Source: Candidatus Gottesmanbacteria bacterium
Lineage (GTDB): Bacteria; Patescibacteriota; Microgenomatia; UBA10105; UBA927
Length of the DNA: 64,000 bases
Direction of reading: 5' to 3'
NCBI GenBank assembly: GCA_023245355.1
Contig: JAHFKN010000002.1
Coordinates: 72,460-136,459, forward strand
Part shown: positions 1-64,000 of the stretch, piece after piece
How positions within the stretch are numbered: position 1 is the stretch's first letter
How the letters are laid out: each line of letters begins with the position of its first letter
Program-made: the position numbers and the translations under genes
Notes under the pieces: model-generated
What the model saw: only the letters and a program-made list of their open reading frames with translations
What the model was told of the DNA's origin: nothing
Database searches by the model: none

Positions 1-609
1 CTTACGCTTACCGTACATAAAGGTGAAAAAATAGGAATAATCGGCAGGAACGGCAGCGGAAAAACCACACTGCTTAAAATTATGGCCGGCATCACAGCGC
101 CTACCAGCGGTAGGGTACAGACCTATGGCAGAGTGGTCTCGCTTATTGATCTCGAAGCGGGATTTCATGCGGACCTTACCGGATATCAGAATATATATTT
201 AAACGGCATGCTGCTTGGAATGAGCCGCCGGGAAATCGAAGCCAAAATCAAAGACATTATCGCATTTGCCGACCTTAAACAATTCATTGACGCTCCGCTG
301 TTTACCTATTCAAGCGGCATGGCGCTGCGCCTCGGATTTGCCGTTGCCGTCCATGCGGAGCCGGATATTTTACTTCTGGATGAAAACCTCTCTGCGGGAG
401 ATGCCAATTTCAGAATAAAAGCCCGGCGCAAACTCCAGGAATTTTTTCGGGAAGAAAAAACGATCATTGTGGTCACACACTATCTGGACTTTATCGCGGA
501 GACGTGTGACCGGATCATACACATCAAAAACGGGGCGGTTGTACGTGACGGCGGACTCGAAATATTGTCCCAATACGATCCCGACTGGAAGCGGCCGCAA
601 AAGAAATAA
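1..609 (+). CDS. ABC transporter ATP-binding protein, polysaccharide/teichoic-acid export type (Wzt/TagH-like); 5' end is outside the window
   Basis: The reading frame is open from base 1. Walker A GRNGSGKTT, ABC signature LSAGD and Walker B ILLLDE are present, and the gene lies in a glycan locus. Confidence 0.8.
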   Translation, partial: LTLTVHKGEKIGIIGRNGSGKTTLLKIMAGITAPTSGRVQTYGRVVSLIDLEAGFHADLTGYQNIYLNGMLLGMSRREIEAKIKDIIAFADLKQFIDAPLFTYSSGMALRLGFAVAVHAEPDILLLDENLSAGDANFRIKARRKLQEFFREEKTIIVVTHYLDFIAETCDRIIHIKNGAVVRDGGLEILSQYDPDWKRPQKK

Positions 610-630
610 GCAGGTACCGAAAAAAATTAG

Positions 631-2004
631 TTACTTCCGGAGAATATAATATGTAGCGTCCCCGGTATCCTCCAAAACCTCAAAACGCGATGTCACGTAC
701 GGCACGAGGTTCCGGTACACCGGTAATAACGGCTTCGGCGCGACGATGAAATCGACATGATTTATTTCGATGTCATACATCTCCCGCGCGATAAAATCGG
801 GGAAAAACGAATCAACCAACGGGTACCGGATCGGAAAATGATTCGGGGGAATTCTGTTTATCATCGCATAAAGTTCTGCCTGTTCGCCCATGACAAACAG
901 CCGGCGGTCCGTAAGTACTCCGCGTGAAAGATATGCTGCTATCCGCGCACTTTTTTCTTCTTCCCACCAGGGGATACGGGTTGCAGCACGCGTGACAAAT
1001 ATCTCGACACTGTATGTCACAAGCAGCAAATAGAGTATGAGCGCAGATGCAAACAGCCGTTTTCTGAACAAAGCCGGCAAGGCCCGCAATATCTCTCCTA
1101 TTGTTATGCAATAAAATGCCGCCATGGGAACCAGATGTTCTTTTCCGAATTCCACCCTGAGAAACACGAGCGACATAACGGCAAACGAAAGGGGGATAGC
1201 GATATTACGGGGGAACGGAATCCGCTCTATAAGAATGAGTCCGAACATCAAAAGTAACGAGGAAGAAATAAGCAGCGGATAATCGGACACGGGACTCCCG
1301 ACATAATGCTTGAGGATATACGCATTAAATTGCACGATATCAGTCCACAATTGCGTATGAGCGCCGAGTGCAGTTGCGGCACCGGCCACGAACACCCAAC
1401 TCAGCAAAAACATCCACAGGACGGACAGGTGCCGGTAATAATACAGTACCGGAACAAGTATGATTGCGGCGTTCGGCTTTATAAAAGAACTGACGGCGAC
1501 AAGTAATCCTACCAGTATGGATTTCCACCTCACTTCAGGTACACCTGTAATCAGAAGATAGATTCCCAAATAGACGGTCGTAACGGCCGTTTCATACCAC
1601 AGATGATTTATCGATACGGCGTTTGTTAACGACGTGTAGACGGTCAGAATCAACACAAAATCAAAAAGACGGGCGCGTCGGAATATAACGCTCACGAAGA
1701 GCAAATTCAGACTGAGCAGACCCCAGTACACATACCGTAACAGCCCGAAATTTCCGCTTTGTACGACGGGTGCGAGCAGATAATACAGAAAAAATCCGTG
1801 GTGGTCGAAAAAATCCCGGTAGGGCACCATGCCCCGGCTGACAAGCCAGGGGGAGAAAAATAATTCCGGCCAGGTGGTCAGTTTCGTAGACCAAATAAGT
1901 GCCGTTTGAGCGGCAAACAGCAGAAAAACTGCAGTGATATACGGCACAACGTGCCTATTTTTCTTCCAGATATTTTCCGTCTTCATTGATGCTCCAGAGA
2001 TCAT
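631..2004 (-). CDS. polytopic membrane protein with C-terminal soluble domain (possible GT-C-type glycosyltransferase/polymerase)
   Basis: There are more than 10 predicted TM helices followed by a roughly 110-aa soluble tail. The start was trimmed to the ATG at 2004 because the annotated 2058 start would overlap the upstream gene by 104 nt; the ATG at 1986 is an alternative. Confidence 0.4.
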   Translation of the reverse strand: MISGASMKTENIWKKNRHVVPYITAVFLLFAAQTALIWSTKLTTWPELFFSPWLVSRGMVPYRDFFDHHGFFLYYLLAPVVQSGNFGLLRYVYWGLLSLNLLFVSVIFRRARLFDFVLILTVYTSLTNAVSINHLWYETAVTTVYLGIYLLITGVPEVRWKSILVGLLVAVSSFIKPNAAIILVPVLYYYRHLSVLWMFLLSWVFVAGAATALGAHTQLWTDIVQFNAYILKHYVGSPVSDYPLLISSSLLLMFGLILIERIPFPRNIAIPLSFAVMSLVFLRVEFGKEHLVPMAAFYCITIGEILRALPALFRKRLFASALILYLLLVTYSVEIFVTRAATRIPWWEEEKSARIAAYLSRGVLTDRRLFVMGEQAELYAMINRIPPNHFPIRYPLVDSFFPDFIAREMYDIEINHVDFIVAPKPLLPVYRNLVPYVTSRFEVLEDTGDATYYILRK

Positions 2005-3370
2005 GTGCGTCCCGATGTTGATAATTTTCCGCCGCATGTATCCCGCTTTCCATTGCATGATCCATATTATTGTACTTATACATCCCGCCGCGCCCGATCA
2101 GAGTCACATTCGTAAACGTGCTTACGTATTCCTTTATTACGTCAAATGCCTTTTCGTACCCCAAGTAATATGCAGGATATGCATCTGCCTCACGGACTAC
2201 GAAACTTCCGACAAGCTTCTGGTCGGAAAGCAACCCTGCGGATGTAAGCTCGGAATATGCAAAGTGTTGAAGATAGGTATCGGTCTCATGCCACAATCGA
2301 TCTTCTTTAAAAACAAAATATTCGACGGAAAGCGCGTGAGTTTTCCGTAAAGACGCGTTCGGTTGGAAATTATTATAATTTGTTACCCTGGCCATTTGGA
2401 AATCAGGGGAATGGATATACAACCACTGATCGGGAAACGGACTCGCCCCGCGTACGAGCAGATTTACCGTAATATGGTCACGATACCGCAGGCGCCGTGC
2501 AGCAGCCAGAACCGTTTTAGGCGGGGCGGGGGAGAGGGCAGTGATAAATGCCGTAATCGGCATACTGGAAAACACATGTGCGGGGGTTTCCGTTACCCGT
2601 TTACCGTGCTTTATATAATCCACACGGATTATTTTTCTGTCTTTATGATGAATACCGGTGACATGGCTCTGATACCGGAACGTAACGCGCTCCTTTCCGA
2701 ATGTTTCTGCCATGCGGGTATACATCTGTCCGCTGCCCCGTACCGGATAATAAAACGATCGGACCAGACTTTTCGGATCGGCCGGCGGCCTGATATTGAA
2801 CGCTGCAAGAACAAGCGACACAACACTCAGATTTTGAATCCGTTGCACTGCCCATTTTGCGCTGATCCTGTCACAGGATACGCCCCATACTTTTTCTGTA
2901 TATGTCTTAAAAAAAATGGAGTAGAGCCTGTACCCGAAGCGTGCAGTAACCCACTGTGTAAACGTTTCGGCAGGCGGCCGGAACAAACGGAGTTTTGCCG
3001 CAAGATAACTGAAAACGCTCAATATCACATCTTTCGGTCCGAGTTTTTTCATCACATCCCACGCGTCGAGAGGGTACGAAAACAGCTTGCCGCCATACAG
3101 CACCCGGGTTAACCGATGTACCGGATGAAATCCCGCACCCAGGGTTTTTTTCCATAATGAATCTATGGCCGGATTTTTCGTATAAAACCTGTGCGGGCCG
3201 ACATCAAACCAATGACCCTGAAAAAAAACACTCCTCGCGAGACCGCCGGGATGGGTATTCCGGTCCAAAACGACAATATGCTGTTTCTCTTTTTCTTTTT
3301 GAAGGGTCAGGGCGCAGGAAAGGCCGGCAGGACCTGCTCCGATAATAACGATGCGACGCATGCTAGCCAT
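1955..3370 (-). CDS. FAD/NAD(P)-binding oxidoreductase (amine-oxidase/UDP-galactopyranose-mutase-like fold)
   Basis: The N-terminus has the dinucleotide-binding motif IVIIGAGPAGLSCA. The C-terminus has GRGGMYKYNNMDHAMESG, which resembles the UGM/amine-oxidase C-terminal motif. Confidence 0.6.
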   Translation of the reverse strand: MASMRRIVIIGAGPAGLSCALTLQKEKEKQHIVVLDRNTHPGGLARSVFFQGHWFDVGPHRFYTKNPAIDSLWKKTLGAGFHPVHRLTRVLYGGKLFSYPLDAWDVMKKLGPKDVILSVFSYLAAKLRLFRPPAETFTQWVTARFGYRLYSIFFKTYTEKVWGVSCDRISAKWAVQRIQNLSVVSLVLAAFNIRPPADPKSLVRSFYYPVRGSGQMYTRMAETFGKERVTFRYQSHVTGIHHKDRKIIRVDYIKHGKRVTETPAHVFSSMPITAFITALSPAPPKTVLAAARRLRYRDHITVNLLVRGASPFPDQWLYIHSPDFQMARVTNYNNFQPNASLRKTHALSVEYFVFKEDRLWHETDTYLQHFAYSELTSAGLLSDQKLVGSFVVREADAYPAYYLGYEKAFDVIKEYVSTFTNVTLIGRGGMYKYNNMDHAMESGIHAAENYQHRDAHDLWSINEDGKYLEEK

Positions 3371-3382
3371 TGTAGCATGCTA

Positions 3383-3388
3383 TAATCG
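3383..3388 (+). promoter_or_regulatory. TATAAT -10 hexamer in divergent intergenic region upstream of sulfotransferase gene
   Basis: A perfect TATAAT lies 28 nt upstream of the ATG at 3417. Confidence 0.3.
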
Positions 3389-3416
3389 ACTTCACAGCAG
3401 AAACTTTCCTATACTC

Positions 3417-4127
3417 ATGGGCACATCCGGGCGACTGATTGTCAGCTTCCATATCACAAAATGCGCCGGCCAATGGCTCGCCAAATCCATACGCGATAAT
3501 TACCCACCTAACGCCAGTACATTTCTTTATCAAACACGCCGCAACCCGTCGTACGAGTCTCTTCCGTTCCTCCGGGCATATTTTTTTTTCCTGCCGAAAG
3601 CCCTCCGGCAAACGCTCCGCATCATTCACGGACACGGCGCATTTTGGGGAATTCACGAATATTTTCCTGACCGGACAACAGAATACAGCGTCATGCTGCG
3701 CGAGCCGGTCGCACGGACTATTTCCCATTATTACTATTTCCGGAGGTCACCCGGAGCCCGCGATTCAAGAAAAAGCCTGTTTGATGAACACGGGAAGCTC
3801 AGAACGCTTTCTGACTGGGTGACCCATACGCCTTCGGCCCAGAATCACATGGTCCGGTTTCTGTATGCGCGCTTATTTCACCGGGAAATTGAAGGGAACG
3901 TCACCGAACGTGAATATCGTGAGACGCTGCGGCGTCTTAAATCTTTTGCATTCGTCGGCCACATTGACAGGCCGGGGGATAAAGAGAAATTATTAACGTT
4001 TCTTGATATAAAAAAACCGGCCCGGCCGGTTAACAAATCCGTTCGGCACTCCGTGCCGACCATAGCTGACCTAGAACGCATTCAAAAACTGAATGAATTC
4101 GACATAAAACTCTACGCGGAAACGTAA
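3417..4127 (+). CDS. sulfotransferase family protein
   Basis: A 5'-PSB-like motif FHITKCAGQ and a 3'-PB-like motif LREPVARTISHYYY (RDPxxRxxSxY) are present. The start is set at the MGTSG ATG after the divergent promoter. Confidence 0.55.
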   Translation: MGTSGRLIVSFHITKCAGQWLAKSIRDNYPPNASTFLYQTRRNPSYESLPFLRAYFFFLPKALRQTLRIIHGHGAFWGIHEYFPDRTTEYSVMLREPVARTISHYYYFRRSPGARDSRKSLFDEHGKLRTLSDWVTHTPSAQNHMVRFLYARLFHREIEGNVTEREYRETLRRLKSFAFVGHIDRPGDKEKLLTFLDIKKPARPVNKSVRHSVPTIADLERIQKLNEFDIKLYAET

Positions 4128-4154
4128 CGGTCGGCTTACAATAACGTAAAACCG

Positions 4155-4253
4155 TTATGAGGCTACGGTAGCAAACGCGGTGAGCTCAATCTTCTCTGAA
4201 GTCTTTGCCGGTTTCTTGTATGACTTCTTGACTGGCGCTGTTATCTGTTTCAT
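4155..4253 (-). CDS. unannotated 32-aa ORF (MKQITAPVKKSYKKPAKTSEKIELTAFATVAS), candidate RiPP precursor peptide
   Basis: AGGAGG sits 7 nt upstream of the ATG, the best SD in the region. The ORF lies 36 nt downstream of the PqqD-like gene on the same strand and ends in Ser. It is absent from the ORF track because it is under 60 aa. Confidence 0.35.
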   Translation of the reverse strand: MKQITAPVKKSYKKPAKTSEKIELTAFATVAS

Positions 4254-4288
4254 AGATTTTCCTCCTACTTTTTATAGTAAGCATGCTC

Positions 4289-4585
4289 TTACCGATTGTC
4301 AACAACAAAAAGCTTTCCGCTGCCCGATTCTGATTGTATGAATGCGATGACATCTTTTTGTGCCTGCTTTACGGAAACATCATACGAAGAGGCTACCGCC
4401 GCAATAATAGCTGACACCTTCCTGGGACTCTTAAGAAACTCCCATATAAAACTACCGACGTCATTATACGTATGAAGGATCATATGGGAATCGTCAAAAA
4501 CGTAGAGCGTTTCACCTACAACCCTAGTCGCGGCCTCCGGATTCCTGCGGATTTTGGTTTCTTCCCGTACTGAGTCTTTCTTCAT
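4289..4585 (-). CDS. PqqD-family protein (RiPP recognition element, lasso B1-like)
   Basis: The 98-aa protein has the core LYVFDDSHMILHTYNDVGSFIWEFL...AIIAAVASSYDVSVKQAQKDVIAFIQ, which is typical of PqqD/RRE proteins. Confidence 0.7.
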   Translation of the reverse strand: MKKDSVREETKIRRNPEAATRVVGETLYVFDDSHMILHTYNDVGSFIWEFLKSPRKVSAIIAAVASSYDVSVKQAQKDVIAFIQSESGSGKLFVVDNR

Positions 4586-5433
4586 AATTTGGTAATCAGG
4601 GCAAGAAATTTTTTACTTCTGCTGAATTCCAGATTGTAATGCCGGTAAAATCTGGATGTAAATAATTTTATCCCAAGTGACAGAAGAAATAAATAGCGGG
4701 GGGAATACTCAATGAACTTGAGATTCGGCCGGAGATGCCGCTGTAGCCTCGACAGTGTTATTGACCTCGGAACAGGCACGAGCACATCCTGTTGTTGATC
4801 TGTATGACGCAGCCACAGGCATTTATCAAGCGGATATCTGCCCGTTACGGAAACCTGTATGTTCGGATCAAAGGGGTTTGCAATAACCGAATACCCGTTG
4901 TTCTCGGGGATAACAACGGTAATATCATCGGAAAGCTGCGGTGCCTGTGATAACCTCGCGATCGTCGATTTTCCGACGCCCTGCCTGCCGATAAATACAT
5001 ACGCGTTTTTCCCTATAACGACGGAGGACGCGTGCAACATAAATCCTCCCTGTTCCAGGATATGAAAAAAATACAGCATGGAAAATATCGGGTTCAGCCC
5101 CCGCGCAGTCGGTGCAATGCGGAACGCCCCTTTCCAGCTTTTGATGTTAATTTCTCCTTTTGCCGGCCGTTCCAGCCGAAGACTCAACATGTCACCCGTT
5201 TGACGCACTGCATTCGGTTCTTTCGTCAATGTTGAGTCGACGGTAATATCCAGATACATATGGCTTGTAACAGTAGCGTTGCTCTTGGGAGGCTCGAAAC
5301 TCTTTACTACTGCATAGAACGCGTCGGACGACCCGCGGAGCATCACGTGGATACAAAGATTATCAGCAATAATCGAAAAACGGCGGATATCAGACATACC
5401 GGTGTAAATATGTAATAATCTTTTTTTCCGCAT
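4582..5433 (-). CDS. HPr kinase/phosphorylase C-terminal-domain-like protein (putative peptide Ser kinase)
   Basis: It has the P-loop GRQGVGKST in an HprK-like context. GAGGA precedes the ATG at 5433, and there is a 4-nt overlap with the PqqD gene. Confidence 0.55.
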   Translation of the reverse strand: MRKKRLLHIYTGMSDIRRFSIIADNLCIHVMLRGSSDAFYAVVKSFEPPKSNATVTSHMYLDITVDSTLTKEPNAVRQTGDMLSLRLERPAKGEINIKSWKGAFRIAPTARGLNPIFSMLYFFHILEQGGFMLHASSVVIGKNAYVFIGRQGVGKSTIARLSQAPQLSDDITVVIPENNGYSVIANPFDPNIQVSVTGRYPLDKCLWLRHTDQQQDVLVPVPRSITLSRLQRHLRPNLKFIEYSPRYLFLLSLGIKLFTSRFYRHYNLEFSRSKKFLALITKL

Positions 5434-6376
5434 CCGTCCTCAGCCGGCGCAACAATAATTCACCCGATGCATTCATGTTCCGATACGGTCTGACGGAAAT
5501 GCCGACCGCATCAAATAGTGTATTCATAGATTTTGTCCGGGATCCGTTCATAAGCTGATACGTAAGGAGACGCAAATGAAATGAAGTAAACGCGCGAATC
5601 ATCCGCTCCGTGAGGACTCCAACTGTAGGTTGTGAATGCCTGACACGAATTGTATCAAGGGACTCTCCCCAATACAATTCGCCGGTCATATAGGCATCAA
5701 AGTGTTCTTCCAGCCGGCGCGGGGATATAGTGACCGATATATCGGTTCTCCGTATCCTAAATCCCATATGGTTCAGCCTGACGCTGAATTCCATGTCGTC
5801 GTTATAGCGAAGCACGGTAGCCCCCAATTGTATGCCGCCGCTTTGCCTGTAGGCACGGCGCGTAACCGCATAAAACGGTCCCTGGAATATCTCCGGCCGC
5901 CATCCCCGGGTTGCCTGCGACAATCGTTTCCGCCGTCCGACCAGCGTCGTGTACATAGTGCGTTTTTTGGTACTCCACCCGGTATATATGTCCCAGGGGA
6001 ATACAAAGGATCCGTATATGCCGTCCGTTTTCGGCTTGTTGATCTCATTCCATACGTCATGGACAAACGCAGGGGACACCCGGGAATCCGCATCCAATTT
6101 AACAAGCACACGGCTATCAAGCGCTGCTTCAAAACCATGCTTTGTTGCCTCTGCAATCCCGCGTACAGGTTCATGCAGCAGGAGATAGGGAAGCGCTAAT
6201 TTCCGGCACCACTCCGTAACCGAACGAACTGTACGGTCACGGGATCCGTTATCGACAATCACCAAACGGAACGGGGGGTGCGGTTTATGCTGCACGACAA
6301 ACTGTCGTAACATTTCACCGATAATCGGTTCTTCATTCAGAACAGGCACGATAAGTGAAATCGGATATGGTGTCAT
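5390..6376 (-). CDS. glycosyltransferase family 2
   Basis: The N-terminus SLIVPVLNEEP...LVIVDNGSRDRT is characteristic of GT-A family 2. Confidence 0.7.
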   Translation of the reverse strand: MTPYPISLIVPVLNEEPIIGEMLRQFVVQHKPHPPFRLVIVDNGSRDRTVRSVTEWCRKLALPYLLLHEPVRGIAEATKHGFEAALDSRVLVKLDADSRVSPAFVHDVWNEINKPKTDGIYGSFVFPWDIYTGWSTKKRTMYTTLVGRRKRLSQATRGWRPEIFQGPFYAVTRRAYRQSGGIQLGATVLRYNDDMEFSVRLNHMGFRIRRTDISVTISPRRLEEHFDAYMTGELYWGESLDTIRVRHSQPTVGVLTERMIRAFTSFHLRLLTYQLMNGSRTKSMNTLFDAVGISVRPYRNMNASGELLLRRLRTDAEKKIITYLHRYV

Positions 6377-6379
6377 AAC

Positions 6380-7294
6380 CTATGAACTCTTCGGCTTATA
6401 CGGTGTGACGCGCCAGCGCATCGAAGTTATATCGGTATCCTGCAGATGGTGTTTTGTGCCATACGGTGCACGATACCAGTGACCGACATACGCATCCGTA
6501 AGATTATTCTTTTGTGTATCTTCAAGCCGGGAATTGTCGATAGCGCGGGAAACGGACCGTCTGCTTTGTAACACCGAATCCCTGCCTCCTGCCACGACGA
6601 CGATATTCTGCACACGCGCGGCATCTTCGGGATGCTGCGGAAATACCCGTACGAATGCAAAATAGGTTCTGAGAATCGCCGCAGTTGATCGCCAAAGCCA
6701 TGCCCCTTTTCCTGTTATGGGACCGATATGATTTATGACAAGATATCCGTCGGTACGAAGTATGGTCGCTATTTTTTGAAATGACTCCGTTGTATACGTG
6801 GAAAGCTCCTGAGATGAAAGCATCCCGGGAAATAGCACCGATCCGGAATCCGCATCCGGCCAGTACAGGTTCCCCATGGTGATATCTACAAATATCAAAT
6901 CGAAATGGCGCGTTGTACGGAGGCGGTTTACGTCATCACGTGCAAACCGGCATATGACCTCCATATTTTTGCGGAACCCATGCCTGTGTTTCCGTATAAC
7001 ATCAATAACCACATCATCCGCTTCCACTACCCGTACCAGGCACTCAGGGTATGTTGCCGCAAAATAGTCCGAGCAAACAAATGCGCCGCCTCCCAGATGA
7101 AGAATGCGGGACGGGGGAGCTCCCAATTCGGCTATCTTTGTATAAATTTTATAATCCCGCCGCTGCATGTCTCCGTCCGCACCCGCACCGGAAGAAATAA
7201 TCCCGCCGCTGTGTGTGTCCAGACGGAATTCCGAAAAAAATCTGGTATGCCCGAAAAACACTGTTGTTAATTTGTTATGTAATTTCATGATCAT
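6380..7294 (-). CDS. spermidine-synthase-like (PABS fold) class I methyltransferase-fold protein
   Basis: Motifs ILHLGGGAF, VVEADDVVIDVIRKH and FDLIFVDI are present. Confidence 0.45.
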   Translation of the reverse strand: MIMKLHNKLTTVFFGHTRFFSEFRLDTHSGGIISSGAGADGDMQRRDYKIYTKIAELGAPPSRILHLGGGAFVCSDYFAATYPECLVRVVEADDVVIDVIRKHRHGFRKNMEVICRFARDDVNRLRTTRHFDLIFVDITMGNLYWPDADSGSVLFPGMLSSQELSTYTTESFQKIATILRTDGYLVINHIGPITGKGAWLWRSTAAILRTYFAFVRVFPQHPEDAARVQNIVVVAGGRDSVLQSRRSVSRAIDNSRLEDTQKNNLTDAYVGHWYRAPYGTKHHLQDTDITSMRWRVTPYKPKSS

Positions 7295-7953
7295 GCCAAT
7301 CTGTGTATACGGCGGATTTCATCCGTATGCCGGTCAATAAGTTTCCGCACATACTCAGGCCCGAATTTCAAAAGATAATGTGCTGATGAAAACGGGGGGA
7401 CCGAAGGATCGTTCCAATCACTGAAAATAAGCCGGATTCCCGCTGCTTTAAACTCTCTCTCGTTAAGATAGGAGTGTGCCCCCATGCCGGAAATAAATAC
7501 GGTGGCTCCCACAAAATGACATATTTCAATAATACGGGCGACACGATCCTTACTTTTCACCGTAATGTCGCTGCTCCGCAAAAAATTCCTTCTGATGGAT
7601 AACGAATGCAAAATCCATTCCGACATGGCGATATTGAGAGCAGATAAATTCTGCCACGGCCTGCCGTAGATTTCGTCCGGAATTTTTCCGTACGCCATGC
7701 GCAGCGTACTTACGTGTTTTTTCCGCCAATGATCACCGCTTATGCTGACATCCTTTATTTTCTGTCCGTATTTGTAGCGCACCGGAACGGTAAGCCATTG
7801 CCAGGAGTCACCTGACTGTATACGGTTCCTGTTTTGGAACCCGTCCTTTTCGTATTGGACATCATCATAAAAAATATGCGTATCGGAAAGCGCAATTTTT
7901 GCGATATGGCCAAGATACGGCAGGTACTCCGGCTGATGCATGGAAAGTATCAT
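7291..7953 (-). CDS. WbqC-like family protein
   Basis: The N-terminus MHQPEYLPYLGHIAKIALSDTHIFYDDVQYEKDGFQNRNRI matches the WbqC family (PF08889). Confidence 0.6.
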   Translation of the reverse strand: MILSMHQPEYLPYLGHIAKIALSDTHIFYDDVQYEKDGFQNRNRIQSGDSWQWLTVPVRYKYGQKIKDVSISGDHWRKKHVSTLRMAYGKIPDEIYGRPWQNLSALNIAMSEWILHSLSIRRNFLRSSDITVKSKDRVARIIEICHFVGATVFISGMGAHSYLNEREFKAAGIRLIFSDWNDPSVPPFSSAHYLLKFGPEYVRKLIDRHTDEIRRIHRLA

Positions 7954-8975
7954 ACTGTTATATGTGCCGCCTCAGAAAACATTGACTCCCACTCCCGCGC
8001 AATAGTTACCCAGTCATAATAGGATACAGACTGTCTGTTATGCCGGTCGATCCGCATGCGCAGCACCGGATTATTCAGCAGATTCACGGCTGCGTTTACA
8101 AATTTCTTTCTGTAAACCGGAGAGCCGGGTGTTCCCGTAATCAACACGTTCCCCCGGGCAGTTTCCGGCAGTGCTCCCCGGGCAGATGTCACAATGGCGA
8201 CACCTGCCGCACGCGCTTCCAGCACCGTCATGCTGCTCGTCTCCAATTCCGTGTTCGGATACAACAGCACCCCCGCACGAAGCATTGCTTTTGCCAGCTC
8301 CTTCTTCGGAAGAAGAGGGGCGACGGTTACCCCGGGAAGCTGTTTCAGATCAGAAAGAATCCGCTCTGCTTTTTTCGAAACGGCTTCACCATAAAGCGCC
8401 CGGGAGGCAATAACCATGAATGTCGAGTCGGGTACCCTGGCATGAATCTGTTTCCAAATTCCGGACAGATATTCCAGACCATCCCCGTGACCGGACACAT
8501 ACAGACATGAACGCGGATTTTTCTTCGTTTTTCCCTGATACAACAGACTCCTGACTCCGTTTCTGGATATGAAAATTTTTCCTTTAGGAATACCTAGTTG
8601 CCCGTATAATCCCGCCTGAAATTCCGAAATGGCAATCACACGATAGACTGCACGGATAAACCGCCGGAGAGTGACAGGGTGTGTCAGCGGAATAAAAGAC
8701 GGCTCTGTTATTAAGTCGGGAGACCAAAAAAACGTGCAGGGCGCAATCGACGGGTACAGAAGTACGATTGCAGGATTTCGTTTCACCACAAGCATATCTG
8801 CACGGGGCGCTGATCTGAGCTCATCGGGGTGCGTATATAAACGGACGTCATGACCCAACAGACGAAGTGCGTACACCATCTCCAGAACAGCAGTCTCTGT
8901 ACCGGGAAGCGGTGAAGCATCCGGTTTCACATCCCTGTAGGTAATCGGGCTACGGTAGTAGATCGCTATTTTCAT
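7950..8975 (-). CDS. glycosyltransferase family 1 (GT4)
   Basis: The C-terminal motif ETSSMTVLEARAAGVAIVTS is GT-B retaining GT4-like. Confidence 0.7.
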   Translation of the reverse strand: MKIAIYYRSPITYRDVKPDASPLPGTETAVLEMVYALRLLGHDVRLYTHPDELRSAPRADMLVVKRNPAIVLLYPSIAPCTFFWSPDLITEPSFIPLTHPVTLRRFIRAVYRVIAISEFQAGLYGQLGIPKGKIFISRNGVRSLLYQGKTKKNPRSCLYVSGHGDGLEYLSGIWKQIHARVPDSTFMVIASRALYGEAVSKKAERILSDLKQLPGVTVAPLLPKKELAKAMLRAGVLLYPNTELETSSMTVLEARAAGVAIVTSARGALPETARGNVLITGTPGSPVYRKKFVNAAVNLLNNPVLRMRIDRHNRQSVSYYDWVTIAREWESMFSEAAHITV

Positions 8976-9633
8976 ATGCGGATGCAGTACGGCCGGGGAG
9001 CAGGCTGCCTATTTTGGAAAGCAGGGATTTGATTTTATATTTCCACGGATAAAAATCCACCAGGTGGGAAATGAATACGGGTTTCTCCGAACGTTTCATG
9101 ATAATGACCATGTTTGGCATATCTATCGGTACAAACACATAGTCGGTCCGGTTTTTCCGTATCCAGGATAAAACAAACTGGGTAGATTCATACGTGGCGT
9201 CATGAAATACTATATATCCGTTCGTTTCGAGCATCAGGTCAGAAAAATAAAAATCCAGGAAAATCTCATCAAACCTGTGCCCGCCGTCAATAAAAATAAA
9301 TTGAAATGTTTCACCCGCTTTTGAAAGGGCGGGGAGCACGAAGTGCGAATAATCCCCGTAAAACGTGAGGCGCGTACGGAATCCGAGCCGGTCAAGGTTA
9401 AATAATCCCAAATACCGGTACCGCTTTTGAAACGGGTCGATTACTCTGTGACGAGCTCCCGTCGCGTGCATGATATACGCTGCGGAATATCCGAACCCGA
9501 GTCCTATTTCCAGCGTTTTTTTGACAGCATGCTTTGTGATGAAGTCGTGCAGGAATTCCGCTTCATTTCCTGCGATAGAAGAAATACGGTATTGTTTCGG
9601 AATAACGATGGTTTGTTCAATGAATGGAATCAT
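8950..9633 (-). CDS. class I SAM-dependent methyltransferase (CmcI/TylF-like)
   Basis: Motifs LEIGLGFGYSAAY and FIFIDGGHRFDE are present. Confidence 0.55.
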   Translation of the reverse strand: MIPFIEQTIVIPKQYRISSIAGNEAEFLHDFITKHAVKKTLEIGLGFGYSAAYIMHATGARHRVIDPFQKRYRYLGLFNLDRLGFRTRLTFYGDYSHFVLPALSKAGETFQFIFIDGGHRFDEIFLDFYFSDLMLETNGYIVFHDATYESTQFVLSWIRKNRTDYVFVPIDMPNMVIIMKRSEKPVFISHLVDFYPWKYKIKSLLSKIGSLLPGRTASAYENSDLLP

Positions 9634-9636
9634 ACG

Positions 9637-10113
9637 CTACCTGCCTGACACTGCCTTGCCCAGTTTATCTATGAGCGCAAACATCCACCCCCGGCATAGA
9701 TAATACATCCGCATCCGGTCCGCATACCTTTTCCCGTATGCATCCTCAAGTGTTATCACGCTTCCGATGATAGCCGGTCTTGCAATCGGTGCATCGAGCT
9801 TTCGCGCATTGTCACCCATAAGATACCACCTATCCTGCCTTCTGGCGATGAGGCGGTGCATATAGAACAACCCGCTGCTGTAACAGAGCAACAAATCTCC
9901 CGGCTTGGGAACGGTTGTTACCGGTCGCACCACAACAAAATTGCCGGCGCGGGCTGTCGGATACATGCTCCCTGAAATAATTCTGATCCGTGCCGGGCCT
10001 TTCGACCGGATAAACCCGATCATTGCCTTCGCGGCTTTCCCTTTTATCGTTGCTGTTTCCATACGTACAAAGCCGCCCGTCACATTCCGAGAGCTGCCCT
10101 TCCCATGAACCAT
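9637..10113 (-). CDS. S26-family signal peptidase I-like serine peptidase (SipW/TraF-like)
   Basis: It has box B SGSMYPT, KPGDLLL and box E MGDNARKLD. Confidence 0.6.
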   Translation of the reverse strand: MVHGKGSSRNVTGGFVRMETATIKGKAAKAMIGFIRSKGPARIRIISGSMYPTARAGNFVVVRPVTTVPKPGDLLLCYSSGLFYMHRLIARRQDRWYLMGDNARKLDAPIARPAIIGSVITLEDAYGKRYADRMRMYYLCRGWMFALIDKLGKAVSGR

Positions 10114-11222
10114 ATGATTTTGGGCCGGAGGAGCCGCCCATGCGGAACCAAATCACGGAGTAGTGTATCCAAAATGCCGATATCAGTAAATACGCGCTGT
10201 GCCCATTTGTTACGTGCATGATGCCATGCCTCCATCGATACACGCACCACAATAAAATGACGCAGAAAAAAATTCAGGTACGTACGAAAAGCCGGCGACA
10301 GCCCGAACAGCGCACGGACGGAAGAGGGAAGGGAAATCTTATAAAATACTGACCCCGCTTCTGCGATAAAAGAAAACAGTGTATACCACTGATATTCATT
10401 CAATAGGGCATAAAGCCGTCTGCGGTCCGCCGGACTCAGGGCCAGCAGGGAATGTACAATCTGATAGAGCGTATGCATGCCGAATCCCAAATCGTTGTAC
10501 CAAAAGCTTACCGCCAAATAGAACACATAATACGGAGGATCGGATACGCGCTTGCTACTTTCTTCATGTGTATATACGAGCATGTCGTGCGTTAATCGCT
10601 TTATCATGGTCATACGTTCATAAGACATGTCGCCGAAATGGGGATGCGCTACAAGCGTATGAATATCTATCCGGATACCGGAATGCGGGTTAGAAACGGT
10701 GCACTCCTTTGGCGGATATCGTTTCAGTGTATACCCCCGCTTTACATACCGGCGTACCAGCCCGTCACAGGCGCTGCCGGAAACAAGAACGTCAATATCC
10801 GAACTCACGTTTTCCCGGGAAAGAAAACCAGGGTGAAACGGACTGGTTTTATAAAAAACGGCGGTATACCGTCCGCGTCCGATGACTGATACAAGCGTCC
10901 GCAGCTCTTTGAGCTTTTTCCGGCAGTCTGACATCGCCGTAAATTCCGCTCCCATAAGCTGCTTCATAAATGAGTCGGATATATGACGCCGGCAGAATAC
11001 ACAATGAATATAATGAAACACGTTTCCGTATGCTTTGTTATAACTTGCAAGCCACAACAGCTCATGTTCCTGCTGCAGGGAAAGCTGGGGGATGTGCGGG
11101 CAAGCGCGTGATTCCGTGCTTACGATAGTCTCCCTCAGAACTGAGACGGTATCATTTCCGTCAATTGTATATGACTGTTTCATGGAATGTGATCCGCCGG
11201 AGTATAATCGATTACGTTTCAA
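10080..11222 (-). CDS. nucleotidyltransferase-fold protein (PF14907-like)
   Basis: It contains G[FS]...(x12)...SDIDVLV, a minimal NTase signature. This family co-occurs with HprK, PqqD and sulfotransferase genes in RiPP loci. Confidence 0.45.
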   Translation of the reverse strand: MKRNRLYSGGSHSMKQSYTIDGNDTVSVLRETIVSTESRACPHIPQLSLQQEHELLWLASYNKAYGNVFHYIHCVFCRRHISDSFMKQLMGAEFTAMSDCRKKLKELRTLVSVIGRGRYTAVFYKTSPFHPGFLSRENVSSDIDVLVSGSACDGLVRRYVKRGYTLKRYPPKECTVSNPHSGIRIDIHTLVAHPHFGDMSYERMTMIKRLTHDMLVYTHEESSKRVSDPPYYVFYLAVSFWYNDLGFGMHTLYQIVHSLLALSPADRRRLYALLNEYQWYTLFSFIAEAGSVFYKISLPSSVRALFGLSPAFRTYLNFFLRHFIVVRVSMEAWHHARNKWAQRVFTDIGILDTLLRDLVPHGRLLRPKIIWFMGRAALGM

Positions 11223-11268
11223 TGTTTCACGATACTACAATAAAGTAATTTTTGTGTCTAATAAACAT

Positions 11269-12195
11269 ATGATAAGCGTCATTATTGCTACCAAAAACCG
11301 CCGCACACACCTGTTAGACTGTCTTTCATCGTTATCGGAAAACAGTGTATCAGATTTTGAAGTAATCGTTGCGGATCAGAAGCTGCCGCGTACCCCGCTT
11401 CCTGAATCCGTTTATAACAAACTCAAGCGCGTTACGCATGTTTTTGTCCCGCAGGGCGGAAAATCCGTAGCATTAAACCATGCAATCCGAAACGTTCATG
11501 GAACCATCGTTGCCTTTACCGATGACGATTGTATCGTTCCGAAAAATTGGGTGCAAAACATTCAAACCTATTTCCGTTTACACCCTGATGTTGCCGGTGT
11601 ATTGGGAAGCGCCAAGCCGTACAGAAAATATGCTCATCCCGGTTTATACTGTCCCGCCGTATACATACACCCGCGGCCGTATCTGCTCGTGAAGCCTCCG
11701 TATAAATCCTCAAAAATCGGCTTCGGGAATAACAATGCCGTGCGTCTTAACGCATTACGTCAGACAGAAGGGTTCCGTACGTGGCTCGGACACGGATATA
11801 CGCCGGGTCCTGCGGAAGACGCAGATATGGTTATCCAGCTGCTGCTTTCTGGACAAAAACTGGCGTATGAGCCGTCGATTGTTGTCATGCATAACCGTTG
11901 GCTGACTGCACAGGAATTCAGAAAACAGCATCTGCGCTACACATTCGGAGAATATGCCTGCATGGGATACTACGCCGCGCAAGGCAAACAATTTGCCGGT
12001 TCCGTTTTAAAACGGAAGTATGCTGCAGCGTTTTCCACGTTCATCGTTGCCATCCGCAACATATTATCGAAAGGCATCAACAGGAAAACGACCGGAACCG
12101 CATTCTGGAAAGCGGCCGAACCATGGATAGGAGCGGCCGGGATGATCTATGGGTGGTATCATGCTGTACATATCAATCCGCGCCCTTCCCTATGA
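11269..12195 (+). CDS. glycosyltransferase family 2
   Basis: MISVIIATKNR and FTDDDCIV are present. The 5' extension at 11092 was rejected because it would overlap the divergent gene. Confidence 0.7.
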   Translation: MISVIIATKNRRTHLLDCLSSLSENSVSDFEVIVADQKLPRTPLPESVYNKLKRVTHVFVPQGGKSVALNHAIRNVHGTIVAFTDDDCIVPKNWVQNIQTYFRLHPDVAGVLGSAKPYRKYAHPGLYCPAVYIHPRPYLLVKPPYKSSKIGFGNNNAVRLNALRQTEGFRTWLGHGYTPGPAEDADMVIQLLLSGQKLAYEPSIVVMHNRWLTAQEFRKQHLRYTFGEYACMGYYAAQGKQFAGSVLKRKYAAAFSTFIVAIRNILSKGINRKTTGTAFWKAAEPWIGAAGMIYGWYHAVHINPRPSL

Positions 12196-13115
12196 ACGTA
12201 AGCGTCATTATTTCGACAAAAAACAGACCGGATCAGCTGATTTGCTGCCTCCGCTCGCTCATACGAAACTCGTTGGCTCCGAAAGAAATTATCGTGATCG
12301 ATCAGAGTGACACCTCTGTTCCGTTACAGTCTTTCGTCCAAAAAGCCGGGCGTCAACATGTCCGCATCAGACACATCCGGTCTTCCGGAGGAAACTTAAG
12401 CCGCGCGAGAAACGAGGGGGTCCGCCTGGCGGCAGGGGACATCTGCGCCTTTACGGATGACGACTGTATCGTATCCGACAGCTGGATTTATGAAATTGCG
12501 GATTCATTCCGCCGTTATCCCTCTGTTTCGGGCGTCTTCGGTTCAACAAAACCGTATCAGCCGTCGCGCCGCAGAAATATGATCTCTCCCTGCATAATCG
12601 ATCATAAAACGCCCCGCGTAATTACTAAACCCACACAACACTGGGACATGCTGGGGTTCGGAAACAATATGGCGTTTCAAAAAAAAGTATGTACTGATAA
12701 TCAATTCCGGACATGGCTCGGCGCCGGTTCCGTTTCCAAAAGTGCGGAGGATGCCGAATTTGCGCTGCGTTTACTCATTCAGGGAAAAACGCTGCTGACA
12801 AGCCCGAAGCCGGTCGTATATCACGATAAATGGCTGACGAAAAAAGAGGCAGCGGAAGCGGACCTCTTTTACACCAGAGGTGAGGCTGCGTGCTACGGAT
12901 ATTATTCCTTTTTGGGATTCGCGTTTGCTGATCATGTTATCAGATCAGATATAGCCCGTTTCGGTATGCAGATCAGGCGGAAAGTTGCCGGCGCTGACAC
13001 AGCGGTCTCACTGATATATGAGGCGCGGCTGTTTAAAGAAACGGTGACCGGCGCCTGTATCGGATTTCTCAAATCCCGTACGCAGCCCCTGAACATGCCG
13101 CGCATTGTGTCATAA
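12192..13115 (+). CDS. glycosyltransferase family 2 (tandem paralog)
   Basis: MNVSVIISTKNR is present. There is an ATGA overlap with the upstream GT2, and the two share about 40% similarity (FTDDDCIV, FRTWLGxG, AEDA). Confidence 0.7.
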   Translation: MNVSVIISTKNRPDQLICCLRSLIRNSLAPKEIIVIDQSDTSVPLQSFVQKAGRQHVRIRHIRSSGGNLSRARNEGVRLAAGDICAFTDDDCIVSDSWIYEIADSFRRYPSVSGVFGSTKPYQPSRRRNMISPCIIDHKTPRVITKPTQHWDMLGFGNNMAFQKKVCTDNQFRTWLGAGSVSKSAEDAEFALRLLIQGKTLLTSPKPVVYHDKWLTKKEAAEADLFYTRGEAACYGYYSFLGFAFADHVIRSDIARFGMQIRRKVAGADTAVSLIYEARLFKETVTGACIGFLKSRTQPLNMPRIVS

Positions 13116-14258
13116 AACGGATATCCGCCTTAAAATCTCACGCACTTTTATCTCCCAGCTTTGACGGAATGCCTCACGGCCCTGCATGGTTTGCTTCGAA
13201 TAATTCCACCCGTTCCGCTTCAGGGTACGTATAGACATGACCGCCTGACGCGGGGTACTGACGATATATAGTAACCCGTTTTTCCGGTACGGCTTCAGCG
13301 CCTCTATCTCAGTTGAGATAACCGGCTTTCCTGCAGCAAAATATTCGAGTGTTTTCATCGGAAATGAAAACCGGTTAAACAATAAACTGCTCCGATAGGG
13401 AATGATCCCGACATCTATGCGCTTAAGCACTGAAGGGATCCGGCTCTTCGGAACTGCCGGTGTCCACATTACGTTGGCATAACGGCACAATGATTGCAGC
13501 TGATCCGCTGCAGTATCTGTCTTCCCGAATACATTCCGTTCCAGCGGCCCGATGAACATAAACTGCACGTACGGTAATTGTTTGACAATCTGATCAAGCA
13601 GCGGAAAATCAATTCTGTCGCTGATGCTGCCGACGTAGCCGACCGTAAACGGTTGCGTATTTACACCACGCGGTACTGCGCGGGAAGCTGAAAATAATTC
13701 AGGGGTAAACCCAAGCGGTACGGGCTGCGTATCGCGCCGCTGTTTCCTAAGTTGAGCAGCAAGCGGCACGGAGTTGGCAAAAATCAAATCTGCCTTTCCC
13801 ATGCAAACGTCATGTTCTTTTTTTGCCGCAGGGGAAAAACCCGGATAATAATCAACACAATCGTACAGCTTTGTATACCCCCGCAAAATCCCAAGCAGGG
13901 GGGGAATATGAAACGGTTCAAAAAACCAAACAACCTTTCTGGTATTCCGATACTGTAATGCAAGATATATGTGCACCAGCATCACAACAGATACATACGT
14001 CAGCATCCGAATAGACCGGAAGCGCACTCCCGGCAATAAACTTACCGGACGAAACACAAGGGCTCCGCCGATCGTGCGTACTATCCAACGGTCTTTACTC
14101 AGAAGGAATCGCGGGAAAAAAATTATATCTCCCAAGCTGATGCCGTGCACCGGATGCGCACCGGACACGATCCGCATCGTTTGTAATACATAATCACATC
14201 CGCTTGCCAGCGGAGAATTAAAAAGAAATAAAACGGGTTCCTGATTCATCATCGGCAT
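13110..14258 (-). CDS. glycosyltransferase family 1 (GT4)
   Basis: The C-terminus has GYVGSISDRIDF and LEYFAAGKPVIST. The N-terminal 89 codons of the tracked ORF were judged spurious. Confidence 0.6.
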   Translation of the reverse strand: MPMMNQEPVLFLFNSPLASGCDYVLQTMRIVSGAHPVHGISLGDIIFFPRFLLSKDRWIVRTIGGALVFRPVSLLPGVRFRSIRMLTYVSVVMLVHIYLALQYRNTRKVVWFFEPFHIPPLLGILRGYTKLYDCVDYYPGFSPAAKKEHDVCMGKADLIFANSVPLAAQLRKQRRDTQPVPLGFTPELFSASRAVPRGVNTQPFTVGYVGSISDRIDFPLLDQIVKQLPYVQFMFIGPLERNVFGKTDTAADQLQSLCRYANVMWTPAVPKSRIPSVLKRIDVGIIPYRSSLLFNRFSFPMKTLEYFAAGKPVISTEIEALKPYRKNGLLYIVSTPRQAVMSIRTLKRNGWNYSKQTMQGREAFRQSWEIKVREILRRISVL

Positions 14259-14307
14259 TATATCAAGCGCGTGAAAATAGCGCCCCACTCTGTTACAATC
14301 TCCGCGC

Positions 14308-15300
14308 ATGAAAAAAAAATTACTGCGCGTTGTGATTGTCGGTGCGGGCTCATTCGGCACCAAAAGACTCGCAGCATGTTTGGATCTACCGCAACATTTT
14401 AAAGTGATTGCGGTTATTGACCCTTCTTCGGAACAACGCGCCCGTGTTACCGCTACGTTCCATGTTCCTGCGGTACCGGATTTCCAGTCCCTCAAAGAAC
14501 AGGCGGATTTAGCTATTGTTGCCACCCCGAACCTCTACCATGCCCGCATGAGTGTAGAAGCAATGCGGCGCAACATGCATGTATTATGCGAGAAACCTCT
14601 TGCGACAAGCGTCTCCGATGCGAAAAAAATTGTTGCTGCGTCCAAAAAATATAGGCGGATCGTAAAGACAGGGTCCAATCACAGATTTTTTCACACGGTA
14701 CAGAAAGCCAAAGAACTTTTCAATCAGGGTGCAATCGGAAAACTCCTGCTGTTTAAAGGGAGCATCGGCATAAACGGCTCAAAAGTTTCGCGCAAATGGC
14801 TTCTGGATCCCCAAATGTCGGGAGGCGGCACATTTATCGACAACGGCTGTCATCTGCTGGACATTGCCCGCATGCTCATGGGAAATTTTGCCCGCTGTAC
14901 GGCGGTAATGACCAATAATTTATGGAAAGAGGCAAAAGTAGAAGATATCGGATCTGCAATCTATACGACCAGAGATCACCGGCAGGCAATTATTACCGCC
15001 AGCTGGCTGCAATGGGCCGGATACTTACATATCGAACTCTGGGGAGAAAAGGGATATATCATCATCGACTCAACGACGCACGACACGGTAACCATCGGCG
15101 GTAAAGACGGAATATTCACGACGTACGATTATTCCAATGAGCGGAAGGACTCATACCACAGGGAGCTTTTATATCTTGCCGAATGCATACAAAAAAATAA
15201 ACAGCCGAGTCCTGATGCTGCTGACGGTGCTGCCGTCATATCTATGGTGGAGGCCGCATACACGGCGTCCCGTAAACATATATGGGTGCCCGTAACATAA
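14308..15300 (+). CDS. Gfo/Idh/MocA family NAD-dependent sugar dehydrogenase
   Basis: It has the Rossmann motif VVIVGAGSFG and the motif EKPLA. Confidence 0.75.
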   Translation: MKKKLLRVVIVGAGSFGTKRLAACLDLPQHFKVIAVIDPSSEQRARVTATFHVPAVPDFQSLKEQADLAIVATPNLYHARMSVEAMRRNMHVLCEKPLATSVSDAKKIVAASKKYRRIVKTGSNHRFFHTVQKAKELFNQGAIGKLLLFKGSIGINGSKVSRKWLLDPQMSGGGTFIDNGCHLLDIARMLMGNFARCTAVMTNNLWKEAKVEDIGSAIYTTRDHRQAIITASWLQWAGYLHIELWGEKGYIIIDSTTHDTVTIGGKDGIFTTYDYSNERKDSYHRELLYLAECIQKNKQPSPDAADGAAVISMVEAAYTASRKHIWVPVT

Positions 15301-16394
15301 TTCCGGTTAACCGCCCGTCAGTACCTGCGCATGCAAAAAAATATCTCGATGAATGCGTCCGTTCTGGATGGTTTTCTTCTGAAGGTCCGTTCGTAAAACG
15401 GTTTGAGAATGAATTTGCGCGTTACCTCGGAGTGAAACATGCAGGTGCAACCAGCTCGGGAACTGCCGCGCTTCACCTGGCGCTACTTGCGCTCGGCGTA
15501 GGTCCGGGCGATGAGGTTATTCTTCCTGCAATGACAATCGCGTCGTGTTATTTTGCCATATGGTATACCGGAGCCAAAGCGGTGCCTGTTGACGTAGACC
15601 CGGAAACCTATTGCATAGATCCGGATGTAATCGACCGCGCCGTTACAAAACGCACGAAAGTTATCATGGTCGTTCATCTGTTCGGACACCCATGCGATAT
15701 GGACCCGATCATGATGCTTGCCAAAAAATATAAGCTCAAAGTCCTTGAGGATGCGGCAGAGGCACACGGAGCCGAGTACAAAGGCCGCAAGGTCGGATCA
15801 ATAGGGGATATTGCTATATTCAGCTTTTACGCGAACAAAATCGTGACAACCGGTGAAGGCGGCATGGTGGTATCCAATACCAAAACATATATTGAACGGG
15901 TCAACAAAATAAAAGCCCTCAATCATTCTAAAACCCGGTTCATCCACGACGGAATCGGGTATACGTATCTTATGAGCAACATGCAGGCGGCCGTCGGCCT
16001 TTCCAGTCTGGAGGAAATTGAACGGTCAATCGCAAGAAAACGTACTATGGCAACACTCTATCGCAACCAGCTTTCCGGCATATCCGGCCTTATCCTGCCG
16101 GTAGAAAAATCATGGGCGACAAATGTGTACTGGATGTACGCGGTGCGCATGGATCCGAAGGCTCATCTATCACGCAAAAAGCTCATTGATCTGCTCATGA
16201 CAAAATATGGCGTCCAAACAAGAACCTTTTTTTATTCTCCGCGTACCGCATTCAGAAAACTACAATTATTTAAAACGGATAGATTCCCTGTGGCAGAGGC
16301 GCTGGAACGGAGAGGGTTCTATTTACCGTCCGGACTTGGGAATACAAACATGGAATTTATCCGTACCTCGCATGCTCTTCAAAAATTACTTTAA
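15282..16394 (+). CDS. DegT/DnrJ/EryC1/StrS family PLP-dependent sugar aminotransferase
   Basis: FSFYANKIVTTGEGGMVVSN holds the PLP-lysine region, and the overall fold is DegT-like. Confidence 0.8.
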   Translation: MGARNIIPVNRPSVPAHAKKYLDECVRSGWFSSEGPFVKRFENEFARYLGVKHAGATSSGTAALHLALLALGVGPGDEVILPAMTIASCYFAIWYTGAKAVPVDVDPETYCIDPDVIDRAVTKRTKVIMVVHLFGHPCDMDPIMMLAKKYKLKVLEDAAEAHGAEYKGRKVGSIGDIAIFSFYANKIVTTGEGGMVVSNTKTYIERVNKIKALNHSKTRFIHDGIGYTYLMSNMQAAVGLSSLEEIERSIARKRTMATLYRNQLSGISGLILPVEKSWATNVYWMYAVRMDPKAHLSRKKLIDLLMTKYGVQTRTFFYSPRTAFRKLQLFKTDRFPVAEALERRGFYLPSGLGNTNMEFIRTSHALQKLL

Positions 16395-17682
16395 ATTACC
16401 GCGGTTTATAGCAGGTGCTCTTCTGACCGGCACGGTCCTGTTGGGAGCGCGGTTTTTTTGGTTCACCCGTTCGTTTGCCGGAACACTTCCTTACATGGAT
16501 CAGCTTGAATTGTACTGGCCGTTCATACACAACCCTTCACCTTTGTCATTATTCCTTTATCAATATGGACCGCATAGACAGGGTATGGGGTACATTCTTA
16601 CATACGCGGTTGCCGCCGTCAGTCAATGGAATATTCCTACAGAAATTACCCTGAACGCACTCGTTCAAATTGGTACATGCATCGCTCTTCTTGCGCTCAA
16701 ACGGGCGGTGTTTCACCGCTGGCATATTACGGATATATTTATACCTCTCGTTGTATTTTCATACAGATACACGGAGTCTTTTACTATTGTTCCCAATATT
16801 TCTCTGGCGGTTTTTCCGATATTCCTGACTTTCCTGGGAATATACGTTTGGTTTATCCTTACGACTCCCTGGAAATATGCGCTGACTGCAGCAATTGCGG
16901 TCATCGTATTATTCAGCGGCTTCGGCATGCTCACGTTACCCCTATTTGCGTTACTTATCTGTGTACCGCTGTTTAGATTTCCGAATTCCGATATCAAGTA
17001 TGCGCATATCATAACGCCTCTGCTTATTCTTATTTCGGGAACGTCGGCATTTTTTTATAACTATCAATTTGATCCAGCGGTGTCGTGTCAGGTAAACCCT
17101 CTAATTGACTGGCCGGTATATTCTTCATTTATCGGTACCGAGGTGACCAGCTATTTTATACGGCCGAATTCTCTTCTTCCCCTGCATGGAGAATATTTAG
17201 GATTAACCGTATGGATATCGCTTGGAATACTGCTTGGACTCTCAGTCAATAGCTATTGGCAAAATAATCACCGCTCCTATCATGGCATTCATATCGTGTT
17301 ACTCGGAATACCGGTGTTATTCGCGGCAGCAAGCGCATTTGCACGAACATGCCTGGGCGTCGAGGCCGCGCGTGCGGGAAGATACGCGATTTTTTTCATT
17401 CCCGGATTAATATCCCTCTATTTTTTGCTTCTACGTTTTAAGGGGATGCTAGCACGGGGGACGCTTATCGCGTTCGTGAGTTTGTTTATGCTAAACGAGG
17501 TGGTTGTCTCCCGGGGATACACCGAGGTTGCAAAAAATCATTACCAATCTATGGAGCGTTGGCATACGTGCTACACGCAGCATTCCTCCATACCATACTG
17601 CAACGACGTTACTCAATTCTCTCTTATACCGGCCAGAATGAATACGATGGCCGGGGAAATATTGCGTCATATAGTACGATAA
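16372..17682 (+). CDS. polytopic membrane protein (possible glycan polymerase/flippase-like)
   Basis: It has 10-12 predicted TM helices. The start was trimmed to the ATG at 16372. Confidence 0.4.
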   Translation: MLFKNYFKLPRFIAGALLTGTVLLGARFFWFTRSFAGTLPYMDQLELYWPFIHNPSPLSLFLYQYGPHRQGMGYILTYAVAAVSQWNIPTEITLNALVQIGTCIALLALKRAVFHRWHITDIFIPLVVFSYRYTESFTIVPNISLAVFPIFLTFLGIYVWFILTTPWKYALTAAIAVIVLFSGFGMLTLPLFALLICVPLFRFPNSDIKYAHIITPLLILISGTSAFFYNYQFDPAVSCQVNPLIDWPVYSSFIGTEVTSYFIRPNSLLPLHGEYLGLTVWISLGILLGLSVNSYWQNNHRSYHGIHIVLLGIPVLFAAASAFARTCLGVEAARAGRYAIFFIPGLISLYFLLLRFKGMLARGTLIAFVSLFMLNEVVVSRGYTEVAKNHYQSMERWHTCYTQHSSIPYCNDVTQFSLIPARMNTMAGEILRHIVR

Positions 17683-17712
17683 ATGGACCATCTGTCGGCA
17701 GCAATTCTATAT

Positions 17713-18489
17713 TCATGACTTCGCCGCAAGAACCTCTTTAGCGGCAAGATATAAAAAATATATATTTTGGACTGTATATCTATACCAAAGACGCCGGGGC
17801 TCCTGAAGCAACCGGAACAACCACTCAAACCCTGAGCGTTGTACCCATCGGGGGGCCTGGCGCCGGGTTCCGGCAACAAAATCAAACGCCGCGCCTACCC
17901 CAATATAGACATTGGCATGTGCCATATGTATATGGGCATGCATCCACATCTCCTGCTTCGGCGTGCTTAACCCCACAAATACGACGTGCGGCTTCGCAGT
18001 CCTGATACGTTCCGTAATATGCTTGTCTTCTTCAGGAGTCAATTGACGGAACGGGGGAGCGTACGCTCCGCAAATAATAAGGCGGGGAAACCGAAGGTGC
18101 AAATGCATCGTTAGCGCCGTTAATGTTTCCTGCGTCGTTCCGTATAGATAGATTCTCCATCTTTTTTTCTGAGCTTCATCGCATGACGCGATAAACAAAT
18201 CCGGACCATAAATCCGCTGCGTTTTCGGAAACCCAAGCCACCTGCTTATCCACACAAGCGGCATGCCATCAGGAACGACGAGTGCCGCTTCCGCATGTGC
18301 ACGGAACACCAAAGGATTACGGCGCGATTCCACTACGCCGTGCGCTCCGGTAACGCAGATATACGCGTGTTCTTTTCGTGATATCCACCCCGCTATTTGC
18401 TGTACAACCCCGGAAATAGATCCCGAAAAAAATTTAAGCCCGAACATGTTACATACGTTCATACCATGCATAATGATACTATGACGCAC
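17713..18489 (-). CDS. WecB/TagA/CpsF family glycosyltransferase (GT26)
   Basis: The C-terminus has LSTPKQEMWM and GVGAAFDFVAG, the GT26 signature. Confidence 0.7.
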   Translation of the reverse strand: MRHSIIMHGMNVCNMFGLKFFSGSISGVVQQIAGWISRKEHAYICVTGAHGVVESRRNPLVFRAHAEAALVVPDGMPLVWISRWLGFPKTQRIYGPDLFIASCDEAQKKRWRIYLYGTTQETLTALTMHLHLRFPRLIICGAYAPPFRQLTPEEDKHITERIRTAKPHVVFVGLSTPKQEMWMHAHIHMAHANVYIGVGAAFDFVAGTRRQAPRWVQRSGFEWLFRLLQEPRRLWYRYTVQNIYFLYLAAKEVLAAKS

Positions 18490-18556
18490 TTTTGACTGCT
18501 AAAGTCATTTCTCAAATCAAATTTCGGGTTGTCTGCTTCCGCTACGTACAGTCAGA

Positions 18557-19558
18557 TTAGTTCCCGCATTGCATCATCTTTAAATCCGAAAGATATCGAA
18601 ACGTGTATTCCGCAATCAGCTCATGACCTTTTGCATTCGGGTGTCCGTCAGGCAACCCTCCCTCTGACTCATAAATATTCGGCAAGCCGCCGTATATCCA
18701 TGTATTTTCACGGTTGCTGGTCCAGTATTTCAGCTTCGCCATGTCCCGGGAGGGGAGATACGAAAATGTCGTAATAAGAACAGGGACTTGTTCGCGTGTT
18801 TCAAAAAAATCCATCCATGACGCATATACCTGTTCAAAAACGGAGTCTTCACTATATTGTTTTTTCATCTGACGCACTGCTTTATCCAGAGCGGGATCTG
18901 TATTAGGCCGGGCGCTAACCATGGCTTTTTCCTCATCGGTTAACTGTTCGGTCGTTTGCGCCACCATGGGATCAAGAACTTCTTTAATCCTGTTAAATCC
19001 TGACCCTGATTCGTGCCATATGATGAGGTCCGGATTATATTTTTTCCCCCTGCTTTTATACCGATACGCAATGTACTGTGCATCATACCCCCGTTCTCCG
19101 AGATTGATTACCTCGTACCGCCGGCCATCCTGACAGGGCGGAGAAGCATTTAGCATATCCTCAAGTCTTTCCGTCCAGTTGTCTTTCGTGTTTACATAGT
19201 GCCCGAAGGTAAATGAATCGCCCAGTGCGATTATCCGGTAGGTATTTTGGGGCTTGTCCACCATGTATTCATATCGCTCATTTAACGTGTCACTGTTAAT
19301 CGTATAGACTGCCGTATAGTCCAGCCATTCCGGTCGTTCTTCCTCTGTTGTATTTGGCTTCGGTTCATAATAGTATTTCAGCGGAGAATCTACCGGGAAT
19401 ATAAGATACTCTCTCCGTAAAGGCGCTATTGTCGTCGCTCCCAAAACATTCAGCCGGAATTTTGCCGTATAAAGAGAGACTACCATCATTACAATGACGC
19501 AAATCTCCGCAAAAATACAGAAAAAAATAAGAGCACCCGGAATCATTGATCTCTTCAT
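18557..19558 (-). CDS. membrane-anchored SGNH/GDSL-like hydrolase
   Basis: There is an N-terminal TM helix followed by IIALGDSFTFGHYV. Confidence 0.5.
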   Translation of the reverse strand: MKRSMIPGALIFFCIFAEICVIVMMVVSLYTAKFRLNVLGATTIAPLRREYLIFPVDSPLKYYYEPKPNTTEEERPEWLDYTAVYTINSDTLNERYEYMVDKPQNTYRIIALGDSFTFGHYVNTKDNWTERLEDMLNASPPCQDGRRYEVINLGERGYDAQYIAYRYKSRGKKYNPDLIIWHESGSGFNRIKEVLDPMVAQTTEQLTDEEKAMVSARPNTDPALDKAVRQMKKQYSEDSVFEQVYASWMDFFETREQVPVLITTFSYLPSRDMAKLKYWTSNRENTWIYGGLPNIYESEGGLPDGHPNAKGHELIAEYTFRYLSDLKMMQCGN

Positions 19559-19650
19559 ACAAAAAACGATCATCGTACAATACCTCATCCATCGTCGTTT
19601 CAGACGTCCACTTGAACACGCAAAAGAAATACTAAAGAATACGTATCTAT

Positions 19651-20652
19651 ATGGCAACAGGGGGGCTGGCCTATTTAGCTAAACACAAAGCGGGAGCGAT
19701 TATTATTATCGAGGTGATCGTTATCGTGTTTATAGGCATTACTATTATAAACAAAAAATCACGTTCAGCCGTTTTGGACGCTGTCACGACATCGCCGATT
19801 CGCAAAGAATACCTTATCTTTCCCGAACAATCTGCACTCAAGTACTTTTATGAACTTAAGCCTGCTTCCGTGCAGACGGAGCACCCGGATTGGTTGCCGT
19901 ACGAGGCAACATACACATTTAACGCTGACGGCCTGAACGAACGGTATGACTATCCGATCACCAAACCCGCAGATACATTTCGAATTATTACCCTGGGTGA
20001 TTCATTTACCTTCGGGCACTATGTAAACACGAAAGACAACTGGACGGAAAAACTTGAAGATGACCTAAACGCTTCGTGCAAATCGTCTATGAAATATGAA
20101 GTAATTAATTTGGGTGTTTATGGATATGACATGCAATACTCTTTGGAGCGCTATCGGCTGCGGGGTGCAAAATATCAACCTGATTTCGTTATATGGCTTC
20201 TTCTCGGTGAGCGCATGAACGAACTCATGCGTCCGACCATAGACACGCTGGAGCGTACCATGACAGAGGTGGAAAAAAACCGTGCCCGAAAAAAAGGGGA
20301 CTACTCTCCCGAATGGACAGCTGCATTGCAGCAAATGATGCAACAATACACACCAAAACAAAGACTGGAACAGGAACGCGCCTTTATGCTCTCGTTTGAT
20401 GCTCTGTATAAAGGCCCGTTGCTATTTATGGTCCCGCCTGCGGTCGGTTTTGATTATAAAGCGCGGATAAAACTTCACTCGGCTGAGCGTCCCGACACAT
20501 ATTTCACCTCTCAACTCCCGGACCTCTCCCTCTCCGGAGGTCTGCTGCCTGACGGCCACCCAAACACATCGGGGCATGCGTCATACGCACATTTCCTGCG
20601 CACATACCTGAGCCGCATGAAACTGATACCGTGTACCCCGAACGTGAACTAA
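19651..20652 (+). CDS. membrane-anchored SGNH/GDSL-like hydrolase (divergent paralog)
   Basis: There is an N-terminal TM helix followed by IITLGDSFTFGHYVNTKDNWTEKLED, which is about 45% identical to the minus-strand neighbour. Confidence 0.5.
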   Translation: MATGGLAYLAKHKAGAIIIIEVIVIVFIGITIINKKSRSAVLDAVTTSPIRKEYLIFPEQSALKYFYELKPASVQTEHPDWLPYEATYTFNADGLNERYDYPITKPADTFRIITLGDSFTFGHYVNTKDNWTEKLEDDLNASCKSSMKYEVINLGVYGYDMQYSLERYRLRGAKYQPDFVIWLLLGERMNELMRPTIDTLERTMTEVEKNRARKKGDYSPEWTAALQQMMQQYTPKQRLEQERAFMLSFDALYKGPLLFMVPPAVGFDYKARIKLHSAERPDTYFTSQLPDLSLSGGLLPDGHPNTSGHASYAHFLRTYLSRMKLIPCTPNVN

Positions 20653-22340
20653 CGTTTCGTTACCACAAGATTATTGAGAACTAATATGTCCATCCGTGAA
20701 TGCACGAAATCCTCAATGGCCTGTCGTGGGTGTTCGACAATCGGCTCTCCCATAACGTTAAAACTCGTATTGAGAATACAGGGGACACCGGTAAGGCGGT
20801 AATATTCTTTGATGAGCCGGTAATATCTGCCGTTATCTATGTTTACGGTCTGAATTCTGCAGGTATTATCTGCATGCACGATAGCAGCCAACTCATTCCG
20901 CTTTTTTTCCCGGACAACCAGACAGACATTCATGAACGGAGAGTAGTATTTCTTTTCCGGTGTATAAAAATACTCATGCACATGTTCCTGCAAGATGGAT
21001 CCTGCAAACGGCCGGAACTCTTCCCTGCGTTTTATTTTATTCATGTTGTCCTTCATAATCCGCGGGCTTGGCTTCGACAGAATCGAGCGCGCACCGAGCG
21101 CTCTCGGACCGAATTCCGTTTTTCCCCAAAACCACCCCACGATCTTTCCCTTTGAAAGTAGTGCCGCCACCTCCTGAATAAGGTCCTGCTCGGCGTCATA
21201 TATCCTGTACCGCAATCCCGGATATGTTTTCAGAACTGATTCCGCGCTTTCGTTACTGTACGACGAACCCGTATACAGTGAAGTTATCGGGGCGTTAACT
21301 TCCTTTTTTTGACCGTGCCGCATACCATAGAGTGCGGCACCCAGCGCCGCTCCGCTGTCGCCTGCAGCCCCTAAAATATGAACGTGTTTAAACGGTGTTC
21401 GCGTGTAAATTTTCCCGTTAGCCAGCGCATTGAGTGCCACACCTCCGCTCATACAAAGATTTGTCGTGTGCGTCAGGGAAAAAAGATGATGCAGCATCGC
21501 AAACAACAATTCTTCAACAACCTTCTGAATGCTGGCGGCAATATCTTTATGGCGTTGCTCAATTTTCCCGCCCGGTATTCGGGGCTGACCTAAAAGAGAA
21601 ATAAATTTGTCATTGAACATGCGGAATCCTTCGCGGAACGAAAAATACTCCATGTTAAGCCGGAAACTACCGTCGGGCTTCACCCGTATAAGGTGGTAGA
21701 TATCTTCAACATATTCCGGTGATCCGTATGCTGACAGTCCCATCACTTTATATTCGTCTTCATTCACTTTAAATCCCAAATACGCGGTAAAGGTAGAGTA
21801 GAGAAGACCGATGGAATGGGGAAAGTCTATGCGTGCAAGCGGTGACAGCGTCCCCCCGTCACCCTTCCATAACCCTGTGGTCTGATATTCACCGACGCCG
21901 TCGATCGTAAGAATTGCGGCGGTCTTAAAAAGAGAAGAATAATATGCCGCCGATGCATGACTCAGATGATGGGAAACAAAATATATGCGCTTCGTAAACC
22001 CGACATTTTTGCGGATAATATCCTCCACGTTTATTTTTTGCCCGAGCCAATCGGGAATTGCCTGCAAAAACGGCTTGAGTGCGAACGGATATGTTTCGAC
22101 GAATGTTTCCAGTAGCCGTTCAAATTTTCTGAGAGGCTTTTCATAATACGCCACGGCATCTATGTCATCGATAGTCAACCCCACGGAATCCAGACAATAT
22201 TGTATCGCCTTAAACGGGAACTGGTTGTCGTGTTTTACCCTGGAGAACCGTTCCTCTTCTATGGCGGATATCAGTTTCCCGTCAATAAAAAGTGCGGCTG
22301 CGCTGTCATGATAAAAAGAGGAAACGCCGAGAATTTTCAT
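20649..22340 (-). CDS. carbamoyltransferase (NodU/CmcH family)
   Basis: The N-terminus MKILGVSSFYHDSAAALFIDGKLISAIEEERFSR is diagnostic for this family. Confidence 0.8.
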   Translation of the reverse strand: MKILGVSSFYHDSAAALFIDGKLISAIEEERFSRVKHDNQFPFKAIQYCLDSVGLTIDDIDAVAYYEKPLRKFERLLETFVETYPFALKPFLQAIPDWLGQKINVEDIIRKNVGFTKRIYFVSHHLSHASAAYYSSLFKTAAILTIDGVGEYQTTGLWKGDGGTLSPLARIDFPHSIGLLYSTFTAYLGFKVNEDEYKVMGLSAYGSPEYVEDIYHLIRVKPDGSFRLNMEYFSFREGFRMFNDKFISLLGQPRIPGGKIEQRHKDIAASIQKVVEELLFAMLHHLFSLTHTTNLCMSGGVALNALANGKIYTRTPFKHVHILGAAGDSGAALGAALYGMRHGQKKEVNAPITSLYTGSSYSNESAESVLKTYPGLRYRIYDAEQDLIQEVAALLSKGKIVGWFWGKTEFGPRALGARSILSKPSPRIMKDNMNKIKRREEFRPFAGSILQEHVHEYFYTPEKKYYSPFMNVCLVVREKKRNELAAIVHADNTCRIQTVNIDNGRYYRLIKEYYRLTGVPCILNTSFNVMGEPIVEHPRQAIEDFVHSRMDILVLNNLVVTKR

Positions 22341-22342
22341 GA

Positions 22343-22531
22343 TTAATATGCGGAAAATACATCATCCGGAATCCGTCGTTTCGTCTCATATACCCAATAT
22401 GAATCCTTCTTTGTCTCTTTCGGTGCGCTGAACATGTATATAAGCCGGGCCAAACCGACACCAATACCGTAGACACCTATCAGTACAAAAGAGATGAACC
22501 ATGCGTTTAGCCGCTTGAAAAGCGCGATCAT
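22343..22531 (-). CDS. small single-TM membrane protein
   Basis: The 62-aa product has one TM helix. It is the ATG-initiated C-terminal part of the implausible 135-aa tracked ORF and has an ATGA overlap with the next small ORF. Confidence 0.3.
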   Translation of the reverse strand: MIALFKRLNAWFISFVLIGVYGIGVGLARLIYMFSAPKETKKDSYWVYETKRRIPDDVFSAY

Positions 22532-22680
22532 AATATGGGGTACAAAAATACCGGCAGGGGAGAAATCTGCGCACTTATAATGAGGAGTGCAACAATAACA
22601 ATAAACAGTATGATAGGGATCATCCACATTTTTTTGGATTTGCCTGCAAGTGATATGAGCTGTTTTAACGATGAAAACAT
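22528..22680 (-). CDS. small membrane protein (50 aa)
   Basis: MFSSLKQLISLAGKSKKMWMIPIILFIVIVALLIISAQISPLPVFLYPIL is hydrophobic. It lies between a GT2 gene and the next small membrane ORF. Confidence 0.25.
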   Translation of the reverse strand: MFSSLKQLISLAGKSKKMWMIPIILFIVIVALLIISAQISPLPVFLYPIL

Positions 22681-22706
22681 AATGAAAGTATAGTATCCAA
22701 TTCTGT

Positions 22707-23717
22707 TTAGGCGCGCAATAGACGCCGGATAAATACGCGCATCCGGTCAAAAAATTTCACCGGCTGCTTTGATACCTCCTTCGCCGACTGCAAAAACCAC
22801 GTGTGCATCTCCTGTTTGGAAATATACGGCGAAGAACGGGCGCGTAACGCAGAATAGGATGATCTGATCATCTTCCGCAAAATTCCAAGTCCCACGGCAG
22901 GTGTTATGACAATACGCAAAATAATGTGGAGCCATATACGCGGCAGGTTATAAACAATCAAATCGGAAATATACGCATTTTTCAGTATGCAGAGAAAACG
23001 GTTTGCCAACACCTCTGCCTCAAGAGAACGGGGGAACATGCCTCCCGGGTGACTGATCACGGCAGCCGGTTCATACCAACAACGCAGACCATGAAGCTGC
23101 CCTCTCCAATCGATATCAACATCTTCATAATACATGAATAGCTCCGGATCAAAAAAATTTCCGTTCACGGAAAGCGTGCGGACCATCGAACCGCGGTATA
23201 GTGCGGCCGCGCCTGGGGCTCCGAATACTTCTCTTGGTGCAGAAAACTGCCCGCGGTCAACAATTCCATATCCGATATTAAACGCGTATCCATCCCGCTG
23301 CAGTGCATGTCCCACGCTATAAAGAACCCGTGTGCCCGTATTCTTATACAATTTTCCGGTGACCCAGGAGGCTGAATGTTTTTTACTGGCACGGACAAGG
23401 TGCGCAAAACAATCCGGCTCCGGCAACGCATCAGGATTTAACGCGACGTAATAATCATTATCACGAAGGCGCAGGGAACGGAGGATGGCGTTATGTCCTC
23501 CTCCGAAACCCAGATTTACCCGGCTTCGTATAAATACCGCCCTTTTGGGGTATCGTTTCATAACACTGACGATGGAATCGGAAGAATTATTGTCCAGCAC
23601 GACTACATGGATATCCACGCTGCGCTGATGAAAAATGGCAGACAAACAGCGCGCGATAAGCACTGCGCTGTTATACGTCACGATACCCACATATACCCGG
23701 GGGAAGCGGCGATTCAT
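22707..23717 (-). CDS. glycosyltransferase family 2
   Basis: VGIVTYNSAV...VVVLDNNSSD is present. The start at 23717 makes an ATGA overlap and is preceded by GGAGGAG. Confidence 0.7.
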   Translation of the reverse strand: MNRRFPRVYVGIVTYNSAVLIARCLSAIFHQRSVDIHVVVLDNNSSDSIVSVMKRYPKRAVFIRSRVNLGFGGGHNAILRSLRLRDNDYYVALNPDALPEPDCFAHLVRASKKHSASWVTGKLYKNTGTRVLYSVGHALQRDGYAFNIGYGIVDRGQFSAPREVFGAPGAAALYRGSMVRTLSVNGNFFDPELFMYYEDVDIDWRGQLHGLRCWYEPAAVISHPGGMFPRSLEAEVLANRFLCILKNAYISDLIVYNLPRIWLHIILRIVITPAVGLGILRKMIRSSYSALRARSSPYISKQEMHTWFLQSAKEVSKQPVKFFDRMRVFIRRLLRA

Positions 23718-24694
23718 ATCCTCCTCCACGGAAACCATTGTGCCATATACCCCACATCCGCCTTCCGTGAGCGCTGGATTACTGCCCGTTTGACTAGCAA
23801 CTTCGGAATGTTTATCATAACGAGCCAATACGACAGAAGAGACTCGCGCTCCCGGAGCAGAACATACAAAAATATTCCCAGATCATAAAAAACAATCCAC
23901 GGTAAATCCCGAATCCAGAGAAGAGCCGTATCGTTTTTTACGATCAGGTAATATCTGTTCCGCAGCGCCGCTATTCGGAGCCCGGATGCAACAATGGTCC
24001 GCCGCCCCGGGCGGAATGTCCTGATATGATAACCGACCGCACTTGGCACAAATACGGATTTCCATCCCCGCAACTGAGCCCGCCAGCATACATCAACATC
24101 CTCTTTGTGCATAAAAAAGTCCTCATCAAATACACCGTTGCCCAATGAAATATCTTGTAGCATGGTCCGTCGGTAAAACGCGGCTGATCCGTCAGGCCCG
24201 AATATATGCTCTGGTGCCATCGCGGCATGTTGTATACGGACACCTGCCCGCCGAAGATTTTGACGCCGGGCCGCATTCATATACACCCCCATGCTGTCGA
24301 CGGTGTTCGACTTCTCTCCTAAATGCTCAACCCGGTATAGCAGCCCCTGAGCAGATCCGGTATCCCGGGGCTCTTTATCCATTGCTTCCACCAAATTGCC
24401 GACAAAATCCCGATCAAGTGTTATATCAGGATTGAGTGTTAACACATAGTCGCTTTTGAAACGCAGGATTCCGGTATTATGGGCGGCGGCATATCCGATA
24501 TTTTCAGGAAGTGACACCAGTCTGACCCCGAGACGCTTCACGATCGCTTGAGTATTGTCTGACGATGCGTTATCGATAACGACAAAGAAAATTCCCGGGT
24601 ACCGCTGCTTCAGCACCGAAGATATGCAGGCTTTAATTGTATGCGCACTGTTATATGTGACCGTTTGAATGACAACACGCGCTGCATGTTTCAT
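23714..24694 (-). CDS. glycosyltransferase family 2
   Basis: VVIQTVTYNSAHTIKACI...VVIDNASSDNT is present. Confidence 0.7.
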   Translation of the reverse strand: MKHAARVVIQTVTYNSAHTIKACISSVLKQRYPGIFFVVIDNASSDNTQAIVKRLGVRLVSLPENIGYAAAHNTGILRFKSDYVLTLNPDITLDRDFVGNLVEAMDKEPRDTGSAQGLLYRVEHLGEKSNTVDSMGVYMNAARRQNLRRAGVRIQHAAMAPEHIFGPDGSAAFYRRTMLQDISLGNGVFDEDFFMHKEDVDVCWRAQLRGWKSVFVPSAVGYHIRTFRPGRRTIVASGLRIAALRNRYYLIVKNDTALLWIRDLPWIVFYDLGIFLYVLLRERESLLSYWLVMINIPKLLVKRAVIQRSRKADVGYMAQWFPWRRI

Positions 24695-25986
24695 GATGTA
24701 TTACGCATCGGAGCAATCCACCTATACGAAGTTATTCCGATAAATAACAGATACGCGATATTCTGCGGATACATATTTTCAAACTGTATAAACAGAACGA
24801 TCGCAACGTACGCTGCTCCCAGCGTTATTGCAAAAATATGATCCACAAGCCCCAGCGTTGATCGGAAAACCAGATGATACAGACGCTTACCGATAAAATA
24901 CACAAGAAACAAATAGCTCAACAGCCCGACTATTCCGGTTTCCGCTAACACGGTAAAAAATTCGTTATGTGCGGCAATCGGCACGGGGAAAGGCTCAAAC
25001 TGATCAAAACCGGAGTAATACTGCATATGCGGAAACGGCCACACCACAGAATAATAATTTCCAAACCCGGCGCCGAACAGGGGGTATGCCTGAAATACCG
25101 TCAGGGCCTGATTGTACAGAGTAACCCTCCCGAGGGATTCCGTGATATCACGGTGGGCATCTTTGAGGAGAAAACGGTCTAACAGATTGTACCCAAACAC
25201 AAAGTGCGCAACGGTTATCCCCACAAAAAATGTAAGAACGACGCTCAGCGCGACATAGTATGTTTTTTTTGCGGACAGCAGCTTGTTCCGATAAATATAT
25301 AAAAAATAACCGGCAGAAACCGCCAAAAACACCACGAATAACCACCTGAAATTAGAAACTGCCATCACCGCAAATATCGCAACATACCCGTATGCAATAT
25401 AAAAAGTCGTCCAAAATCTGCTCTTCCACGGGAGCAGCAGCGTGGAAGCGTAAAAAAACGGAAATATAAATATCAGGGCACCCCAATGAAGCAACCTCCC
25501 GCGGTTAAACTCTATTGCGATTCCGTAGGCAGACCGGCCGCGCAAAAATTCTTTCGCTATCATATTCATGACATCAGGAAACATTGTCTGCATCCATCCA
25601 AGCGTTGCGATGCACACCGCCAACACTCCCAGGATATGGATACCTATCCGCTTTTGCCCCGCGGTAGGCCGGAGATCTCCTGCCATCAGAAACAGCGCAA
25701 CCCCGGACAACAACAATTTAAGAGGAGTAGTGTCCTGAATTGTTTTTGTAAAAGCCAACGACAACAAAACGGCCGTTACATATCCTAATACCGCATAATG
25801 GACTGGCTCCCATGACTCCCGCGACAACCATGATTGTTTTCTGCCGCGGAAAATCATCATCAGGATGATGCCGCCGGTTCCGATTGCAGTCATGAGCCCG
25901 ATGCTGGTCCGCGGACGAAGCGGGGCTGGAAGGGTAAACACAAACAGGACGGACAACATTGTCAACGCAAGCGTTGCTCCGTACAT
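24691..25986 (-). CDS. O-antigen ligase/polymerase (Wzy-like) family membrane protein
   Basis: It has about 10-12 TM helices and a large periplasmic loop. The start was trimmed so as not to collide with the divergent ABC gene. Confidence 0.55.
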   Translation of the reverse strand: MYGATLALTMLSVLFVFTLPAPLRPRTSIGLMTAIGTGGIILMMIFRGRKQSWLSRESWEPVHYAVLGYVTAVLLSLAFTKTIQDTTPLKLLLSGVALFLMAGDLRPTAGQKRIGIHILGVLAVCIATLGWMQTMFPDVMNMIAKEFLRGRSAYGIAIEFNRGRLLHWGALIFIFPFFYASTLLLPWKSRFWTTFYIAYGYVAIFAVMAVSNFRWLFVVFLAVSAGYFLYIYRNKLLSAKKTYYVALSVVLTFFVGITVAHFVFGYNLLDRFLLKDAHRDITESLGRVTLYNQALTVFQAYPLFGAGFGNYYSVVWPFPHMQYYSGFDQFEPFPVPIAAHNEFFTVLAETGIVGLLSYLFLVYFIGKRLYHLVFRSTLGLVDHIFAITLGAAYVAIVLFIQFENMYPQNIAYLLFIGITSYRWIAPMRNTS

Positions 25987-26068
25987 TATTGTCGGATAAT
26001 ACCCGCTCAGATATAATCTATCGGTAACACGGCGGGCGCCGTTATATATGCCGATACATATCCGCTGC

Positions 26069-26749
26069 ATGATAGATCTTAAAGCCATAAATAAAACTCT
26101 GGGCAGAAAACTCATTTTATCAAATGTATCACTTTCCGTACGCCCCGGCGAGATTGTCGGCATAGCCGGACCGGTAGGAGCAGGTAAATCAACACTGCTT
26201 AACATATGCAACGGGCTTATCAGTCCGGACAGTGGATTCGTCACGATTATAAATCTGCCTATGCAGACAAACCAACAACAGATTCTGCAGCATATAAATT
26301 ATGCCTCCTCCAGTCAGCGGCTCAGCGGATACGCTACCGTTATGGAAAATCTTGCGACGTACGCGCTGCTCTACGAGGTGCCCGATGCAAAAATCCGTCT
26401 TGCTTCTTTCTTCGAGCATTTCGGTGTTCCGGCAGGACTTCTTCACAAAAAAATTTACCGTCTGTCCTCAGGGGAAAACTCGCTCGTGAATCTGGCAAAG
26501 GCGCTCCTCAACAATCCAAACGTCTTATTGTTAGATGAAATCACTGCTCACATGGACCCCATTCTCACGGCGCGTGTTCACAAATTTCTGAAAAAAAGAA
26601 ACACTGCGGAATTTGTTACTATGCTCGTATCACAAAACACAAAGGAGCTGCAGAGCTTCTGCTCACGTTTGATTGTGTTGTCACATGGCAGAATTGTTTA
26701 TAACGGAAAACCTCTTTCCCCGGCCCGGATCAAAACGTATTATGCATAA
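26069..26749 (+). CDS. ABC transporter ATP-binding protein (polysaccharide export, Wzt-like, no C-terminal extension)
   Basis: It has the canonical N-terminus MIDLKAINKTLG, Walker A GPVGAGKST, LSSGE and LLLDE. Confidence 0.75.
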   Translation: MIDLKAINKTLGRKLILSNVSLSVRPGEIVGIAGPVGAGKSTLLNICNGLISPDSGFVTIINLPMQTNQQQILQHINYASSSQRLSGYATVMENLATYALLYEVPDAKIRLASFFEHFGVPAGLLHKKIYRLSSGENSLVNLAKALLNNPNVLLLDEITAHMDPILTARVHKFLKKRNTAEFVTMLVSQNTKELQSFCSRLIVLSHGRIVYNGKPLSPARIKTYYA

Positions 26750-27536
26750 ATTCTCTCTAACAAGAATTGCCGGGCTATATGTTCATTATCTCAACTCAAT
26801 GAGGCGCAATCCTGCGCGCATCATAGAAATTCTTGTTTGGCCGGGAATAGAAGTTGTCCTGTTCGCGGTACTGGCCTCTTCACAACACGGAAAGGCACCT
26901 GACTCGGCGAGTATAACCCTCAGCATCCTTACCGGCATAGTATTCTGGAACTGTACCGCGCGGGTAATTCAGGAAACAACCGCGCAGTTTACGGACGATT
27001 TCACCTCAAAAAATATCCAGAGCCTGCTTATCACACCCATCAGACTGAGCGAGCTGCTTATCGGTATCACCGCCGCATCAATATCAAAAATAATTCTGTC
27101 GTTAAGCGCGCTTTCGGTACTATTAAGTCTCATCTATCCGTCTTTCTTTGACACGTTCGGGCCGCACGTCTTCCTTTGGGTGCTCCAGTTGGAGCTTGTC
27201 GGCGTGGCACTTTCGTATGTGAGTATTGCCGCTGTCAGCATTTTCGGTGAGCGCGTCGGGTTTATGGGGTGGATGATAAGCACGGTATTACAAATATTTT
27301 CGCTGGTGTTTTATGAACGGGCTGCGCTGCCCCCGGCTTTACGCGCGATTTCCTACGCAGTTCCTTCGTCATATATTTTTGAGGCAATCCGGTCGTACGC
27401 GCCGGGAACACCGGTGTTTTCGCAGCCGCAGGCGGTGACGCTTTTCTTGAGCATCGGCTATGCGGCAGCCGGCATATTTTTCGTCGCGATGGCATTCCGC
27501 TTGGCAAAACATCTTGGTACGTTTGCAAAAATATGA
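26742..27536 (+). CDS. ABC-2 type transporter permease (Wzm-like)
   Basis: It has 6 TM helices and an 8-nt overlap with the ATPase gene. Confidence 0.7.
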   Translation: MHKFSLTRIAGLYVHYLNSMRRNPARIIEILVWPGIEVVLFAVLASSQHGKAPDSASITLSILTGIVFWNCTARVIQETTAQFTDDFTSKNIQSLLITPIRLSELLIGITAASISKIILSLSALSVLLSLIYPSFFDTFGPHVFLWVLQLELVGVALSYVSIAAVSIFGERVGFMGWMISTVLQIFSLVFYERAALPPALRAISYAVPSSYIFEAIRSYAPGTPVFSQPQAVTLFLSIGYAAAGIFFVAMAFRLAKHLGTFAKI

Positions 27537-28714
27537 ATCACCCGGCACGCCCCCTTCATGTGCTTCACACGGAAAGTATCTACTCCAGAGGGGGAGAGAA
27601 ATACCTGTTTGAACTACTCAAAAGGGTAAAGCAAACGCACAGCGTGCATTTATATCTGCACCGTATAAGTCCTCATTGGCGTAATCAGTACAAAAATAAT
27701 AATATTTCCGTCACCATGCTTTGGACGCCGCAGAGGCTATTCTGGCTCCTGCTTCCGATAACACTGTTTATTAACTTTTTACAGCTCAAAAAAACAATTA
27801 AAAAAACGGACGTGCTTTTCGCCACAAACTTTCCCATGAATTTCCTTTCCGTTCTTATTTCCGCCAGGGCGATCTGTCACTGCTTTGAACCGCTGGCAAT
27901 CTTCTACGACCCTGTCAGGATAGCCTCTCTTTCACCTTTTTCCCGTTTTTGTGTGGCAGTCGCTAAACTGCTGTACGCACCGCTGGACAGGTGGGCGTAC
28001 GCCAAATCCGCCGTACTGACGGCGCTCGGCCCCTCAGTTGAACCGTATATTATTGAAACGTACCGAAGAAAGCCGGACCTGTATCTTCCGAACGGCGTTG
28101 ACTGCAGGTTTTTTTCATACGCAGCGCATGCCCCCGTCCGTACCCATCGCCCCTTTGTGCTCGGACACAGCACGGACTATACGATTTTTAAAGGGACACA
28201 GGATTTTTTGTCCATTATCGCGTACCTCAAAAAAACCGGACTCCCTGTCATCGCGCGTATCTCTGAAAGCATCCCTGACGAGGAGACAAAGAAAAAGTAC
28301 GTAACGTACATAAAACGTCACACAATAGAACATATGGTTGAGTTTGCCGGCGCTGTCGCTGAGCGTCGTTTGCCTGACTTTTACCGCTCGCTCGATTTTT
28401 TTATATATACCGGCTCTCCGGAATGCGCAGGGGGATCAACGGCAAGCCTGTCTGTATTGGAAGCACAGTCCTGCGGCACACCCGTTATCAGAAGCAGGGG
28501 AGATGACCATGAAATTATCGATGGTGTGACAGGATATTACATCGATCCTCATAATCATGAAGAAAGCGGTAAAATACTTACTAAAGCACTTCGCCTGTCA
28601 AAAAGCGGCAAATACAAAATGAGGGCGGCATCCCGAAAATATATTTACTCGCGTTTTGACTGGGACACGACAGGAAACATACTGACCCGGGCAATCCGGC
28701 ATCTTGAGATATGA
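27533..28714 (+). CDS. glycosyltransferase family 1 (GT4)
   Basis: GSTASLSVLEAQSCGTPVI is present. Confidence 0.7.
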   Translation: MNHPARPLHVLHTESIYSRGGEKYLFELLKRVKQTHSVHLYLHRISPHWRNQYKNNNISVTMLWTPQRLFWLLLPITLFINFLQLKKTIKKTDVLFATNFPMNFLSVLISARAICHCFEPLAIFYDPVRIASLSPFSRFCVAVAKLLYAPLDRWAYAKSAVLTALGPSVEPYIIETYRRKPDLYLPNGVDCRFFSYAAHAPVRTHRPFVLGHSTDYTIFKGTQDFLSIIAYLKKTGLPVIARISESIPDEETKKKYVTYIKRHTIEHMVEFAGAVAERRLPDFYRSLDFFIYTGSPECAGGSTASLSVLEAQSCGTPVIRSRGDDHEIIDGVTGYYIDPHNHEESGKILTKALRLSKSGKYKMRAASRKYIYSRFDWDTTGNILTRAIRHLEI

Positions 28715-29496
28715 AGCAACAATATTCCGGCGCCACATTTTCTAAAACCGCTCCGTATTACGACGTAATTTACGGCGGGAGAAACACAGAACATGACGCG
28801 CGGATTATTATCCGCCACCTGTCTTATGCTCTTTCACACATAAAACACCCGCGCCTGCTGGATTTAGGGTGCGGCACCGGCGCACACGATGTTGAATTTT
28901 GGCGGGGGGGATACGACGTAACAGGGGTTGATAAGTCAGATGCCATGATCAGAGAGGCGGAAAAAAAGGCGGCGGCGGCACACGCAAACATCTCTTACGT
29001 TACACGTGATTTTCTGTCGTATGCTCCGGCTGTCCGCTATGACGCTGCGGTTTCGCTTTTTGACGTGTTAAGCTATATGACGACAAATGAGCAGGTGACG
29101 GCATATTTCTCCGCAGTATCAACACTCCTCAAGCCGAACGGTGTGTTTATGTTTGATTGTTGGTATGGTCCGGGCGTTTTACTTTCGCAACCGAAAATTA
29201 TAAAACGGTCATATCAATCCGCGGACTTCACCGTCATACGAACGAAGACTCCCTCTGTCTCATACGAAAACAATACGGTTACGGTCCGTCATGCATTAAC
29301 CATAGAAAAAGAGGGGAAAGCGGTGAGCCGTTTTCGTGAAGATCACATACTCCGGTATTTCTTCTACCCGGAAATTAAACAGTTTGCCGAAAAAGCAGGG
29401 CTTCGCATAACATCCTGGGGTTTATTGGATTTCCCATTACGGAAAGCCCCTCCCGCCTCGTGGAGCGTGTATTTTGCAGCGCGGAAAATGCCTTAA
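28711..29496 (+). CDS. class I SAM-dependent methyltransferase
   Basis: It has motif I LDLGCGTGAH. Confidence 0.7.
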   Translation: MKQQYSGATFSKTAPYYDVIYGGRNTEHDARIIIRHLSYALSHIKHPRLLDLGCGTGAHDVEFWRGGYDVTGVDKSDAMIREAEKKAAAAHANISYVTRDFLSYAPAVRYDAAVSLFDVLSYMTTNEQVTAYFSAVSTLLKPNGVFMFDCWYGPGVLLSQPKIIKRSYQSADFTVIRTKTPSVSYENNTVTVRHALTIEKEGKAVSRFREDHILRYFFYPEIKQFAEKAGLRITSWGLLDFPLRKAPPASWSVYFAARKMP

Positions 29497-30338
29497 GGAG
29501 CTGGCTGCGCACTCATGATATTCACCTCAATTGCGGTAGACGGAAACTGAATACGCATCTTGGTCCCTATGGAAACCGGCTGATAATAATTAAAGTAGCG
29601 CATATCGCCGTCTTTCATGACGCGCAACTTCATGGTTACCGTTACATCCCTGTAGTTCGGATCTTTCCGAAGCAGCGTCTCACCGGTCCACGTTGTTGTC
29701 GTCATATCTGCAAACTCCGAGTTCTTCTCCAGCACTTCAGCAACCAAATCACCCTTATTATCGACGACCTTGTCCCCGACGTGTATCGCGTCGGACTCCC
29801 AACTTTTTATCCTCTGTGCCCGACCGGTCAATACTATATATTCAGTATCCCAAAGCTTACCCACCCCTTCAATTCCGACAACATTCCCGACAAGAGCTAT
29901 GCTGTTCGGTGCCAAATGAATCGTTTTACCGATCTGCAATGATTCCTGACGGAACATGTACTCCTTCGTAAGATAGTTGTACTTTGCGCTCAACCTCACT
30001 TTCATCCACATAAACTTCCGGTTATCCTCGCTGTACTTTACAAGGTCCAATATTTCTGCCGTCGGTTTTTTAAAGGTGTCATACTCTTTGGCGCCGATAA
30101 CTATGCCTTTTGCGTTCCAATAGAACGGAGGGGGAACGCCCCACCACCATTCGCCCCCGGCTGCAAGTAGCTCAACCGTCACGTATGTGTCTTTTTGCAA
30201 TACAATTTTTACGACCACTCCGACGGCAGCCAACACTGCGATAATACAAACAAGGATAACAACATCAATTTTGGTGATAAACGTTTTGCGCTGGTTCGGT
30301 GCAATTTTCATACGGTAAAGTGTAACACACCTGTGCAA
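29493..30338 (-). CDS. hypothetical membrane-anchored protein
   Basis: It has an N-terminal TM helix and no recognisable domain. Confidence 0.35.
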   Translation of the reverse strand: MHRCVTLYRMKIAPNQRKTFITKIDVVILVCIIAVLAAVGVVVKIVLQKDTYVTVELLAAGGEWWWGVPPPFYWNAKGIVIGAKEYDTFKKPTAEILDLVKYSEDNRKFMWMKVRLSAKYNYLTKEYMFRQESLQIGKTIHLAPNSIALVGNVVGIEGVGKLWDTEYIVLTGRAQRIKSWESDAIHVGDKVVDNKGDLVAEVLEKNSEFADMTTTTWTGETLLRKDPNYRDVTVTMKLRVMKDGDMRYFNYYQPVSIGTKMRIQFPSTAIEVNIMSAQPAP

Positions 30339-30378
30339 TAAGCGGGGTCAGTCAAATCCGGAGCAGTTTCCTGCTATT

Positions 30379-32409
30379 TCATTGCAGCACATCAAAATAA
30401 TCTCCCGGGGGAAGCAGCTCTTTATTCATGGCGTTCTCACATTGCTCTTTGGGCGACTCATGCTTTATACACTCACGCAGAACCTGCTGCGCTTTGCTGT
30501 CGTTGTGTCTTATGTGCTGATAATACATCGCGAGCTCTATGTAAAGGGGCGCATAGTCAGGATTTACGTCCACAGCAAGACGCCACAATCTTTCCGTTTC
30601 CCACATGTTTGTGGGTATCTGCCTGAGTCCTAAAAGGTACAAAAACGACACATACCCCTCACGTAATCGGGGAGGGTTCGTTCTGTATATATCTGTCAGC
30701 AGTGCCCCCAAGTTGCTTGTCTGAGGCAAAAGAGCGTCAATTCGGGAATGAAGCCGCGCGGGCGTAGCCCTGCCGAGCAAAAAAAGAAAATCTTTTCCCA
30801 TTGTGTCCGTGTTTCCGTTTCCCGGAGCGAGCAGTGAAAAGTGTCTCCCTGCGCGCTCTGTGTTTTGTGGGTCGGCAAACGCCGCATCACGGGAAAACAT
30901 AATGGCATCTTCCGTGTTTCCTTCGTTTTGCATGTTTTCACTTATCTCTTCAAGAATCTGCGGGTTTTTCCGGTGAAACAGCCGGGCCGTCCACACGGCG
31001 TCTGCCCGCGTACTTTTGCTTTGTTCCAGATATAGCAATGTTTGCACGCTGTCAAACGGCGCCAGGTAAAACGCAAGATCATGCCTTTTTGTGAACAATC
31101 CGACTCCGTTGCTGCCGATCCAAAGCAGATAATATACGCTGACAACAATCAGCGCCGTTTGTATGCCCGCGGCAGAACCCCCCCTTTTTTCGGTATCTGT
31201 TATGCCGGTGACAAATCCCGAAACGGCAAGAAGCAACAACCACACGATAAAGTAGTCAAGAACAAACTCGAACAGGCTGTAGATAACAATGAGGGCACAC
31301 CCCATAAGAAGTGCGGCAGCGGTTTTGTCTGTCTCAAGCTTCTTTCTGTTTACGTATACATGACGGGCGTGTGCAAACAGCAGCATTCCAAACGCCGCAA
31401 AACCCACAACACCCGTCTCGGCGAGGATTTGAAGCGGTTGACTGTGAGCAAACCATGAAGCGGAAAAGGGGACCCTCTGATACCGCCAGGAAACAAGCGA
31501 AAACGTGCCGGGCCCGCTTCCTGTGATCGGCCGTTCAATAAACCCCTCCATTGCCTGACGCCAATACTCAAGCCTGACTGTTGCAGATCTGGGCCGCATA
31601 TAGGATTCTAAAACATTCTTTTTTACCGGCGCTCCCATATATACCACCGTAAAATAGCCACCGATCAAAACAGTAAACAGGCACACAGAGAGAACAATCG
31701 CTTTTACCGCACGTTTTTTCCCGGCTGCGTGTGCGGCGGCGGCAAAAAACACTGTAACGAGTGCCCACGCCGCCCTGGCCAGAGTCGAAAAAAGAAGCAG
31801 GGTATACACAATTACCGTAATAGCGGCCGGTCTGGCGGGAAACACGCGCAGGTTGTTCCACACGAGGGGGGAAACAAAAACCAAGAGATCCGCCAGATGA
31901 TTATGTCCGAAGCTTCTGCTTACCAAATTCATAGAAGGTATAAAGCGTTGCCCGGCCGGAAACGCCATGAAGATTAATGAAACTATGCTTGCTGCCCCCA
32001 CAAACGCAAGCAGCCCTCCTGAAAATATCGCTTCTTTTTTCTCTGATGCAACCTCATAAAATAACCGGTACACCAAATATCCGCAAAGCAGCCGGATGAG
32101 CCAGGACAAAGAAAAGCCGACGCTGTCAGAGGTTATGGCAGAAAGTATTGTTGCGGCAAATACTCCTGCCCAGGCGAAAGAAACAAAGCGCGGAGGGCCC
32201 GATGAAATTTGCCCGCGCCACGACAACCGGAGCGTCCAAAGAATCAAAACAACCGCGGCCACATACACCTCTACCACTGCCTGTTTTCCATCTCCGAAAA
32301 AAAGTCCCAAAAAAGACAGCCCAAAAAAAATAACAATAAGCCACGTTGTGTTACTTTCCTTTTTTGCGGCGTTTATGATGGCAGCAAGGCGCAATCCCAT
32401 ACATTTCAC
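30379..32409 (-). CDS. O-antigen ligase-like membrane domain fused to C-terminal TPR repeats
   Basis: A polytopic N-terminal half is followed by a roughly 230-aa TPR-like helical C-terminus. Confidence 0.5.
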   Translation of the reverse strand: MKCMGLRLAAIINAAKKESNTTWLIVIFFGLSFLGLFFGDGKQAVVEVYVAAVVLILWTLRLSWRGQISSGPPRFVSFAWAGVFAATILSAITSDSVGFSLSWLIRLLCGYLVYRLFYEVASEKKEAIFSGGLLAFVGAASIVSLIFMAFPAGQRFIPSMNLVSRSFGHNHLADLLVFVSPLVWNNLRVFPARPAAITVIVYTLLLFSTLARAAWALVTVFFAAAAHAAGKKRAVKAIVLSVCLFTVLIGGYFTVVYMGAPVKKNVLESYMRPRSATVRLEYWRQAMEGFIERPITGSGPGTFSLVSWRYQRVPFSASWFAHSQPLQILAETGVVGFAAFGMLLFAHARHVYVNRKKLETDKTAAALLMGCALIVIYSLFEFVLDYFIVWLLLLAVSGFVTGITDTEKRGGSAAGIQTALIVVSVYYLLWIGSNGVGLFTKRHDLAFYLAPFDSVQTLLYLEQSKSTRADAVWTARLFHRKNPQILEEISENMQNEGNTEDAIMFSRDAAFADPQNTERAGRHFSLLAPGNGNTDTMGKDFLFLLGRATPARLHSRIDALLPQTSNLGALLTDIYRTNPPRLREGYVSFLYLLGLRQIPTNMWETERLWRLAVDVNPDYAPLYIELAMYYQHIRHNDSKAQQVLRECIKHESPKEQCENAMNKELLPPGDYFDVLQ

Positions 32410-32440
32410 TATATCACAGCAAGGGTGTTCCTACGGGCTC

Positions 32441-32487
32441 TTGACAATAAATCTTCCAATGCGTACTATGTGGACAAGTTATCCACA
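32441..32487 (+). promoter_or_regulatory. dnaA promoter (TTGACA-17-TACTAT) with two adjacent opposed DnaA boxes (TGTGGACAA / TTATCCACA)
   Basis: The hexamers and the 9-mers were read directly from the sequence. The boxes lie 20 nt upstream of the dnaA ATG. Confidence 0.45.
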
Positions 32488-32507
32488 ACCTGCTCCCTGC
32501 TTCATGT

Positions 32508-33872
32508 ATGGATCTAATCAGACTTTGGAAATCAGTGCTTGCTGAAATTGAGCTGTCCGTCTCAAAGGCCACATATCATACTCACTTTGCCCACTCGGAA
32601 CTCATAAGCTTGGATGGCGAGGTCGCGTCCGTCGGCTTCCCGAGTCCGATCATGAGAACGCTCGCGGAAACAAGATACTACAGCCTTATCAAGAGTATTA
32701 TCGACCACAAAACGGGAGGAAATGTCAGTTTGGTGTTTTTGGTGTTACCCAAAAAGGAGACGGGTGAAAAAAATCCCGGCCCGTTATTTACCCAAGTGTT
32801 CGAATCAGAACCGAACACTGTTATGAGGGCCCGCAGACTTCACATAAATCCGGATCTGACCTTTGATAATTATGCCGTTTCTACAACAAACCAGCTGGCG
32901 TATGCCGCCGCGACGGCGGTCTCTAAAACAATCGGGCTCGCATATAACCCGTTGTTCCTCTACGGGGGAGTGGGGGTCGGAAAAACACACCTTATGTATG
33001 CAATCGCTAACTCTCTTCTCATTGCGAAACCGTCGCTTCGCGTCGTGTATTGCATGGGAGAAGAATTTTTAAACGATATTATTGAGGCTATCCAGACAAA
33101 AACCGCCCGCCAGTTTAAACAAAAATACAGGGGAGCCGAGCTTCTTATGGTTGATGACGTACAGTTCATCGCGGGAAAACAAACCGCGCAGGAAGAATTT
33201 TTTCATACATTCAATGCGGTGTTAAGAGAGGGTGGCCAGGTGCTTCTGACGAGTGATCGGCCGCCGCATGAAATCGCAAGGCTGGAGGACCGTCTACGGA
33301 GCCGGTTTGAGGGAGGGCTTATTGTAGACATATCCCCCCCGGACTTTGAGCTCCGCGCCGCAATCGTAAACATTAAGGCCAAAGCGCTTGGACTCACTGT
33401 TCCGAATGACTCGGCTCAGATCATCGCGGCAAACGTTGTCGATGCCAGAGCCATAGAGGGGTTTTTGCGGCGTCTCACAACTGAAATGGCCACAAAGCCT
33501 CAACCCATAACGCCGGAGCTTGTTTCGTCACTTCTCAATACGAAGTCGGCCGTCATGGGACAAACCAAAACAACAAAGAGGGTCACGCCGCAGGAACTAC
33601 TGGAGGCGGTCTCAACGTACTTCGATATTAAGCCTACGCTTTTAAAAGGTCCGAAGCGGGACCGCCCGATCGCGCGGCCCCGGCAGGTGTACATGTACTT
33701 ATCGAAAATTGAGCTTGGCTTAACGTATGAGGACATCGGCGGGTCTCTCGGGGGAAGAGATCATACGACAGTTATGCACGGTGTCGAGACAATTACCCAA
33801 GAATTGTCCACGAACGAGTCTTTGCGTTCGGCCGTAACGGGGATAAAACAAAAGTTATGGGCTCAGCAATAA
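32508..33872 (+). CDS. dnaA: chromosomal replication initiator protein DnaA
   Basis: It has the AAA+ Walker A GGVGVGKTHL, the sensor/box VII region and a C-terminal DNA-binding domain with the DHTTV motif. Confidence 0.9.
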   Translation: MDLIRLWKSVLAEIELSVSKATYHTHFAHSELISLDGEVASVGFPSPIMRTLAETRYYSLIKSIIDHKTGGNVSLVFLVLPKKETGEKNPGPLFTQVFESEPNTVMRARRLHINPDLTFDNYAVSTTNQLAYAAATAVSKTIGLAYNPLFLYGGVGVGKTHLMYAIANSLLIAKPSLRVVYCMGEEFLNDIIEAIQTKTARQFKQKYRGAELLMVDDVQFIAGKQTAQEEFFHTFNAVLREGGQVLLTSDRPPHEIARLEDRLRSRFEGGLIVDISPPDFELRAAIVNIKAKALGLTVPNDSAQIIAANVVDARAIEGFLRRLTTEMATKPQPITPELVSSLLNTKSAVMGQTKTTKRVTPQELLEAVSTYFDIKPTLLKGPKRDRPIARPRQVYMYLSKIELGLTYEDIGGSLGGRDHTTVMHGVETITQELSTNESLRSAVTGIKQKLWAQQ

Positions 33873-34056
33873 TAAGGTTTTCCACTTATGCACCGCGCAC
33901 ACAAAGTTATCCACATGCTTTTCCACTTTCTTCTTTTGATTTTGCCGGTACTTATCCACAACTCAAACAGACTATTTGTCTTGTCATTGACACACAAATC
34001 AAAAAACCATACACTTTTCCACGCCTAATTCTTATTACTACTGCTGGTATACCTAT
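33873..34056 (+). promoter_or_regulatory. oriC-like region between dnaA and dnaN: 2 perfect TTATCCACA boxes plus 3 TTTTCCAC(T/G) variants, AT-rich tracts
   Basis: The boxes are at 33907-33915 and 33952-33960, with variants near 33878, 33919 and 34016, all in the same orientation. Confidence 0.55.
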
Positions 34057-35163
34057 ATGAATATAAAACTTCTACAGGAGAATTTACAAAAAGCTCTTAC
34101 ACATATTACCAGGGTTGTACCGAGCAAGCCCCAGATTCCCATTCTTCAGAATATTAAGCTTACTGCGACGAAAGAAGGGCTGGAAATTACCGCGACAAAC
34201 ATGGAAACCACCGAAACGATCTGGATAGGCGGAAAGGTTGAGAAGGAAGGGTCTGTCTGTGTCTCAGCGAGAGTTCTTTTTGAGTTCGTTGCAACGCTAC
34301 CGCCTGAAACAGTTCACATTCTGCAAAAAGAAGAACAGCTGATTGTTTCCAGCGCCGGATTTGAAGCACAACTGCCGACCGTGTCCGCTTCGGAGTTCCC
34401 CCCGTCCCCCTCGTTGTCGTTAAAAGACGCAGGAAGCATCGATAAGGAGAAATTTGTTGGTGCGCTTTCTAACGTGTTGTTTGCCGCAGCAACGGACGAA
34501 GGAAGACCGATGTTGACGGGCATTAAGGTCGTTGAAGACGGGGACCAAACCATGTTTGTGGCGACCGACGGATACAGACTTTCTCTCTGCCGCATGGCAA
34601 TGTCAGTAAAATCTCTTTCGCAGGCGATTATTCCCGCCAGGGCCCTCTCTGAAGTGGTGAAGCTGTCTGGTGAAGAAAAGGCGGAAGAGGGGATTAAAAT
34701 AGGGCTCGCTGGGGAGCATCAGGTGGGGTTCGTCGTCGGGGAGACGACGCTGTTAACGCGGCTCCTTGACGGGGAATATCCTAACTTCGAGCGGATTATT
34801 CCGAAAACGTTTACCACCCGGGCGCTGATAGAAAAAGAGGGGTTGCTGCGCGCGGTCAGGTCAGCGGCTATTTTCGCCAGAGACAACGCAAACATAGTCA
34901 GGTTGAGTCTCGACAAGCAAAAAATAGTCGTATCTGCCAACGCCGCCCAGGTCGGAAAAAATTCAATAGAGCTCTCGGCGAAAATCGACGGAGACGGCGG
35001 GGAAATTGCGTTTAACAGCAGATTTCTGTTGGATTTCCTTTCAAATTATCAGGAAGACGAGTTTTTGTTTGAAATGACGGGCTCATTAAACTCGGGGGTT
35101 TTTAAACCGGTAAAGGACGACTCCTACCTTCATATTATAATGCCGGTGCGGGTGACATCATAA
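34057..35163 (+). CDS. dnaN: DNA polymerase III beta subunit (sliding clamp)
   Basis: It has the three-domain beta-clamp architecture and lies immediately downstream of dnaA. Confidence 0.9.
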   Translation: MNIKLLQENLQKALTHITRVVPSKPQIPILQNIKLTATKEGLEITATNMETTETIWIGGKVEKEGSVCVSARVLFEFVATLPPETVHILQKEEQLIVSSAGFEAQLPTVSASEFPPSPSLSLKDAGSIDKEKFVGALSNVLFAAATDEGRPMLTGIKVVEDGDQTMFVATDGYRLSLCRMAMSVKSLSQAIIPARALSEVVKLSGEEKAEEGIKIGLAGEHQVGFVVGETTLLTRLLDGEYPNFERIIPKTFTTRALIEKEGLLRAVRSAAIFARDNANIVRLSLDKQKIVVSANAAQVGKNSIELSAKIDGDGGEIAFNSRFLLDFLSNYQEDEFLFEMTGSLNSGVFKPVKDDSYLHIIMPVRVTS

Positions 35164-35165
35164 CG

Positions 35166-36167
35166 TTATAGCGCGGACACGACCGTTGTTGTTTTGAGTA
35201 CCGCTTTTTCTCCTGGCTCTTCAGCGGTCCCCGTAAACACAAAAATCGGCACGAGAAATTCCTGAACAGGAGAATAGAAATATCCTAAGGTTACCCTTTG
35301 GATGTTTATGGCAGACGGCAATGCGCCGGTCATAAACTCCTTTTCTCCCGTGCTCGTGAGAGAAACGCTTGAAAAAATACCGACATTGGCCTTTAGCCGC
35401 CGCAGCGCCTCACTATAGGAGATAATGGAAACGCTCTGCGCCTCTTTCGTTACATCGGGAAGTATTGTCGCCCGAAGCTCCGTGAGCACATCGTCCCCGT
35501 TAAAACTCGCGGAAAAAACCGGGGTGTCCGCATCGTTTATGAACACCGGCAAGCCCCCGATGACGGCCGAAAAATCCAGCTGAGTAATTACGGCCCCCTG
35601 CGGAGTGGTGAGTTCAGTAGGATGCGGATCGTTAAAAGATAGAAATCGTTGGGCAGATATGGTCGCGGAAAACGGCTGAGGAACGACCGATAAATCCGCA
35701 AGGCCGGATGTGAAGACATCAATATATTTACCGATGTTATTTGTGACAAACCTGTTTGAGCTTACGGTGGTATGGAGGGTGAACGTCAGGGGATTTTCTG
35801 ACAGCGTGCCGGACATATTGTTTGAGGAAAAGTTTGCATAGCGCCCTTTGGACCCGATAATTGTAGAAGGGGGAGTCGTGCTGGTATATAAAGAAAAAAT
35901 ACGGCTCCGTTCAGTTTCGAAATCCCGGACACGCGAAATCTTGTAATACGGAACGCTTGCCGGGAACGACGCGACCGGCGCCCCTGAATACGTAATCGGG
36001 CCACCGGAAAGCGGTTGTGGTAATGAAGACGGGCGGATAGGCGGAGGAGTGATAAATACCCGCTCCTGTATCGGCGGTTGTACGGATGTTTTTGTGCGGG
36101 TGGCCACAAAAAACAAAGCGAGGCTCAAAAAAACAAAGGCTCCGATGATTAACCATGATTTTTTCAT
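35166..36167 (-). CDS. hypothetical exported/membrane-anchored protein (last gene of T4SS operon A)
   Basis: It has an N-terminal TM or signal sequence and a Pro/Ser-rich region. Confidence 0.35.
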   Translation of the reverse strand: MKKSWLIIGAFVFLSLALFFVATRTKTSVQPPIQERVFITPPPIRPSSLPQPLSGGPITYSGAPVASFPASVPYYKISRVRDFETERSRIFSLYTSTTPPSTIIGSKGRYANFSSNNMSGTLSENPLTFTLHTTVSSNRFVTNNIGKYIDVFTSGLADLSVVPQPFSATISAQRFLSFNDPHPTELTTPQGAVITQLDFSAVIGGLPVFINDADTPVFSASFNGDDVLTELRATILPDVTKEAQSVSIISYSEALRRLKANVGIFSSVSLTSTGEKEFMTGALPSAINIQRVTLGYFYSPVQEFLVPIFVFTGTAEEPGEKAVLKTTTVVSAL

Positions 36168-36170
36168 ATA

Positions 36171-38357
36171 TTACGGGCACCCCGCAGGGAGCGGAAACGG
36201 CGTTGTCTGATTCGGTCCTTTGTATCCCCAGTGCAAATGTGTGCCGTATCCCTCTCCGCACTTATTGCCGATGCACCCATAAGTATATCCCGTCGTGTCG
36301 ACGTATCCTATGACGGTGCCGGCGGGAATGAGTACCGGCTTTCCTGAATTAGCCGTAACAAGCGGGGAGACGTCCAGTAAATGCGCGTAGTTAGTACAAT
36401 ATTGTTGATTATTTGACGGGTCTGTGGCCACCAATACAACATTGTTGCCGTAACTACCGTATTTGTACTGATACGGCGCGTAGGTGTTAACGTACGACGC
36501 TACATAGGCATCGTGGGCGGCTACGACCGGCGTACCCTGACTTGCACCGAAGTCATACGCGTTAAGGTTTTTGTGGGATCCGCTCGGGCTAAACGGTCCC
36601 TGAGTGATCGGCGCATGGACGGGGCACGTGCTTATGGATGCCACAGGCGAGGCTCCTGACCATGTACATACAAATGTTGTTGCCTGAATATTCCCGCTTG
36701 TGATGTTTGTAATTGTTTCTTTGTACCGGCGTAACGACGCAAATATCGCGCTGACTTTTGCGCTGTGGGAAAGCTGCGAAACATTAAGCGGGGTAGGGAG
36801 AATAAACAAAAGCAAAAGCGAACCCACAACGATGAGAGCGGTGAGAAGCGGCATGTCTTCTCCGATGGGAATGGGGATGGCCGCCGCCCTGCGGGACCGG
36901 CTCATTTGCTGCGGAATAAACGGGCTTGTCAAAAAGAACGACGTGGTCCTGTCAACGAGTGAGCCGAACGCCCCGCCGATTGCGTTACTCAGCCATCCGA
37001 CTCCAAGCAGAGGGAATCCGACAGCATACGGACGCAAAGAACTACCCTTGCTGTAAACATTTTGTTGTAAACTAAACGTCCTGAATACGTCCCACGGCAT
37101 TATCCCGGAGGGAAGAAACGATCTTCCGGGAGGTGCCGCGGCGTTTGCGCGGGCAAGTTCAAAAAAATCCAACAACCGGTCCTGTGTTCCGTGCGCAAGC
37201 GCCGGGCTTAGCGGACCGCGGAACACAGAAGAAAATACATCATCGAAGATGGTCCGGACTTGTCCTCCCTGAGGCCTTTCTGAAAGCTGGCGGGTTAAAT
37301 CCTGGGCTACGCGGGTAAATAATGAACTATGAACGAAGTTTTCTCCCAACCTGTCAACAAAACGCTGTGTTCCCGATAGCATTGACCGCAAGGTTCCGTT
37401 GACCTTTTCATGAATAATCATTTCGCGCACAGGTTCCCCGACGAGAGACAAAATACCGTCGGCACCCTGTTGCAGGCCTTTAGCCACACCTTTCGCGCCG
37501 GAGGCAGAAAAGAACTGAAGGCTTCCTCCTTTGTGCGACGGATTGCTTTCCAGCGAAGCGGCGACTCCCGCCAGTTTATCTGCCCGGAGGAACGTGTCGG
37601 CAATAGATTCAGATGTGGGCGCGTTTAAAACAACGTCAACAAAAACATCCGGGCGCCTCATGTCCGGTTTTTCGTACAGCGTAGTGGTGAGCGCCTGTGA
37701 CCGTTTTGTTTGGGACACTACCTCCGAAACATACGCATCATTTTCCGTAAGTGAGAGTGCGATATCCTTTTTGAGGATGTTTACCTGATCCGCAGATAAT
37801 CCCGCAGAAGCGATTTCGTTGGACGCGACAAGCATTTCCGCAAATCGCTCCTTGGTCTGTTTTTGCGTTGCTTCTCCCGCGGCGGCAACGAGCGCGCGGT
37901 CGACGGCAGCGCCGAGCGCCTCTTCTGACACCGTCGGTGTGGTAGAGCTGAATTTGTTTACAAGCGTATGAATAAACGTACGCCGCTGGGTTTTTTGGCT
38001 GTTTAATTTGGCCTGCGTGGCCTCTCTGATGCGGACAGCGGCGTGTTTTCTCACCTCTCCTAAATCATGCACTTCCTTTTCCTGTAACACCTGGTCAGGG
38101 AGCTGACTTTGAAAATTAGGCAGCTCGCCTAATTTTTCCGAGGCACGGGATATGATTGACTCAAAAGCAGCAACGAGCTCATTTTCTCCTACGGTTTCCG
38201 CTTGTCCCAGCAATTCCCTCTCAGAAGATATAAGCTCCCGAAGATATGCATACTGGCCTGCGGCGGAAATCGCCTCATAGACGGAGATGCTGCCGGAGGA
38301 AACATCTGACAGCAGGTTGTCGATGAATTCTTTCAGTGGTTGCGTGTCGCTTGCCAT
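36171..38357 (-). CDS. T4SS-associated cell-wall hydrolase with C-terminal M23 (LytM) peptidase domain
   Basis: The C-terminus has GNNVVLVATD...YAHL...GTVIGYVDTTGYTYG...GTHLHWGY, the M23 pattern. There is an internal TM helix. Confidence 0.6.
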   Translation of the reverse strand: MASDTQPLKEFIDNLLSDVSSGSISVYEAISAAGQYAYLRELISSERELLGQAETVGENELVAAFESIISRASEKLGELPNFQSQLPDQVLQEKEVHDLGEVRKHAAVRIREATQAKLNSQKTQRRTFIHTLVNKFSSTTPTVSEEALGAAVDRALVAAAGEATQKQTKERFAEMLVASNEIASAGLSADQVNILKKDIALSLTENDAYVSEVVSQTKRSQALTTTLYEKPDMRRPDVFVDVVLNAPTSESIADTFLRADKLAGVAASLESNPSHKGGSLQFFSASGAKGVAKGLQQGADGILSLVGEPVREMIIHEKVNGTLRSMLSGTQRFVDRLGENFVHSSLFTRVAQDLTRQLSERPQGGQVRTIFDDVFSSVFRGPLSPALAHGTQDRLLDFFELARANAAAPPGRSFLPSGIMPWDVFRTFSLQQNVYSKGSSLRPYAVGFPLLGVGWLSNAIGGAFGSLVDRTTSFFLTSPFIPQQMSRSRRAAAIPIPIGEDMPLLTALIVVGSLLLLFILPTPLNVSQLSHSAKVSAIFASLRRYKETITNITSGNIQATTFVCTWSGASPVASISTCPVHAPITQGPFSPSGSHKNLNAYDFGASQGTPVVAAHDAYVASYVNTYAPYQYKYGSYGNNVVLVATDPSNNQQYCTNYAHLLDVSPLVTANSGKPVLIPAGTVIGYVDTTGYTYGCIGNKCGEGYGTHLHWGYKGPNQTTPFPLPAGCP

Positions 38358-38363
38358 AGTGCG

Positions 38364-40286
38364 TTAGTCGGGTTTATTGCTGTGAACGGTTTCTACGGTA
38401 AATATCGGACGGTTCGGCTTGGGGAGAGGCGGCGCGCTTTGCGGCACAACCGACGCCGCGGGAGCAGGAGTTGTGTTGATAAGTTCCTCCGTGGTTTCCT
38501 GGTGTTCTTTCATCGTCTCCTGTGGCCGTGTTGTTGCCACCTCATGTTCTTCGGGGCTTGCAATAACACGCATTGCCGCGTGAGCTGGTCCTGCGAAAAA
38601 CAACCCTTGTCCGACATCGGCAGCAAGGAGAAGATGCTTTTCTCCTTCAGAGAGGTAAAACACCTGCGCGATGGTGTCTATCGCGGCAGAAGATTGTTTA
38701 AGCAGTATTTGCATACTGCTGTTTTGAATAATCGCTTTTCCCATCTCCGTTGCCATAAAATCTTCCACATCCTGAGTGATGGTGGTAAGTCCGAGGTAAT
38801 ATTTTCTCGCCCGCTTTGCTATTCCGTATAAAAACTGCGCTGAGTCGGGGTATTTCATCATGTACCACGCCTCATCAACAATAAGAAGCCTTCTTCTCTT
38901 GTCGTGTCTGATTTTGTTCCAGATAAAATCCAGAATAAGATACATGGCAATCGGCCGCAGTTCGTCTTCCAAATCCCGGATGGAAAAAACGGTCAGTTGG
39001 TTTCTGATAGACACGTTTGTCTGCTGATCAAAAATACCAACCAGGCTTCCCCTGACAAATTTTTCTATCCGGTCAGCAAGACCCTTTGCTAACACTTCCT
39101 CCATGCCTACAAGCGTTTTATACAAATCTTCCATAAGCGGAGGCTCTTTTTTATGCGTTGTGGGGTCAGGGGTGATTCCTTTTTGTTTGTACGTAAGAAT
39201 AAGCGCGCGGTCCAACAGTGCGTCCTCCGTCGGTGTGAGGCGCCCCATAACAACGCGGAAAAACCCGTGAAGCGACAGTATTTTTTGACTTAACTCACTC
39301 TGACCGTCGCTGGTGGAGCCTAGCAGCGCAAGGTCAAACGGATTAAGTTTTGTTTGGGAGCCGAAGCGGAAGCGGATATATTCTCCTCCGAGCGTATGCG
39401 TCAGGTTTTCATACTCATTTTCCGGATCGATAACGATCACCTCAGTGTCAAACATGAGACTGCGCATGATTTCGAGTTTCACCATGTAGCTTTTTCCGCC
39501 TCCCGATTTTCCGAATACTACGGAATTAGCATTTTCCAGCGTGAATCTGTCAAAGATAATAAGCGAGTCGTTGTGTTCATTGAGTCCGTAAAGAATTCCT
39601 TCGTTTGCAGTAAGCTCGCTGGTTGTAAACGGAAACGTGGTTGCAAGAGACGTCGTGTCCATGTTCCGGGTAACAAGAACCCTGTCCTTGCCCATGGGAA
39701 GGGTTGTCTTTACACCCTCTTCCATTTGGAGAATGGATTTTTTGGTAACGATAAGAAGCGAGCCGAGTGTTGCCTCCACCTGTTTGGTTGTTTTATCAAG
39801 ATCTTCTCTGGTTTTTGCCGGGATTGTGACATAAAGTCCGAATTGGAAAAACCGCTCGGATCCCTTTGCCAGTTCCTGCTGCAACGCAAGCGCGTCTTCA
39901 AGGGCCACTTGTACCGATGGTTCTATAACGCGGCCACGTTTGAGGTCTGATTGTATGGTAGCCTCCATTTCACCGACTTTGCGCTTAAGATTTTCAAGTA
40001 TTTCTTCGCTTCTCGTCGGATATATATACATGGCAATATCCAGCGTGTGATTAAACGAAACGAGAGGTTCTAGCCAGTTTGCCGCAACGAAGCGGGGATA
40101 CCCGGCAACAAAAAGTGAGCGGTAATACCAGTCACCGACTTTTAAAAGGTCAAAATCCACCTCGATTGCGGGAGGTGCGATAATGTCGGTTGCTGTCAGG
40201 GACTGCTGAGACACGGACGAATTTTCCTTGGGAGGCGCAGATGCTCCCATGAATGTGTTAAGTAGCGCGTCGAGTTTCGAGGCCAT
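38364..40286 (-). CDS. VirB4/TrbE/PrgJ-family T4SS ATPase
   Basis: It has Walker A VVFGKSGGGKSY and Walker B LLIVDEAWYMM. Confidence 0.8.
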   Translation of the reverse strand: MASKLDALLNTFMGASAPPKENSSVSQQSLTATDIIAPPAIEVDFDLLKVGDWYYRSLFVAGYPRFVAANWLEPLVSFNHTLDIAMYIYPTRSEEILENLKRKVGEMEATIQSDLKRGRVIEPSVQVALEDALALQQELAKGSERFFQFGLYVTIPAKTREDLDKTTKQVEATLGSLLIVTKKSILQMEEGVKTTLPMGKDRVLVTRNMDTTSLATTFPFTTSELTANEGILYGLNEHNDSLIIFDRFTLENANSVVFGKSGGGKSYMVKLEIMRSLMFDTEVIVIDPENEYENLTHTLGGEYIRFRFGSQTKLNPFDLALLGSTSDGQSELSQKILSLHGFFRVVMGRLTPTEDALLDRALILTYKQKGITPDPTTHKKEPPLMEDLYKTLVGMEEVLAKGLADRIEKFVRGSLVGIFDQQTNVSIRNQLTVFSIRDLEDELRPIAMYLILDFIWNKIRHDKRRRLLIVDEAWYMMKYPDSAQFLYGIAKRARKYYLGLTTITQDVEDFMATEMGKAIIQNSSMQILLKQSSAAIDTIAQVFYLSEGEKHLLLAADVGQGLFFAGPAHAAMRVIASPEEHEVATTRPQETMKEHQETTEELINTTPAPAASVVPQSAPPLPKPNRPIFTVETVHSNKPD

Positions 40287-40945
40287 TATGGTTGTTCCTT
40301 TCCGAAATTGAGCATGGTCACATCCGGCGGCGGGTTTCCCGGGTTATACATGCTGAAAAACAGTTTCACGAGCGAGTCGGAATTTAACTGGGTAGCGTGG
40401 AGACCCACCCTGGCAAGTAAACGCACGAGATGATCGCGTTTCGGGAGCAACACTGTCTGCGCGCGGTCATATATGTATGATTTTTCATACGGCAACCCGG
40501 CTTTTTTGGGTCCGAATAAGAGGGTTGATGATACGCCAAGCTCAACATTGGAAAAGGGGAGAACTATGTAAAATTTCTTGTCCAGTACGTCCTTTTCTTT
40601 TACCATAGACGCGACAAACAGACGGTACCCGTGGATACTGCGCGTCAGCTTCGGATTCTTTTGGCGTTTCTCCTGGTCCTCAAGAAGCTTTAAATATGCG
40701 GATATGTCTTTATGTTTGGTCTGAATGAGAATTTGGATCGGAAACGAAAGCGAGTTGAGAAGTCCCGCATACGCATAAATAATAGCGTCCTGCTCTTTTT
40801 CCGACAGCAAGCCGAAGTTGACCGCTGTCGTTGCTATAACCAGAGCGACGGAGCCGTCCGCGAACATGATAAGATCGCGGTCAACGTCGACTATTTCCGT
40901 AAACACCTGTGTTGATGCGCGTATTGGTACGATAGGTTCTGCCAT
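40286..40945 (-). CDS. hypothetical T4SS-associated protein
   Basis: It is co-operonic, with a TAATG overlap with the virB4-like gene. Confidence 0.35.
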   Translation of the reverse strand: MAEPIVPIRASTQVFTEIVDVDRDLIMFADGSVALVIATTAVNFGLLSEKEQDAIIYAYAGLLNSLSFPIQILIQTKHKDISAYLKLLEDQEKRQKNPKLTRSIHGYRLFVASMVKEKDVLDKKFYIVLPFSNVELGVSSTLLFGPKKAGLPYEKSYIYDRAQTVLLPKRDHLVRLLARVGLHATQLNSDSLVKLFFSMYNPGNPPPDVTMLNFGKEQP

Positions 40946-40950
40946 AATGA

Positions 40951-42222
40951 TTACATTGATGTTTTTCCGAATATTTCCTGCGCGAGTTTTTCCCGTGTCA
41001 ACGCTTTTTCGCTTCGGGCCAGTATTTCCAATACGGGAACAACCGCTCCGTTTAGCGTTATTTGCACCCGCGTAAACGTAAATCTTCCTCTCGGGTCTTC
41101 AATTTCGACAAAATACACACCGCTCATGAGTTGTGTTGATGCAGCGAACTGTCCTAACTTGTTAGTTTTGAGAGCGCGCACAGGTACACCTTCGTGGTTT
41201 GTGACTGTTACCAGTATGCCGGGAAGCAAATTTCCGGCATCGTCTTTGACGAGTCCCGTTATGACGTTCGGCACGTTCGTTAAGCGGGGGAGTCCTACTT
41301 TCACCGCCCCCTCCTGTGTCGTGATGACGTTTACTGTTCCGCGTGTCATTGTCGCATCTTTGGCCGTCTGCGGCGGAGTTTTGGGTGCGACGGTGCGTTT
41401 AAGAGAAATCAGCTCATCTTCTGTTTTGTTTTTTGCTGCCAACACGTCGGTCAGCTGTTTTTGAAGCTCCAGTACGCGGTCTTCTGTAACGGATTTTGTG
41501 GCAAGGCGGGCCTCAAGAGTCATAAGCGTGTCTTCAAGTTGTTTCATTTTTTGCTGCATGGCAATTTCCTGTGCGGTTGTAGTTTGGACAACTGCGGGAG
41601 CTGGTGCTGTCGCCGCCGGGCGGTATCCGGCTACAGCAAGAGAAGGATCCGGAATGACAGGTTTATCAGTTGACTTGGGTGATTTCGGTTGGAAAAAGGC
41701 AAAAAGGTCGTCCATAAACGAGTGATGTGGTTTTGCAACAGTAACGGTTCCCTGTGGTATTGCCTGTTGGGTATTTGATTGGAATAATCCCGAGAGAGCG
41801 CTTTTCGGGGTTACGGACGGAGTAACAGGGGCCGCCTGCGGTGAGGTGGGCGCTACAGCTGCCGGCACAACCGGTTGTGGTGCGGGCTTTGCGGGAGCTG
41901 GTGCCGCCGGAGGAGCTTTAACTGTTTGTGTTTGGGCAGTGTGAGACCAGATATATTGTGTCGGGTTATAAATGCTTTTAAAAAAAGAAAACACCCAAAC
42001 GTCCATCGGTCGTTCCTCAATGGGTATAAAAGCAAATCCGACTCCCAAGAATGCAAACGCACCTGTTAATGGCCATGTGATGATAAACGGGAGCGGCAGT
42101 TTATACGCGATAAACGCGAGGATGGCGCCGCCGCACAGATACCCGAACTGTTTAATCGTCATGTCACCGATTAACCGGAATTGAAATGTGGTGACGTTTT
42201 GAGGTACCGGATGTTGCTCCAT
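40951..42222 (-). CDS. PrgI-like (VirB3-like) membrane protein with long Pro/Ala-rich and coiled-coil extension
   Basis: The N-terminus FQFRLIGDMTIKQFGYLCGGAILAFIAYKLP plus two TM helices resembles the PrgI family. Confidence 0.5.
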   Translation of the reverse strand: MEQHPVPQNVTTFQFRLIGDMTIKQFGYLCGGAILAFIAYKLPLPFIITWPLTGAFAFLGVGFAFIPIEERPMDVWVFSFFKSIYNPTQYIWSHTAQTQTVKAPPAAPAPAKPAPQPVVPAAVAPTSPQAAPVTPSVTPKSALSGLFQSNTQQAIPQGTVTVAKPHHSFMDDLFAFFQPKSPKSTDKPVIPDPSLAVAGYRPAATAPAPAVVQTTTAQEIAMQQKMKQLEDTLMTLEARLATKSVTEDRVLELQKQLTDVLAAKNKTEDELISLKRTVAPKTPPQTAKDATMTRGTVNVITTQEGAVKVGLPRLTNVPNVITGLVKDDAGNLLPGILVTVTNHEGVPVRALKTNKLGQFAASTQLMSGVYFVEIEDPRGRFTFTRVQITLNGAVVPVLEILARSEKALTREKLAQEIFGKTSM

Positions 42223-42281
42223 ACAATAATCATTGTAGAGGTAAAAATTATAGTGTTCAATAGCACAAAGCGCATCAGGAC

Positions 42282-42311
42282 CGTGAAAACTCCACTTTTT
42301 AAGTTTTCACG
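42282..42311. promoter_or_regulatory. perfect 10-bp inverted repeat CGTGAAAACT-N10-AGTTTTCACG in divergent T4SS promoter region
   Basis: It was read directly from the sequence. It lies between the divergently transcribed PrgI-like operon and the virD4-like gene. Confidence 0.4.
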
Positions 42312-42446
42312 AAAGGAATAAATATGTTCGGGAAACTTAGGTCTGTGTATCTTGTGTTGTAAACAAAACAACATGGAGCCCGTACAAGGCGCATTAAAAA
42401 TTACACGCATAAACCTGATGGGTTTTATCTATGATAAGATAGCCTC

Positions 42447-44630
42447 ATGGTCGCATCAGATCTCGTGGTATTAGAAATTCAAAACGCCAGAGAGAGCGAA
42501 GAGTCGCCCCTTGCGATGGAGCAGGTGTTTGCCGCTCTTGGAAGCGGCGGGGGTCATCAGAGTATTCTTTCCCGTTTGTTCAACCCCGGGCACACGCCGC
42601 CTTTTTTCAGTCTTGAGATGGTTTCGGTAAACAGCAGAATACATTTTTTTGTGGCAGTGCCGGAGTCTCTCCGGGGATACCTTGAGAGCCAGCTGACTGC
42701 GCAGTACCCGAGGTTGCTGATTGCAAAGGCACATGATTATGCGGAACACTTTCTTTCGCTTCCTCATGCGGCCGGGCAGCTTGTATACGGGAACAGCTAC
42801 TACCTGCCGATCAAAACATACAAAGACATCAAAGATCTTGATATTCTCTCCGGAGTGGCAGGACAGTTTGCCAAACTGGCGCCGCAGGAGGCGATTGCGC
42901 TGCAGATACGCGTGTCCCCTGCGGGTGGTGCCTGGCAACGGTCGCTTGCGTCTATTATCGCCCGGGGAGTGCCTGACCCGAATTCTACGGTCGGGCGCAC
43001 AAAGCCGCATCCGCATGCGCGGATTATGGAGGTAAAAATGAACCAGGTGGGCTTTTTTGCTTCATTGCGGCTTTTGGCTGTCGCCCCTACAGTCGAGCGT
43101 GCGCAACACATACTGCAGACGACGGCGGGATCCTTCGGGGTATACACCTTGGGAGAAGGGAATAATCTGGCGTTATCCGTTCCTCAGTTTTGGCAGAAGA
43201 AAAAATTTGAACATACGCTTCTTGTCCGTGGAGATTACGCCAGGCCGCAATTCCAGGTGATGGGGGCGTCGGAATTATCATCGCTATGGCATCCTCCGGG
43301 CATCGGGCTTTCCATGATCAAAAATATTCATTGGGGAGCGCATTTATTGGGTGAGGCACCGGCAAATTTGCCCATTTCGGTAGAAGACGCGGAAGAGAAG
43401 CGCCGTATCAACTTTTTTGCCCGGACGGAGTACAAAAATACGCCCACGATTTTCGGTATCAAAAAAGATGACCGTAGGAAACATGTCTACATCATCGGAA
43501 AAACCGGCACGGGAAAATCAACGCTGATTGCCAACATGGCGATAAATGATATGAAAAACGGGGAGGGTATGGCGGTCATTGATCCGCACGGGGATTTAAG
43601 TGAAATCATGCTGGATTACGTACCGTCACACCGGACAAATGATGTGGCATATCTGGATCCTGCGGACATGGATCACCCGTTTCACTTAAACCCTCTGGAG
43701 GTAAAAAATCCGGCCTACCGCGAGCTGGTCGCTTCCGGCATCGTGTCAATATTTTATAAACTGTATCACATGAGCTGGGGGCCCAGACTGGAGTATATTT
43801 TGCGGAATACGATCCTTACGCTTACACACGTTCCGCAGTCGACGTTTCTGGATATTCCTGAAATTCTTACAAACGATAAATACCGCGAAAAGATTGTCGA
43901 CAAGCTGGATGATCGGGTACTTAAAAATTTCTGGCTGAATGAATTTAATCGGTTGAGTCCGCAAATGCGGAGCGAATCCATTTCCCCGATTCTGAATAAG
44001 GTGGGTCAGTTTCTTTCGTCCAAGACAATCAGGAATATCGTAGGTCACCCTGTGTCTACCGTTGATTTGGAGAACATGATGAACGAGGGAAAAATCGTAA
44101 TCGTGAATCTTTCGCAGGGGAAGCTGGGAGAAGACAGCAGTGCGCTTTTGGGCGCCATGATTATTACGAAAATGCAGCTGGCCGCGATGAACCGGGTATA
44201 CACGGCAGAGGAGAGCCGCCGGGATTTTTACCTCTATGTTGATGAATTTCAAAATTTTGCAACCCAGTCGTTTATCAAAATACTTTCGGAAGCGCGTAAA
44301 TATAGGCTTAATTTAACGCTCGCAAATCAATATATCGGCCAGATCGATGAAGACGTGCAAAAAGCGATTTTCGGGAACGCGGGATCAATCGTTTCATTTG
44401 CGGTCGGCGCGGCTGACGCCCGCTTGCTTACCCGCGAATTCGGGGAGAAATACGAGGAATCGGAGCTTGTTGCACTCGGGAATTTCCAGATCGTTCTGAA
44501 GCTTTCCATTGATAATCAGACATCCACGCCGTTTTCTGCCATGACATTGCCGCTCCCCAGAAGTAAAAATGAGCACAGGGAAACGGTCATCCGCGTGTCT
44601 CGCGAACGGTATACAAAAAAGGTACAATAA
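42447..44630 (+). CDS. VirD4/TraG/TraD-family type IV coupling protein ATPase
   Basis: It has Walker A IIGKTGTGKST and Walker B YLYVDEFQNF. There is an unusual roughly 330-aa N-terminal domain with no obvious TM anchor. Confidence 0.7.
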   Translation: MVASDLVVLEIQNARESEESPLAMEQVFAALGSGGGHQSILSRLFNPGHTPPFFSLEMVSVNSRIHFFVAVPESLRGYLESQLTAQYPRLLIAKAHDYAEHFLSLPHAAGQLVYGNSYYLPIKTYKDIKDLDILSGVAGQFAKLAPQEAIALQIRVSPAGGAWQRSLASIIARGVPDPNSTVGRTKPHPHARIMEVKMNQVGFFASLRLLAVAPTVERAQHILQTTAGSFGVYTLGEGNNLALSVPQFWQKKKFEHTLLVRGDYARPQFQVMGASELSSLWHPPGIGLSMIKNIHWGAHLLGEAPANLPISVEDAEEKRRINFFARTEYKNTPTIFGIKKDDRRKHVYIIGKTGTGKSTLIANMAINDMKNGEGMAVIDPHGDLSEIMLDYVPSHRTNDVAYLDPADMDHPFHLNPLEVKNPAYRELVASGIVSIFYKLYHMSWGPRLEYILRNTILTLTHVPQSTFLDIPEILTNDKYREKIVDKLDDRVLKNFWLNEFNRLSPQMRSESISPILNKVGQFLSSKTIRNIVGHPVSTVDLENMMNEGKIVIVNLSQGKLGEDSSALLGAMIITKMQLAAMNRVYTAEESRRDFYLYVDEFQNFATQSFIKILSEARKYRLNLTLANQYIGQIDEDVQKAIFGNAGSIVSFAVGAADARLLTREFGEKYEESELVALGNFQIVLKLSIDNQTSTPFSAMTLPLPRSKNEHRETVIRVSRERYTKKVQ

Positions 44631-44637
44631 CTCCCGT

Positions 44638-45192
44638 ATGAATATCGGGCTGTTAGGCGGCGCATTCAATCCGCCCCACTTGGGACATCTCATGATTGCC
44701 CAGCAGGTGCTGGATTTTACCGACACGGACGAAGTGTGGTTTTTGCCCAATTACGGACAGATCCCCCCGAAGCCGGTGGCTGACGTTTCCCATCGCCTGG
44801 CCATGACAAATCTACTCACGCTTCCTCATACCCGGGTTTCTACGCTGGAAATAGACAATAAACTGGACGGGGACACGATTCATTTGCTCCCGCTTCTTCC
44901 AAAGGAGCATGTGTTCCGGTTTATTATCGGCTCGGATCAGTTGCCGACGCTTCATCTGTGGGGCTCCTGGCAGAAGTTGCTTTCTGAGCTTCCGTTTCTT
45001 GTGTTTCCGCGGTACGGATACCCGAATGAACCGCTGTATCCTAATATGACAGTCATCGGTCACGAACTTCTTGTCGGAACGAATATTTCGTCTACCAAGA
45101 TCCGGAAACGGGTGAAAAACGGTCTGCCGGTCGAGCAATTTGTTCCTCCTCTGGTTGCTTCCTATATCCGAAAGAACGGTTTATACCGATAA
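44638..45192 (+). CDS. nadD: nicotinate-nucleotide adenylyltransferase
   Basis: MNIGLLGGAFNPPHLGHL carries the (H/T)xGH nucleotidyltransferase motif. Confidence 0.8.
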   Translation: MNIGLLGGAFNPPHLGHLMIAQQVLDFTDTDEVWFLPNYGQIPPKPVADVSHRLAMTNLLTLPHTRVSTLEIDNKLDGDTIHLLPLLPKEHVFRFIIGSDQLPTLHLWGSWQKLLSELPFLVFPRYGYPNEPLYPNMTVIGHELLVGTNISSTKIRKRVKNGLPVEQFVPPLVASYIRKNGLYR

Positions 45193-45268
45193 ACTCCCTT
45201 GTTCTTATGATGGGGACACGTTAGAATTAAGTTGAGCGCTGTTTATAGCGCGTCATTTCAATGCGTTT

Positions 45269-48200
45269 ATGGCAAACGAAGAATTATTCAAGCGGTTAAG
45301 TGAAGCGGCAAAAAAAGCTGCAGAAAGCGGCGGACAACCGCAGCCTCCGGAAGTGCCTCTACCCCCCGAAGTGCCGCTTCCCCCGGAGAAGCCGGAAGTG
45401 AAGGATACCGGAAAGCAGAAAGAGGTCAAGGAAGTAAGCCGCGAGCGCATAGCAAATCTTGCAGCAAAACTCGCAGAGTCTCAGTCAGAGGTGACCAAAA
45501 GGATTGTCGGCGAGAGTGGGGAGTTTCCCAAGGACGAGCGCGTGTTCGGCGTTATCGAAGCGCTTATCACGGCTGATGAAGCACAGTTGTCCGATTCCGC
45601 ATTTGTACGGGGTATAGGTGAGCAGTTGGTTGCACTCGCCAGGGAATCAGGACCCACAAGCGCTACGGCATTAGAGGCGCGGTCATATCTTGGAAAAATT
45701 GTTGCGGAACATCCTGAATTGGCACAGCTGCAGTTAGAAGCAATGCCGGCGATTTCCGGCGGCAGCGGGGCTCCTGAAGATGTGCCGGCTGATGATTCCG
45801 GCGATATAAACGGAGTCAAAGATCCTGAGTTGACCGGTGAGGTACAACATTTGTTTGATGAAGCGGCAGATGCGGATTTGAAAGACACGCCGCTGGCCGG
45901 TGACTTGCAGGAGCTTCAGTATCGTTTCCGTGTGGATCCGGGGGCCGCGTATGACAACCGGCTTACCGACGATGCCGTGCGGCGCATGGTAGAAAAGGGC
46001 CGGCGTGAAGGAGTTGATGAAAAGTTGGTGCAAAAAGCAGTTGAACGCGTCCGGTATTTTGAGCGATTTACGGATCTTCGGATGCAAAAACATCAGGAAA
46101 AACTCCGCGGCGGCAGAGTTGTGACATGGGGAGAAATCAGGGGGTCATCGCCGAATCCTGATTTGCATGCTGCTGACGAAGTGTTTTCCGATTTTAGAAA
46201 TATGCCTCCGGCAGATGTTGAATTGCTTATTCAGGGAGATGAGGGAGAGGCAAAATGGTATTTCGACTTTATCGATCAGATATATTCCATGGGACGGGAA
46301 GAAACGCGCCCGACGCTTACCCAGGATCAGCGCTTCCAGGAATTTAAGGATTATCTTGTATGGAAATACGGCGGGGAATATCATCTTGCCGTTCAGCTAT
46401 ATCAAAAACACTGGGACAGCAGAGGTCAGTACGAGTATGCCGTAAAAGGGCTCATGTACAACCCGGGAGACGTGAAAGACAGGCTGAAGGCGATGTCACT
46501 TCTTCAGGGAGCCGACTTGGATCACCTGTATAAAAATTTTGACCATTCAAACGAAGCGTACAGCTTATATGAACACGTGCTGTTTGAGCTTATGGCGACC
46601 AAGCGCGCAAAGTACGGCGAGGCCATAAAGTACATGCAGGAAGAAATTTCCTGGAACGGCAAGCACATGAAACGGGAAGACGTGTTAAAGGAACTCCGGG
46701 TGAAGCAGCGGCAGGAAGGGTTCGATCCTGCAACCGGCAAGAAAACCGAGAGTCCGCTTTCCATAGAGGATCAGCGGCTCATGCACGAGATTCAACAGCA
46801 GAATGATTTGGCGGCCGAAGGCGTTATGTTGTGGGACGATGACGTTCAAAGTTACACGGAGCTCCACATTACTCTTTCAAAGCTGCGTAATAATCGCGAA
46901 GAGTTGTTGAAGAAAAAAAGCCAGGGAACGGCGCTTACCGAAAAAGAAAATGAGCAGCTTGCTGAAGTTGACAGGTTATACCAGATTTATTCTCACAGAG
47001 AAGAGATGCTCAATGAAAATTTTACGCAGGAATTGTTGGAAACCCGCGGACTTTCCCCTGTGGATATAGAAGTACGCAAGCGGCTTGTCGAATACCTGCA
47101 GGCTCAGCATCCGGAGGATCCCAATTATAAGCCCGCAGAGTATGAAGTCCGTATGGCACTGTGGGCATCGCGTACCGCAATGATAGGGAGCGGGCGTATG
47201 GCAATGATCGGTGCTATGATGTCTATTCCTCCGGCGGTCGAATACGGGACAGCATCAGGGAAACATGTTATGCGCGCACCCGCATTTGAGGATATCCAGC
47301 GGATATTTAATCCGGAAACGTTTGCTACCCGGTTTAATATCGGAGGCGATATGGGTATCACCGCGCGGAGCATATTCCGTAAGAATCTGCTTAACACCAA
47401 AGGGATCAATCCTAAAGAGCCGGGGTGGTTTAAGAAAATCGGCGGAGCCGTCGAAAAGCTCGGAGACAAGTTCAAGATTACTCATTCCAAAGAATGGCAT
47501 GATGCGAAGCATCACGAGCACGATAAGCAGCGTCAGGCTTCTATGGAAGCGTGGGAGTTTGCGGAAGATGCCACCGGTATTTCATTCAGCGAGCTGCTGG
47601 GGCCCGGATTTATGGCGAGCGGAGGATTTTATGACGGCACCGCATGGCGGCTGGAAAAAGGTATTGCGGACGAGCTGCGCGGAAAACTGCTAAGCATGAA
47701 GAAGTTGCCGGAAAATGCTGCGCTGTTGGATAACCAGGCACTTTCAATCCAGCTGCTTACAGCAGGAAACGCCGCCGAGCGTAAACCCATTCTCGACCGG
47801 ATGCTTAGGCGCAATCCGTCAAAATTCCTTGAACTCTTAGAGGAAGATACCGAGCGGATATTAACCAAAAATAACATCACGCATGAAGAGTGGAAGAAAT
47901 TTAAAGAAGCGCTGTCGCTTGCTGAATTGAAGATGGCACACGAGAAGGAATGGCAATTTGCCCGTGTGGATCTGGCAGAAAAGAAAGATTTCGATGCACT
48001 CATTGCTCCGTATCTTGCGATATTAAAGCTTGACCCCGCGCGGTCAGAGAATTTGCGGCAGGTTCTGGTTGATATGCAGGCTGAGATATACCGCGGCCGC
48101 ACGGTAGAAGCCTCAGGTGGCACATTCCGTAACAAAATGGACGCCATTGCAGCATTGAAGTTGCCGTTAACCATGAGCATGACTGATTTTGACTGGAAAG

Positions 48201-48904
48201 AGTCGAATTTCTATCAGCTCGGAACCGTCGCAATGCACCGAAGAATCCGTGATGTAGGTGCGCAAATGCGCGCGCGCGACGGTATGCTCGGATTTTTCTC
48301 GAACGAAGAAATGGTGTTATCGCCGAATGACTATACCAAATCGCTTCAGAAAATGATGGAGGTCAGGACTGCGATAGTGGATTACTCGGGACCGGATGCG
48401 GCTGAAGCTACCGTAAAAGAAATGATGCGGGTGTTTTTCGAAATGAACCGGCACCGGAATTTGAATACGATCGGCTGGATACCGGGATTGACCCGCGGGC
48501 TTATGTATTTGGCCGAAGTAGATCTTAGGCCGCTTAAAAACAATAAGCTGCTTCAATTAGTGTTCGGAAAGGAACGCTGGCAGGAACTCGCGAAAGAAAA
48601 AATCAGCCACTGGCCGCATTCGGTGGGAGAGGCGATATCCTACTCTTCACGCTACACAGGAGCGCATGCAAATGCATGGGACGAAGCAAAAATGGAGGAA
48701 ATCCTCGTGTCCGCTCAGGACATGGGATTATTCATAAACCACCCGGAATTTATTCTGGATCTTCGGAATGAGTTTAAAACCGGGCTTCCGTATCGTCTGA
48801 CGGCGTTATACCGGAAGTATTGGTGGGTAGTGCTGGCAGCGACGCTGGCCATCGCAATTGAAAAGTCTACCAAGGAACAGGAAGGTGGAGGAGCGCACCA
48901 CTAG
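45269..48904 (+). CDS. large (1211 aa) mostly alpha-helical hypothetical protein with N-terminal PPEVPLP repeats and C-terminal TM anchor
   Basis: It is one long ORF, with a repeat at 45344-45400 and a hydrophobic tail WWVVLAATLAIAI. It is flanked by T4SS genes. Confidence 0.5.
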   Translation: MANEELFKRLSEAAKKAAESGGQPQPPEVPLPPEVPLPPEKPEVKDTGKQKEVKEVSRERIANLAAKLAESQSEVTKRIVGESGEFPKDERVFGVIEALITADEAQLSDSAFVRGIGEQLVALARESGPTSATALEARSYLGKIVAEHPELAQLQLEAMPAISGGSGAPEDVPADDSGDINGVKDPELTGEVQHLFDEAADADLKDTPLAGDLQELQYRFRVDPGAAYDNRLTDDAVRRMVEKGRREGVDEKLVQKAVERVRYFERFTDLRMQKHQEKLRGGRVVTWGEIRGSSPNPDLHAADEVFSDFRNMPPADVELLIQGDEGEAKWYFDFIDQIYSMGREETRPTLTQDQRFQEFKDYLVWKYGGEYHLAVQLYQKHWDSRGQYEYAVKGLMYNPGDVKDRLKAMSLLQGADLDHLYKNFDHSNEAYSLYEHVLFELMATKRAKYGEAIKYMQEEISWNGKHMKREDVLKELRVKQRQEGFDPATGKKTESPLSIEDQRLMHEIQQQNDLAAEGVMLWDDDVQSYTELHITLSKLRNNREELLKKKSQGTALTEKENEQLAEVDRLYQIYSHREEMLNENFTQELLETRGLSPVDIEVRKRLVEYLQAQHPEDPNYKPAEYEVRMALWASRTAMIGSGRMAMIGAMMSIPPAVEYGTASGKHVMRAPAFEDIQRIFNPETFATRFNIGGDMGITARSIFRKNLLNTKGINPKEPGWFKKIGGAVEKLGDKFKITHSKEWHDAKHHEHDKQRQASMEAWEFAEDATGISFSELLGPGFMASGGFYDGTAWRLEKGIADELRGKLLSMKKLPENAALLDNQALSIQLLTAGNAAERKPILDRMLRRNPSKFLELLEEDTERILTKNNITHEEWKKFKEALSLAELKMAHEKEWQFARVDLAEKKDFDALIAPYLAILKLDPARSENLRQVLVDMQAEIYRGRTVEASGGTFRNKMDAIAALKLPLTMSMTDFDWKESNFYQLGTVAMHRRIRDVGAQMRARDGMLGFFSNEEMVLSPNDYTKSLQKMMEVRTAIVDYSGPDAAEATVKEMMRVFFEMNRHRNLNTIGWIPGLTRGLMYLAEVDLRPLKNNKLLQLVFGKERWQELAKEKISHWPHSVGEAISYSSRYTGAHANAWDEAKMEEILVSAQDMGLFINHPEFILDLRNEFKTGLPYRLTALYRKYWWVVLAATLAIAIEKSTKEQEGGGAHH
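45344..45400 (+). repeat. imperfect 18-nt tandem repeat encoding PPEVPL PPEVPL PPEKPEV
   Basis: It was read directly from the sequence. Confidence 0.5.
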
Positions 48905-48947
48905 AGACTAAGGATAAGGAAAAGACAGAGGAAAAAGAAAGACGTCT

Positions 48948-50543
48948 TTAGTGTCCGCCGCCGCCGGTAATTGATCCGAGGCCCTTTTCAGCTCCCTCAC
49001 GCGCAACCTGCATAGATGATTTTGCCTCAGGTTTATGGCGGAACGCGCTGGCTATAAAGCTCGCCTGATATCCTAAGTTAAACAGCGTTCCGACTCCGGA
49101 TCCTAATGGCCCGACAATCGGGCCGACGCCTCCCGGAACTAACGGCTCAGCTTTGAGGGATTTTTGCAGTCCCTGGATGATCGTCGGGATAACCATGAGC
49201 ATGCCGAGTCCGATCAGTCCGGCCATGCCATACGTTCCTTCTCCGGTAGAAAGCAGCGGCGGTGCCCATATTTTGGTTGAAACATCCTGCGAGGTGAGAA
49301 CGGCCGTCACAAGCAGCAGAAGCACGGTGATAGGGAATACAAGGATTTTGGATAATAAATTTTTAAACCACGAGCTGAATGCGTTCGTTCCCGGAATGGC
49401 CTCCATCATCAGTTGAAACGGAGCGGTAAGGAGCGAAATGATAATGTTTATATACGCATCCAGAAGCATGAAGATGAGCCGGATCACGCCAAACAGCAGG
49501 ATAATCAGAAATATGACGGCCAGCAGCACCGGCCCCGTGGTTAATCCGAGCAGGGCTCCCCGCAGACCGAACATATAGCCGATGACGCCCGGGACGACTG
49601 TCCATCCGGCAATTTTCCAGGGATCATTCTGTGTAATCATGGCTCCGATATCATCGTACGCCTGGAATCCGCTGGCAAAGAAGAACCGCAGGAGTCCGCT
49701 GACGCCTCCGTTTAAGAGCAGTTTCGTCGCGTTTTCTACGGGAGCTGTCGTAGACGGGGGAGTAAAGCTTGGCGGCAAGGCGTCGATATTGAGTGTGGTC
49801 GCAAGACTTAATAATTTACCTAAGTTCCCTCCCGACGCACTGTCCACTGCTGATGCCGAAAGGACAATCGCAAGATACATAAGATCAATCATGGCGCCGA
49901 CGATGGCATAGGAAAATGTTACCAGCACCAATGCAATGACAATCCGCGGGATGGCGTTCTGAACGGTGACTACTGTTTTGGGATCGATTTTTTTCCGGAA
50001 CATCACCATAAATCCGACAACGATGATAATGATGGCCAGCAGGGCGTAGGCGATGTTACGGAAGACTTTCCATAGCGGCAGCATACTGGCCAGTCCGGAA
50101 AATCCTATTCCCTGTGCTTCTGCTTTTTTGGGCATAAATCCCAAGGTTCTGCCTACATCCGCGATGTACTCAGTACTCCGCGCAGGCGGATTCCGGTACA
50201 TGGCAAGCGTGCTTCTGGCAAGACCTGCCATGGCGCTTTTTTGATAGCTTAGTCCGATCGGGCATCCCGGTGAGGCGGCATCGCACAACCCGCGGAAACC
50301 GATAATGAGCTGACCCTGGCTCATGGTTGCGGTTCCGACGTCTCCTGCCTGCTTGTTGAGCGCACCTTCCGATGCCTTCATAAGTCCCGCCACAACACAG
50401 TTCATGTCCAGATACCACGTCGCATCATCACACTCTGCTCCCGGCACTGCCGGAGGATCAGCGGCCATAACACGGGAAGGGACCGCTAAGGCTGCAGTCA
50501 AAAGTAAGAGAAATGCGCTGATAAACAAAACTACGCGACGCAT
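48948..50543 (-). CDS. VirB6/TrbL-like polytopic T4SS membrane protein
   Basis: A signal peptide is followed by a Cys-containing extracytoplasmic domain and 6 or more TM helices. It lies directly downstream of the pilin genes. Confidence 0.5.
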   Translation of the reverse strand: MRRVVLFISAFLLLLTAALAVPSRVMAADPPAVPGAECDDATWYLDMNCVVAGLMKASEGALNKQAGDVGTATMSQGQLIIGFRGLCDAASPGCPIGLSYQKSAMAGLARSTLAMYRNPPARSTEYIADVGRTLGFMPKKAEAQGIGFSGLASMLPLWKVFRNIAYALLAIIIIVVGFMVMFRKKIDPKTVVTVQNAIPRIVIALVLVTFSYAIVGAMIDLMYLAIVLSASAVDSASGGNLGKLLSLATTLNIDALPPSFTPPSTTAPVENATKLLLNGGVSGLLRFFFASGFQAYDDIGAMITQNDPWKIAGWTVVPGVIGYMFGLRGALLGLTTGPVLLAVIFLIILLFGVIRLIFMLLDAYINIIISLLTAPFQLMMEAIPGTNAFSSWFKNLLSKILVFPITVLLLLVTAVLTSQDVSTKIWAPPLLSTGEGTYGMAGLIGLGMLMVIPTIIQGLQKSLKAEPLVPGGVGPIVGPLGSGVGTLFNLGYQASFIASAFRHKPEAKSSMQVAREGAEKGLGSITGGGGH

Positions 50544-50579
50544 ACGTTCATTATCCCGATGAAATCAATCAAAGTCAAT

Positions 50580-50900
50580 CTACTGTGTGATCGTAAAATC
50601 GGTGACTTTGACACCTGTAAAGGTTTCGATTGTGAGAATGATAAGGTAAGCAAGCGACATGATAACGATGCCGATAATCGCCTGTGTGACTGTGCCTTTG
50701 GCGGCCTCCAGTTTTTTCTGATCGCCGCCGGAAAAAAGGAAGTTAAACCCGCCGACAAGCAGCATGATAAAGAGTGCTACCGCACCCAGTGATACAACTG
50801 CCCTGATGACATTGGTAACAAGCGGAACCAGACACTGAATTGAAGCGACTCCCTGAGCCTCTGTAATGCCATAGCCCTGAGAACAAGCATCAGTGTTCAT
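50580..50900 (-). CDS. VirB2/TrbC-like T4SS pilin (paralog 1)
   Basis: It has a two-TM hairpin with the GGFNFLFSGGDQKKLEAAK loop motif shared by the family. Its own promoter is TTGTCA-17-TAATAA at 50910-50938. Confidence 0.6.
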   Translation of the reverse strand: MNTDACSQGYGITEAQGVASIQCLVPLVTNVIRAVVSLGAVALFIMLLVGGFNFLFSGGDQKKLEAAKGTVTQAIIGIVIMSLAYLIILTIETFTGVKVTDFTITQ

Positions 50901-50971
50901 ATACGGATATTATTACGTACTCCGGTAGGCTGTGACAAGAGCCCCCTTATGCTGCACGAAAGTTTTTCGGG

Positions 50972-51301
50972 TTAATACGGCTTCGGGAAGTTAATGGAGC
51001 CGCCGATAATCTGCACGCCCAGAAAGTTCTGGACAAGCGTCATTACCGCCCATGCGGAACCCACAATGATGAGTCCGACGATTGCGTGGGTAATTTTATT
51101 GCGGGCTTCCTCCATGCCGGCTTTGTCGCCGCCTGAGGTAATCCATTTAATGCCTCCCAGGATGAGGTAAAGAAAGGCGAGTAAGGCTGCGATGATAAGA
51201 ACGGTGCCGACGAGGGCACTGATCAATTTACCGATGTCGGTAATTTTGATCGTATCCGGCTGTTTGACATCAAGAGCTGCTTGGGCAAATACTTTCTGCA
51301 T
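50972..51301 (-). CDS. VirB2/TrbC-like T4SS pilin (paralog 2)
   Basis: It has LGGIKWITSGGDKAGMEEARNKITHAIVGLIIVG. The ATG at 51301 is used because the tracked start at 51319 is TTG. Confidence 0.6.
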   Translation of the reverse strand: MQKVFAQAALDVKQPDTIKITDIGKLISALVGTVLIIAALLAFLYLILGGIKWITSGGDKAGMEEARNKITHAIVGLIIVGSAWAVMTLVQNFLGVQIIGGSINFPKPY

Positions 51302-51334
51302 AATCAATCCTTTCGTCAAATCAATACAACCTTT

Positions 51335-51363
51335 ATTATACCTTACTTACCATTCTTGCGCAA
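51335..51363 (-). promoter_or_regulatory. sigma70-like promoter TTGCGC-17-TATAAT upstream of pilin paralog 2
   Basis: The hexamers were read on the minus strand. They lie about 30 nt upstream of the ATG at 51301. Confidence 0.4.
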
Positions 51364-51384
51364 GAAAACGGGATTTGTCAACAC

Positions 51385-51726
51385 TTAGTTGCCGATTGTC
51401 GGAATCGGAAGATTGGGGAAATCCAACCCCAGGAAATTACTGACAATCATCATGACTGCCCAGGATGCGCCCACTACAACCAGCCCGATTAACGCATTGG
51501 TGATTTTGTCCCGTGCAGACTGAAGTTTGGCTTTGTCGCCCGCGCTTGTGACCCAGTCAAGACCACCCAGGAACATATAGAGGAGTGCCGATATAAACGC
51601 CAGAATCAGAAATACGCCGACGATTGAGCTGATAAGCGACCCGATGATCGGAGGACCGGCCTCTTTTCCGCCCGAACCGAGTGCGCCGGGAAGTACGGGA
51701 TTGATAATTTGTGCAAGTTGGTGCAT
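51385..51726 (-). CDS. VirB2/TrbC-like T4SS pilin (paralog 3)
   Basis: It has LGGLDWVTSAGDKAKLQSARDKITNALIGLVVVG. Confidence 0.6.
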   Translation of the reverse strand: MHQLAQIINPVLPGALGSGGKEAGPPIIGSLISSIVGVFLILAFISALLYMFLGGLDWVTSAGDKAKLQSARDKITNALIGLVVVGASWAVMMIVSNFLGLDFPNLPIPTIGN

Positions 51727-51732
51727 AACAGA

Positions 51733-52101
51733 TTATTGATTCGGACTGAGTTGTTCGAGCAATCCTCCGGGATTTGCCAGCGTGAAGTCAAATCCGAAAA
51801 ATACGCTTACGAGCGCTAAAATTGCCCAGCTGGCTACGACGATAATGAGTCCGATAAGCGAATTTGTGAGTCTGTCCCGTGCAGACTGAAGTTTGGCTTT
51901 GTCGCCGCCTGCATTAATCCAGTTAAAGCCACCGATAATAAACTGAAACAGGAACCATATTCCTGCGGCAACAGTCATGATGCCGATGACAGAGGAAACC
52001 AGTTTTGTAATACCGGTGATTCCGTCTCCTGCTGATTCGCCGAACGGACCCAGTCCCGCGCCTCCTATTTGTCCCAACGATACCTGAGCTAGCTGTTTCA
52101 T
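51733..52101 (-). CDS. VirB2/TrbC-like T4SS pilin (paralog 4)
   Basis: It has IGGFNWINAGGDKAKLQSARDRLTNSLIGLIIVV. It is 6 nt upstream of paralog 3. Confidence 0.6.
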   Translation of the reverse strand: MKQLAQVSLGQIGGAGLGPFGESAGDGITGITKLVSSVIGIMTVAAGIWFLFQFIIGGFNWINAGGDKAKLQSARDRLTNSLIGLIIVVASWAILALVSVFFGFDFTLANPGGLLEQLSPNQ

Positions 52102-52105
52102 ACAA

Positions 52106-52441
52106 TTATTGTCCCGGTCCGTATATCACCGGGTTCAGGATATAGTCTGCCCGGCCGAAAATAAGATATCCGAACAGTGATGCGAGGGCAAATGATCCGA
52201 CGATGATGATAAGTCCCAAAAGTGACTGCCAAATTCTGCTCCACGCTTCAGAAAGTTTTTTGGAATCGCCGGCCGCGTTCATATAGCTATAGCCGGCAAT
52301 GATAAAGTTCATGAGGGCATAGACACCTGCCGCCACGAAAAAGAGGCGGAGAATATTGGTAATAAATAATCCGATTCCTCCCACTCCAGCATAGCTGGTT
52401 CCTTCAAGCGGATTTTGTACCTGTCCGACGATTTGTTCCAT
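52106..52441 (-). CDS. VirB2/TrbC-like T4SS pilin (paralog 5)
   Basis: It has IAGYSYMNAAGDSKKLSEAWSRIWQSLLGLIIIVG. Confidence 0.55.
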   Translation of the reverse strand: MEQIVGQVQNPLEGTSYAGVGGIGLFITNILRLFFVAAGVYALMNFIIAGYSYMNAAGDSKKLSEAWSRIWQSLLGLIIIVGSFALASLFGYLIFGRADYILNPVIYGPGQ

Positions 52442-52454
52442 AATGATGCCGGCT

Positions 52455-52766
52455 TTAAAAGCCCACAGGACTCAATATTTGTTTTCCGGTAACGACTTCG
52501 ATGATTTGTATGATCCAAAATGATCCTAATACCAGAAGCAGCCCCGTAATAGCGCCGGTGATGGCTGTTTTGCCCTGCTGTGCTTTTTTTGCGTCTCCCG
52601 CCGCTACTATAACGTTAAATCCGCCGAAAATCAATAAAATAAAGCTGATAATACCCGCTAAAACGAATGCATTTTTGACGATTGCCGTGACCACCATTCC
52701 GTAGGTTGTCAGCTCGGGGTTGGGGGCAAGATCCTGTAATGACTCTGCAAATACGCGCTCAATCAT
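52455..52766 (-). CDS. VirB2/TrbC-like T4SS pilin (paralog 6)
   Basis: It has FGGFNVIVAAGDAKKAQQGKTAITGAITGLLLVLG. The ATG at 52766 is used because the tracked start at 52808 is TTG. Confidence 0.55.
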   Translation of the reverse strand: MIERVFAESLQDLAPNPELTTYGMVVTAIVKNAFVLAGIISFILLIFGGFNVIVAAGDAKKAQQGKTAITGAITGLLLVLGSFWIIQIIEVVTGKQILSPVGF

Positions 52767-52833
52767 ATCTATACTAGTAAGTGTAGGGAATTTGCCCGAG
52801 CACGTCAATTATGCTAAAGTAACCCTCATCCCC

Positions 52834-53373
52834 ATGAATGACGCAGCTCTTATTGCCCGTTTGTTTGCTCATGACCGGCGCACGGCAGCCTCTTTTTACC
52901 AGCAATACGCACCGCAACTGCGGCGCCACATCCTTTCAAAAGTAAAAACGGCCGAAGATGCGGAAGAAATACTTCAGGATACGCTGTTTTCGTTTTTGGA
53001 AGGACTCCGGGATTTTCGCGAACATTGCAGTGTCAGGACATACCTTTTTTCTATCTGCCACCATAAGATCATTGATTATTACCGGAGGAAAAAAATCAGC
53101 CATTTCGTGTTTTCACAGCTCCCTCAGCTGGAAACACTCGTCTCTCCGCTGTTAGGACCGGAGGCAGAACTGGATTCCGTGCTTATAAAAGAAAAAATCC
53201 GTACGGTATTTGCCCGGCTGATTCCGGTGCACCGGCAGGTATTGATACTCAAGTATCTGGAACGTGCTTCGGTAGAGGAAATTGCTGACAAGCTCTCTAT
53301 TACGTTTAAAAGCGCGGAATCGAGGCTGTTTCGGGCCCGCAGAGCGTTTGTGGAGCTTTTTCTTTCCATATAA
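52834..53373 (+). CDS. ECF-type RNA polymerase sigma-70 family factor
   Basis: It has region 2 (ILQDTLFSFLEG...) and region 4 (LILKYLERASVEEIADKLSITFKSAESRLFRARRAF). Confidence 0.7.
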   Translation: MNDAALIARLFAHDRRTAASFYQQYAPQLRRHILSKVKTAEDAEEILQDTLFSFLEGLRDFREHCSVRTYLFSICHHKIIDYYRRKKISHFVFSQLPQLETLVSPLLGPEAELDSVLIKEKIRTVFARLIPVHRQVLILKYLERASVEEIADKLSITFKSAESRLFRARRAFVELFLSI

Positions 53374-53375
53374 CT

Positions 53376-53606
53376 ATGAGTGATGTAACGTACCAAAAGT
53401 TTGTCAAACGATGGGAGGAGGTAACCGATATTCCTCCGCAGACGTTCGGTCCGCTGACAGGCGTATATAAACAGCTTACGAAGCGGCTCAAAGTTATGCC
53501 GTGGCCGTGGTTTGTGATCGCCGGTATCGGATTCGTGCTTATGCTGTATGTGCTTATCGGCTCGGCAATTACGATGCTCACAACCATTCTTCAAAACAGC
53601 TTCTGA
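53376..53606 (+). CDS. small single-TM protein, putative anti-sigma factor
   Basis: The 76-aa product has one TM helix and lies 3 nt downstream of the ECF sigma gene. Confidence 0.4.
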   Translation: MSDVTYQKFVKRWEEVTDIPPQTFGPLTGVYKQLTKRLKVMPWPWFVIAGIGFVLMLYVLIGSAITMLTTILQNSF

Positions 53607-53659
53607 TATATGGCACTCCGGTTTTTTAAACAGCGGATTTAGGCTGGCAGCGCGGGTTT

Positions 53660-54310
53660 TTGTCCGATGTTGCGACTACCATATTAATGGACATATTGAG
53701 CGTACTTATTGTGGATGCCGTCGCGTTTGGCCGTACCGTCATAGGGATTATGACGCGGCCGTATGAAACGTACCGGAGGATCAGCAGCAAAGGAAAATCC
53801 GGGGAACTTCTGTATATTTTTGTAGTATTGGGTGTATATTTTGCGCTGGCAAGTATTGTAAAGGTGGCTGCATTCCGGCCGTTTTTGCTGACGCAGCAAT
53901 TTGTCGTCCTGTTTGCCGGGGCGCTAAGCGGAGCGCTTGTATCAACAGGGATCATTTTTATCGCGGGCCGGCTGTTTGGGGCCCGCGCGGCATTTATTCC
54001 GCTTCTGGTTGCCTGGTCATACACGCTCATTCCGACCGTCGTATGGTTTTTTGCCACGTCGCTCCTCTACGTATTATTGCCTCCGCCCCGAACTACCAGC
54101 GTTCCGGGGATTCTGTTCAGTCTGCTGTTTTTGGCGTTTTCCGCAACACTTTTGGGATGGAAAGTCACGCTTTCCTACCTTACGCTCCGGTTCAGCCTGA
54201 GGCTAAATTTCGGAAAAAGCATGCTGGTTGCGGCGGTATGTGCGCCGGTCGTTGCCGCATGGGCGTATGCCATGTATAAAACAGGAATATTTAAGGTGCC
54301 ATTTTTATGA
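53660..54310 (+). CDS. Yip1-domain-like polytopic membrane protein
   Basis: It has 5 TM helices and an N-terminal RPYETY region. Confidence 0.4.
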   Translation: MSDVATTILMDILSVLIVDAVAFGRTVIGIMTRPYETYRRISSKGKSGELLYIFVVLGVYFALASIVKVAAFRPFLLTQQFVVLFAGALSGALVSTGIIFIAGRLFGARAAFIPLLVAWSYTLIPTVVWFFATSLLYVLLPPPRTTSVPGILFSLLFLAFSATLLGWKVTLSYLTLRFSLRLNFGKSMLVAAVCAPVVAAWAYAMYKTGIFKVPFL

Positions 54311-55473
54311 ACGTACGGGATTTTTCATCAGCTGATGAGCGCAGGAAGGCCGTGGAAAAGGAGTTGTCCGTCGAGCTTACGCATATCGGCTCGTATAGCC
54401 TTGATGCTGGTGTTGCCGGGACACGCAACTGCGAGAATATGATCGGAGCGGCCCAGATACCCATGGGCGTAGCCGGCCCGCTCACTCTAACGACTGTTAA
54501 CGGGAAGAGCAATACCTACTATCTTCCGCTTGCCACGACAGAAGGGGCGCTTGTCGCGTCGGTTAACCGCGGGTGCAAAGCGATAACTGTAAGCGGGGGC
54601 GCAACAGTTGATAGCCATAGGGTAGGCGCGACCCGGGGCCCGGTATTTAAAGTTGCTAATCTTTCGGAAAACCGGAGATTGCATGAGTATTTAGAAGGGC
54701 ACTTTTCCGAACTCAAGGAGATAACAGAGAAAACTTCGCGCCATCTTACGCTCAAAAAGATCACATCCCGGGGGGTGGGCCTGTATCGGTTTGTCAGGTT
54801 TGTATATGACACCCAGGATGCCATGGGTCTTAATATGGTGACCATCGCAACAGATGCTGCATGCCGGTATATAGAAGAACAAACAGGGAACACCTGCGTT
54901 GCCCTTTCCGGAAATTTTTGTGTCGACAAAAAAGCTTCGTGGCAAAACTTCGTAAGCGGCAGGGGAACCAAAGTGTGGGCAGAGGTAGTGCTGCCGGCGG
55001 AGGTTTTGCGGGGAGTGTTAAAGACTGATGCCCACAAGGCATACGGAACGTGGCTGGCAAAATGTATGCTGGGAAGTGCTGTGAGCGGTTCGATCGGATT
55101 TAACGGGCAGTTTGCCAATGTGGTAGCAGCTCTTTTTATCGCGACAGGGCAGGATCCGGCGCACGTGGTGGAAGGCAGCCTCGGAGTAACCACGGCTGAA
55201 GTGGTTAATGGGAGTGATTTGTATGTAAGCGTATACCTGCCGGACCTTATGGTCGGAACGGTGGGAGGAGGGACGACGCTCGCAACCCAGCACGAAGCAC
55301 TTAGTATGCTTGGTGTGGCAGGGGCTTCCCCGGAGGGGAAACACGGAAAAAATGCGCAAACACTTGCAGAGATTGTCGGCGGTGCCGCACTGGCAGGAGA
55401 AATTTCCCTTTTGTCATCCCTTGAGCAGGGAACGCTCGCGCAGGCACACAATAAGCTTGGGAGAGGCAAATAA
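54307..55473 (+). CDS. hmgA: hydroxymethylglutaryl-CoA reductase (NADPH), class I, short archaeal-type
   Basis: Motifs ENMIG, TTEGALVAS, DAMGLNM and GTVGGGT are present. Confidence 0.85.
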   Translation: MNVRDFSSADERRKAVEKELSVELTHIGSYSLDAGVAGTRNCENMIGAAQIPMGVAGPLTLTTVNGKSNTYYLPLATTEGALVASVNRGCKAITVSGGATVDSHRVGATRGPVFKVANLSENRRLHEYLEGHFSELKEITEKTSRHLTLKKITSRGVGLYRFVRFVYDTQDAMGLNMVTIATDAACRYIEEQTGNTCVALSGNFCVDKKASWQNFVSGRGTKVWAEVVLPAEVLRGVLKTDAHKAYGTWLAKCMLGSAVSGSIGFNGQFANVVAALFIATGQDPAHVVEGSLGVTTAEVVNGSDLYVSVYLPDLMVGTVGGGTTLATQHEALSMLGVAGASPEGKHGKNAQTLAEIVGGAALAGEISLLSSLEQGTLAQAHNKLGRGK

Positions 55474-55474
55474 T

Positions 55475-56518
55475 ATGGTCGGTATCATTTCCTACGGCAC
55501 GTATATTCCGAAATACCGCATCCGTATCGCGGATATTGCGGCAGCATGGAAAAAAGACGTTGAAGAAGTAGTCCGTTCGTTAGGACTCACGGACAAGTCC
55601 GTTCCGGGATTTGATGAAGACGCCGCAACGATTGCCATTGAAGCCGCTTTGGAAAGTCTGTCCGTATTTTCCGGCACGGCAAGCGACATCGACGTGTTGT
55701 TTGTCGGAAGCGAAAGCCATCCGTACGCGGTAAATCCGACGTCAACAACCGTCGGAGAATTATTGGGAGTCGGACACGAATATCTGGCGGCTGATATGGA
55801 ATTTGCCTGTAAAGCCGGAACAGCCGCCATACAGGCGATCGCGGGCCTTGTTGCCGCCGGACATGCCGGGCTTGGTATGGCAATAGGAACGGATACGGCG
55901 CAAGGCAAGCCGCATGATTTTTTGGAATATACGGCTGCAGCCGGAGGAGCTGCTTTTTTGATCGGGAGTGAACACATCGCCGCAAAATTGTTGGCAGATA
56001 CGTCCTATTCGTCTGACACACCGGATTTTTGGCGCCGTGACGGCATGCGGTACCCTTCACATGCGGGCAGATTTACGGGGGAGCCTGCATATTACAGCCA
56101 CGTGATGGGCGCGGCTACGAGGTTGTTGGAGATGACTAATACAAAACCCACTGATTATGCGTATTGTATTTTCCACAGTCCGAACGGCAAATTTCCCCGG
56201 GAAGTAGCACGGAGATTGGGATTTACATCCGCGCAGCTGGCGCCGTCATTGCTGGTGGATCATATCGGGAATGCGTATTCGGCGACTACCATGCTGGGGC
56301 TTGCCGCAGTACTCGATATCGCAAAACCGAATCAAAAAATATTTATGGTTTCCTACGGATCAGGGGCAGGAAGTGATGCGTTCGTCTGGGAAACGACCCC
56401 AGACCTTGTGCGTTTACAGAAAGCAAAAACAAAAACCAAACAACGCGTGATGGATCAGGTAAGCCGGAAAATATACGTGGATTACGTCCAGTTTTTGAAA
56501 TTAACCCATAAACTATGA
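55475..56518 (+). CDS. hydroxymethylglutaryl-CoA synthase (archaeal-type)
   Basis: It has a thiolase-like fold with the Cys in MEFACKAGT. GGAGAGG lies 9 nt upstream of the ATG at 55475. Confidence 0.85.
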   Translation: MVGIISYGTYIPKYRIRIADIAAAWKKDVEEVVRSLGLTDKSVPGFDEDAATIAIEAALESLSVFSGTASDIDVLFVGSESHPYAVNPTSTTVGELLGVGHEYLAADMEFACKAGTAAIQAIAGLVAAGHAGLGMAIGTDTAQGKPHDFLEYTAAAGGAAFLIGSEHIAAKLLADTSYSSDTPDFWRRDGMRYPSHAGRFTGEPAYYSHVMGAATRLLEMTNTKPTDYAYCIFHSPNGKFPREVARRLGFTSAQLAPSLLVDHIGNAYSATTMLGLAAVLDIAKPNQKIFMVSYGSGAGSDAFVWETTPDLVRLQKAKTKTKQRVMDQVSRKIYVDYVQFLKLTHKL

Positions 56519-57654
56519 AACTGTTTGTAACAGGGGCAGCAACAACCAAATTCGGTGAACTATGGAATGCGTCTCCGCGCGGGCTTGCGCGCCACGCGGT
56601 GTTTGAGGCACTCAAAGATGCAGAAACTCTTCCATCTTCCGTGGAGGCATTGTTTGTGGGAAACATGCTTTCCGGAATGTTAGGGGGCCAAGAGCATCTC
56701 GGTGCGTTTTTTGCGGAAGAATTGGGGTTAACTGTTCCGGCATTTAAAGTGGAGGGAGCCTGCGCGTCTGGAGGCTTGGCGCTTCACAATGCCGTAAACA
56801 GTTTGTTAAGCGGACAGTATACGACGGTTGCGGTATTGGGGATAGAAAAAATGACTGATCATAAACCGGAAGATGTTGCGACGGCTCTTATGGGGGCAGG
56901 AAGTGAGGAAGAGAGAAGCGCCGGGGCAACATTTCCGGGGCTGTACGCAATACTTGCACGCGTACATATGCGCGAGTTCGGCACGACCGAAGAAGATCTC
57001 GCCGCCGTGGCCGTCAAAAATCACCTGCATGCCAGTCTCAATCCGAACGCTCAGTTTCATAACACGCTGACGGTCGAGCAGGTGATGAAAAGCAGCAGGA
57101 TAGCCGACCCGCTGAAGCTGCTGGATTGTTCACCGATTTCCGATGGTGCCGCAGCGGTTATCCTGAGTATCCATAAAACGCAAAGAGGAGTGGAATTGTC
57201 CGCCTCTGCGGTAGCAACGGACACGCTGGGGTTAGCACAGAGGAAAGATCTTACCCAGCTTGCTGCTACACGTGATGCATCCCAAAAAGCATATGCGATT
57301 GCAGGGGTAACCGAAGCCGATATTGATGTTGCCGAAGTGCATGACTGTTTCACGATTGCCGAGGTGCTTGCTATGGAGGATTTGGGATTTTTCCCCAAGG
57401 GAAAAGCGGCAGCGGCTATTGCCCAGGGAAAAACGACGGTAGGGAATGGCAAACATGTGGTTGTGAATCCGTCGGGCGGCCTGAAGGGGTGCGGACACCC
57501 GGTCGGAGCTACCGGAGTAAAGCAAATTGTCGAGTTGGTAGATCAGCTCCGGGGAATTGCCGGGAAGCGGCAAGTGTCCGGTGCGCGCGTCGGGCTTGCC
57601 CATAATGTCGGAGGGAGCGGGGCTACCGCAGTCATTCATATATTGAAAAAATAA
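56515..57654 (+). CDS. acetyl-CoA C-acetyltransferase (thiolase, archaeal-type)
   Basis: It has the active-site Cys in GACASGGLAL and the C-terminal motifs NPSGGL and GHPVGATG. Confidence 0.85.
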   Translation: MKLFVTGAATTKFGELWNASPRGLARHAVFEALKDAETLPSSVEALFVGNMLSGMLGGQEHLGAFFAEELGLTVPAFKVEGACASGGLALHNAVNSLLSGQYTTVAVLGIEKMTDHKPEDVATALMGAGSEEERSAGATFPGLYAILARVHMREFGTTEEDLAAVAVKNHLHASLNPNAQFHNTLTVEQVMKSSRIADPLKLLDCSPISDGAAAVILSIHKTQRGVELSASAVATDTLGLAQRKDLTQLAATRDASQKAYAIAGVTEADIDVAEVHDCFTIAEVLAMEDLGFFPKGKAAAAIAQGKTTVGNGKHVVVNPSGGLKGCGHPVGATGVKQIVELVDQLRGIAGKRQVSGARVGLAHNVGGSGATAVIHILKK

Positions 57655-57656
57655 AT

Positions 57657-57959
57657 ATGCAAAGTCCGGTAAAAATTTGGAGAAATCAGAAAAATATTGC
57701 CGCATTGGTCGGTAAAACAGGCACGATTATTTCGTGGACCATCGTGCGTGTGCCGCCGGGGGATTTTACGGATCAGGCGCCGTATCCGGTGGTGCTCATT
57801 GAGATGGAAGACGGAAAACACGTGACATGTCAGATGGTTGATTATGACGTCAGTGATCTTTCCGTAGGGCAACGCGTTATAACGATTGTCCGCCGGGTAA
57901 CCCACCCGGATGCAGACGGGGTGATTCCGTACGGCATCAAAGCAAAACCACTCGTATGA
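57657..57959 (+). CDS. DUF35 OB-fold/Zn-ribbon scaffold protein of thiolase/HMGCS complex
   Basis: It is 100 aa with an OB-fold signature, immediately after the thiolase gene as in archaeal mevalonate operons. Confidence 0.7.
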   Translation: MQSPVKIWRNQKNIAALVGKTGTIISWTIVRVPPGDFTDQAPYPVVLIEMEDGKHVTCQMVDYDVSDLSVGQRVITIVRRVTHPDADGVIPYGIKAKPLV

Positions 57960-58897
57960 AAAAAATTATTGTTTCTGTACCTGGAAAAGTTCATCTCATG
58001 GGAGAGCATGCCGTGGTGTATGGAAAACCAGCATTACTTGCTGCAATCAATTTGCGACTGTCTGTTTCCATCGAACCGGCTAAGAAATTTGAAATTATTT
58101 CTACTGAGCCTACGGATCACGCGCAATGCGCGGTAGATTATTTACTTGGTCAATTCAAAGTTAAAAAATATCCTTTGATAAAAATTACCATTGATTCACA
58201 GATTCCGGCAGGATTTCATTTAGGTTCATCTGCGGCTGTGGCAGTTGGATTATCGGGTGCCATGATGTATTTTTTCAAAAAACTCTGGAATCCAATTCGG
58301 ATAAATGAATTAGCGTATGAAATTGAAAAGAAACAACACGGTAATCCTTCAGGCGGTGATAACACGACAGTAACAGTTGGAGGATTTGTGTGGTTTCGGA
58401 AAGAATTGGAGTTTTTGAAAAGCATCTGGCAGCTTACGTTTAAACCTCATGCTTCACTTAACCATTTTTTTCTTATTAAGACGAAGCGTCCATCAGAGAC
58501 TACCGGAGAAATGGTTGCACTCGTACGCGATCAGTACACAAAGAATCAAAAGAAAATCGAAGAATTGTTGAATCTCAATGAGCAGCAAGCGAAGCGTGTG
58601 ACAGTCGCGCTTAAGGAAGGGAACGAAGCAGCGCTTCTTGACGCTATTTGTATTGGCGAGTCAACGCTTGAGGGAATGGGAGTGGTGAGCGCAAAGGTTA
58701 CACCGCTTATACGTTCGATAGAAAAGAATGGGGGAGCGGCAAAAATATTAGGTGGTGGTGGAAAAGAAGATGGTGTAGGTTTTTTGCTTTGTTATCATCA
58801 TGAGCCAAAGCGCATTGACAAGATGTGCAAAAAGTATGGTTATGAGATTCGCTCCGTTGCACTTGGTGAAGACGGGGTGCGTTTAGAAAAACGATAA
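57956..58897 (+). CDS. mvk: mevalonate kinase (GHMP kinase)
   Basis: VPGKVHLMGEHAVVYGKPALLAAI and the GHMP motif PAGFHLGSSAA are present. Confidence 0.8.
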   Translation: MKKIIVSVPGKVHLMGEHAVVYGKPALLAAINLRLSVSIEPAKKFEIISTEPTDHAQCAVDYLLGQFKVKKYPLIKITIDSQIPAGFHLGSSAAVAVGLSGAMMYFFKKLWNPIRINELAYEIEKKQHGNPSGGDNTTVTVGGFVWFRKELEFLKSIWQLTFKPHASLNHFFLIKTKRPSETTGEMVALVRDQYTKNQKKIEELLNLNEQQAKRVTVALKEGNEAALLDAICIGESTLEGMGVVSAKVTPLIRSIEKNGGAAKILGGGGKEDGVGFLLCYHHEPKRIDKMCKKYGYEIRSVALGEDGVRLEKR

Positions 58898-58899
58898 CT

Positions 58900-59712
58900 A
58901 TGTCTCTTCAAGAACGACAACCCAAAATATCTCACGGGCTTATTCATTCATATGAACAAAGAGATTTTGCTACTGGACCAAAGACATATTCAGACGAACG
59001 CTTGTTTGATGTAATTGATACGGCCTCTGGGTTGAAAGGAAATAGAGAGCGTCAAGTAGTTGCTGATATGATGTCTGGGCCCGGCAATGTTGGATTAGCC
59101 TTATATGCACGACACCCTGAGCACACATATTATTTTATCGATTTAGCAAATAAACAGCTGCAAAAAATTTCAGCCGATAAACTTAATTGCATAAAGATAC
59201 AGGGAGATATTCGGAAATTGCCAATTTCAGATAATACATTTGATGTAGCTGTTGCGCGGTACGCGATAAAAGATTTGCCACAAGATGAACAATCAATTGC
59301 ACTGGCGGAAATATTCCGTACGTTAAAACCCGGTGGAGTATTTGTGTTAACTGACATGGTATCGCCAAGCGATGAAACGAAATCATGGCTCAATGCTCAG
59401 CATGCGAAAAAGCAGGAATTATCTGGCCGGCAGAAAAGCGAAGGGGTCTGTCATATCCCAACAGAGAAAGAATGGTTACATGTTTTGTCTCAAGCAGGAT
59501 TTAAGCCCGTAGTCGAAGGATATTCGACAAGTTATGTATCGACTGATGACTGGGTGAAGGGGAAGCAAATAACATCAGAGCAAGCGTCTGTATTAAACGA
59601 AATGATAATTCATGCACCATTATATATTCAAAAAGCGTTTACTATTCGAAATGACAAAGGTGCTGTTACGATTGAATATCCAGTGGTAATCATTAAAGCA
59701 ATAAAATTATGA
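58900..59712 (+). CDS. class I SAM-dependent methyltransferase embedded in mevalonate operon
   Basis: Methyltransf_11-like motifs DMMSGPGNVGL and LKPGGVFVLTD are present. Confidence 0.65.
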   Translation: MSLQERQPKISHGLIHSYEQRDFATGPKTYSDERLFDVIDTASGLKGNRERQVVADMMSGPGNVGLALYARHPEHTYYFIDLANKQLQKISADKLNCIKIQGDIRKLPISDNTFDVAVARYAIKDLPQDEQSIALAEIFRTLKPGGVFVLTDMVSPSDETKSWLNAQHAKKQELSGRQKSEGVCHIPTEKEWLHVLSQAGFKPVVEGYSTSYVSTDDWVKGKQITSEQASVLNEMIIHAPLYIQKAFTIRNDKGAVTIEYPVVIIKAIKL

Positions 59713-59719
59713 TGCGGTT

Positions 59720-60694
59720 ATGAATATGAACGTCACTGTATCAGCTCCAGGAAAACTCATGGTATTTGGAGAACATGCCGTCGTGTATAATCGCCCGTGT
59801 TTGGTGACGGCGGTTGATCAGCGTATGCGTGCAAGGGTTGAGCTTACGGATGATAAGGTATTTTTCCTCGATGCTCCAGAGGTCAAGATATCTGGGTATG
59901 CACGACCAATAAGAGAAGTAGGAATGGGTGAAATACCCAAAGGCGCGAAGTTTGTGGAGATCGCGGTTAAGAATTTTATAGAAAACTATCCATCCTCCTC
60001 GGGTATAAAAGTAACCACTGCATCAGATTTTTCTTCTCAATTCGGGTTTGGCTCATCGTCTGCCTCTACCGTTTGTGTGCTTAGAGCGTTGTCGGAATTA
60101 ACGGGTAAAAAGTTAGATAATAAACAGCTGTTTGATTTGGCATATAAAACCGTTCTTGATGTGCAGGGAAAAGGATCGGGATTCGATGTGGCTGCAGCAC
60201 TTTATGGCGGGACGTTGTATTTTGTCGCTGGTGGAAAAACGATTACGCCTGTAAAACTTCGTGATATTCCTCTTGTCGTTGGATACACAGGTGTCAAAGC
60301 AGATACTGTTACGCTTATGCGTGAAGTTGGAGAAAAGATGAAGGCACAGCCGGAGCGTATCGATAGAATTTATGATGCGATCGTAAAGCTTGTCGAAGAC
60401 GCCCGAATAAAGATGATTGAAGGTGATTGGGAGAGGGTGGGAAAGCTTATGGATTTTAATCAGGAATACCTTCGTGATTTGGGGGTAAGTTCAGAAAAAC
60501 TAGAATCACTTATTTCATCTGCAAAAGGAGCAGGCGCGTGGGGGGCAAAGCTGTCGGGTGCCGGAGGAGGGGATTGTATGATTGCATTAGCGCCAGAAGA
60601 CAAGAAAAAAGCAATAGAGTCTGCCATAGAAATCGCAGGTGGACAAGTTATTCACATTTTACCCCACGCACAGGGAGCGAGGTTGGAACTATGA
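59720..60694 (+). CDS. second MVK-like GHMP kinase (putative phosphomevalonate kinase)
   Basis: It has APGKLMVFGEHAVVYNRP and the GHMP motif GFGSSSAS. Confidence 0.6.
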   Translation: MNMNVTVSAPGKLMVFGEHAVVYNRPCLVTAVDQRMRARVELTDDKVFFLDAPEVKISGYARPIREVGMGEIPKGAKFVEIAVKNFIENYPSSSGIKVTTASDFSSQFGFGSSSASTVCVLRALSELTGKKLDNKQLFDLAYKTVLDVQGKGSGFDVAAALYGGTLYFVAGGKTITPVKLRDIPLVVGYTGVKADTVTLMREVGEKMKAQPERIDRIYDAIVKLVEDARIKMIEGDWERVGKLMDFNQEYLRDLGVSSEKLESLISSAKGAGAWGAKLSGAGGGDCMIALAPEDKKKAIESAIEIAGGQVIHILPHAQGARLEL

Positions 60695-61668
60695 AAGCTA
60701 CCGCAAAAGCGCCGGCAAATATCGCATTTATCAAATATTGGGGCAAAGCCGATGACACGCTCCGGTTGCCGCTTAACGATTCGATTTCCATGAATATGTC
60801 GGGAGCCTACACCATTACGACTGTCGAGTTTTCGAAGCAGTTCAAAAAAGATTCCGTAACGCTTGTAGGAGGCGAATTTTCCGAGGAGGAAACAGCACGT
60901 GTTATCAAGGGATTAGACCTGATCCGGAAACGGGCGGGAAGCACACAAAAAGCAACTGTCGTCACGAAAAATACATTTCCCAAAGGGGCGGGGTCGGCAG
61001 CGTCTGCCTCCGGATTTGCCGCACTTACCGTGGCGGGATTTGCTGCACTTGGGGTGACCTTGTCGGAAAAGGAGCTGACTATTTTTGCCCGCATGGGGAG
61101 CGGGTCTGCATGCCGGAGTATTCCCGACGGATTTGTGGTTTGGGAAAAAGGGGATAGCAGTAAAACGTCGTTTGCCTGGTCTTTATACCCGCCTACTCAT
61201 TGGGATATCCGGGATATTCTGGTTATTGTGGACAGCCGTATGAAAAAAGTTTCAACGACCGAGGGCATGGAAACGGTTGCGACCAGTCCGCGCCTTGCGG
61301 TGCGTCTGAGAGCAATTCCCCGGCGCATGAAAGAAATACAGCAGGCGATAGCTACGAAAAATTTTTCCCGGTTCGGTGAAATTACTGAGGAGGATTGTCT
61401 TGGCATGCATATGGTGATGCAGACGCAAACCCCGCCGTTATTTTATTGGAACAGTACGACACAAACTATTATGGAAGCAGTCAGGGATTGGAGAAAGCAC
61501 GGGTTACCGGTATACTTTACGATTGACGCGGGTCCCAACGTGCATCTTTTGTGTGAAGGAATAGATGAGGAACGGGTTCTTGCGGCGGTAAAAACAATCG
61601 GAGGCGTAGAAGCAACTATCGTGAATAAGCCGGCCATAGGAACAAGGATAATTTCGGAGCATTTATGA
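60691..61668 (+). CDS. diphospho-/phosphomevalonate decarboxylase family (MVD/PMD)
   Basis: It has APANIAFIKYWGK and GAGSAASASG. There is an ATGA overlap with the upstream kinase gene. Confidence 0.8.
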   Translation: MKATAKAPANIAFIKYWGKADDTLRLPLNDSISMNMSGAYTITTVEFSKQFKKDSVTLVGGEFSEEETARVIKGLDLIRKRAGSTQKATVVTKNTFPKGAGSAASASGFAALTVAGFAALGVTLSEKELTIFARMGSGSACRSIPDGFVVWEKGDSSKTSFAWSLYPPTHWDIRDILVIVDSRMKKVSTTEGMETVATSPRLAVRLRAIPRRMKEIQQAIATKNFSRFGEITEEDCLGMHMVMQTQTPPLFYWNSTTQTIMEAVRDWRKHGLPVYFTIDAGPNVHLLCEGIDEERVLAAVKTIGGVEATIVNKPAIGTRIISEHL

Positions 61669-62342
61669 AACATATTCCGCAGCATATAGCCATCATTATG
61701 GACGGGAACCGCAGATGGGCACGCAAACTCGGGTTACCGGTCCTTTCCGGGCACCAGAAGGTCGCAGATGAGGTGCTGGAACCGTTAGTGGAACATGCGG
61801 CCAAACGCGGCGTCCGGTTCATTACATTTTGGGCATTTTCTACCGAAAACTGGCAGCGTGAGAAAAGCGAGGTGGAGGGAATCATGCGTATTTTCCGTCA
61901 TGTTATCGGTAAACGTTGGCAGCGGCTGCACGAGAAGGGGGTGCGGGTGCGCGTGATCGGTGATATTTCCAAATTTGCACCGGACATCCGTGATTCTTTA
62001 AAAAAAGTGATCGAGCAGACGAAAGACAACCGGAAAATTACGGCGATTTTTGCCTTGAATTACGGCGGGCGCGACGAGATAGTGCGTGCGGTACGTAAGC
62101 TGGACAGAACAAAGACAGTAGAGGAACCGGATCTTTCCGCGGTGTTGGATACGGCCGGTATACCCGATCCGGAATTGATTATCCGTACGGGGGGCGAGCA
62201 GCGGTTAAGCGGTTTTCTGTTGTGGCAAAGCGAGTACAGCGAACTGTATTTTCCGTCTTTTTATATGCCGGAATTTACCCCTGAAAAACTGGATGAAGCG
62301 ATAGAAGAATACGCGTCCCGACAGCGGAGATTCGGGAAGTAA
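61665..62342 (+). CDS. uppS: undecaprenyl-diphosphate synthase (isoprenyl transferase)
   Basis: IAIIMDGNRRWA and RTGGEQRLSGFLLWQ are present. Confidence 0.85.
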   Translation: MKHIPQHIAIIMDGNRRWARKLGLPVLSGHQKVADEVLEPLVEHAAKRGVRFITFWAFSTENWQREKSEVEGIMRIFRHVIGKRWQRLHEKGVRVRVIGDISKFAPDIRDSLKKVIEQTKDNRKITAIFALNYGGRDEIVRAVRKLDRTKTVEEPDLSAVLDTAGIPDPELIIRTGGEQRLSGFLLWQSEYSELYFPSFYMPEFTPEKLDEAIEEYASRQRRFGK

Positions 62343-62354
62343 CGGATACGAGGC

Positions 62355-62705
62355 TTACTGGCCGAAAATCTGGAAGATGCTTTGCCAGCCCAAAATTGTT
62401 CCTATAATCTGAACAATCCAGAATGCGCCGAATACCAGCATAAATCCGATAATGGCGTTGGTAAGCGCTCCTTTTCCCGCGGCAAGTTTTTTGGCGTCTC
62501 CGGCTGAGAGCATGACCGTAAATCCGCTGCTGATGATCATCAGAAGCAGTCCGATTCCTGCAGCGGCAAAAATATATGAAAGGGATTGCCCCACAATGGT
62601 GCCGATGGAGTCGCTGCCGAATTTGAAGTCTGTCGGACCCTCGATTTTGATTCCCGATCCGCCGTTTCCCTCGATATTGATGATTTGGGCAAGGAGTTTA
62701 TGCAT
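62355..62705 (-). CDS. VirB2/TrbC-like T4SS pilin (paralog 7)
   Basis: It has ISSGFTVMLSAGDAKKLAAGKGALTNAIIGFMLVFG and the N-terminus MHKLLAQIIN, like paralogs 3 and 4. Confidence 0.55.
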   Translation of the reverse strand: MHKLLAQIINIEGNGGSGIKIEGPTDFKFGSDSIGTIVGQSLSYIFAAAGIGLLLMIISSGFTVMLSAGDAKKLAAGKGALTNAIIGFMLVFGAFWIVQIIGTILGWQSIFQIFGQ

Positions 62706-62707
62706 AA

Positions 62708-63172
62708 CTAGCCACTGGAAAATCCCGGTAACTGTAATATATCCACTCCGACGAGGCGAAGCAAGAATATGGAGAAAATAATCAGCAATAGCCCTGAGAT
62801 TGCAGCCGTCATGAGATCCTTGGCTTCATGGAGTTTTTCCGGGTTTCCGGCGCTTGTAATGCGTTGAAATCCGGAAACAAGGATAAGCAGGAACGCGACC
62901 CCTCCGCCTAATCCGGTTCCGAGCCTGATAAATGATGCGATAAAGTCGCTTGGTGTTTCTCCTCCGAAACAGCCGAGCGCCGTCCACGCGCCGCCTCCGT
63001 CAAAACAGGATTTGCATGCGCCGTTTTGCGTCGTAACCGATTTGCACGCTGCTTCTCCTACGGATTGATCGACGACCGCGTCGGCGTATACCACGCTTCC
63101 CGCAAGCGGAAATGCCGGGATGGCAAGGAGGGTTGCGAAAAACAAAGATAGCGACAGAACAGCCCGTTTCAT
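62708..63172 (-). CDS. pilin-like protein with signal peptide and Cys-rich insert (paralog 8)
   Basis: It has VSGFQRITSAGNPEKLHEAKDLMTAAISGLLLII. A signal peptide is followed by an extra Cys-rich 60-aa segment. Confidence 0.45.
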   Translation of the reverse strand: MKRAVLSLSLFFATLLAIPAFPLAGSVVYADAVVDQSVGEAACKSVTTQNGACKSCFDGGGAWTALGCFGGETPSDFIASFIRLGTGLGGGVAFLLILVSGFQRITSAGNPEKLHEAKDLMTAAISGLLLIIFSIFLLRLVGVDILQLPGFSSG

Positions 63173-63252
63173 GCCTTTACAGTGTAGCAAATCCGGCAAA
63201 ATAAGAAAAGCAGGCTGGTTGTCTCTGCCGGTCTGGTACAATGGTAGAACTC

Positions 63253-64000
63253 ATGAAGTTTTCCCGATTTTTTATTATTTTTTTGCTGGTTGTTGTGGGG
63301 ATATCCTCTCCTGTACGGATATATGCGGAATCTTGCGATTCAAATTGTGCAAATACGGATGATCAATGCTTCGCCCGTAAACTTATAGAGTGCAATAAGG
63401 ATCTTAAAATGATTCAGGATGCGAAACAGCCGCATGTTGCGACGTTGAAAAAATTGGAAGCAAATATAGCCGCATTTACCGCCCAGCTTGAAATGATAGC
63501 CGTAGATCTTCTAAAAAAGTCAAAAGCGATTAAAGAAGAAGAAAAGCAGATGCAGGACATAACCATTCTTGCTGACAGAAAAATTGTCATGCTCTATAAA
63601 AGATCATTAACGTACAATCCTTTGTTGCCGTTTTTGACTTCGGTAAATGTCGGGAGTGTTATACGGTCATTTGCATACCAACAGCAACTTATTGATAGGG
63701 ACAAACAATCGATCGTGCAGGCAGCGATTTTTATCCAGGATTTACAAAAAAGGAAGAAGGAGCTTGAATCAAAACAAGCAAATATCGCCTCTCTCAATTC
63801 AGAATTGGATATCCGGGCAGCGTCGGTAAGAAAATTAGTTGAGGAAGCAACGGCATACGAGAACAAATTGACTAACGTCATCGCAACCCTTTCCGCCGCG
63901 CAACAGGCATTTTTGGCAAATAAACTTTCGGGATTGGGAATTCCGCTTTACGCATTAAGCGGCGGGGGTTGTTCGAGCGATCTTACCAACGGTAAGAATC
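63253..64000 (+). CDS. secreted coiled-coil protein (EnvC/murein-hydrolase-activator-like N-terminus), 3' end is outside the window
   Basis: The frame is open from the ATG at 63253 to the window edge. A signal peptide is followed by heptad-rich sequence. It is absent from the ORF track because no stop lies in the window. Confidence 0.4.
   Translation, partial: MKFSRFFIIFLLVVVGISSPVRIYAESCDSNCANTDDQCFARKLIECNKDLKMIQDAKQPHVATLKKLEANIAAFTAQLEMIAVDLLKKSKAIKEEEKQMQDITILADRKIVMLYKRSLTYNPLLPFLTSVNVGSVIRSFAYQQQLIDRDKQSIVQAAIFIQDLQKRKKELESKQANIASLNSELDIRAASVRKLVEEATAYENKLTNVIATLSAAQQAFLANKLSGLGIPLYALSGGGCSSDLTNGKN

What the first reader, a model, noticed from the sequence alone, without database searches (positions are those of the whole stretch)
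3417..11222. RiPP-like peptide-modification operon (PqqD RRE, HprK-like kinase, PF14907 NTase, sulfotransferase, GTs, S26 peptidase) without lasso cyclase/protease
A single minus-strand operon of about 7 kb (11222 to 4155) runs NTase, S26 peptidase, SAM-MT, GT4, WbqC-like, spermidine-synthase-like, GT2, HprK-like, PqqD-like, then a 32-aa ORF, with a convergent sulfotransferase. The HprK, PqqD, NTase and sulfotransferase combination is known as a tailoring set of kinase-type lasso peptide clusters. Here there is no asparagine-synthetase-like cyclase and no transglutaminase-like B2 protease. Instead the set is fused to glycosyltransferases, which is reminiscent of glycocin S/O-glycosylation by GT2, and to a signal-peptidase-like enzyme. 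This looks like an undescribed peptide phosphorylation/glycosylation system embedded in a glycan island.
Basis: partly seen in the sequence, partly recalled or inferred. Interest (0 to 1): 0.88.

Follow-up and report, generated by a model that had tools for sequence, protein, structure and literature searches.

The report
Peptide phospho-glycosylation operon, LPP-like variant
This is a real gene cluster that most likely modifies a tiny ribosomal peptide with phosphate and sugars; its enzyme core matches a peptide family first described in 2026, but here it has built-in sugar-adding enzymes, an almost "core-less" 32-residue precursor, and relatives in ultra-small candidate-phyla (CPR) bacteria.

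Summary
A translationally coupled minus-strand operon (11183→4155) encodes NTase, S26 peptidase, methyltransferase, GT4, WbqC, a spermidine-synthase-like protein, GT2, an HprK/ScmC-like kinase, a PqqD RRE and a 32-aa ORF. A sulfotransferase-like gene converges on it.

The decisive new evidence is the small ORF. It has an AGGAGG ribosome-binding site and is conserved in five divergent lineages, including Candidatus Chisholmbacteria. The motif is YxKPx5K[ILV]xLTA[FY]A[TS] followed by only 1-3 residues. Between window and L002, 12 codon changes are synonymous and 2 are not. The neighbouring kinases are only 28-46% identical.

The system is no longer "undescribed". SipW-type peptidase + RRE + HprK-like kinase + NTase without a lasso cyclase is the core of the Linear Polyphosphorylated Peptides (LPP; Popov et al. 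2026, PMC13381572). The peptide shares their YxxP and F-x-T↓ motifs.

This locus differs in four ways:
- GT4-WbqC-SpdSyn-GT2 are syntenic inside the operon.
- The exporter is ABC-2 type rather than MsbA-like.
- Almost nothing follows the predicted cleavage site.
- Relatives lie in CPR, not Bacillota, and the subfamily is rare (6 representatives at E≤1e-30).

Verdict: a new variant of a known kind. The chemistry is entirely inferred.

The parts
4155..4253 (-). Precursor peptide gene, 32 aa: MKQITAPVKKSYKKPAKTSEKIELTAFATVAS. It carries the RRE-binding YxxP (Y12-P15), the invariant LTAFAT (24-29), a predicted cleavage after T29, and a 3-residue tail VAS.
   Evidence: The ORF is listed and was called as a gene in L001. 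Orthologues exist in L002, L004/L007, L009 and L029. Window versus L002 shows 12 synonymous and 2 nonsynonymous codon changes. The motif occurs once in the window against 0 expected. It has no NCBIfam match.
4261..4266 (-). AGGAGG ribosome-binding site, 7 nt upstream of the peptide ATG.
   Evidence: Read directly from the sequence.
4274..4302 (-). Promoter-like site TTGACA-17-TACTAT inside the 3' end of the PqqD gene, just upstream of the peptide RBS. It may be a dedicated precursor promoter.
   Evidence: Consensus scan, 10 of 12 matches. This is a pattern match only, not evidence of function.
4289..4585 (-). Discrete RiPP recognition element (PqqD family, 98 aa).
   Evidence: PF05402 46.9 bits against 23.4. 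The best NCBIfam hit is lasso_PqqD_Bac, below its cutoff. The best solved relatives are PbaB1 (9x90, E 0.0015) and LppB (9x8z, E 0.0018). The query motif D-V-I-A-F aligns to LppB E-D-I-E-A-F.
4582..5397 (-). HprK/ScmC-like P-loop kinase (271 aa from the called start; the ORF extends to 5433). Motifs: LHASS, GRQGVGKST, LSDD.
   Evidence: PF27840 ScmC, precomputed. Weak TIGR04249 ScmC hit. In the 32-sequence family alignment H122, G142-T145 and D157 are invariant. AF2 pLDDT 91.3. Foldseek hits: ATP-PEPCK E 3e-7, HprK/P E 1e-4 to 1e-3.
5390..6376 (-). Family-2 glycosyltransferase. It lies immediately upstream of the kinase in the window-type loci and L009; in L023 it follows PqqD.
   Evidence: PF00535 71.5 bits. 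Synteny.
6380..7294 (-). Class-I SAM-fold protein, spermidine-synthase-like (LGGGA, VVEAD, DLIFVDITMG). It has no Pfam family. The substrate is unknown.
   Evidence: NF037959 31 bits against 40. PDB 3gjy spermidine synthase, E 0.01. Orthologues are in L004, L008 and L027, with 58 invariant columns.
7291..7953 (-). WbqC-family protein, predicted to have a class-I aminoacyl-tRNA-synthetase-like / BshC-like ATP-dependent ligase fold.
7950..8975 (-). Family-4 (GT-B) glycosyltransferase.
   Evidence: PF13692/PF00534. Orthologues are 29-42% identical in L002, L004 and L009, and a GT4 occupies the same position in L027.
8950..9633 (-). SAM-dependent methyltransferase (Methyltransf_24 / O-MT-like). 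It is not present in all related cassettes.
   Evidence: PF13578 42.6 bits. It is absent from the operon in L004 and L027. A Methyltransf_24 gene lies nearby in L002.
9637..10113 (-). Soluble S26, SipW/archaeal-type signal-peptidase-like protease. It is the predicted peptide-processing enzyme, with no N-terminal membrane anchor.
   Evidence: PF00717 22.2 against 23.3; TIGR02228 sigpep_I_arch 24.8 bits. Motifs SGSMYPT, YMHRLIA and MGDN. M50, P52, H86, R87 and D101 are invariant across five cassette peptidases.
10080..11183 (-). PF14907-type (Pol-beta-like) nucleotidyltransferase with an SSDIDVLVS motif. The ORF extends to the TTG at 11222.
   Evidence: PF14907 20 bits against 31.2. E 5e-28 to the L027 orthologue and 1e-20 to the L009 orthologue, both of which have PF14907 hits on record (weak for L027).
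3417..4127 (+). Convergent sulfotransferase-like gene (KCAGQW PAPS-loop-like and REPVARTISHY motifs). It is an accessory part, not universal.
   Evidence: PF00685 14 bits in the window. The L002 orthologue (47% identical) scores 27.9 against 22. No counterpart was found in the sequenced parts of L004 or L009.
82..609 (+). 3' part of the ABC-2-system ATPase; the gene starts before the window. Its ABC2_membrane partner lies just outside the window. This is the predicted exporter.
   Evidence: PF00005. L001 shows the ABC_tran + ABC2_membrane pair. It is 83%, 56% and 53% identical to the ATPases next to the cassettes in L002, L004 and L009. In L009 it is co-operonic.

Best explanation
This is a RiPP operon of the LPP type whose substrate is the 32-aa peptide at 4155-4253.

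The proposed pathway is as follows. Every chemical step is inferred; only gene content, conservation and folds are shown.
1. The discrete PqqD RRE binds the Y12-x-x-P15 motif of the lysine-rich peptide and presents its C-terminal LTAFAT-VAS end to the enzymes.
2. The HprK/ScmC-like kinase phosphorylates a hydroxyl at or near the C-terminus. Candidates are the invariant T/S at position 29, T25, or S32 in the window's T-x-x-S arrangement.
3. The PF14907 nucleotidyltransferase and the GT4/GT2 pair build a phosphate-linked glycan on it.
4. The WbqC aaRS-like ligase, the SpdSyn-like enzyme, the methyltransferase and the sulfotransferase decorate that glycan.
5. The soluble SipW-type S26 peptidase cuts after F27-A28-T29, which corresponds to the LPP F(-3)-x-T(-1) site, and removes only a 1-3 residue tail.
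6. The ABC-2 transporter exports the product.

Because nothing conserved follows the cleavage site, the mature product is most likely the modified N-terminal 25-29-residue cationic peptide. That is the segment which would be the 'leader' in Bacillota LPPs.
For: Conserved precursor:
- Five lineages carry YxKPx5K[ILV]xLTA[FY]A[TS] plus 1-3 residues within a few hundred bases of PqqD: downstream in four, and across the S24 gene in L009.
- The substitution pattern indicates protein-level selection.
- The peptide has an AGGAGG RBS.

Conserved synteny:
- The order S26-GT4-WbqC-SpdSyn-GT2-kinase-PqqD is conserved in the window, L004/L007 and L027, partly in L002 and L008, and as a reduced set in L009 and L023.
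- An ABC-2 transporter is adjacent in four cassette lineages (window/L001, L002, L004, L009) and also in the rSAM-type L010.

RRE:
- It passes the Pfam gathering score.
- Its best solved relatives are LppB and PbaB1. The LppB residues described as fixing Tyr and Pro (D70, F74) align to D and F in the window protein.

Kinase:
- The family, fold and invariant H/P-loop/D residues support a kinase.

Peptidase:
- It keeps a Ser/His/Asp set like LppS S29/H68/D93.

Experimental precedent:
- In LPP, LppK polyphosphorylates Ser3, and LppS cleaves after T(-1) in an RRE-dependent way that requires F(-3), E(-2) and T(-1).
- In pseudomycoidin, the NTase adds hexoses to the phosphate.

Leader homology:
- An rSAM-type ScmC/PqqD cassette (L010) has a precursor with the same YKKPA leader. 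The N-terminal half of the window peptide is therefore a bona fide leader-type RRE ligand.
Against: - No chemistry was observed; every modification is inferred.
- The residue phosphorylated in LPP (Ser at +3) is present only in the window peptide. L009 has Gly there, and L002, L004 and L029 end at +1. LppK did not accept Thr.
- The middle of the LPP motif (VLxHQxI) is absent, and the Y-to-T spacing is 17 residues rather than 15.
- LppN showed no activity in the only LPP reconstitution.
- The GTs could serve a neighbouring polysaccharide rather than the peptide, as is assumed possible for Bacillota LPP loci.
- Three related contigs (L023, L027/L028) show no peptide, although all end close to the cassette.
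- Several family calls are sub-threshold on the window's own sequences.
Confidence: 0.6

Rival explanations
1. Two systems are interleaved. Only the RRE, kinase, S26 peptidase and NTase act on the peptide, giving a plain (poly)phosphorylated LPP-like peptide. GT4, WbqC, the SpdSyn-like protein, GT2, the methyltransferase and the ABC-2 transporter make and export an ordinary lipid-linked surface polysaccharide. The peptide system accompanies or regulates that polysaccharide.
For: The window cassette sits in a glycan island of about 30 kb. The island has DegT/GFO amino-sugar genes, WecG, Wzy_C proteins and a second ABC-2 system. Bacillota LPP clusters are likewise embedded in capsule loci, and GTs are not part of their conserved core. 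The WbqC family is mostly found outside this cassette (465 hits). ABC-2 transporters typically export glycans (established knowledge).
Against: The GT/WbqC/SpdSyn genes lie between S26/NTase and kinase/PqqD in one overlapping operon. They keep that order in lineages whose kinases are only 36-46% identical. Even the reduced cassettes keep GT2 next to kinase-PqqD. The cassette WbqC copies form their own group. The ABC ATPase travels with the cassette, and the window has a separate ABC-2 system for the island.
Confidence: 0.2
2. The peptide is a reusable scaffold for making a small molecule, in the manner of PQQ, mycofactocin or the pearlins. The 1-3 C-terminal residues, or the C-terminal carboxylate, are modified. 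The aaRS-like WbqC ligase may act on the carboxylate. The S26 peptidase then releases the small product.
For: Only 1-3 residues follow the predicted cleavage site. WbqC has a class-I aaRS/BshC/MshC-like ligase fold suited to activating a carboxylate. The RRE family is shared with PQQ biosynthesis.
Against: The tail is not conserved (VAS, V, T, VAG, I). V and I offer no hydroxyl for a kinase or a GT. A small-molecule pathway would be expected to fix the residue it consumes.
Confidence: 0.08
3. The small ORF is not a substrate. It would be a conserved small basic protein or regulatory leader, and the PqqD/kinase pair would act on another target, such as a sugar or a protein.
For: No direct evidence links the enzyme set to the peptide. 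In L009 and L029 the peptide gene is not co-oriented with PqqD.
Against: The peptide carries the YxxP motif recognised by this RRE clade, plus the F-x-T site used by the LPP peptidase. It co-occurs with PqqD/kinase in every locus with enough flanking sequence except L027. The related L010 peptide with the same leader has a classic Cys-rich RiPP core.
Confidence: 0.07

Closest known systems
Linear Polyphosphorylated Peptides (LPP) of Bacillota: LppA/K/B/S/D/N (Popov et al., Nat Commun 2026, PMC13381572)
   Same: The core matches: an archaeal/SipW-type signal-peptidase-like leader peptidase, a discrete PqqD RRE, an HprK-like kinase and an uncharacterised NTP transferase. There is no macrolactam cyclase, and the cluster sits in a polysaccharide locus. 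The precursor has YxxP and F-x-T before the cleavage site, and the window peptide even has T-x-x-S. The final product is unknown in both systems.
   Different: - The exporter is ABC-2 type, not MsbA-like.
- GT4, GT2, WbqC and the SpdSyn-like gene are conserved inside the operon.
- The precursor is 26-32 aa rather than 35-200 aa, with only 1-3 non-conserved residues after the cleavage site.
- The middle of the leader motif differs (Kx[ILV]xLTA instead of VLxHQxI).
- Ser(+3) is not conserved.
- The only relatives with a taxonomic assignment are Patescibacteria/Microgenomates, whereas LPPs were reported as restricted to Bacillota.
- The RRE is equally distant from LppB and from the lasso RRE PbaB1.
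Kinase-type lasso peptides: paeninodin (PadeK) and pseudomycoidin (PsmK/PsmN)
   Same: An HprK-like kinase acts on a Ser hydroxyl at the peptide C-terminus in an RRE/leader-dependent way. A PF14907-type NTase adds hexose to the phosphate. A sulfotransferase gene is often adjacent.
   Different: There is no Asn-synthetase-like cyclase and no transglutaminase-like B2 protease. The peptide is too short and lacks an Asp/Glu acceptor arrangement for a lasso. The leader peptidase is an S26 enzyme.
SynChlorMet (SCM) cassette: ScmC + ScmD (PqqD-like) with radical SAM/SPASM enzymes (NCBIfam TIGR04248/TIGR04249)
   Same: The kinase belongs to the same Pfam family (PF27840 ScmC) and is paired with a PqqD protein. 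L010 shows such a cassette with NTP_transf_5, an ABC-2 transporter and a precursor sharing the YKKPA leader.
   Different: The window cassette has no radical SAM/SPASM enzyme, and its peptide has no Cys-rich core. The TIGR04249 match is far below its cutoff (19 against 125 bits).
BshC / MshC (class-I aaRS-like cysteine-aminosugar ligases), as the structural analogue of the WbqC component
   Different: It has only the 220-aa catalytic domain, sequence identity is about 15% or less, and the substrates are unknown. This is fold resemblance only.

Membership tests
LPP (linear polyphosphorylated peptide) BGC | Archaeal/SipW-type signal peptidase I homologue (Ser-His-Asp) encoded next to a discrete RRE | tested here: met
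   The best NCBIfam hit is TIGR02228 sigpep_I_arch, below its cutoff. The SGSMYPT, HR and GDN boxes are present, and H86, R87 and D101 are invariant in five cassette peptidases. The gene is in the same operon as PqqD.
LPP (linear polyphosphorylated peptide) BGC | Discrete PqqD-type RRE recognising a YxxP leader | tested here: met
   PF05402 46.9 bits. LppB (9x8z) is a co-best PDB hit, E 0.0018, and its Asp/Phe contact positions align. Binding itself was not tested.
LPP (linear polyphosphorylated peptide) BGC | HprK-like kinase | tested here: met
   PF27840. The P-loop, His and Asp are invariant. The fold matches PEPCK and HprK/P. No direct comparison with LppK was possible.
LPP (linear polyphosphorylated peptide) BGC | Uncharacterised NTP transferase (PF14907 type) | tested here: inconclusive
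   The window protein scores 20 bits against 31.2. It is homologous to the L009 and L027 cassette NTases, which carry PF14907 hits, but is not detectably similar to the Chisholmbacteria PF14907 protein.
LPP (linear polyphosphorylated peptide) BGC | MsbA-like ABC exporter | tested here: not met
   The associated transporter is a separate ABC_tran + ABC2_membrane pair.
LPP (linear polyphosphorylated peptide) BGC | Precursor of 35-200 aa with N-terminal YxxPxVLxHQxIxFETxxS and a variable core carrying Ser3 | tested here: not met
   Only YxxP and F-x-T are shared. The peptides are 26-32 aa and end 1-3 residues after the T/S. Ser(+3) occurs only in the window copy.
LPP (linear polyphosphorylated peptide) BGC | Polyphosphorylation of the peptide and RRE-dependent cleavage | not testable with these tools
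   This needs expression and mass spectrometry.
Lasso peptide BGC (kinase/paeninodin type) | Asn-synthetase-like macrolactam cyclase (C) and transglutaminase-like B2 protease | tested here: not met
   No such Pfam or NCBIfam hit on any scanned ORF in the window. The scan covered ORFs of at least 150 aa up to about 50 kb. None appears in the gene tables of the related loci.
Glycocin BGC | Cys-containing helical-hairpin precursor, S/O-glycosylating GT2, and a C39-peptidase ABC exporter | tested here: not met
   The peptide has no Cys. There is no C39 or ABC_membrane exporter. The GT2 matches only generic models.
SynChlorMet cassette | ScmC + ScmD together with radical SAM/SPASM maturases | tested here: not met
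   The window cassette has no radical SAM gene. TIGR04249 scores 19 against 125 bits and TIGR04248 scores 21 against 100.
HPr kinase/phosphorylase proper (PF07475) | Match to Hpr_kinase_C and the two-domain HprK/P architecture | tested here: not met
   The window protein has no PF07475 hit. Only distant family members co-hit PF07475. Structural similarity to HprK/P is partial, TMq about 0.27.

The most novel reading that the evidence does not exclude
The 26-32-residue lysine-rich peptide is not a leader-plus-core precursor. It would be a ribosomally made primer or anchor. A glycan is assembled on a phosphorylated Thr/Ser of its invariant C-terminal LTA[FY]A[TS] motif, by the kinase, then the NTase, then GT4/GT2, and is decorated by the aaRS-like WbqC ligase and the SpdSyn-like enzyme. 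The S26 enzyme merely trims a 1-3-residue cap. An ABC-2 (Wzm/Wzt-like) transporter exports the conjugate. This would be a peptide-primed route to a cell-surface glycoconjugate, independent of a lipid carrier, in CPR/Patescibacteria.
Probability: 0.18. Interest if true: 0.88.

Novelty: new variant of a known kind. Interest (0 to 1): 0.66.

Why it matters
The final structure and function of LPP-type peptides are unknown. In the only reconstitution, the NTase was silent, and the authors suggested that a partner encoded outside the core cluster was missing (PMC13381572).

This locus packs the LPP core and a fixed set of glycan-building and decorating enzymes into one operon of about 7 kb, with a minimal precursor of about 30 aa. 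That gives a defined gene set for testing what is built on the phosphate.

It also extends the system beyond Bacillota to Patescibacteria (Chisholmbacteria). These organisms have tiny genomes, and spending about 8-10 kb on this cassette suggests an important surface or interaction function.

The near absence of a core after the cleavage site challenges the usual leader/core logic of RiPPs.

Separately, the WbqC family, which is common in O-antigen loci and has no assigned function, receives a concrete structural prediction: a class-I aaRS/BshC-like ligase.

Tried and rejected
Searches that found little or nothing:
- An exact look-up of the 283-aa kinase ORF failed, because the called start is 12 codons downstream.
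- The peptide alignment could not be searched in the protein database because the minimum query is 40 aa.
- The genome-contig scan with the kinase profile found only a second Chisholmbacteria genome.
- A metagenome scan with a degenerate peptide pattern gave 12 hits. Only three are real, all Chisholmbacteria copies, and the rest are chance or out of frame.
- PDB sequence searches for the kinase, S26, sulfotransferase, WbqC, SpdSyn-like protein and NTase gave nothing useful, apart from a weak spermidine synthase hit. The peptide has no PDB match.
- Literature searches for ScmC, SynChlorMet, PF14907 and WbqC were uninformative.
- Cluster look-ups gave no organism names for the window. The window's own taxon is therefore not established. 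A CPR affiliation is only suggested by the Chisholmbacteria relatives and by T4SS-like and mevalonate genes.
- Rfam found no RNA families in the window.
- No convincing intrinsic terminator follows the peptide gene.
- No peptide gene was found on L023, L027 or L028, all of which end near the cassette.

Interpretations rejected:
- Lasso peptide: no cyclase or B2.
- Glycocin: no Cys and no C39 exporter.
- SCM cassette: no rSAM enzyme.
- Cleavage after A-F-A as a classical AxA signal-peptidase site. This was considered first, but the LPP precedent (F-3, T-1) fits cleavage one residue later, after the invariant T/S.

Full report
**1. What is in the sequence**

Between 11222 and 4155 the minus strand carries an unbroken chain of ORFs. 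Gaps and overlaps are only 3-35 nt. A convergent ORF lies at 3351/3417-4127 on the plus strand. An independent assembly of the same DNA (L001, SRR14366796) has the same gene calls, including the 32-aa ORF.

Five proteins pass Pfam gathering scores: PqqD (46.9 against 23.4), GT2, WbqC (169.9), GT4 and Methyltransf_24. The other five are weaker on their own sequence:
- S26/S24 peptidase: 22.2 against 23.3.
- PF14907 NTase: 20 against 31.2.
- Sulfotransferase: 14 bits.
- The 'HprK-like' protein has no hit in the local Pfam copy. Its best NCBIfam hit is ScmC (E 7e-4), and precomputed hits assign it to PF27840 'ScmC'.
- The 'spermidine-synthase-like' protein has only weak hits.

Each weak call is supported by other evidence:
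- The peptidase has the SGSMYPT, H-R and GDN boxes of His-type (SipW/archaeal) signal peptidases and no N-terminal membrane anchor.
- The NTase is 27% identical (E 5e-28 and 1e-20) to cassette orthologues that hit PF14907, and it has an SSDIDVLVS motif.
- The sulfotransferase's 47%-identical orthologue passes PF00685.
- The kinase gives a confident AF2 model (pLDDT 91.3). Its best solved matches are ATP-dependent PEPCK (E about 3e-7) and HprK/P (E 1e-4 to 1e-3). By established knowledge these share one P-loop kinase fold. His122, the GKST P-loop and Asp157 are invariant across 32 family members.

No Asn-synthetase-like cyclase or transglutaminase-like protease was found on the scanned ORFs of at least 150 aa, which cover the window up to about 50 kb.

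**2. The decisive test: is the small ORF real and conserved?**

Homologues of the kinase are rare. A word-indexed search found five. A full HMMER scan of 1.84 billion representatives found only six at E<=1e-30, against 1,455 at E<=1e-10 for the broad ScmC/HprK-like family.

I looked for a small ORF in every locus with enough flanking DNA and found the same one each time:
- Window: MKQITAPVKKSYKKPAKTSEKIELTAFATVAS.
- L002: MKKNTKSVKKIYKKPAKTSEKIVLTAYATV.
- Candidatus Chisholmbacteria (L003-L007, L011, L015, L016): MRKSQKRQIKKTPYQKPSKKAEKIELTAFATT.
- L009: MKKRKYQKPTVKRQKVVLTAFATVAG.
- L029: ...KKAKEQRRKKYSKPKDKKEKLELTAFASI.

The consensus is Y-x-K-P-x5-K-[ILV]-x-L-T-A-[FY]-A-[TS] followed by just 1-3 residues. 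The neighbouring kinases are only 28-46% identical.

Several observations show that the ORF is translated and under selection:
- In the 18-codon conserved block, window and L002 differ at 14 codons, of which 12 are synonymous.
- The window gene has AGGAGG 7 nt before its ATG.
- A TTGACA-17-TACTAT promoter-like site lies just upstream. This is a pattern match only.
- The DNA motif occurs once in the window and never in 100 shuffles.
- NCBIfam has no model for the peptide.

Three further related contigs (L023, L027/L028) show no peptide, but each ends within a few hundred bases of the cassette. I count this as a mild caveat.

**3. Conserved anatomy**

tblastn of the window proteins against the related loci shows the order S26 - GT4 - WbqC - SpdSyn-like - GT2 - kinase - PqqD - peptide in Chisholmbacteria (L004/L007). 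L027 has the same gene order but no detected peptide. Parts of the order appear on the short contigs L002 and L008. L009 has a reduced form (ABC2-ABC-GT4-GT2-kinase-PqqD, with S24, the peptide and the NTase alongside), and L023 has S24 | kinase-PqqD-GT2.

An ABC_tran/ABC2_membrane pair is adjacent in the window/L001, L002, L004 and L009. Its ATPase is 83%, 56% and 53% identical to the window copy.

The methyltransferase and the sulfotransferase are accessory. They are absent from the cassette in several loci.

The cassette-linked WbqC proteins form their own group (E<=1e-64). A gap separates them from 460 generic WbqC proteins (E<=1e-41).

The window cassette lies in a surface-glycan island of about 30 kb that has its own second ABC-2 system.

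**4. Comparison with what is known**

A full-text search led to Popov et al., Nat Commun 2026 (PMC13381572). They describe 'Linear Polyphosphorylated Peptides' (LPP) in Bacillota. The conserved core is:
- a discrete RRE (LppB);
- an HprK-like kinase (LppK);
- an uncharacterised NTP transferase (LppN);
- an MsbA-like pump.

These clusters often sit in capsule loci, and two-thirds of them have no lasso genes. The precursors are 35-200 aa with YxxPxVLxHQxIxFETxxS. LppK puts up to four phosphates on Ser3 of the core. LppS cleaves after T(-1), but only when LppB presents the peptide, and it needs F(-3), E(-2) and T(-1). LppN was inactive in the heterologous host. The final product is unknown.

The window system has the same four-enzyme core. 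Its peptide shares YxxP and [FY]-A-[TS] at positions -3 to -1, and the window copy even reads T-V-A-S, that is T-x-x-S. Among solved structures, the window PqqD is most similar to PbaB1 (9x90, E 0.0015) and LppB (9x8z, E 0.0018). The LppB Asp and Phe described as holding the leader's Tyr and Pro align to D and F in the window protein.

'Undescribed' is therefore no longer accurate. The concept of the kinase/RRE/NTase set detached from lasso machinery and paired with a signal-peptidase-like protease is published.

**5. What is different**

- The glycosyltransferases, the WbqC protein and the SpdSyn-like protein are conserved members of the operon. In Bacillota LPP clusters GTs are variable neighbours.
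- The exporter is ABC-2 type.
- The precursor has essentially no core. After the predicted cleavage site come VAS, V, T, VAG or I. These tails are not conserved, and in three lineages they have no hydroxyl at +3. Everything upstream is conserved.
- The only relatives with a taxonomic assignment are Candidatus Chisholmbacteria (Patescibacteria, Microgenomates group). LPPs were reported as restricted to Bacillota.
- The middle of the leader motif differs, and the Tyr-to-cleavage spacing is 17 residues rather than 15.

The window's own organism could not be named. It carries DnaA/DnaN, a VirB4/VirD4/PrgI block and mevalonate genes. To my recollection these fit a CPR (Microgenomates-like) genome, but I did not test that.

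**6. Mechanism (inferred)**

The PqqD protein binds YxKP. This is supported by RRE homology and by a related rSAM-type cassette (L010) whose Cys-rich precursor carries the same YKKPA leader.

The kinase phosphorylates a C-terminal-region hydroxyl. The only universally available ones are T25 and T/S29. S32 fits the LPP and paeninodin precedents, but only in the window peptide.

The NTase and GT4/GT2 then extend from the phosphate. The precedent is pseudomycoidin's PsmN, which adds hexose to the phosphoserine.

The SpdSyn-like enzyme, the methyltransferase and the sulfotransferase add further decorations. The S26 enzyme trims after T29, and the ABC-2 system exports the product.

Because only the upstream segment is conserved, I infer that the mature product is the modified cationic peptide of about 25-29 residues. 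That is the segment which is discarded as leader in Bacillota LPPs.

My confidence that this is an LPP-type RiPP system acting on this peptide is about 0.75. My confidence in the specific order and chemistry is much lower. The overall figure is 0.6.

**7. Rivals**

- The GT block may serve an ordinary polysaccharide and merely be interleaved with the peptide system (0.2). Operon-internal synteny across lineages argues against this.
- The peptide may be a scaffold for a small molecule released by S26 (0.08). The non-conserved tail argues against this.
- The ORF may be a small protein unrelated to the enzymes (0.07). Its YxxP and F-x-T motifs and its strict co-occurrence argue against this.

**8. 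Verdict**

The feature is real, more than chance, and correctly read as a lasso-independent peptide-modification operon. It is a new variant of a recently described kind, not a categorically new one.

Its value lies in the hard-wired glycan machinery, the core-less precursor and the CPR distribution. Together these make the open question of what LPP-type peptides become directly testable with a compact gene set.

Noticed in passing
[not shown]
   Followed up: partly
window 32508-35163 (+): DnaA (TIGR00362, 429.6 bits) is followed by DnaN, and the GC-skew sign changes near 34 kb. This is the likely chromosomal replication origin, directly next to the glycan island.
   Followed up: no
window 36171-44630: A block encodes an M23 peptidase-domain protein, a VirB4-like ATPase (CD1110 family), a PrgI-like protein and a VirD4-like coupling protein. 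It is a type-IV-secretion or DNA-uptake-like apparatus.
   Followed up: no
window 54307-57654 (+): Class-I (NADPH) HMG-CoA reductase and an archaeal-type thiolase are present. These are mevalonate-pathway genes, which are unusual for bacteria. To my recollection they are consistent with a Microgenomates-like CPR genome.
   Followed up: no
window 11269-32409: A large surface-glycan island contains four more GT2, two GT4, GFO/IDH/MocA + DegT amino-sugar genes, WecG/TagA, two GDSL-like proteins, a carbamoyltransferase (20649-22340), two Wzy_C-domain proteins and a second ABC-2 transporter (26048-27536).
   Followed up: partly
L009 8141-8611 (-): The cassette's S26/S24-like peptidase has Cys (YCMLP) where the other four have the nucleophile Ser (SM.P). 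It may be a Cys-nucleophile variant or an inactive copy.
   Followed up: no
L009 8762-8842 (+) versus 8708-9913 (-): The peptide gene overlaps, in antisense, the last 45 or so codons of the called NTase ORF. Either the NTase call is over-extended in this AT-rich genome or the two genes truly overlap.
   Followed up: no
L010 2199-2348 (+): An NTP_transf_5 - radical SAM/SPASM - ScmC - PqqD - ABC-2 cassette has an uncalled precursor, MAKKTYKKPALKPVKMIEVGAAACCRTSNGSCPQSVSNNKGKTRVSNTS. It shares the YKKPA leader with the window peptide but has a Cys-rich core.
   Followed up: partly
window 631-2058 (-) and 16207-17682 (+): Two large ORFs (475 and 491 aa) have no Pfam or NCBIfam match. The first is a hydrophobic polytopic membrane protein lying between the cassette and its ABC transporter. 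It may be a GT-C-like or polymerase-like protein, judged from the sequence only.
   Followed up: no
window 58001-60000: GC content drops to 0.415, against about 0.48-0.50 elsewhere in the window.
   Followed up: no

Follow-up and report, generated by a model that had tools for sequence, protein, structure and literature searches.

A conserved 32-residue peptide encoded beside a discrete RRE and an HprK-like kinase is a probable precursor of an LPP-like, cyclase-free pathway in a Patescibacteria-type genome

Does the short open reading frame that follows a PqqD-like gene near the start of the window encode a genuine peptide, and if so, what might be made from it? The window is the whole 64,000-nt stretch of DNA that was analysed. 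On its minus strand lies a 32-aa ORF (4155..4253, running 4253→4155) with the translation MKQITAPVKKSYKKPAKTSEKIELTAFATVAS followed by a stop codon, and a Shine-Dalgarno sequence, AGGAGG, is located 7 nt 5' of the ATG (4261..4266, minus strand). An earlier reading made from the sequence alone (hereafter the sequence-only reading) had drawn attention to this ORF, to its AGGAGG and to its position 3' of the PqqD gene in the same direction, all of which are seen in the sequence, the spacer being 35 nt long rather than the 36 nt given there. It had also considered the near-perfect Shine-Dalgarno sequence unusual for this DNA. The arrangement AGGAGG-N4-10-ATG is indeed rare, with 4 occurrences in 64 kb, but the chance expectation is 2.0 ± 1.4, and the signal alone is not beyond chance. 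The ORF rises above chance because it is conserved across lineages, not by its Shine-Dalgarno sequence alone. The description of the ORF as unannotated was largely correct: it was missed in six homologous loci (six of the seven loci), but it is annotated in one assembly of the same organism. When 1.84 billion representative proteins were searched with phmmer, the peptide matched only itself; it fell into no Pfam or NCBIfam family, and its profile gave no match in the PDB.

Homologous loci were reached via the neighbouring kinase and PqqD homologues, not via the peptide. The conservation beside such homologues that the sequence-only reading had asked about was found, with an in-frame homologous ORF directly 3' of the PqqD gene in five other lineages (L005, L007, L009, L019 and L020), across which kinase identity to the window ranged from 87% to about 30%. 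The encoded peptides are MKQATTPVKKSYKKPAKTSEKIELTAFATVAS in L005 (kinase 87% identical to the window), MKKNTKSVKKIYKKPAKTSEKIVLTAYATV in L007 (kinase 46% identical), MRKSQKRQIKKTPYQKPSKKAEKIELTAFATT in L009, a Ca. Chisholmbacteria locus (kinase 36% identical), MKNTNKKEYAQPSKTSEKIELTAFAST in L019 (PqqD 42% identical) and MKKTEPKAKKPYTRPAKTSEKIELTAFASV in L020 (PqqD 49% identical). Three JGI metagenome contigs (L016–18) encode the L009 peptide unchanged, and a distant homologue, MAKKARKTKTPKKRYVKPSLKVEKFVASFYAEW, stands at the head of a YdjC-GT2-kinase-PqqD-GT2 operon in L024. All seven peptides are 27–33 aa long and end 18–20 residues past a Tyr; the distance from Tyr to C-terminus in L024 equals that in most others, while the window and L005 peptides are two residues longer. 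The window peptide and the five counterparts located 3' of PqqD share the block YxxP[AS]Kx[SA]EKIxLTA[FY]A[ST][VT], of which only the last 1–4 residues vary.

Over the 19 codons of this block, substitutions were distributed 52:41:168 by codon position, and the codon differences comprised 134 synonymous against 65 non-synonymous ones; between the window and L007 there were 13 synonymous and 2 non-synonymous changes. The block was 74–89% identical where the kinases were only about 30–46% identical. Because third-position and synonymous changes dominate in the homologues, we regard the ORF as translated and kept by purifying selection. The shortness of the frame, an AGGAGG-ATG pair that is within chance, and a weak hairpin over the peptide stop codon might have suggested a chance ORF, or a non-coding element such as a terminator or UTR between convergent genes. 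That hairpin is not significant (z = −1.2), an Rfam scan of the whole window gave no match, and the conservation is not of the frame-independent kind that the sequence-only reading had named as the mark of a non-coding element. With a third-position bias maintained between loci whose kinases have diverged so far, we rejected the terminator or non-coding reading, and we consider the probability of a chance ORF or non-coding element negligible.

The signals 5' of the gene are largely shared as well. A promoter-like sequence, TTGACA-17-TACTAT (4274..4302, minus strand), overlaps the last PqqD codons, and the pattern TTGAC[AT]-N16-19-TAnnnT precedes the peptide gene in six of the seven loci. These are consensus matches only, and they suggest that the peptide gene has its own promoter. 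Strong Shine-Dalgarno sequences were present in five of six peptide genes (window, L005, L007, L009 and L020).

The peptide gene is the last of a ten-gene minus-strand operon (11183→4155), whose members overlap or are separated by gaps of at most 8 nt, except for the 35 nt before the peptide gene. The order is NTP-transferase (N), archaeal-type signal peptidase (S), methyltransferase, group-1 glycosyltransferase (GT1), WbqC, a second methyltransferase, family-2 glycosyltransferase (GT2), HprK/PEPCK-fold kinase (K), RRE (B) and the lppA-like peptide gene (A). By BLASTP, N, S, GT1, WbqC, the second methyltransferase (spermidine-synthase-like), GT2, K and B have orthologues in the same order in L022, L016, L019 and L007. 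The signal-peptidase-like, NTP-transferase and glycosyltransferase genes, which the sequence-only reading did not mention, define the system.

The discrete RRE (PqqD-like chaperone, lppB-like; 98 aa, 4289..4585, minus strand) matched Pfam PqqD (3.6e-12) and NCBIfam lasso_PqqD_Bac (1.1e-8), and its profile matches in the PDB were TbiB1, PbaB1 and LppB (9x8z, 2.5e-4). In the LppB crystal structure the leader Tyr is held by Y60, D70 and F74, and the window RRE has Y68, D78 and F82 at the aligned positions of its Tyr pocket. Overall it is no closer to LppB than to the B1 proteins of lasso clusters. The adjoining P-loop kinase (HprK-like/PEPCK-fold, lppK-like; 271 aa, 4582..5397, minus strand) belongs to the ScmC family (PF27840; TIGR04249 ScmC, 7e-4), and its Walker motif GRQGVGKST is invariant. 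Its AF2 model, based on a 32-sequence alignment, reached a pLDDT of 93, and Foldseek returned ATP-dependent PEPCK at about 7e-8 and the catalytic domain of HPr kinase/phosphatase at about 4e-4. Distant members of the ScmC family match Hpr_kinase_C. We take the fold of the 271-aa protein to be the known P-loop kinase fold of PEPCK and HprK.

Directly 5' of the kinase in all related loci is the GT2 (5390..6376, minus strand; Pfam Glycos_transf_2, 1.1e-19), whose orthologues in L022, L016, L019 and L007 are 34–39% identical. It is preceded by the spermidine-synthase-like protein of the class I methyltransferase fold (6380..7294, minus strand; NCBIfam MFS_SpdSyn, 8e-8; orthologues 33–41% identical, the one in L016 matching Pfam Spermine_synth), by the WbqC-like protein (7291..7941, minus strand; Pfam WbqC, 9.5e-50; orthologues 50–57% identical in all related loci) and by the group-1 (GT4-type) glycosyltransferase (7950..8975, minus strand; Pfam; orthologues 41–50% identical). 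The Methyltransf_24/O-methyltransferase-like gene (8950..9633, minus strand; Pfam Methyltransf_24, 1.2e-10) occupies this position in the window only.

The two genes at the 5' end of the operon gave weaker profile matches. The putative leader peptidase (lppS-like; 9637..10113, minus strand) is a protease of the S24/S26 type that resembles signal peptidase I of the archaeal type, with matches to TIGR02228 sigpep_I_arch (1.7e-5) and Pfam Peptidase_S24 (1.2e-4) that are both below the curated cut-offs. Aligned with LppS, it keeps the Ser (SGSMYP), His (MHRL) and Asp (MGDN) of the catalytic triad, and its best BLAST matches were in two SpI clusters of Popov et al., 3 and 4, which are linked to RREs and come mostly from outside Bacillota. 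The first gene (10080..11183, minus strand) encodes an NTP_transf_5-like nucleotidyltransferase (lppN/psmN-like) with a Pfam score of 5.5e-4; the L022 orthologue, 27% identical over 352 aa, scored 2.3e-6, and neither reaches the gathering score of 31.2. An NTP_transf_5 transferase was not seen in the Chisholmbacteria operon.

Convergent with the peptide gene is a tentatively sulfotransferase-like gene (3417..4127, plus strand). The window protein has no Pfam match, its L007 orthologue is 47% identical and has a weak Sulfotransfer_1 match, and the gene adjoins the peptide gene in L005 and L007 too. At the very start of the window, a Wzt-like ABC ATPase gene is represented by its 3' part (1..609, plus strand; gene tables of L001/L004). 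It is a candidate exporter component, and the ABC-2 permease that pairs with it is encoded immediately beyond the window edge; pairs of ABC_tran and ABC2_membrane genes also flank the L007 and L016 loci. No MsbA-like exporter was present in gene tables covering about 43 kb, where ABC-2 (Wzm/Wzt-type) pairs were found, and the locus gene tables contained no radical SAM domain. In the precomputed Pfam gene tables for about 1–38.7 kb of the window, there was no lasso macrolactam cyclase and no B2 gene; the rest of this region is an island of glycan-synthesis genes, after which come dnaA and dnaN.

This gene set closely resembles that of the linear polyphosphorylated peptides (LPPs), which are encoded by lppA-K-B-S-D-N clusters and, according to the study that described them, occur in Bacillota only (Popov et al., Nat Commun 2026; PMC13381572). 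LPP clusters are located in capsule loci, have no cyclase, and encode an SpI-like peptidase (LppS), a discrete RRE (LppB), an HprK-like kinase (LppK), an NTP-transferase (LppN) and an MsbA-like exporter (PMC13381572). Their precursors, of 35–200 aa, carry the motif YxxPxVLxHQxIxFET / xxS, in which YxxP is essential for binding; LppS cuts after T−1 only when LppB presents the peptide, and polyphosphorylation of core Ser3 by LppK has been mapped experimentally in Paenibacillus alginolyticus (PMC13381572). The supplementary table of that study also lists SpI+RRE pairs outside Bacillota, with RREs classed apart from those of LPPs, and among these pairs is a Microgenomates protein in which a Wzt-like ABC ATPase and the SpI-like peptidase are fused, with an RRE adjacent (PMC13381572).

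As judged from profiles and alignments, the window operon has four of the five LPP core functions: the SpI-like leader peptidase, the discrete RRE, the HprK-like kinase and, as a putative fourth, an NTP_transf_5-like transferase with a score below cut-off. It likewise lacks a cyclase or B2 protein and is set among polysaccharide genes. The window peptide has the basic N-terminus of an LPP precursor, a KKxYxxP sequence containing the RRE-binding-type motif Y12-K-K-P15, and an F-x-T (xxS) near a putative cleavage site within the conserved E20-K-I-x-L-T25-A-F-A-T29-V, and it ends in an A31-S32 extension that is specific to its lineage. The differences from LPPs are also clear. The L009 relative comes from a Patescibacteria/Microgenomates-group MAG and not from Bacillota; the precursors are 27–33 aa long with a core of at most 6 residues, against 35–200 aa with variable cores; and P-[AS]-K replaces the P-x-V-L of LPPs, with a conserved Lys at a hydrophobic position and a spacing from P to F that is 2 residues longer. 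In addition, the exporter is of the ABC-2 rather than the MsbA-like type, GT1, WbqC, methyltransferase and GT2 genes stand inside the operon, and the nearest relatives of the peptidase are in SpI clusters 3 and 4, whose members are mostly not from Bacillota.

Based on these comparisons, our main reading is that the ORF encodes the ribosomal precursor (substrate) peptide of an LPP-like, cyclase-free RiPP pathway, to which we assign a probability of roughly two in three. The RRE, in which the Tyr pocket of LppB is conserved, would bind the peptide via Y12-x-x-P15. The kinase would then phosphorylate a conserved Ser/Thr near the C-terminus, T25 or T/S29, and in the window peptide alone possibly S32 too. 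The phosphate may be extended or decorated by the NTP-transferase and the glycosyl- and methyltransferases of the operon, possibly with the sulfotransferase-like protein. The signal-peptidase-like protease, acting on peptide presented by the RRE, is predicted to remove the leader after A26, in a lasso-like register, or after T29, in the LPP-like register F-x-T. An ABC-2 (Wzm/Wzt-type) transporter would export the product, which would be very small, with 1 to 6 residues and a phospho-glycan, compared with the 45-aa cores of Bacillota LPPs.

Several observations speak against this LPP-like reading. With LppA leaders the peptide shares no more than KKxYxxP, and it has a conserved Lys where they have the hydrophobic PxV/L position; the best structural matches of the kinase are PEPCKs and not HprK; the NTP-transferase and signal-peptidase profile matches are below curated cut-offs; and the L024 peptide has a Glu at the T/S29 position. 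The core, at most 6 residues long, shows the same degree of conservation as the leader, an unusual trait in a RiPP. Finally, the orthologous operon in L022/L023 has no recognisable peptide gene after PqqD or elsewhere on 11.8 kb of contig. The last two points would fit a stand-alone leader acting as a cofactor. On this reading the peptide stays unmodified; it would help the RRE to fold or keep it soluble, and would bring together or activate the kinase and the protease on another substrate. In favour of this, LppB needs its cognate peptide to be soluble, PbaB1 folds when its peptide binds, and the peptide here is conserved right up to its C-terminus, with almost no core. To our knowledge, however, natural core-less leaders have no precedent, the Ser/Thr near the C-terminus is conserved, and a strong Shine-Dalgarno sequence together with a promoter-like element of its own is typical of a stoichiometric substrate. 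We judge the cofactor role very improbable.

If the peptide is an LPP-like substrate, the site of phosphorylation has to be considered. The conserved hydroxyl residues are T25, which is Thr in six peptides and Ser in L024, and T/S29. The sequence-only reading had instead likened the terminal Ser to the C-terminal phosphorylation site of paeninodin-type precursors, and for this the homologues gave no support: only the window peptide and its 87% relative in L005 end in −AS, while the other five homologues end in ...ATV, ...ATT, ...AST, ...ASV and ...AEW. We take the terminal Ser to be part of a lineage-specific two-residue extension. A paeninodin-style substrate whose functionally defining residue is Ser32, (poly)phosphorylated by the HprK homologue, nevertheless has points in its favour. 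HprK homologues of lasso clusters phosphorylate specifically the C-terminal Ser of the linear precursor (PMC8498205), and F27-A-T29 / V-A-S32 in the window reproduces the F-E-T / x-x-S of LPPs, with the Ser at +3 corresponding to the mapped phosphosite (PMC13381572). As orthologous kinases are accompanied by peptides ending in V, T, T, V and W, we consider Ser32 as the defining residue to be unlikely.

The same residues can be read in two cleavage registers. Register A, in which F27-A-T29 / V-A-S32 mimics the LPP site and S32 is the acceptor, is compatible with the alignment and applies to the window and L005 only. In register B, T25 is at −2 and the lasso-like positions Y−15, P−12 and T−2 are comparable to W−15 and P−12 of PbaA; cleavage would fall after A26 and leave the core [FY]-A-[ST]-[VT]. 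Core position 3 of this register is Ser/Thr in six of the seven peptides, in parallel with Ser3 of LPPs. Because it is conserved across lineages, we modestly favour register B over A. An HMM of seven LppA leaders aligned only KKxYxxP with the peptides and cannot decide the cleavage register.

The company of glycan genes raises a different explanation, namely that the near-coreless peptide is a scaffold or primer, a handle for a phospho-sugar or glycan that the protease releases and an ABC-2 transporter exports, with RiPP machinery recruited for surface-glycan or glycoconjugate synthesis. The K, B, A, S and N genes are interleaved with those for GT1, WbqC, methyltransferase and GT2, in an operon conserved across lineages, ABC-2 exporters flank the loci, and within the conserved block only the terminal residues are free to vary. 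The Microgenomates fusion of a Wzt-like ATPase with an SpI-like peptidase next to an RRE (PMC13381572) points the same way, as does the location of LPP and paeninodin clusters in capsule loci. Against this, the glycan genes may be mere neighbours in a large glycan island, of which the window has many more. We also know of no chemistry for WbqC or for the SpdSyn-like protein. This scaffold role is, in our estimate, rather improbable. A related and bolder proposal, that the peptide is essentially a core-less leader with which the RRE, kinase and protease build and release a phospho-glycan or a 1–4-residue glycoconjugate exported by a Wzm/Wzt-type ABC-2 transporter, is speculative and we would not expect it to be correct. 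If true, it would amount to ribosomal-peptide-primed synthesis of surface glycans or small molecules in candidate-phyla bacteria, and would bear on what the LPPs and paeninodins of capsule loci finally yield and what they are for.

Lasso peptides have a core of about 15–25 aa with Asp/Glu at position 7–9, and are made by an Asn-synthetase-like C protein and a transglutaminase-like B2 protein. Wherever its leader is plausibly taken to end, the window peptide has at most 6 residues left, a core too short for a lasso and without an Asp/Glu ring acceptor. The sequence-only reading had anticipated a kinase-associated precursor that lacks a cyclase and is not a lasso, which agrees with this short core and with the gene tables. 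The paeninodin and pseudomycoidin pathways, which differ from the window in having a macrolactam synthetase and B2 protease, nonetheless share several parts with it: an HprK-like kinase acting on a linear precursor, an NTP-transferase that in their case adds hexose to the phosphate, a B1-type RRE that binds [Y/W]xxP, and in some of their clusters a sulfotransferase gene. In lasso clusters, HprK homologues and an NTP-transferase first phosphorylate a C-terminal Ser of the precursor and then glycosylate it (PMC8498205, PMC6993621). By functional analogy only, the mycofactocin, PQQ and pearlin pathways also turn the last residues of an RRE-bound short peptide into a small product; the window differs in having no radical SAM or PEARL enzyme, and phosphorylation and glycosylation are predicted instead. 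Mycofactocin also receives sugar from a GT2 (MftF), and the window GT2 matches MftF-like models weakly.

LPPs as a kind have been known since 2026; new here are the near-coreless precursor, the reach beyond Bacillota and the conserved operonic link with glycosyltransferases and with an ABC-2 exporter. Under the LPP-like reading, the window locus would extend an enzyme set reported as Bacillota-restricted to Patescibacteria-type genomes. It would also tie the kinase, RRE, peptidase and NTP-transferase, within a single conserved operon, to a pair of glycosyltransferases, to WbqC and to a methyltransferase-fold protein, which become candidates for the late steps of LPP synthesis. A precursor of about 30 residues with 1–6 core residues would further be a minimal, synthetically accessible substrate for HprK-like RiPP kinases and SpI-like peptidases. 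Because gene callers routinely miss the peptide, similar systems are probably under-counted.

Direct searches recovered few further relatives. A degenerate DNA pattern for the conserved block gave 0 matches in viral contigs, and in JGI metagenomes it found the three Chisholmbacteria peptide copies and one chance match in a large ORF. A genome scan with the kinase profile returned one close relative (L009) and five remote P-loop matches (L010–L014) without the peptide motif. The shared ScmC family (PF27840, TIGR04249) connects the window kinase to the SynChlorMet (SCM) system, and the window RRE matches ScmD weakly; in contrast to SCM with its ScmE/ScmF, the window locus has no radical SAM/SPASM enzymes, and its peptide is not Cys-rich. 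A distant ScmC locus, L026, also has a small peptide containing YxxP.

A distant homologue of the 32-aa peptide, MAKKARKTKTPKKRYVKPSLKVEKFVASFYAEW, was found on the forward strand of locus L024 (679–780), where it had been missed by the gene caller. It carries a canonical YxxPxL motif and stands at the head of an operon with the order YdjC-GT2-kinase-PqqD-GT2, which is adjoined by ATP-grasp and PIG-L genes. Loci L022 and L023 hold an operon orthologous to that of the window, in the order N-S-GT1-WbqC-x-GT2-K-B (N, NTP_transf_5-like; S, signal-peptidase-like protease; K, ScmC-family kinase; B, PqqD). Here a GDSL-like gene lies directly 3' of the PqqD gene, and no recognisable peptide gene was found downstream of PqqD in L022 (10837–11215) or L023; their precursor may be unlinked or lost. 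Locus L026 encodes a Cys-rich 59-aa peptide (MKQKYIRPVIKKEN...CSCWNNWKCDGLCS; 2401–2580, minus strand) with a YxxPxI motif. The neighbours of this peptide gene are a radical-SAM gene and a kinase-like gene of the ScmC family, and the locus looks like a SynChlorMet-type RiPP locus. In a published Microgenomates group bacterium, a Wzt-like ABC ATPase is fused to a signal-peptidase-I-like domain (OGV92686.1) and its gene is adjoined by an RRE gene (Popov et al, 2026; PMC13381572, Supplementary Data 1), a fusion that, in bacteria of the candidate phyla, ties the removal of the leader to export of the ABC-2 type.

On the 3' side of the peptide gene of the window, a GC hairpin followed by a T-run (4015–4031, minus strand, as the peptide) lies ~125 nt beyond the stop codon and is a possible operon terminator. 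It falls within the 3' end of a convergent sulfotransferase-like gene (3417–4127, plus strand; 236 aa), which is kept beside the peptide gene in three loci. The 236-aa protein had no Pfam match, and a protein of L007 that shares 47% identity with it has a weak Sulfotransfer_1 match.

Because dnaA and dnaN (32508–35163, plus strand) are ~28 kb from the peptide locus, the glycan island adjoins a likely replication origin. Downstream of these two genes are an M23 peptidase gene and a TraG-like P-loop gene. A second glycan module (17713–30338) comprises WecG, GDSL-like genes, a carbamoyltransferase, two GT2 and two Wzy_C-domain genes, together with a second ABC_tran/ABC2_membrane pair, one GT1 and one methyltransferase.

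Follow-up and report, generated by a model that had tools for sequence, protein, structure and literature searches.

To our knowledge, the known enzymes with the signal-peptidase fold are either secretory proteases bound to the membrane or regulators that cleave themselves. In true type I signal peptidases, the catalytic Ser is immediately preceded by a transmembrane anchor, and Ala-x-Ala at positions -3 and -1 is the classic signal-peptidase specificity. RP4 TraF is said to rely on a Ser/Lys catalytic pair, to be exposed to the periplasm and to perform the cyclisation of its pilin. SodX, the S26 protease of Ni-SOD maturation, is reportedly soluble and cytoplasmic and acts on a single dedicated substrate, which loses a short leader at its N-terminus. 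We failed to find in the literature any paper on the peptidase family described here.

In lasso clusters, a PqqD-like RRE binds the YxxPxL leader motif at positions -17 to -12 and passes the precursor to the leader peptidase B2. [quoted passage not shown] For the ER-type signal peptidase SEC11A, the SPC structure paper describes a triad of Ser56, His96, and Asp122, with Asp116 salt-bridged to Arg97.

We analyzed a stretch of DNA of 64,000 nucleotides (hereafter the window), in which an S24/S26-like peptidase gene comes second in a compact minus-strand operon of ten genes that overlap by, or lie apart by, a few nucleotides (Table 1). With a probability of roughly 0.55, we regard it as a cytoplasmic, RRE-associated candidate leader peptidase of a 32-aa peptide encoded in the same operon. 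We are much more confident in the underlying prediction, namely, that the S26B-like protease is active, resides in the cytoplasm, and forms part of a PqqD/ScmC/NTase cassette. The initial annotation had placed the gene between those of an NTase and a methyltransferase, in agreement with the PF14907-type NTase found upstream and the Methyltransf_24 protein downstream.

Table 1. Coordinates of the peptidase gene, its predicted active-site codons, and the other genes of the operon in the window.
Feature	Position	Strand	Basis or remark
Longest ORF of the S24/S26-like peptidase, 158 aa (158 codons)	9637..10113	-	Pfam and NCBIfam matches
Probable true CDS, 141 aa, from Met18 of the long ORF	9637..10062	-	Starts of homologs; upstream frame closed in L021
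Codon of the predicted catalytic Ser (Ser32 in 141-aa, Ser49 in 158-aa numbering; box B, GSMYPT)	9967..9969	-	Invariant in alignment; aligns with SEC11A Ser56
Codons of His69-Arg70 (box D, MHRL)	9853..9858	-	Invariant in alignment; align with SEC11A His96/Arg97
Box E, GDNARKLD, with Asp84 and Asp90	9793..9816	-	Conservation; correspond to SEC11A Asp116 and Asp122
PF14907 (NTP_transf_5) nucleotidyltransferase, first gene of the operon, DIDLL metal-binding motif	10080..11183	-	Pfam, motif, ortholog
SAM-dependent methyltransferase (Methyltransf_24)	8950..9633	-	Starts 3 nt after the peptidase stop
GT1	7950..8975	-	
WbqC-like	7291..7953	-	
304-aa methyltransferase-like protein	6380..7294	-	
GT2	5390..6376	-	
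ScmC-family P-loop protein (GRQGVGKST), PEPCK/HprK-like kinase fold	4582..5397	-	Precomputed PF27840; AF2 and Foldseek
PqqD-family RiPP recognition element (peptide chaperone)	4289..4585	-	PF05402, 3.6e-12
32-aa candidate precursor MKQITAPVKKSYKKPAKTSEKIELTAFATVAS	4155..4253	-	Shine-Dalgarno, YxxP, conservation

The 158-aa ORF of the initial annotation was found as described, and both boxes named there, SMYPT (at about residues 50–54, the catalytic Ser being residue 49) and GDNARKLD (residues 100–107), are present in it; the sequence context is ...IISGSMYPT...YMHRLIARR...MGDNARKLDAP... The product, however, is probably shorter. The two closest homologs (P0002 and P0003) start at Met18 of the query, and in the sister locus L021 stop codons lie in frame upstream of the Met18 equivalent, from which the L021 peptidase gene is called, 18 nt after the NTase stop. 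The 158-aa start was rejected because the N-terminal extension is not conserved, and the real product is probably the 141-aa protein starting with the ATG at 10062. Residues are numbered below in this 141-aa product; the addition of 17 gives the numbering of the 158-aa ORF. The peptidases of the window and L021 are 78% identical, and the gene is under purifying selection (dN/dS of 0.19 in this comparison).

As a single sequence, the peptidase did not reach the curated cut-offs of the S26B signal peptidase models (TIGR02228; Pfam PF00717/PF10502). It scored 22.2 bits with PF00717 (Peptidase_S24; cut-off of 23.3), 24.8–25.1 bits with TIGR02228 (signal peptidase I, archaeal type; cut-off of 51.85), and 19.4–19.8 bits with TIGR02754 (Ni-SOD maturation protease; cut-off of 63.25). 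When PDB sequences were searched with this single sequence, the only matches were spurious ones to opsins, with E of about 0.3. The first homolog search, based on a word index, returned 2 proteins only, and phmmer, run exhaustively over 1.84 billion representatives, returned 781. Conservation was assessed, and a profile was built, on 48 of these 781 homologs (alignment A1). With this profile, the best matches among solved structures were human SEC11C (1.8e-11) and SEC11A (2e-10), followed by LexA and bacterial SPase I. The archaeal/ER-type model of NCBIfam matched all 48 members, the SipW model 30 and that of bacterial SPase I 29, while the Ni-SOD protease model gave a weak match in 41.

Residues S32, M33, P35, H69, R70, G83, and D84 were invariant across the 48 homologs; D90 was at least 90% conserved in alignment A1 and invariant in alignment A3. 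In the profile alignment, Ser32, His69/Arg70, Asp84, and Asp90 fall on Ser56, His96/Arg97, Asp116, and Asp122 of SEC11A, respectively. The predicted active site is thus of the ER/archaeal/SipW (S26B) type, with a Ser32-His69-Asp90 triad and an Arg70-Asp84 salt bridge. As in ER-type signal peptidases, His69 is predicted to act as the general base and Arg70 as the salt-bridge partner; Asp84 would have a structural role, and Asp90 is the candidate for the third position of the triad. A pseudo-enzyme of the SipA kind was considered and rejected because the catalytic residues are invariant.

The AlphaFold (AF2) model calculated from the 48 sequences (pLDDT of 87, pTM of 0.79) consists of an N-terminal helix, a beta-barrel core, and a C-terminal helix. 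Among the 50 Foldseek matches listed for the PDB, the best 48 were LexA, SipA, SEC11, LepB, SpsB, UmuD, or cI, and the top neighbours (LexA C-domain, SipA, SEC11C, LepB, and SpsB) all belong to clan SF. The modelled fold is that of clan SF, S24/S26 (LexA/signal peptidase). Only a helix of about 20 residues precedes the core in the model, and Pfam finds no HTH; with this and with His in place of Lys, the protein falls outside the class of S24 self-cleaving regulators (LexA, UmuD, and cI). The S26 assignment made in the initial annotation is therefore supported by both the 48-sequence profile and the model. Taken together, the conserved catalytic residues, the profile match to SEC11, and the clan-SF model argue for a catalytically intact S26B-like Ser-His-Asp peptidase, the Ser and His being in place on alignment.

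The N-terminal transmembrane anchor characteristic of S26B signal peptidases is absent from the window peptidase. Its maximum 19-residue Kyte-Doolittle hydropathy over the whole protein is 1.01, without any hydrophobic segment. All 23 close family members tested stay below 1.2 N-terminally to the catalytic Ser, and six distant relatives (four annotated as "signal peptidase I", archaeal and actinobacterial) reach 1.8–2.75 in the same region. Hydrophobic C-terminal tails, by which some homologs may be tethered to the membrane, are absent from the window protein. In several relatives, the peptidase is fused to another enzyme: it forms the N-terminal domain of fusions with a PF14907 NTase (P0216, P0061, P0126) and with a GNAT acetyltransferase (P0058, P0112). 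Because the N-terminal anchor is lacking and the fusion partners are cytoplasmic, the sequence data point to a soluble, cytoplasmic enzyme, and such an enzyme could not be a secretory signal peptidase.

Thus, the window peptidase shares with S26B signal peptidase I (Sec11/SEC11A/C, archaeal SPase, and Bacillus SipW) the modelled fold, the Ser of box B, the His-Arg of box D, and the GDN...D of box E, and these enzymes give its best sequence-profile matches in the PDB and NCBIfam. It differs from them in the missing anchor and partner subunits, in scores below the family cut-offs, and in being encoded in a cytoplasmic peptide-tailoring cassette, to the NTase of which its relatives are sometimes fused. 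SodX is also a small S26 protease, but the likeness is one of functional analogy only: the window peptidase is far under the TIGR02754 cut-off, its partner genes differ, and no Ni-SOD domain was present among the Pfam matches of the scanned window ORFs.

The operon begins with the NTase gene. Its product alone scores 20 bits to PF14907, below the Pfam gathering threshold, and a 75%-identical ortholog is annotated with this family. The NTase family has an invariant DxD (DIDLL) motif, the counterpart of the essential pair of PsmN; a sequence-profile search of the PDB with the NTase gave no match. The four genes from GT1 to GT2 overlap or abut each other. For the ScmC-like protein, the sequence-profile search of the PDB gave P-loop matches only, and Foldseek with its AF2 model retrieved ATP-PEPCK (1e-7) and HprK/P (1e-4). 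The best NCBIfam match of the PqqD protein is the lasso PqqD chaperone. The order of genes is syntenic across the sister lineages L021 and L022, including the NTase, the peptidase, the tailoring genes, ScmC, PqqD, and the 32-aa peptide. Neither a lasso cyclase (Asn-synthetase-like) nor a transglutaminase-like B2 was found among the ten operon genes and the scanned ORFs of at least 150 aa in the region of 1–33.9 kb. A scan for promoters and terminators gave consensus-level matches only, which did not stand out clearly from the shuffled expectation. Around the operon lies a glycan locus that includes a DegT aminotransferase (15282–16394), many glycosyltransferases, and a Wzy_C ligase-like gene; a weak sulfotransferase-like neighbour of the operon was also observed.

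The last gene of the operon encodes the 32-aa peptide MKQITAPVKKSYKKPAKTSEKIELTAFATVAS and is preceded by a perfect AGGAGG Shine-Dalgarno sequence 8 nt upstream. The peptide contains a leader motif (YxxP) and ends in Ser; 30 of its 32 residues are identical in the sister lineage L021, both changes being at positions 4–5. Small peptides of distant loci (RKPYIKPEILHELVLETRAGS..., RKPYHTPAIIHELTLETRAGS..., and RKSYTKPEILHELELETRAGS...) share with the window peptide (KKSYKKPAKTSEKIELTAFAT...) the motif (R/K)-K-(S/P)-Y-x-(K/T)-P, a Thr 13 residues past the Tyr, and a small residue at Tyr+16; the C-terminal Ser is absent from these distant precursors. If the spacing of lasso leaders applies (Tyr12 at -17), the predicted cut would be ...ELTAFA|TVAS. 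In this register, the window peptide has Ala at both -1 and -3, as in Ala-x-Ala sites, but the distant precursors have Gly at -1 and Arg at -3. The Ala-x-Ala argument is therefore not general because of the Arg at -3, and the cut site is given as a prediction for this reason. The predicted core, TVAS, would be unusually short.

Roughly ten gene neighbourhoods of peptidase relatives were examined. In four Chloroflexi-type loci (L009, L010, L012, and L013), homologs with 25–30% identity are encoded directly beside PqqD. The gene order there is ScmC-like, small ORF, Peptidase_C25, S24/S26-like, PqqD, a protein of unknown family, and usually a second C25, with the peptidase gene translationally coupled to the large Peptidase_C25 gene. 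ScmC-like genes and small ORFs lie upstream in three of the four loci; the contig of L013 ends before that region. L010 also carries PF14907. The distant ScmC and PqqD proteins are homologous to those of the window (1e-10 to 1e-13 and 4e-10, respectively), and the proteins of about 306–338 aa downstream of PqqD have no Pfam match and no similarity to the window NTase. In L017, the sole locus from the metagenome scan, a 27%-identical homolog is directly followed by a PF14907 gene, and in L014 the gene after a 44%-identical homolog is orthologous to the window GT1. Linkage of the peptidase gene to those of a PqqD-type RRE and of a small precursor, as is typical of RiPP leader peptidases, is thus seen in the window operon, in the sister loci, and in the four distant loci with adjacent PqqD. 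None of the conserved neighbours is a sortase or secretion gene.

In comparison with the lasso B2/B1 clusters that include a kinase and an NTase (paeninodin, pseudomycoidin, Bsf), the window operon has the same PqqD RRE, HprK-like P-loop kinase, and PsmN-like NTase, and likewise a YxxP precursor ending in Ser and a weak sulfotransferase-like neighbour. Fusion of the NTase to the leader peptidase, candidate or established, occurs in both systems. The peptidases themselves are unrelated in fold: B2 is a transglutaminase-like Cys protease, whereas the window enzyme is predicted to be a Ser-His protease of the S26 type. The window operon, without cyclase and B2, contains glycosyl- and methyltransferases instead. 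With an RRE, a kinase-like protein, an NTase, a YxxP/C-terminal-Ser precursor, and neither B2 nor cyclase in the operon, the S26-like enzyme is most simply read as the putative leader peptidase.

The initial annotation had also suggested a TraF-like peptidase processing eight VirB2-like pilins. Six T4SS_pilin (PF18895) paralogs were found instead, at 50580–52808; their N-terminal extensions, their position beside T4SS ATPases, and the failure to find another S26 gene in the T4SS locus speak for a conjugative peptidase that matures or cyclises VirB2/TrbC-like pilins. TraF of RP4 and Ti likewise belongs to clan SF and has a dedicated small-protein substrate. However, the pilin genes are about 40 kb away, past dnaA and dnaN, and a separate T4SS locus occupies about 35–53 kb (genes of VirB4-like, PrgI-like, coupling ATPase, and M23 peptidase proteins), outside which the peptidase gene lies. 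Exported pilins would be out of reach of the enzyme because it has neither a signal peptide nor a membrane anchor. Moreover, its box D residue is an invariant His, not Lys, no TraF model appears among the NCBIfam matches of the protein or the families listed for the 48 members, and six independent contexts show PqqD, ScmC, NTase, and GT neighbours and never T4SS genes. We thus consider a role in pilin maturation extremely improbable. An ordinary housekeeping or SipW-like type I signal peptidase serving secreted proteins, for example, surface-glycan enzymes, is very unlikely as well, even though models of signal peptidase I (TIGR02228, SipW, and SEC11) match best and databases label the relatives as "signal peptidase I", "S24/S26 family peptidase", or "hypothetical". 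Annotated signal peptidases in the same search have a transmembrane segment before the catalytic Ser, which is missing here; a score of 25 stands against the equivalog cut-off of 51.85, and the fusions in the family are to cytoplasmic domains (NTase and GNAT). The lower-scoring relatives with a transmembrane segment (P0195 and P0219) are more distant and are found in unrelated contexts, one of them beside Peptidase_M73/TasA-like genes, as SipW is.

Among intracellular roles, the protease might act on a partner protein by activating a C25 pro-peptidase, processing the NTase, or cleaving itself as a LexA-like switch. The translational coupling to Peptidase_C25 genes with Propeptide_C25 domains in the Chloroflexi-type loci, the fold common to self-cleaving LexA and UmuD, and the NTase fusions, which would place a substrate in cis, are all in line with such an activity. 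Because of the C25 coupling, another protease could remove the leader in those loci, or C25 could itself be the substrate. Yet the peptidase is under purifying selection in the window operon and sister lineages, which are free of C25, so a C25 substrate fails to explain the window operon. The partners that stay constant are PqqD, ScmC, and the small peptide; the predicted active site is Ser-His, unlike that of S24 autoproteases (Ser-Lys), and no DNA-binding domain is present in the window protein. We therefore rate a partner-protein substrate as unlikely. S26 chemistry runs through an acyl-enzyme intermediate, which would also allow transpeptidation: the peptide might be attached to an amine, for instance an amino sugar from the neighbouring DegT aminotransferase, or cyclised as pilin is by TraF. 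The aminotransferase, glycosyltransferases, and Wzy_C ligase-like gene of the glycan locus would fit this chemistry, but hydrolysis is the default of the family and the amino-sugar genes lie outside the ten-gene operon, and we hold transpeptidation to be quite improbable.

The proposal of the initial annotation that the enzyme is the leader peptidase of the 32-aa precursor is consistent with its conserved catalytic residues, the missing anchor, the shared operon, and the distant partnership and fusions, with the substrate being assigned from gene context. We infer the substrate, the cut site, the order of the steps, and the chemistry of modification as follows. PqqD would bind the YxxP leader of the precursor, and the ScmC/HprK-like enzyme, the PsmN-like NTase, and the glycosyl- and methyltransferases would act on the short core at the C-terminus. 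The analogy with paeninodin and pseudomycoidin suggests the terminal Ser as the modified residue. The S26-like enzyme would remove the leader after modification of the core, filling the slot of the transglutaminase-like B2 protease of lasso clusters.

A more specific and rather doubtful extension of the leader-peptidase reading is that the operon makes a ribosomal glycopeptide without lasso machinery. The 32-mer, held by PqqD, would be phosphorylated by the ScmC/HprK-like enzyme, probably on the C-terminal Ser, and glycosylated via the phosphate by the PsmN-like NTase; GT1, GT2, WbqC, and the methyltransferases might then extend the sugar, with the peptide serving as a glycan primer or anchor, and the soluble S26B-like enzyme would release the leader after this extension. 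If this were true, the S26B-like enzyme would found a previously unrecognised class of RiPP leader peptidases, and the class would be widespread, its homologs numbering in the hundreds and occurring in Chloroflexi-type and other uncultured lineages.

The fold and chemistry of the enzyme are already known; the soluble architecture, the conserved association with RRE cassettes, and the NTase and GNAT fusions are new. If the role as a leader peptidase is confirmed, a new protease family would join the short list of RiPP leader peptidases, and a large unnamed group of proteins annotated as "S24/S26 family peptidase" or "signal peptidase I" would be flagged as misleadingly labelled. It would also mean that the pair of an HprK-like kinase and a PsmN-like NTase is used independently of lasso peptides, and such use may yield phosphoglycosylated peptides within the surface-glycan loci of uncultured bacteria.

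The 32-aa open reading frame at the end of the operon, for which the S24/S26-like protein is proposed as the leader peptidase, was preceded by a perfect AGGAGG Shine–Dalgarno sequence. The candidate precursor (MKQITAPVKKSYKKPAKTSEKIELTAFATVAS) contained a YxxP motif, which resembles that of lasso leaders, and its last residue was a C-terminal Ser; 30 of its 32 residues were identical in the sister-lineage copy. A gene with a weak match to Sulfotransfer_1 (E 0.034) was convergent on the precursor; in the literature, sulfotransferase genes are among the companions of lasso clusters of the kinase/NTase type. The syntenic sister-lineage locus (L021) also encoded a second PqqD-family protein ca. 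10 kb past the precursor, next to a GT2 gene; the corresponding place falls beyond the left edge of the window.

Among the peptidase relatives found by phmmer, the S24/S26-like domain was joined to a PF14907 nucleotidyltransferase in three proteins (P0216, P0061, and P0126), to a GNAT acetyltransferase in two (P0058 and P0112), and to a Trans_reg_C DNA-binding domain in one (P0029). In the Chloroflexi-type loci L009, L010, L012, and L013, the start of the S24/S26-like gene was overlapped by a gene encoding a Peptidase_C25 (gingipain-like) protein of 980–1150 aa with a Propeptide_C25 domain; PqqD followed, and then usually a second C25 gene.

The operon was surrounded by a large surface-glycan locus, encoding several GT2 and GT4 glycosyltransferases, WecG/TagA, DegT aminotransferase, and GFO/IDH oxidoreductase. 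Carbamoyltransferase and a pair of GDSL-like acylhydrolases were also encoded there, together with a Wzy_C ligase-like protein and an ABC-2 exporter. At higher window coordinates, a T4SS locus of the Gram-positive or CPR style was encoded, and a mevalonate-pathway cluster was also present. Because dnaA and dnaN are adjacent, the window probably covers the chromosomal replication origin region; the two genes stand between the glycan/peptide locus and the T4SS locus.

Positions of the features in the window and, where indicated, in related loci
Feature	Position	Strand	Remark
Sulfotransfer_1-like gene	3351-4127	+	
32-aa ORF	4155-4253	-	candidate precursor
Promoter-like site TTGACA-17-TACTAT	4302-4274	-	immediately 5' of 32-aa ORF, within pqqD end
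Second PqqD-family gene	L021 19608-19874	+	
C25 regions	L009 6534-9995; L010 6993-10001; L012 6579-10004; L013 1250-4204		
Surface-glycan locus	11092-30338		
dnaA and dnaN	32508-35163	+	
T4SS locus	35166-53000		
M23 peptidase	36171-38357		T4SS locus
VirB4-like TraG P-loop ATPase	38364-40286		T4SS locus
PrgI-like protein	40951-42222		T4SS locus
Coupling-protein-like ATPase	42447-44630		T4SS locus
Polytopic protein, 531 aa	48948-50543		T4SS locus
Six tandem T4SS_pilin paralogs	50580-52808		T4SS locus
Mevalonate-pathway cluster	54307-58897	+	HMG-CoA reductase, HMG-CoA synthase-like gene, thiolase, GHMP kinase
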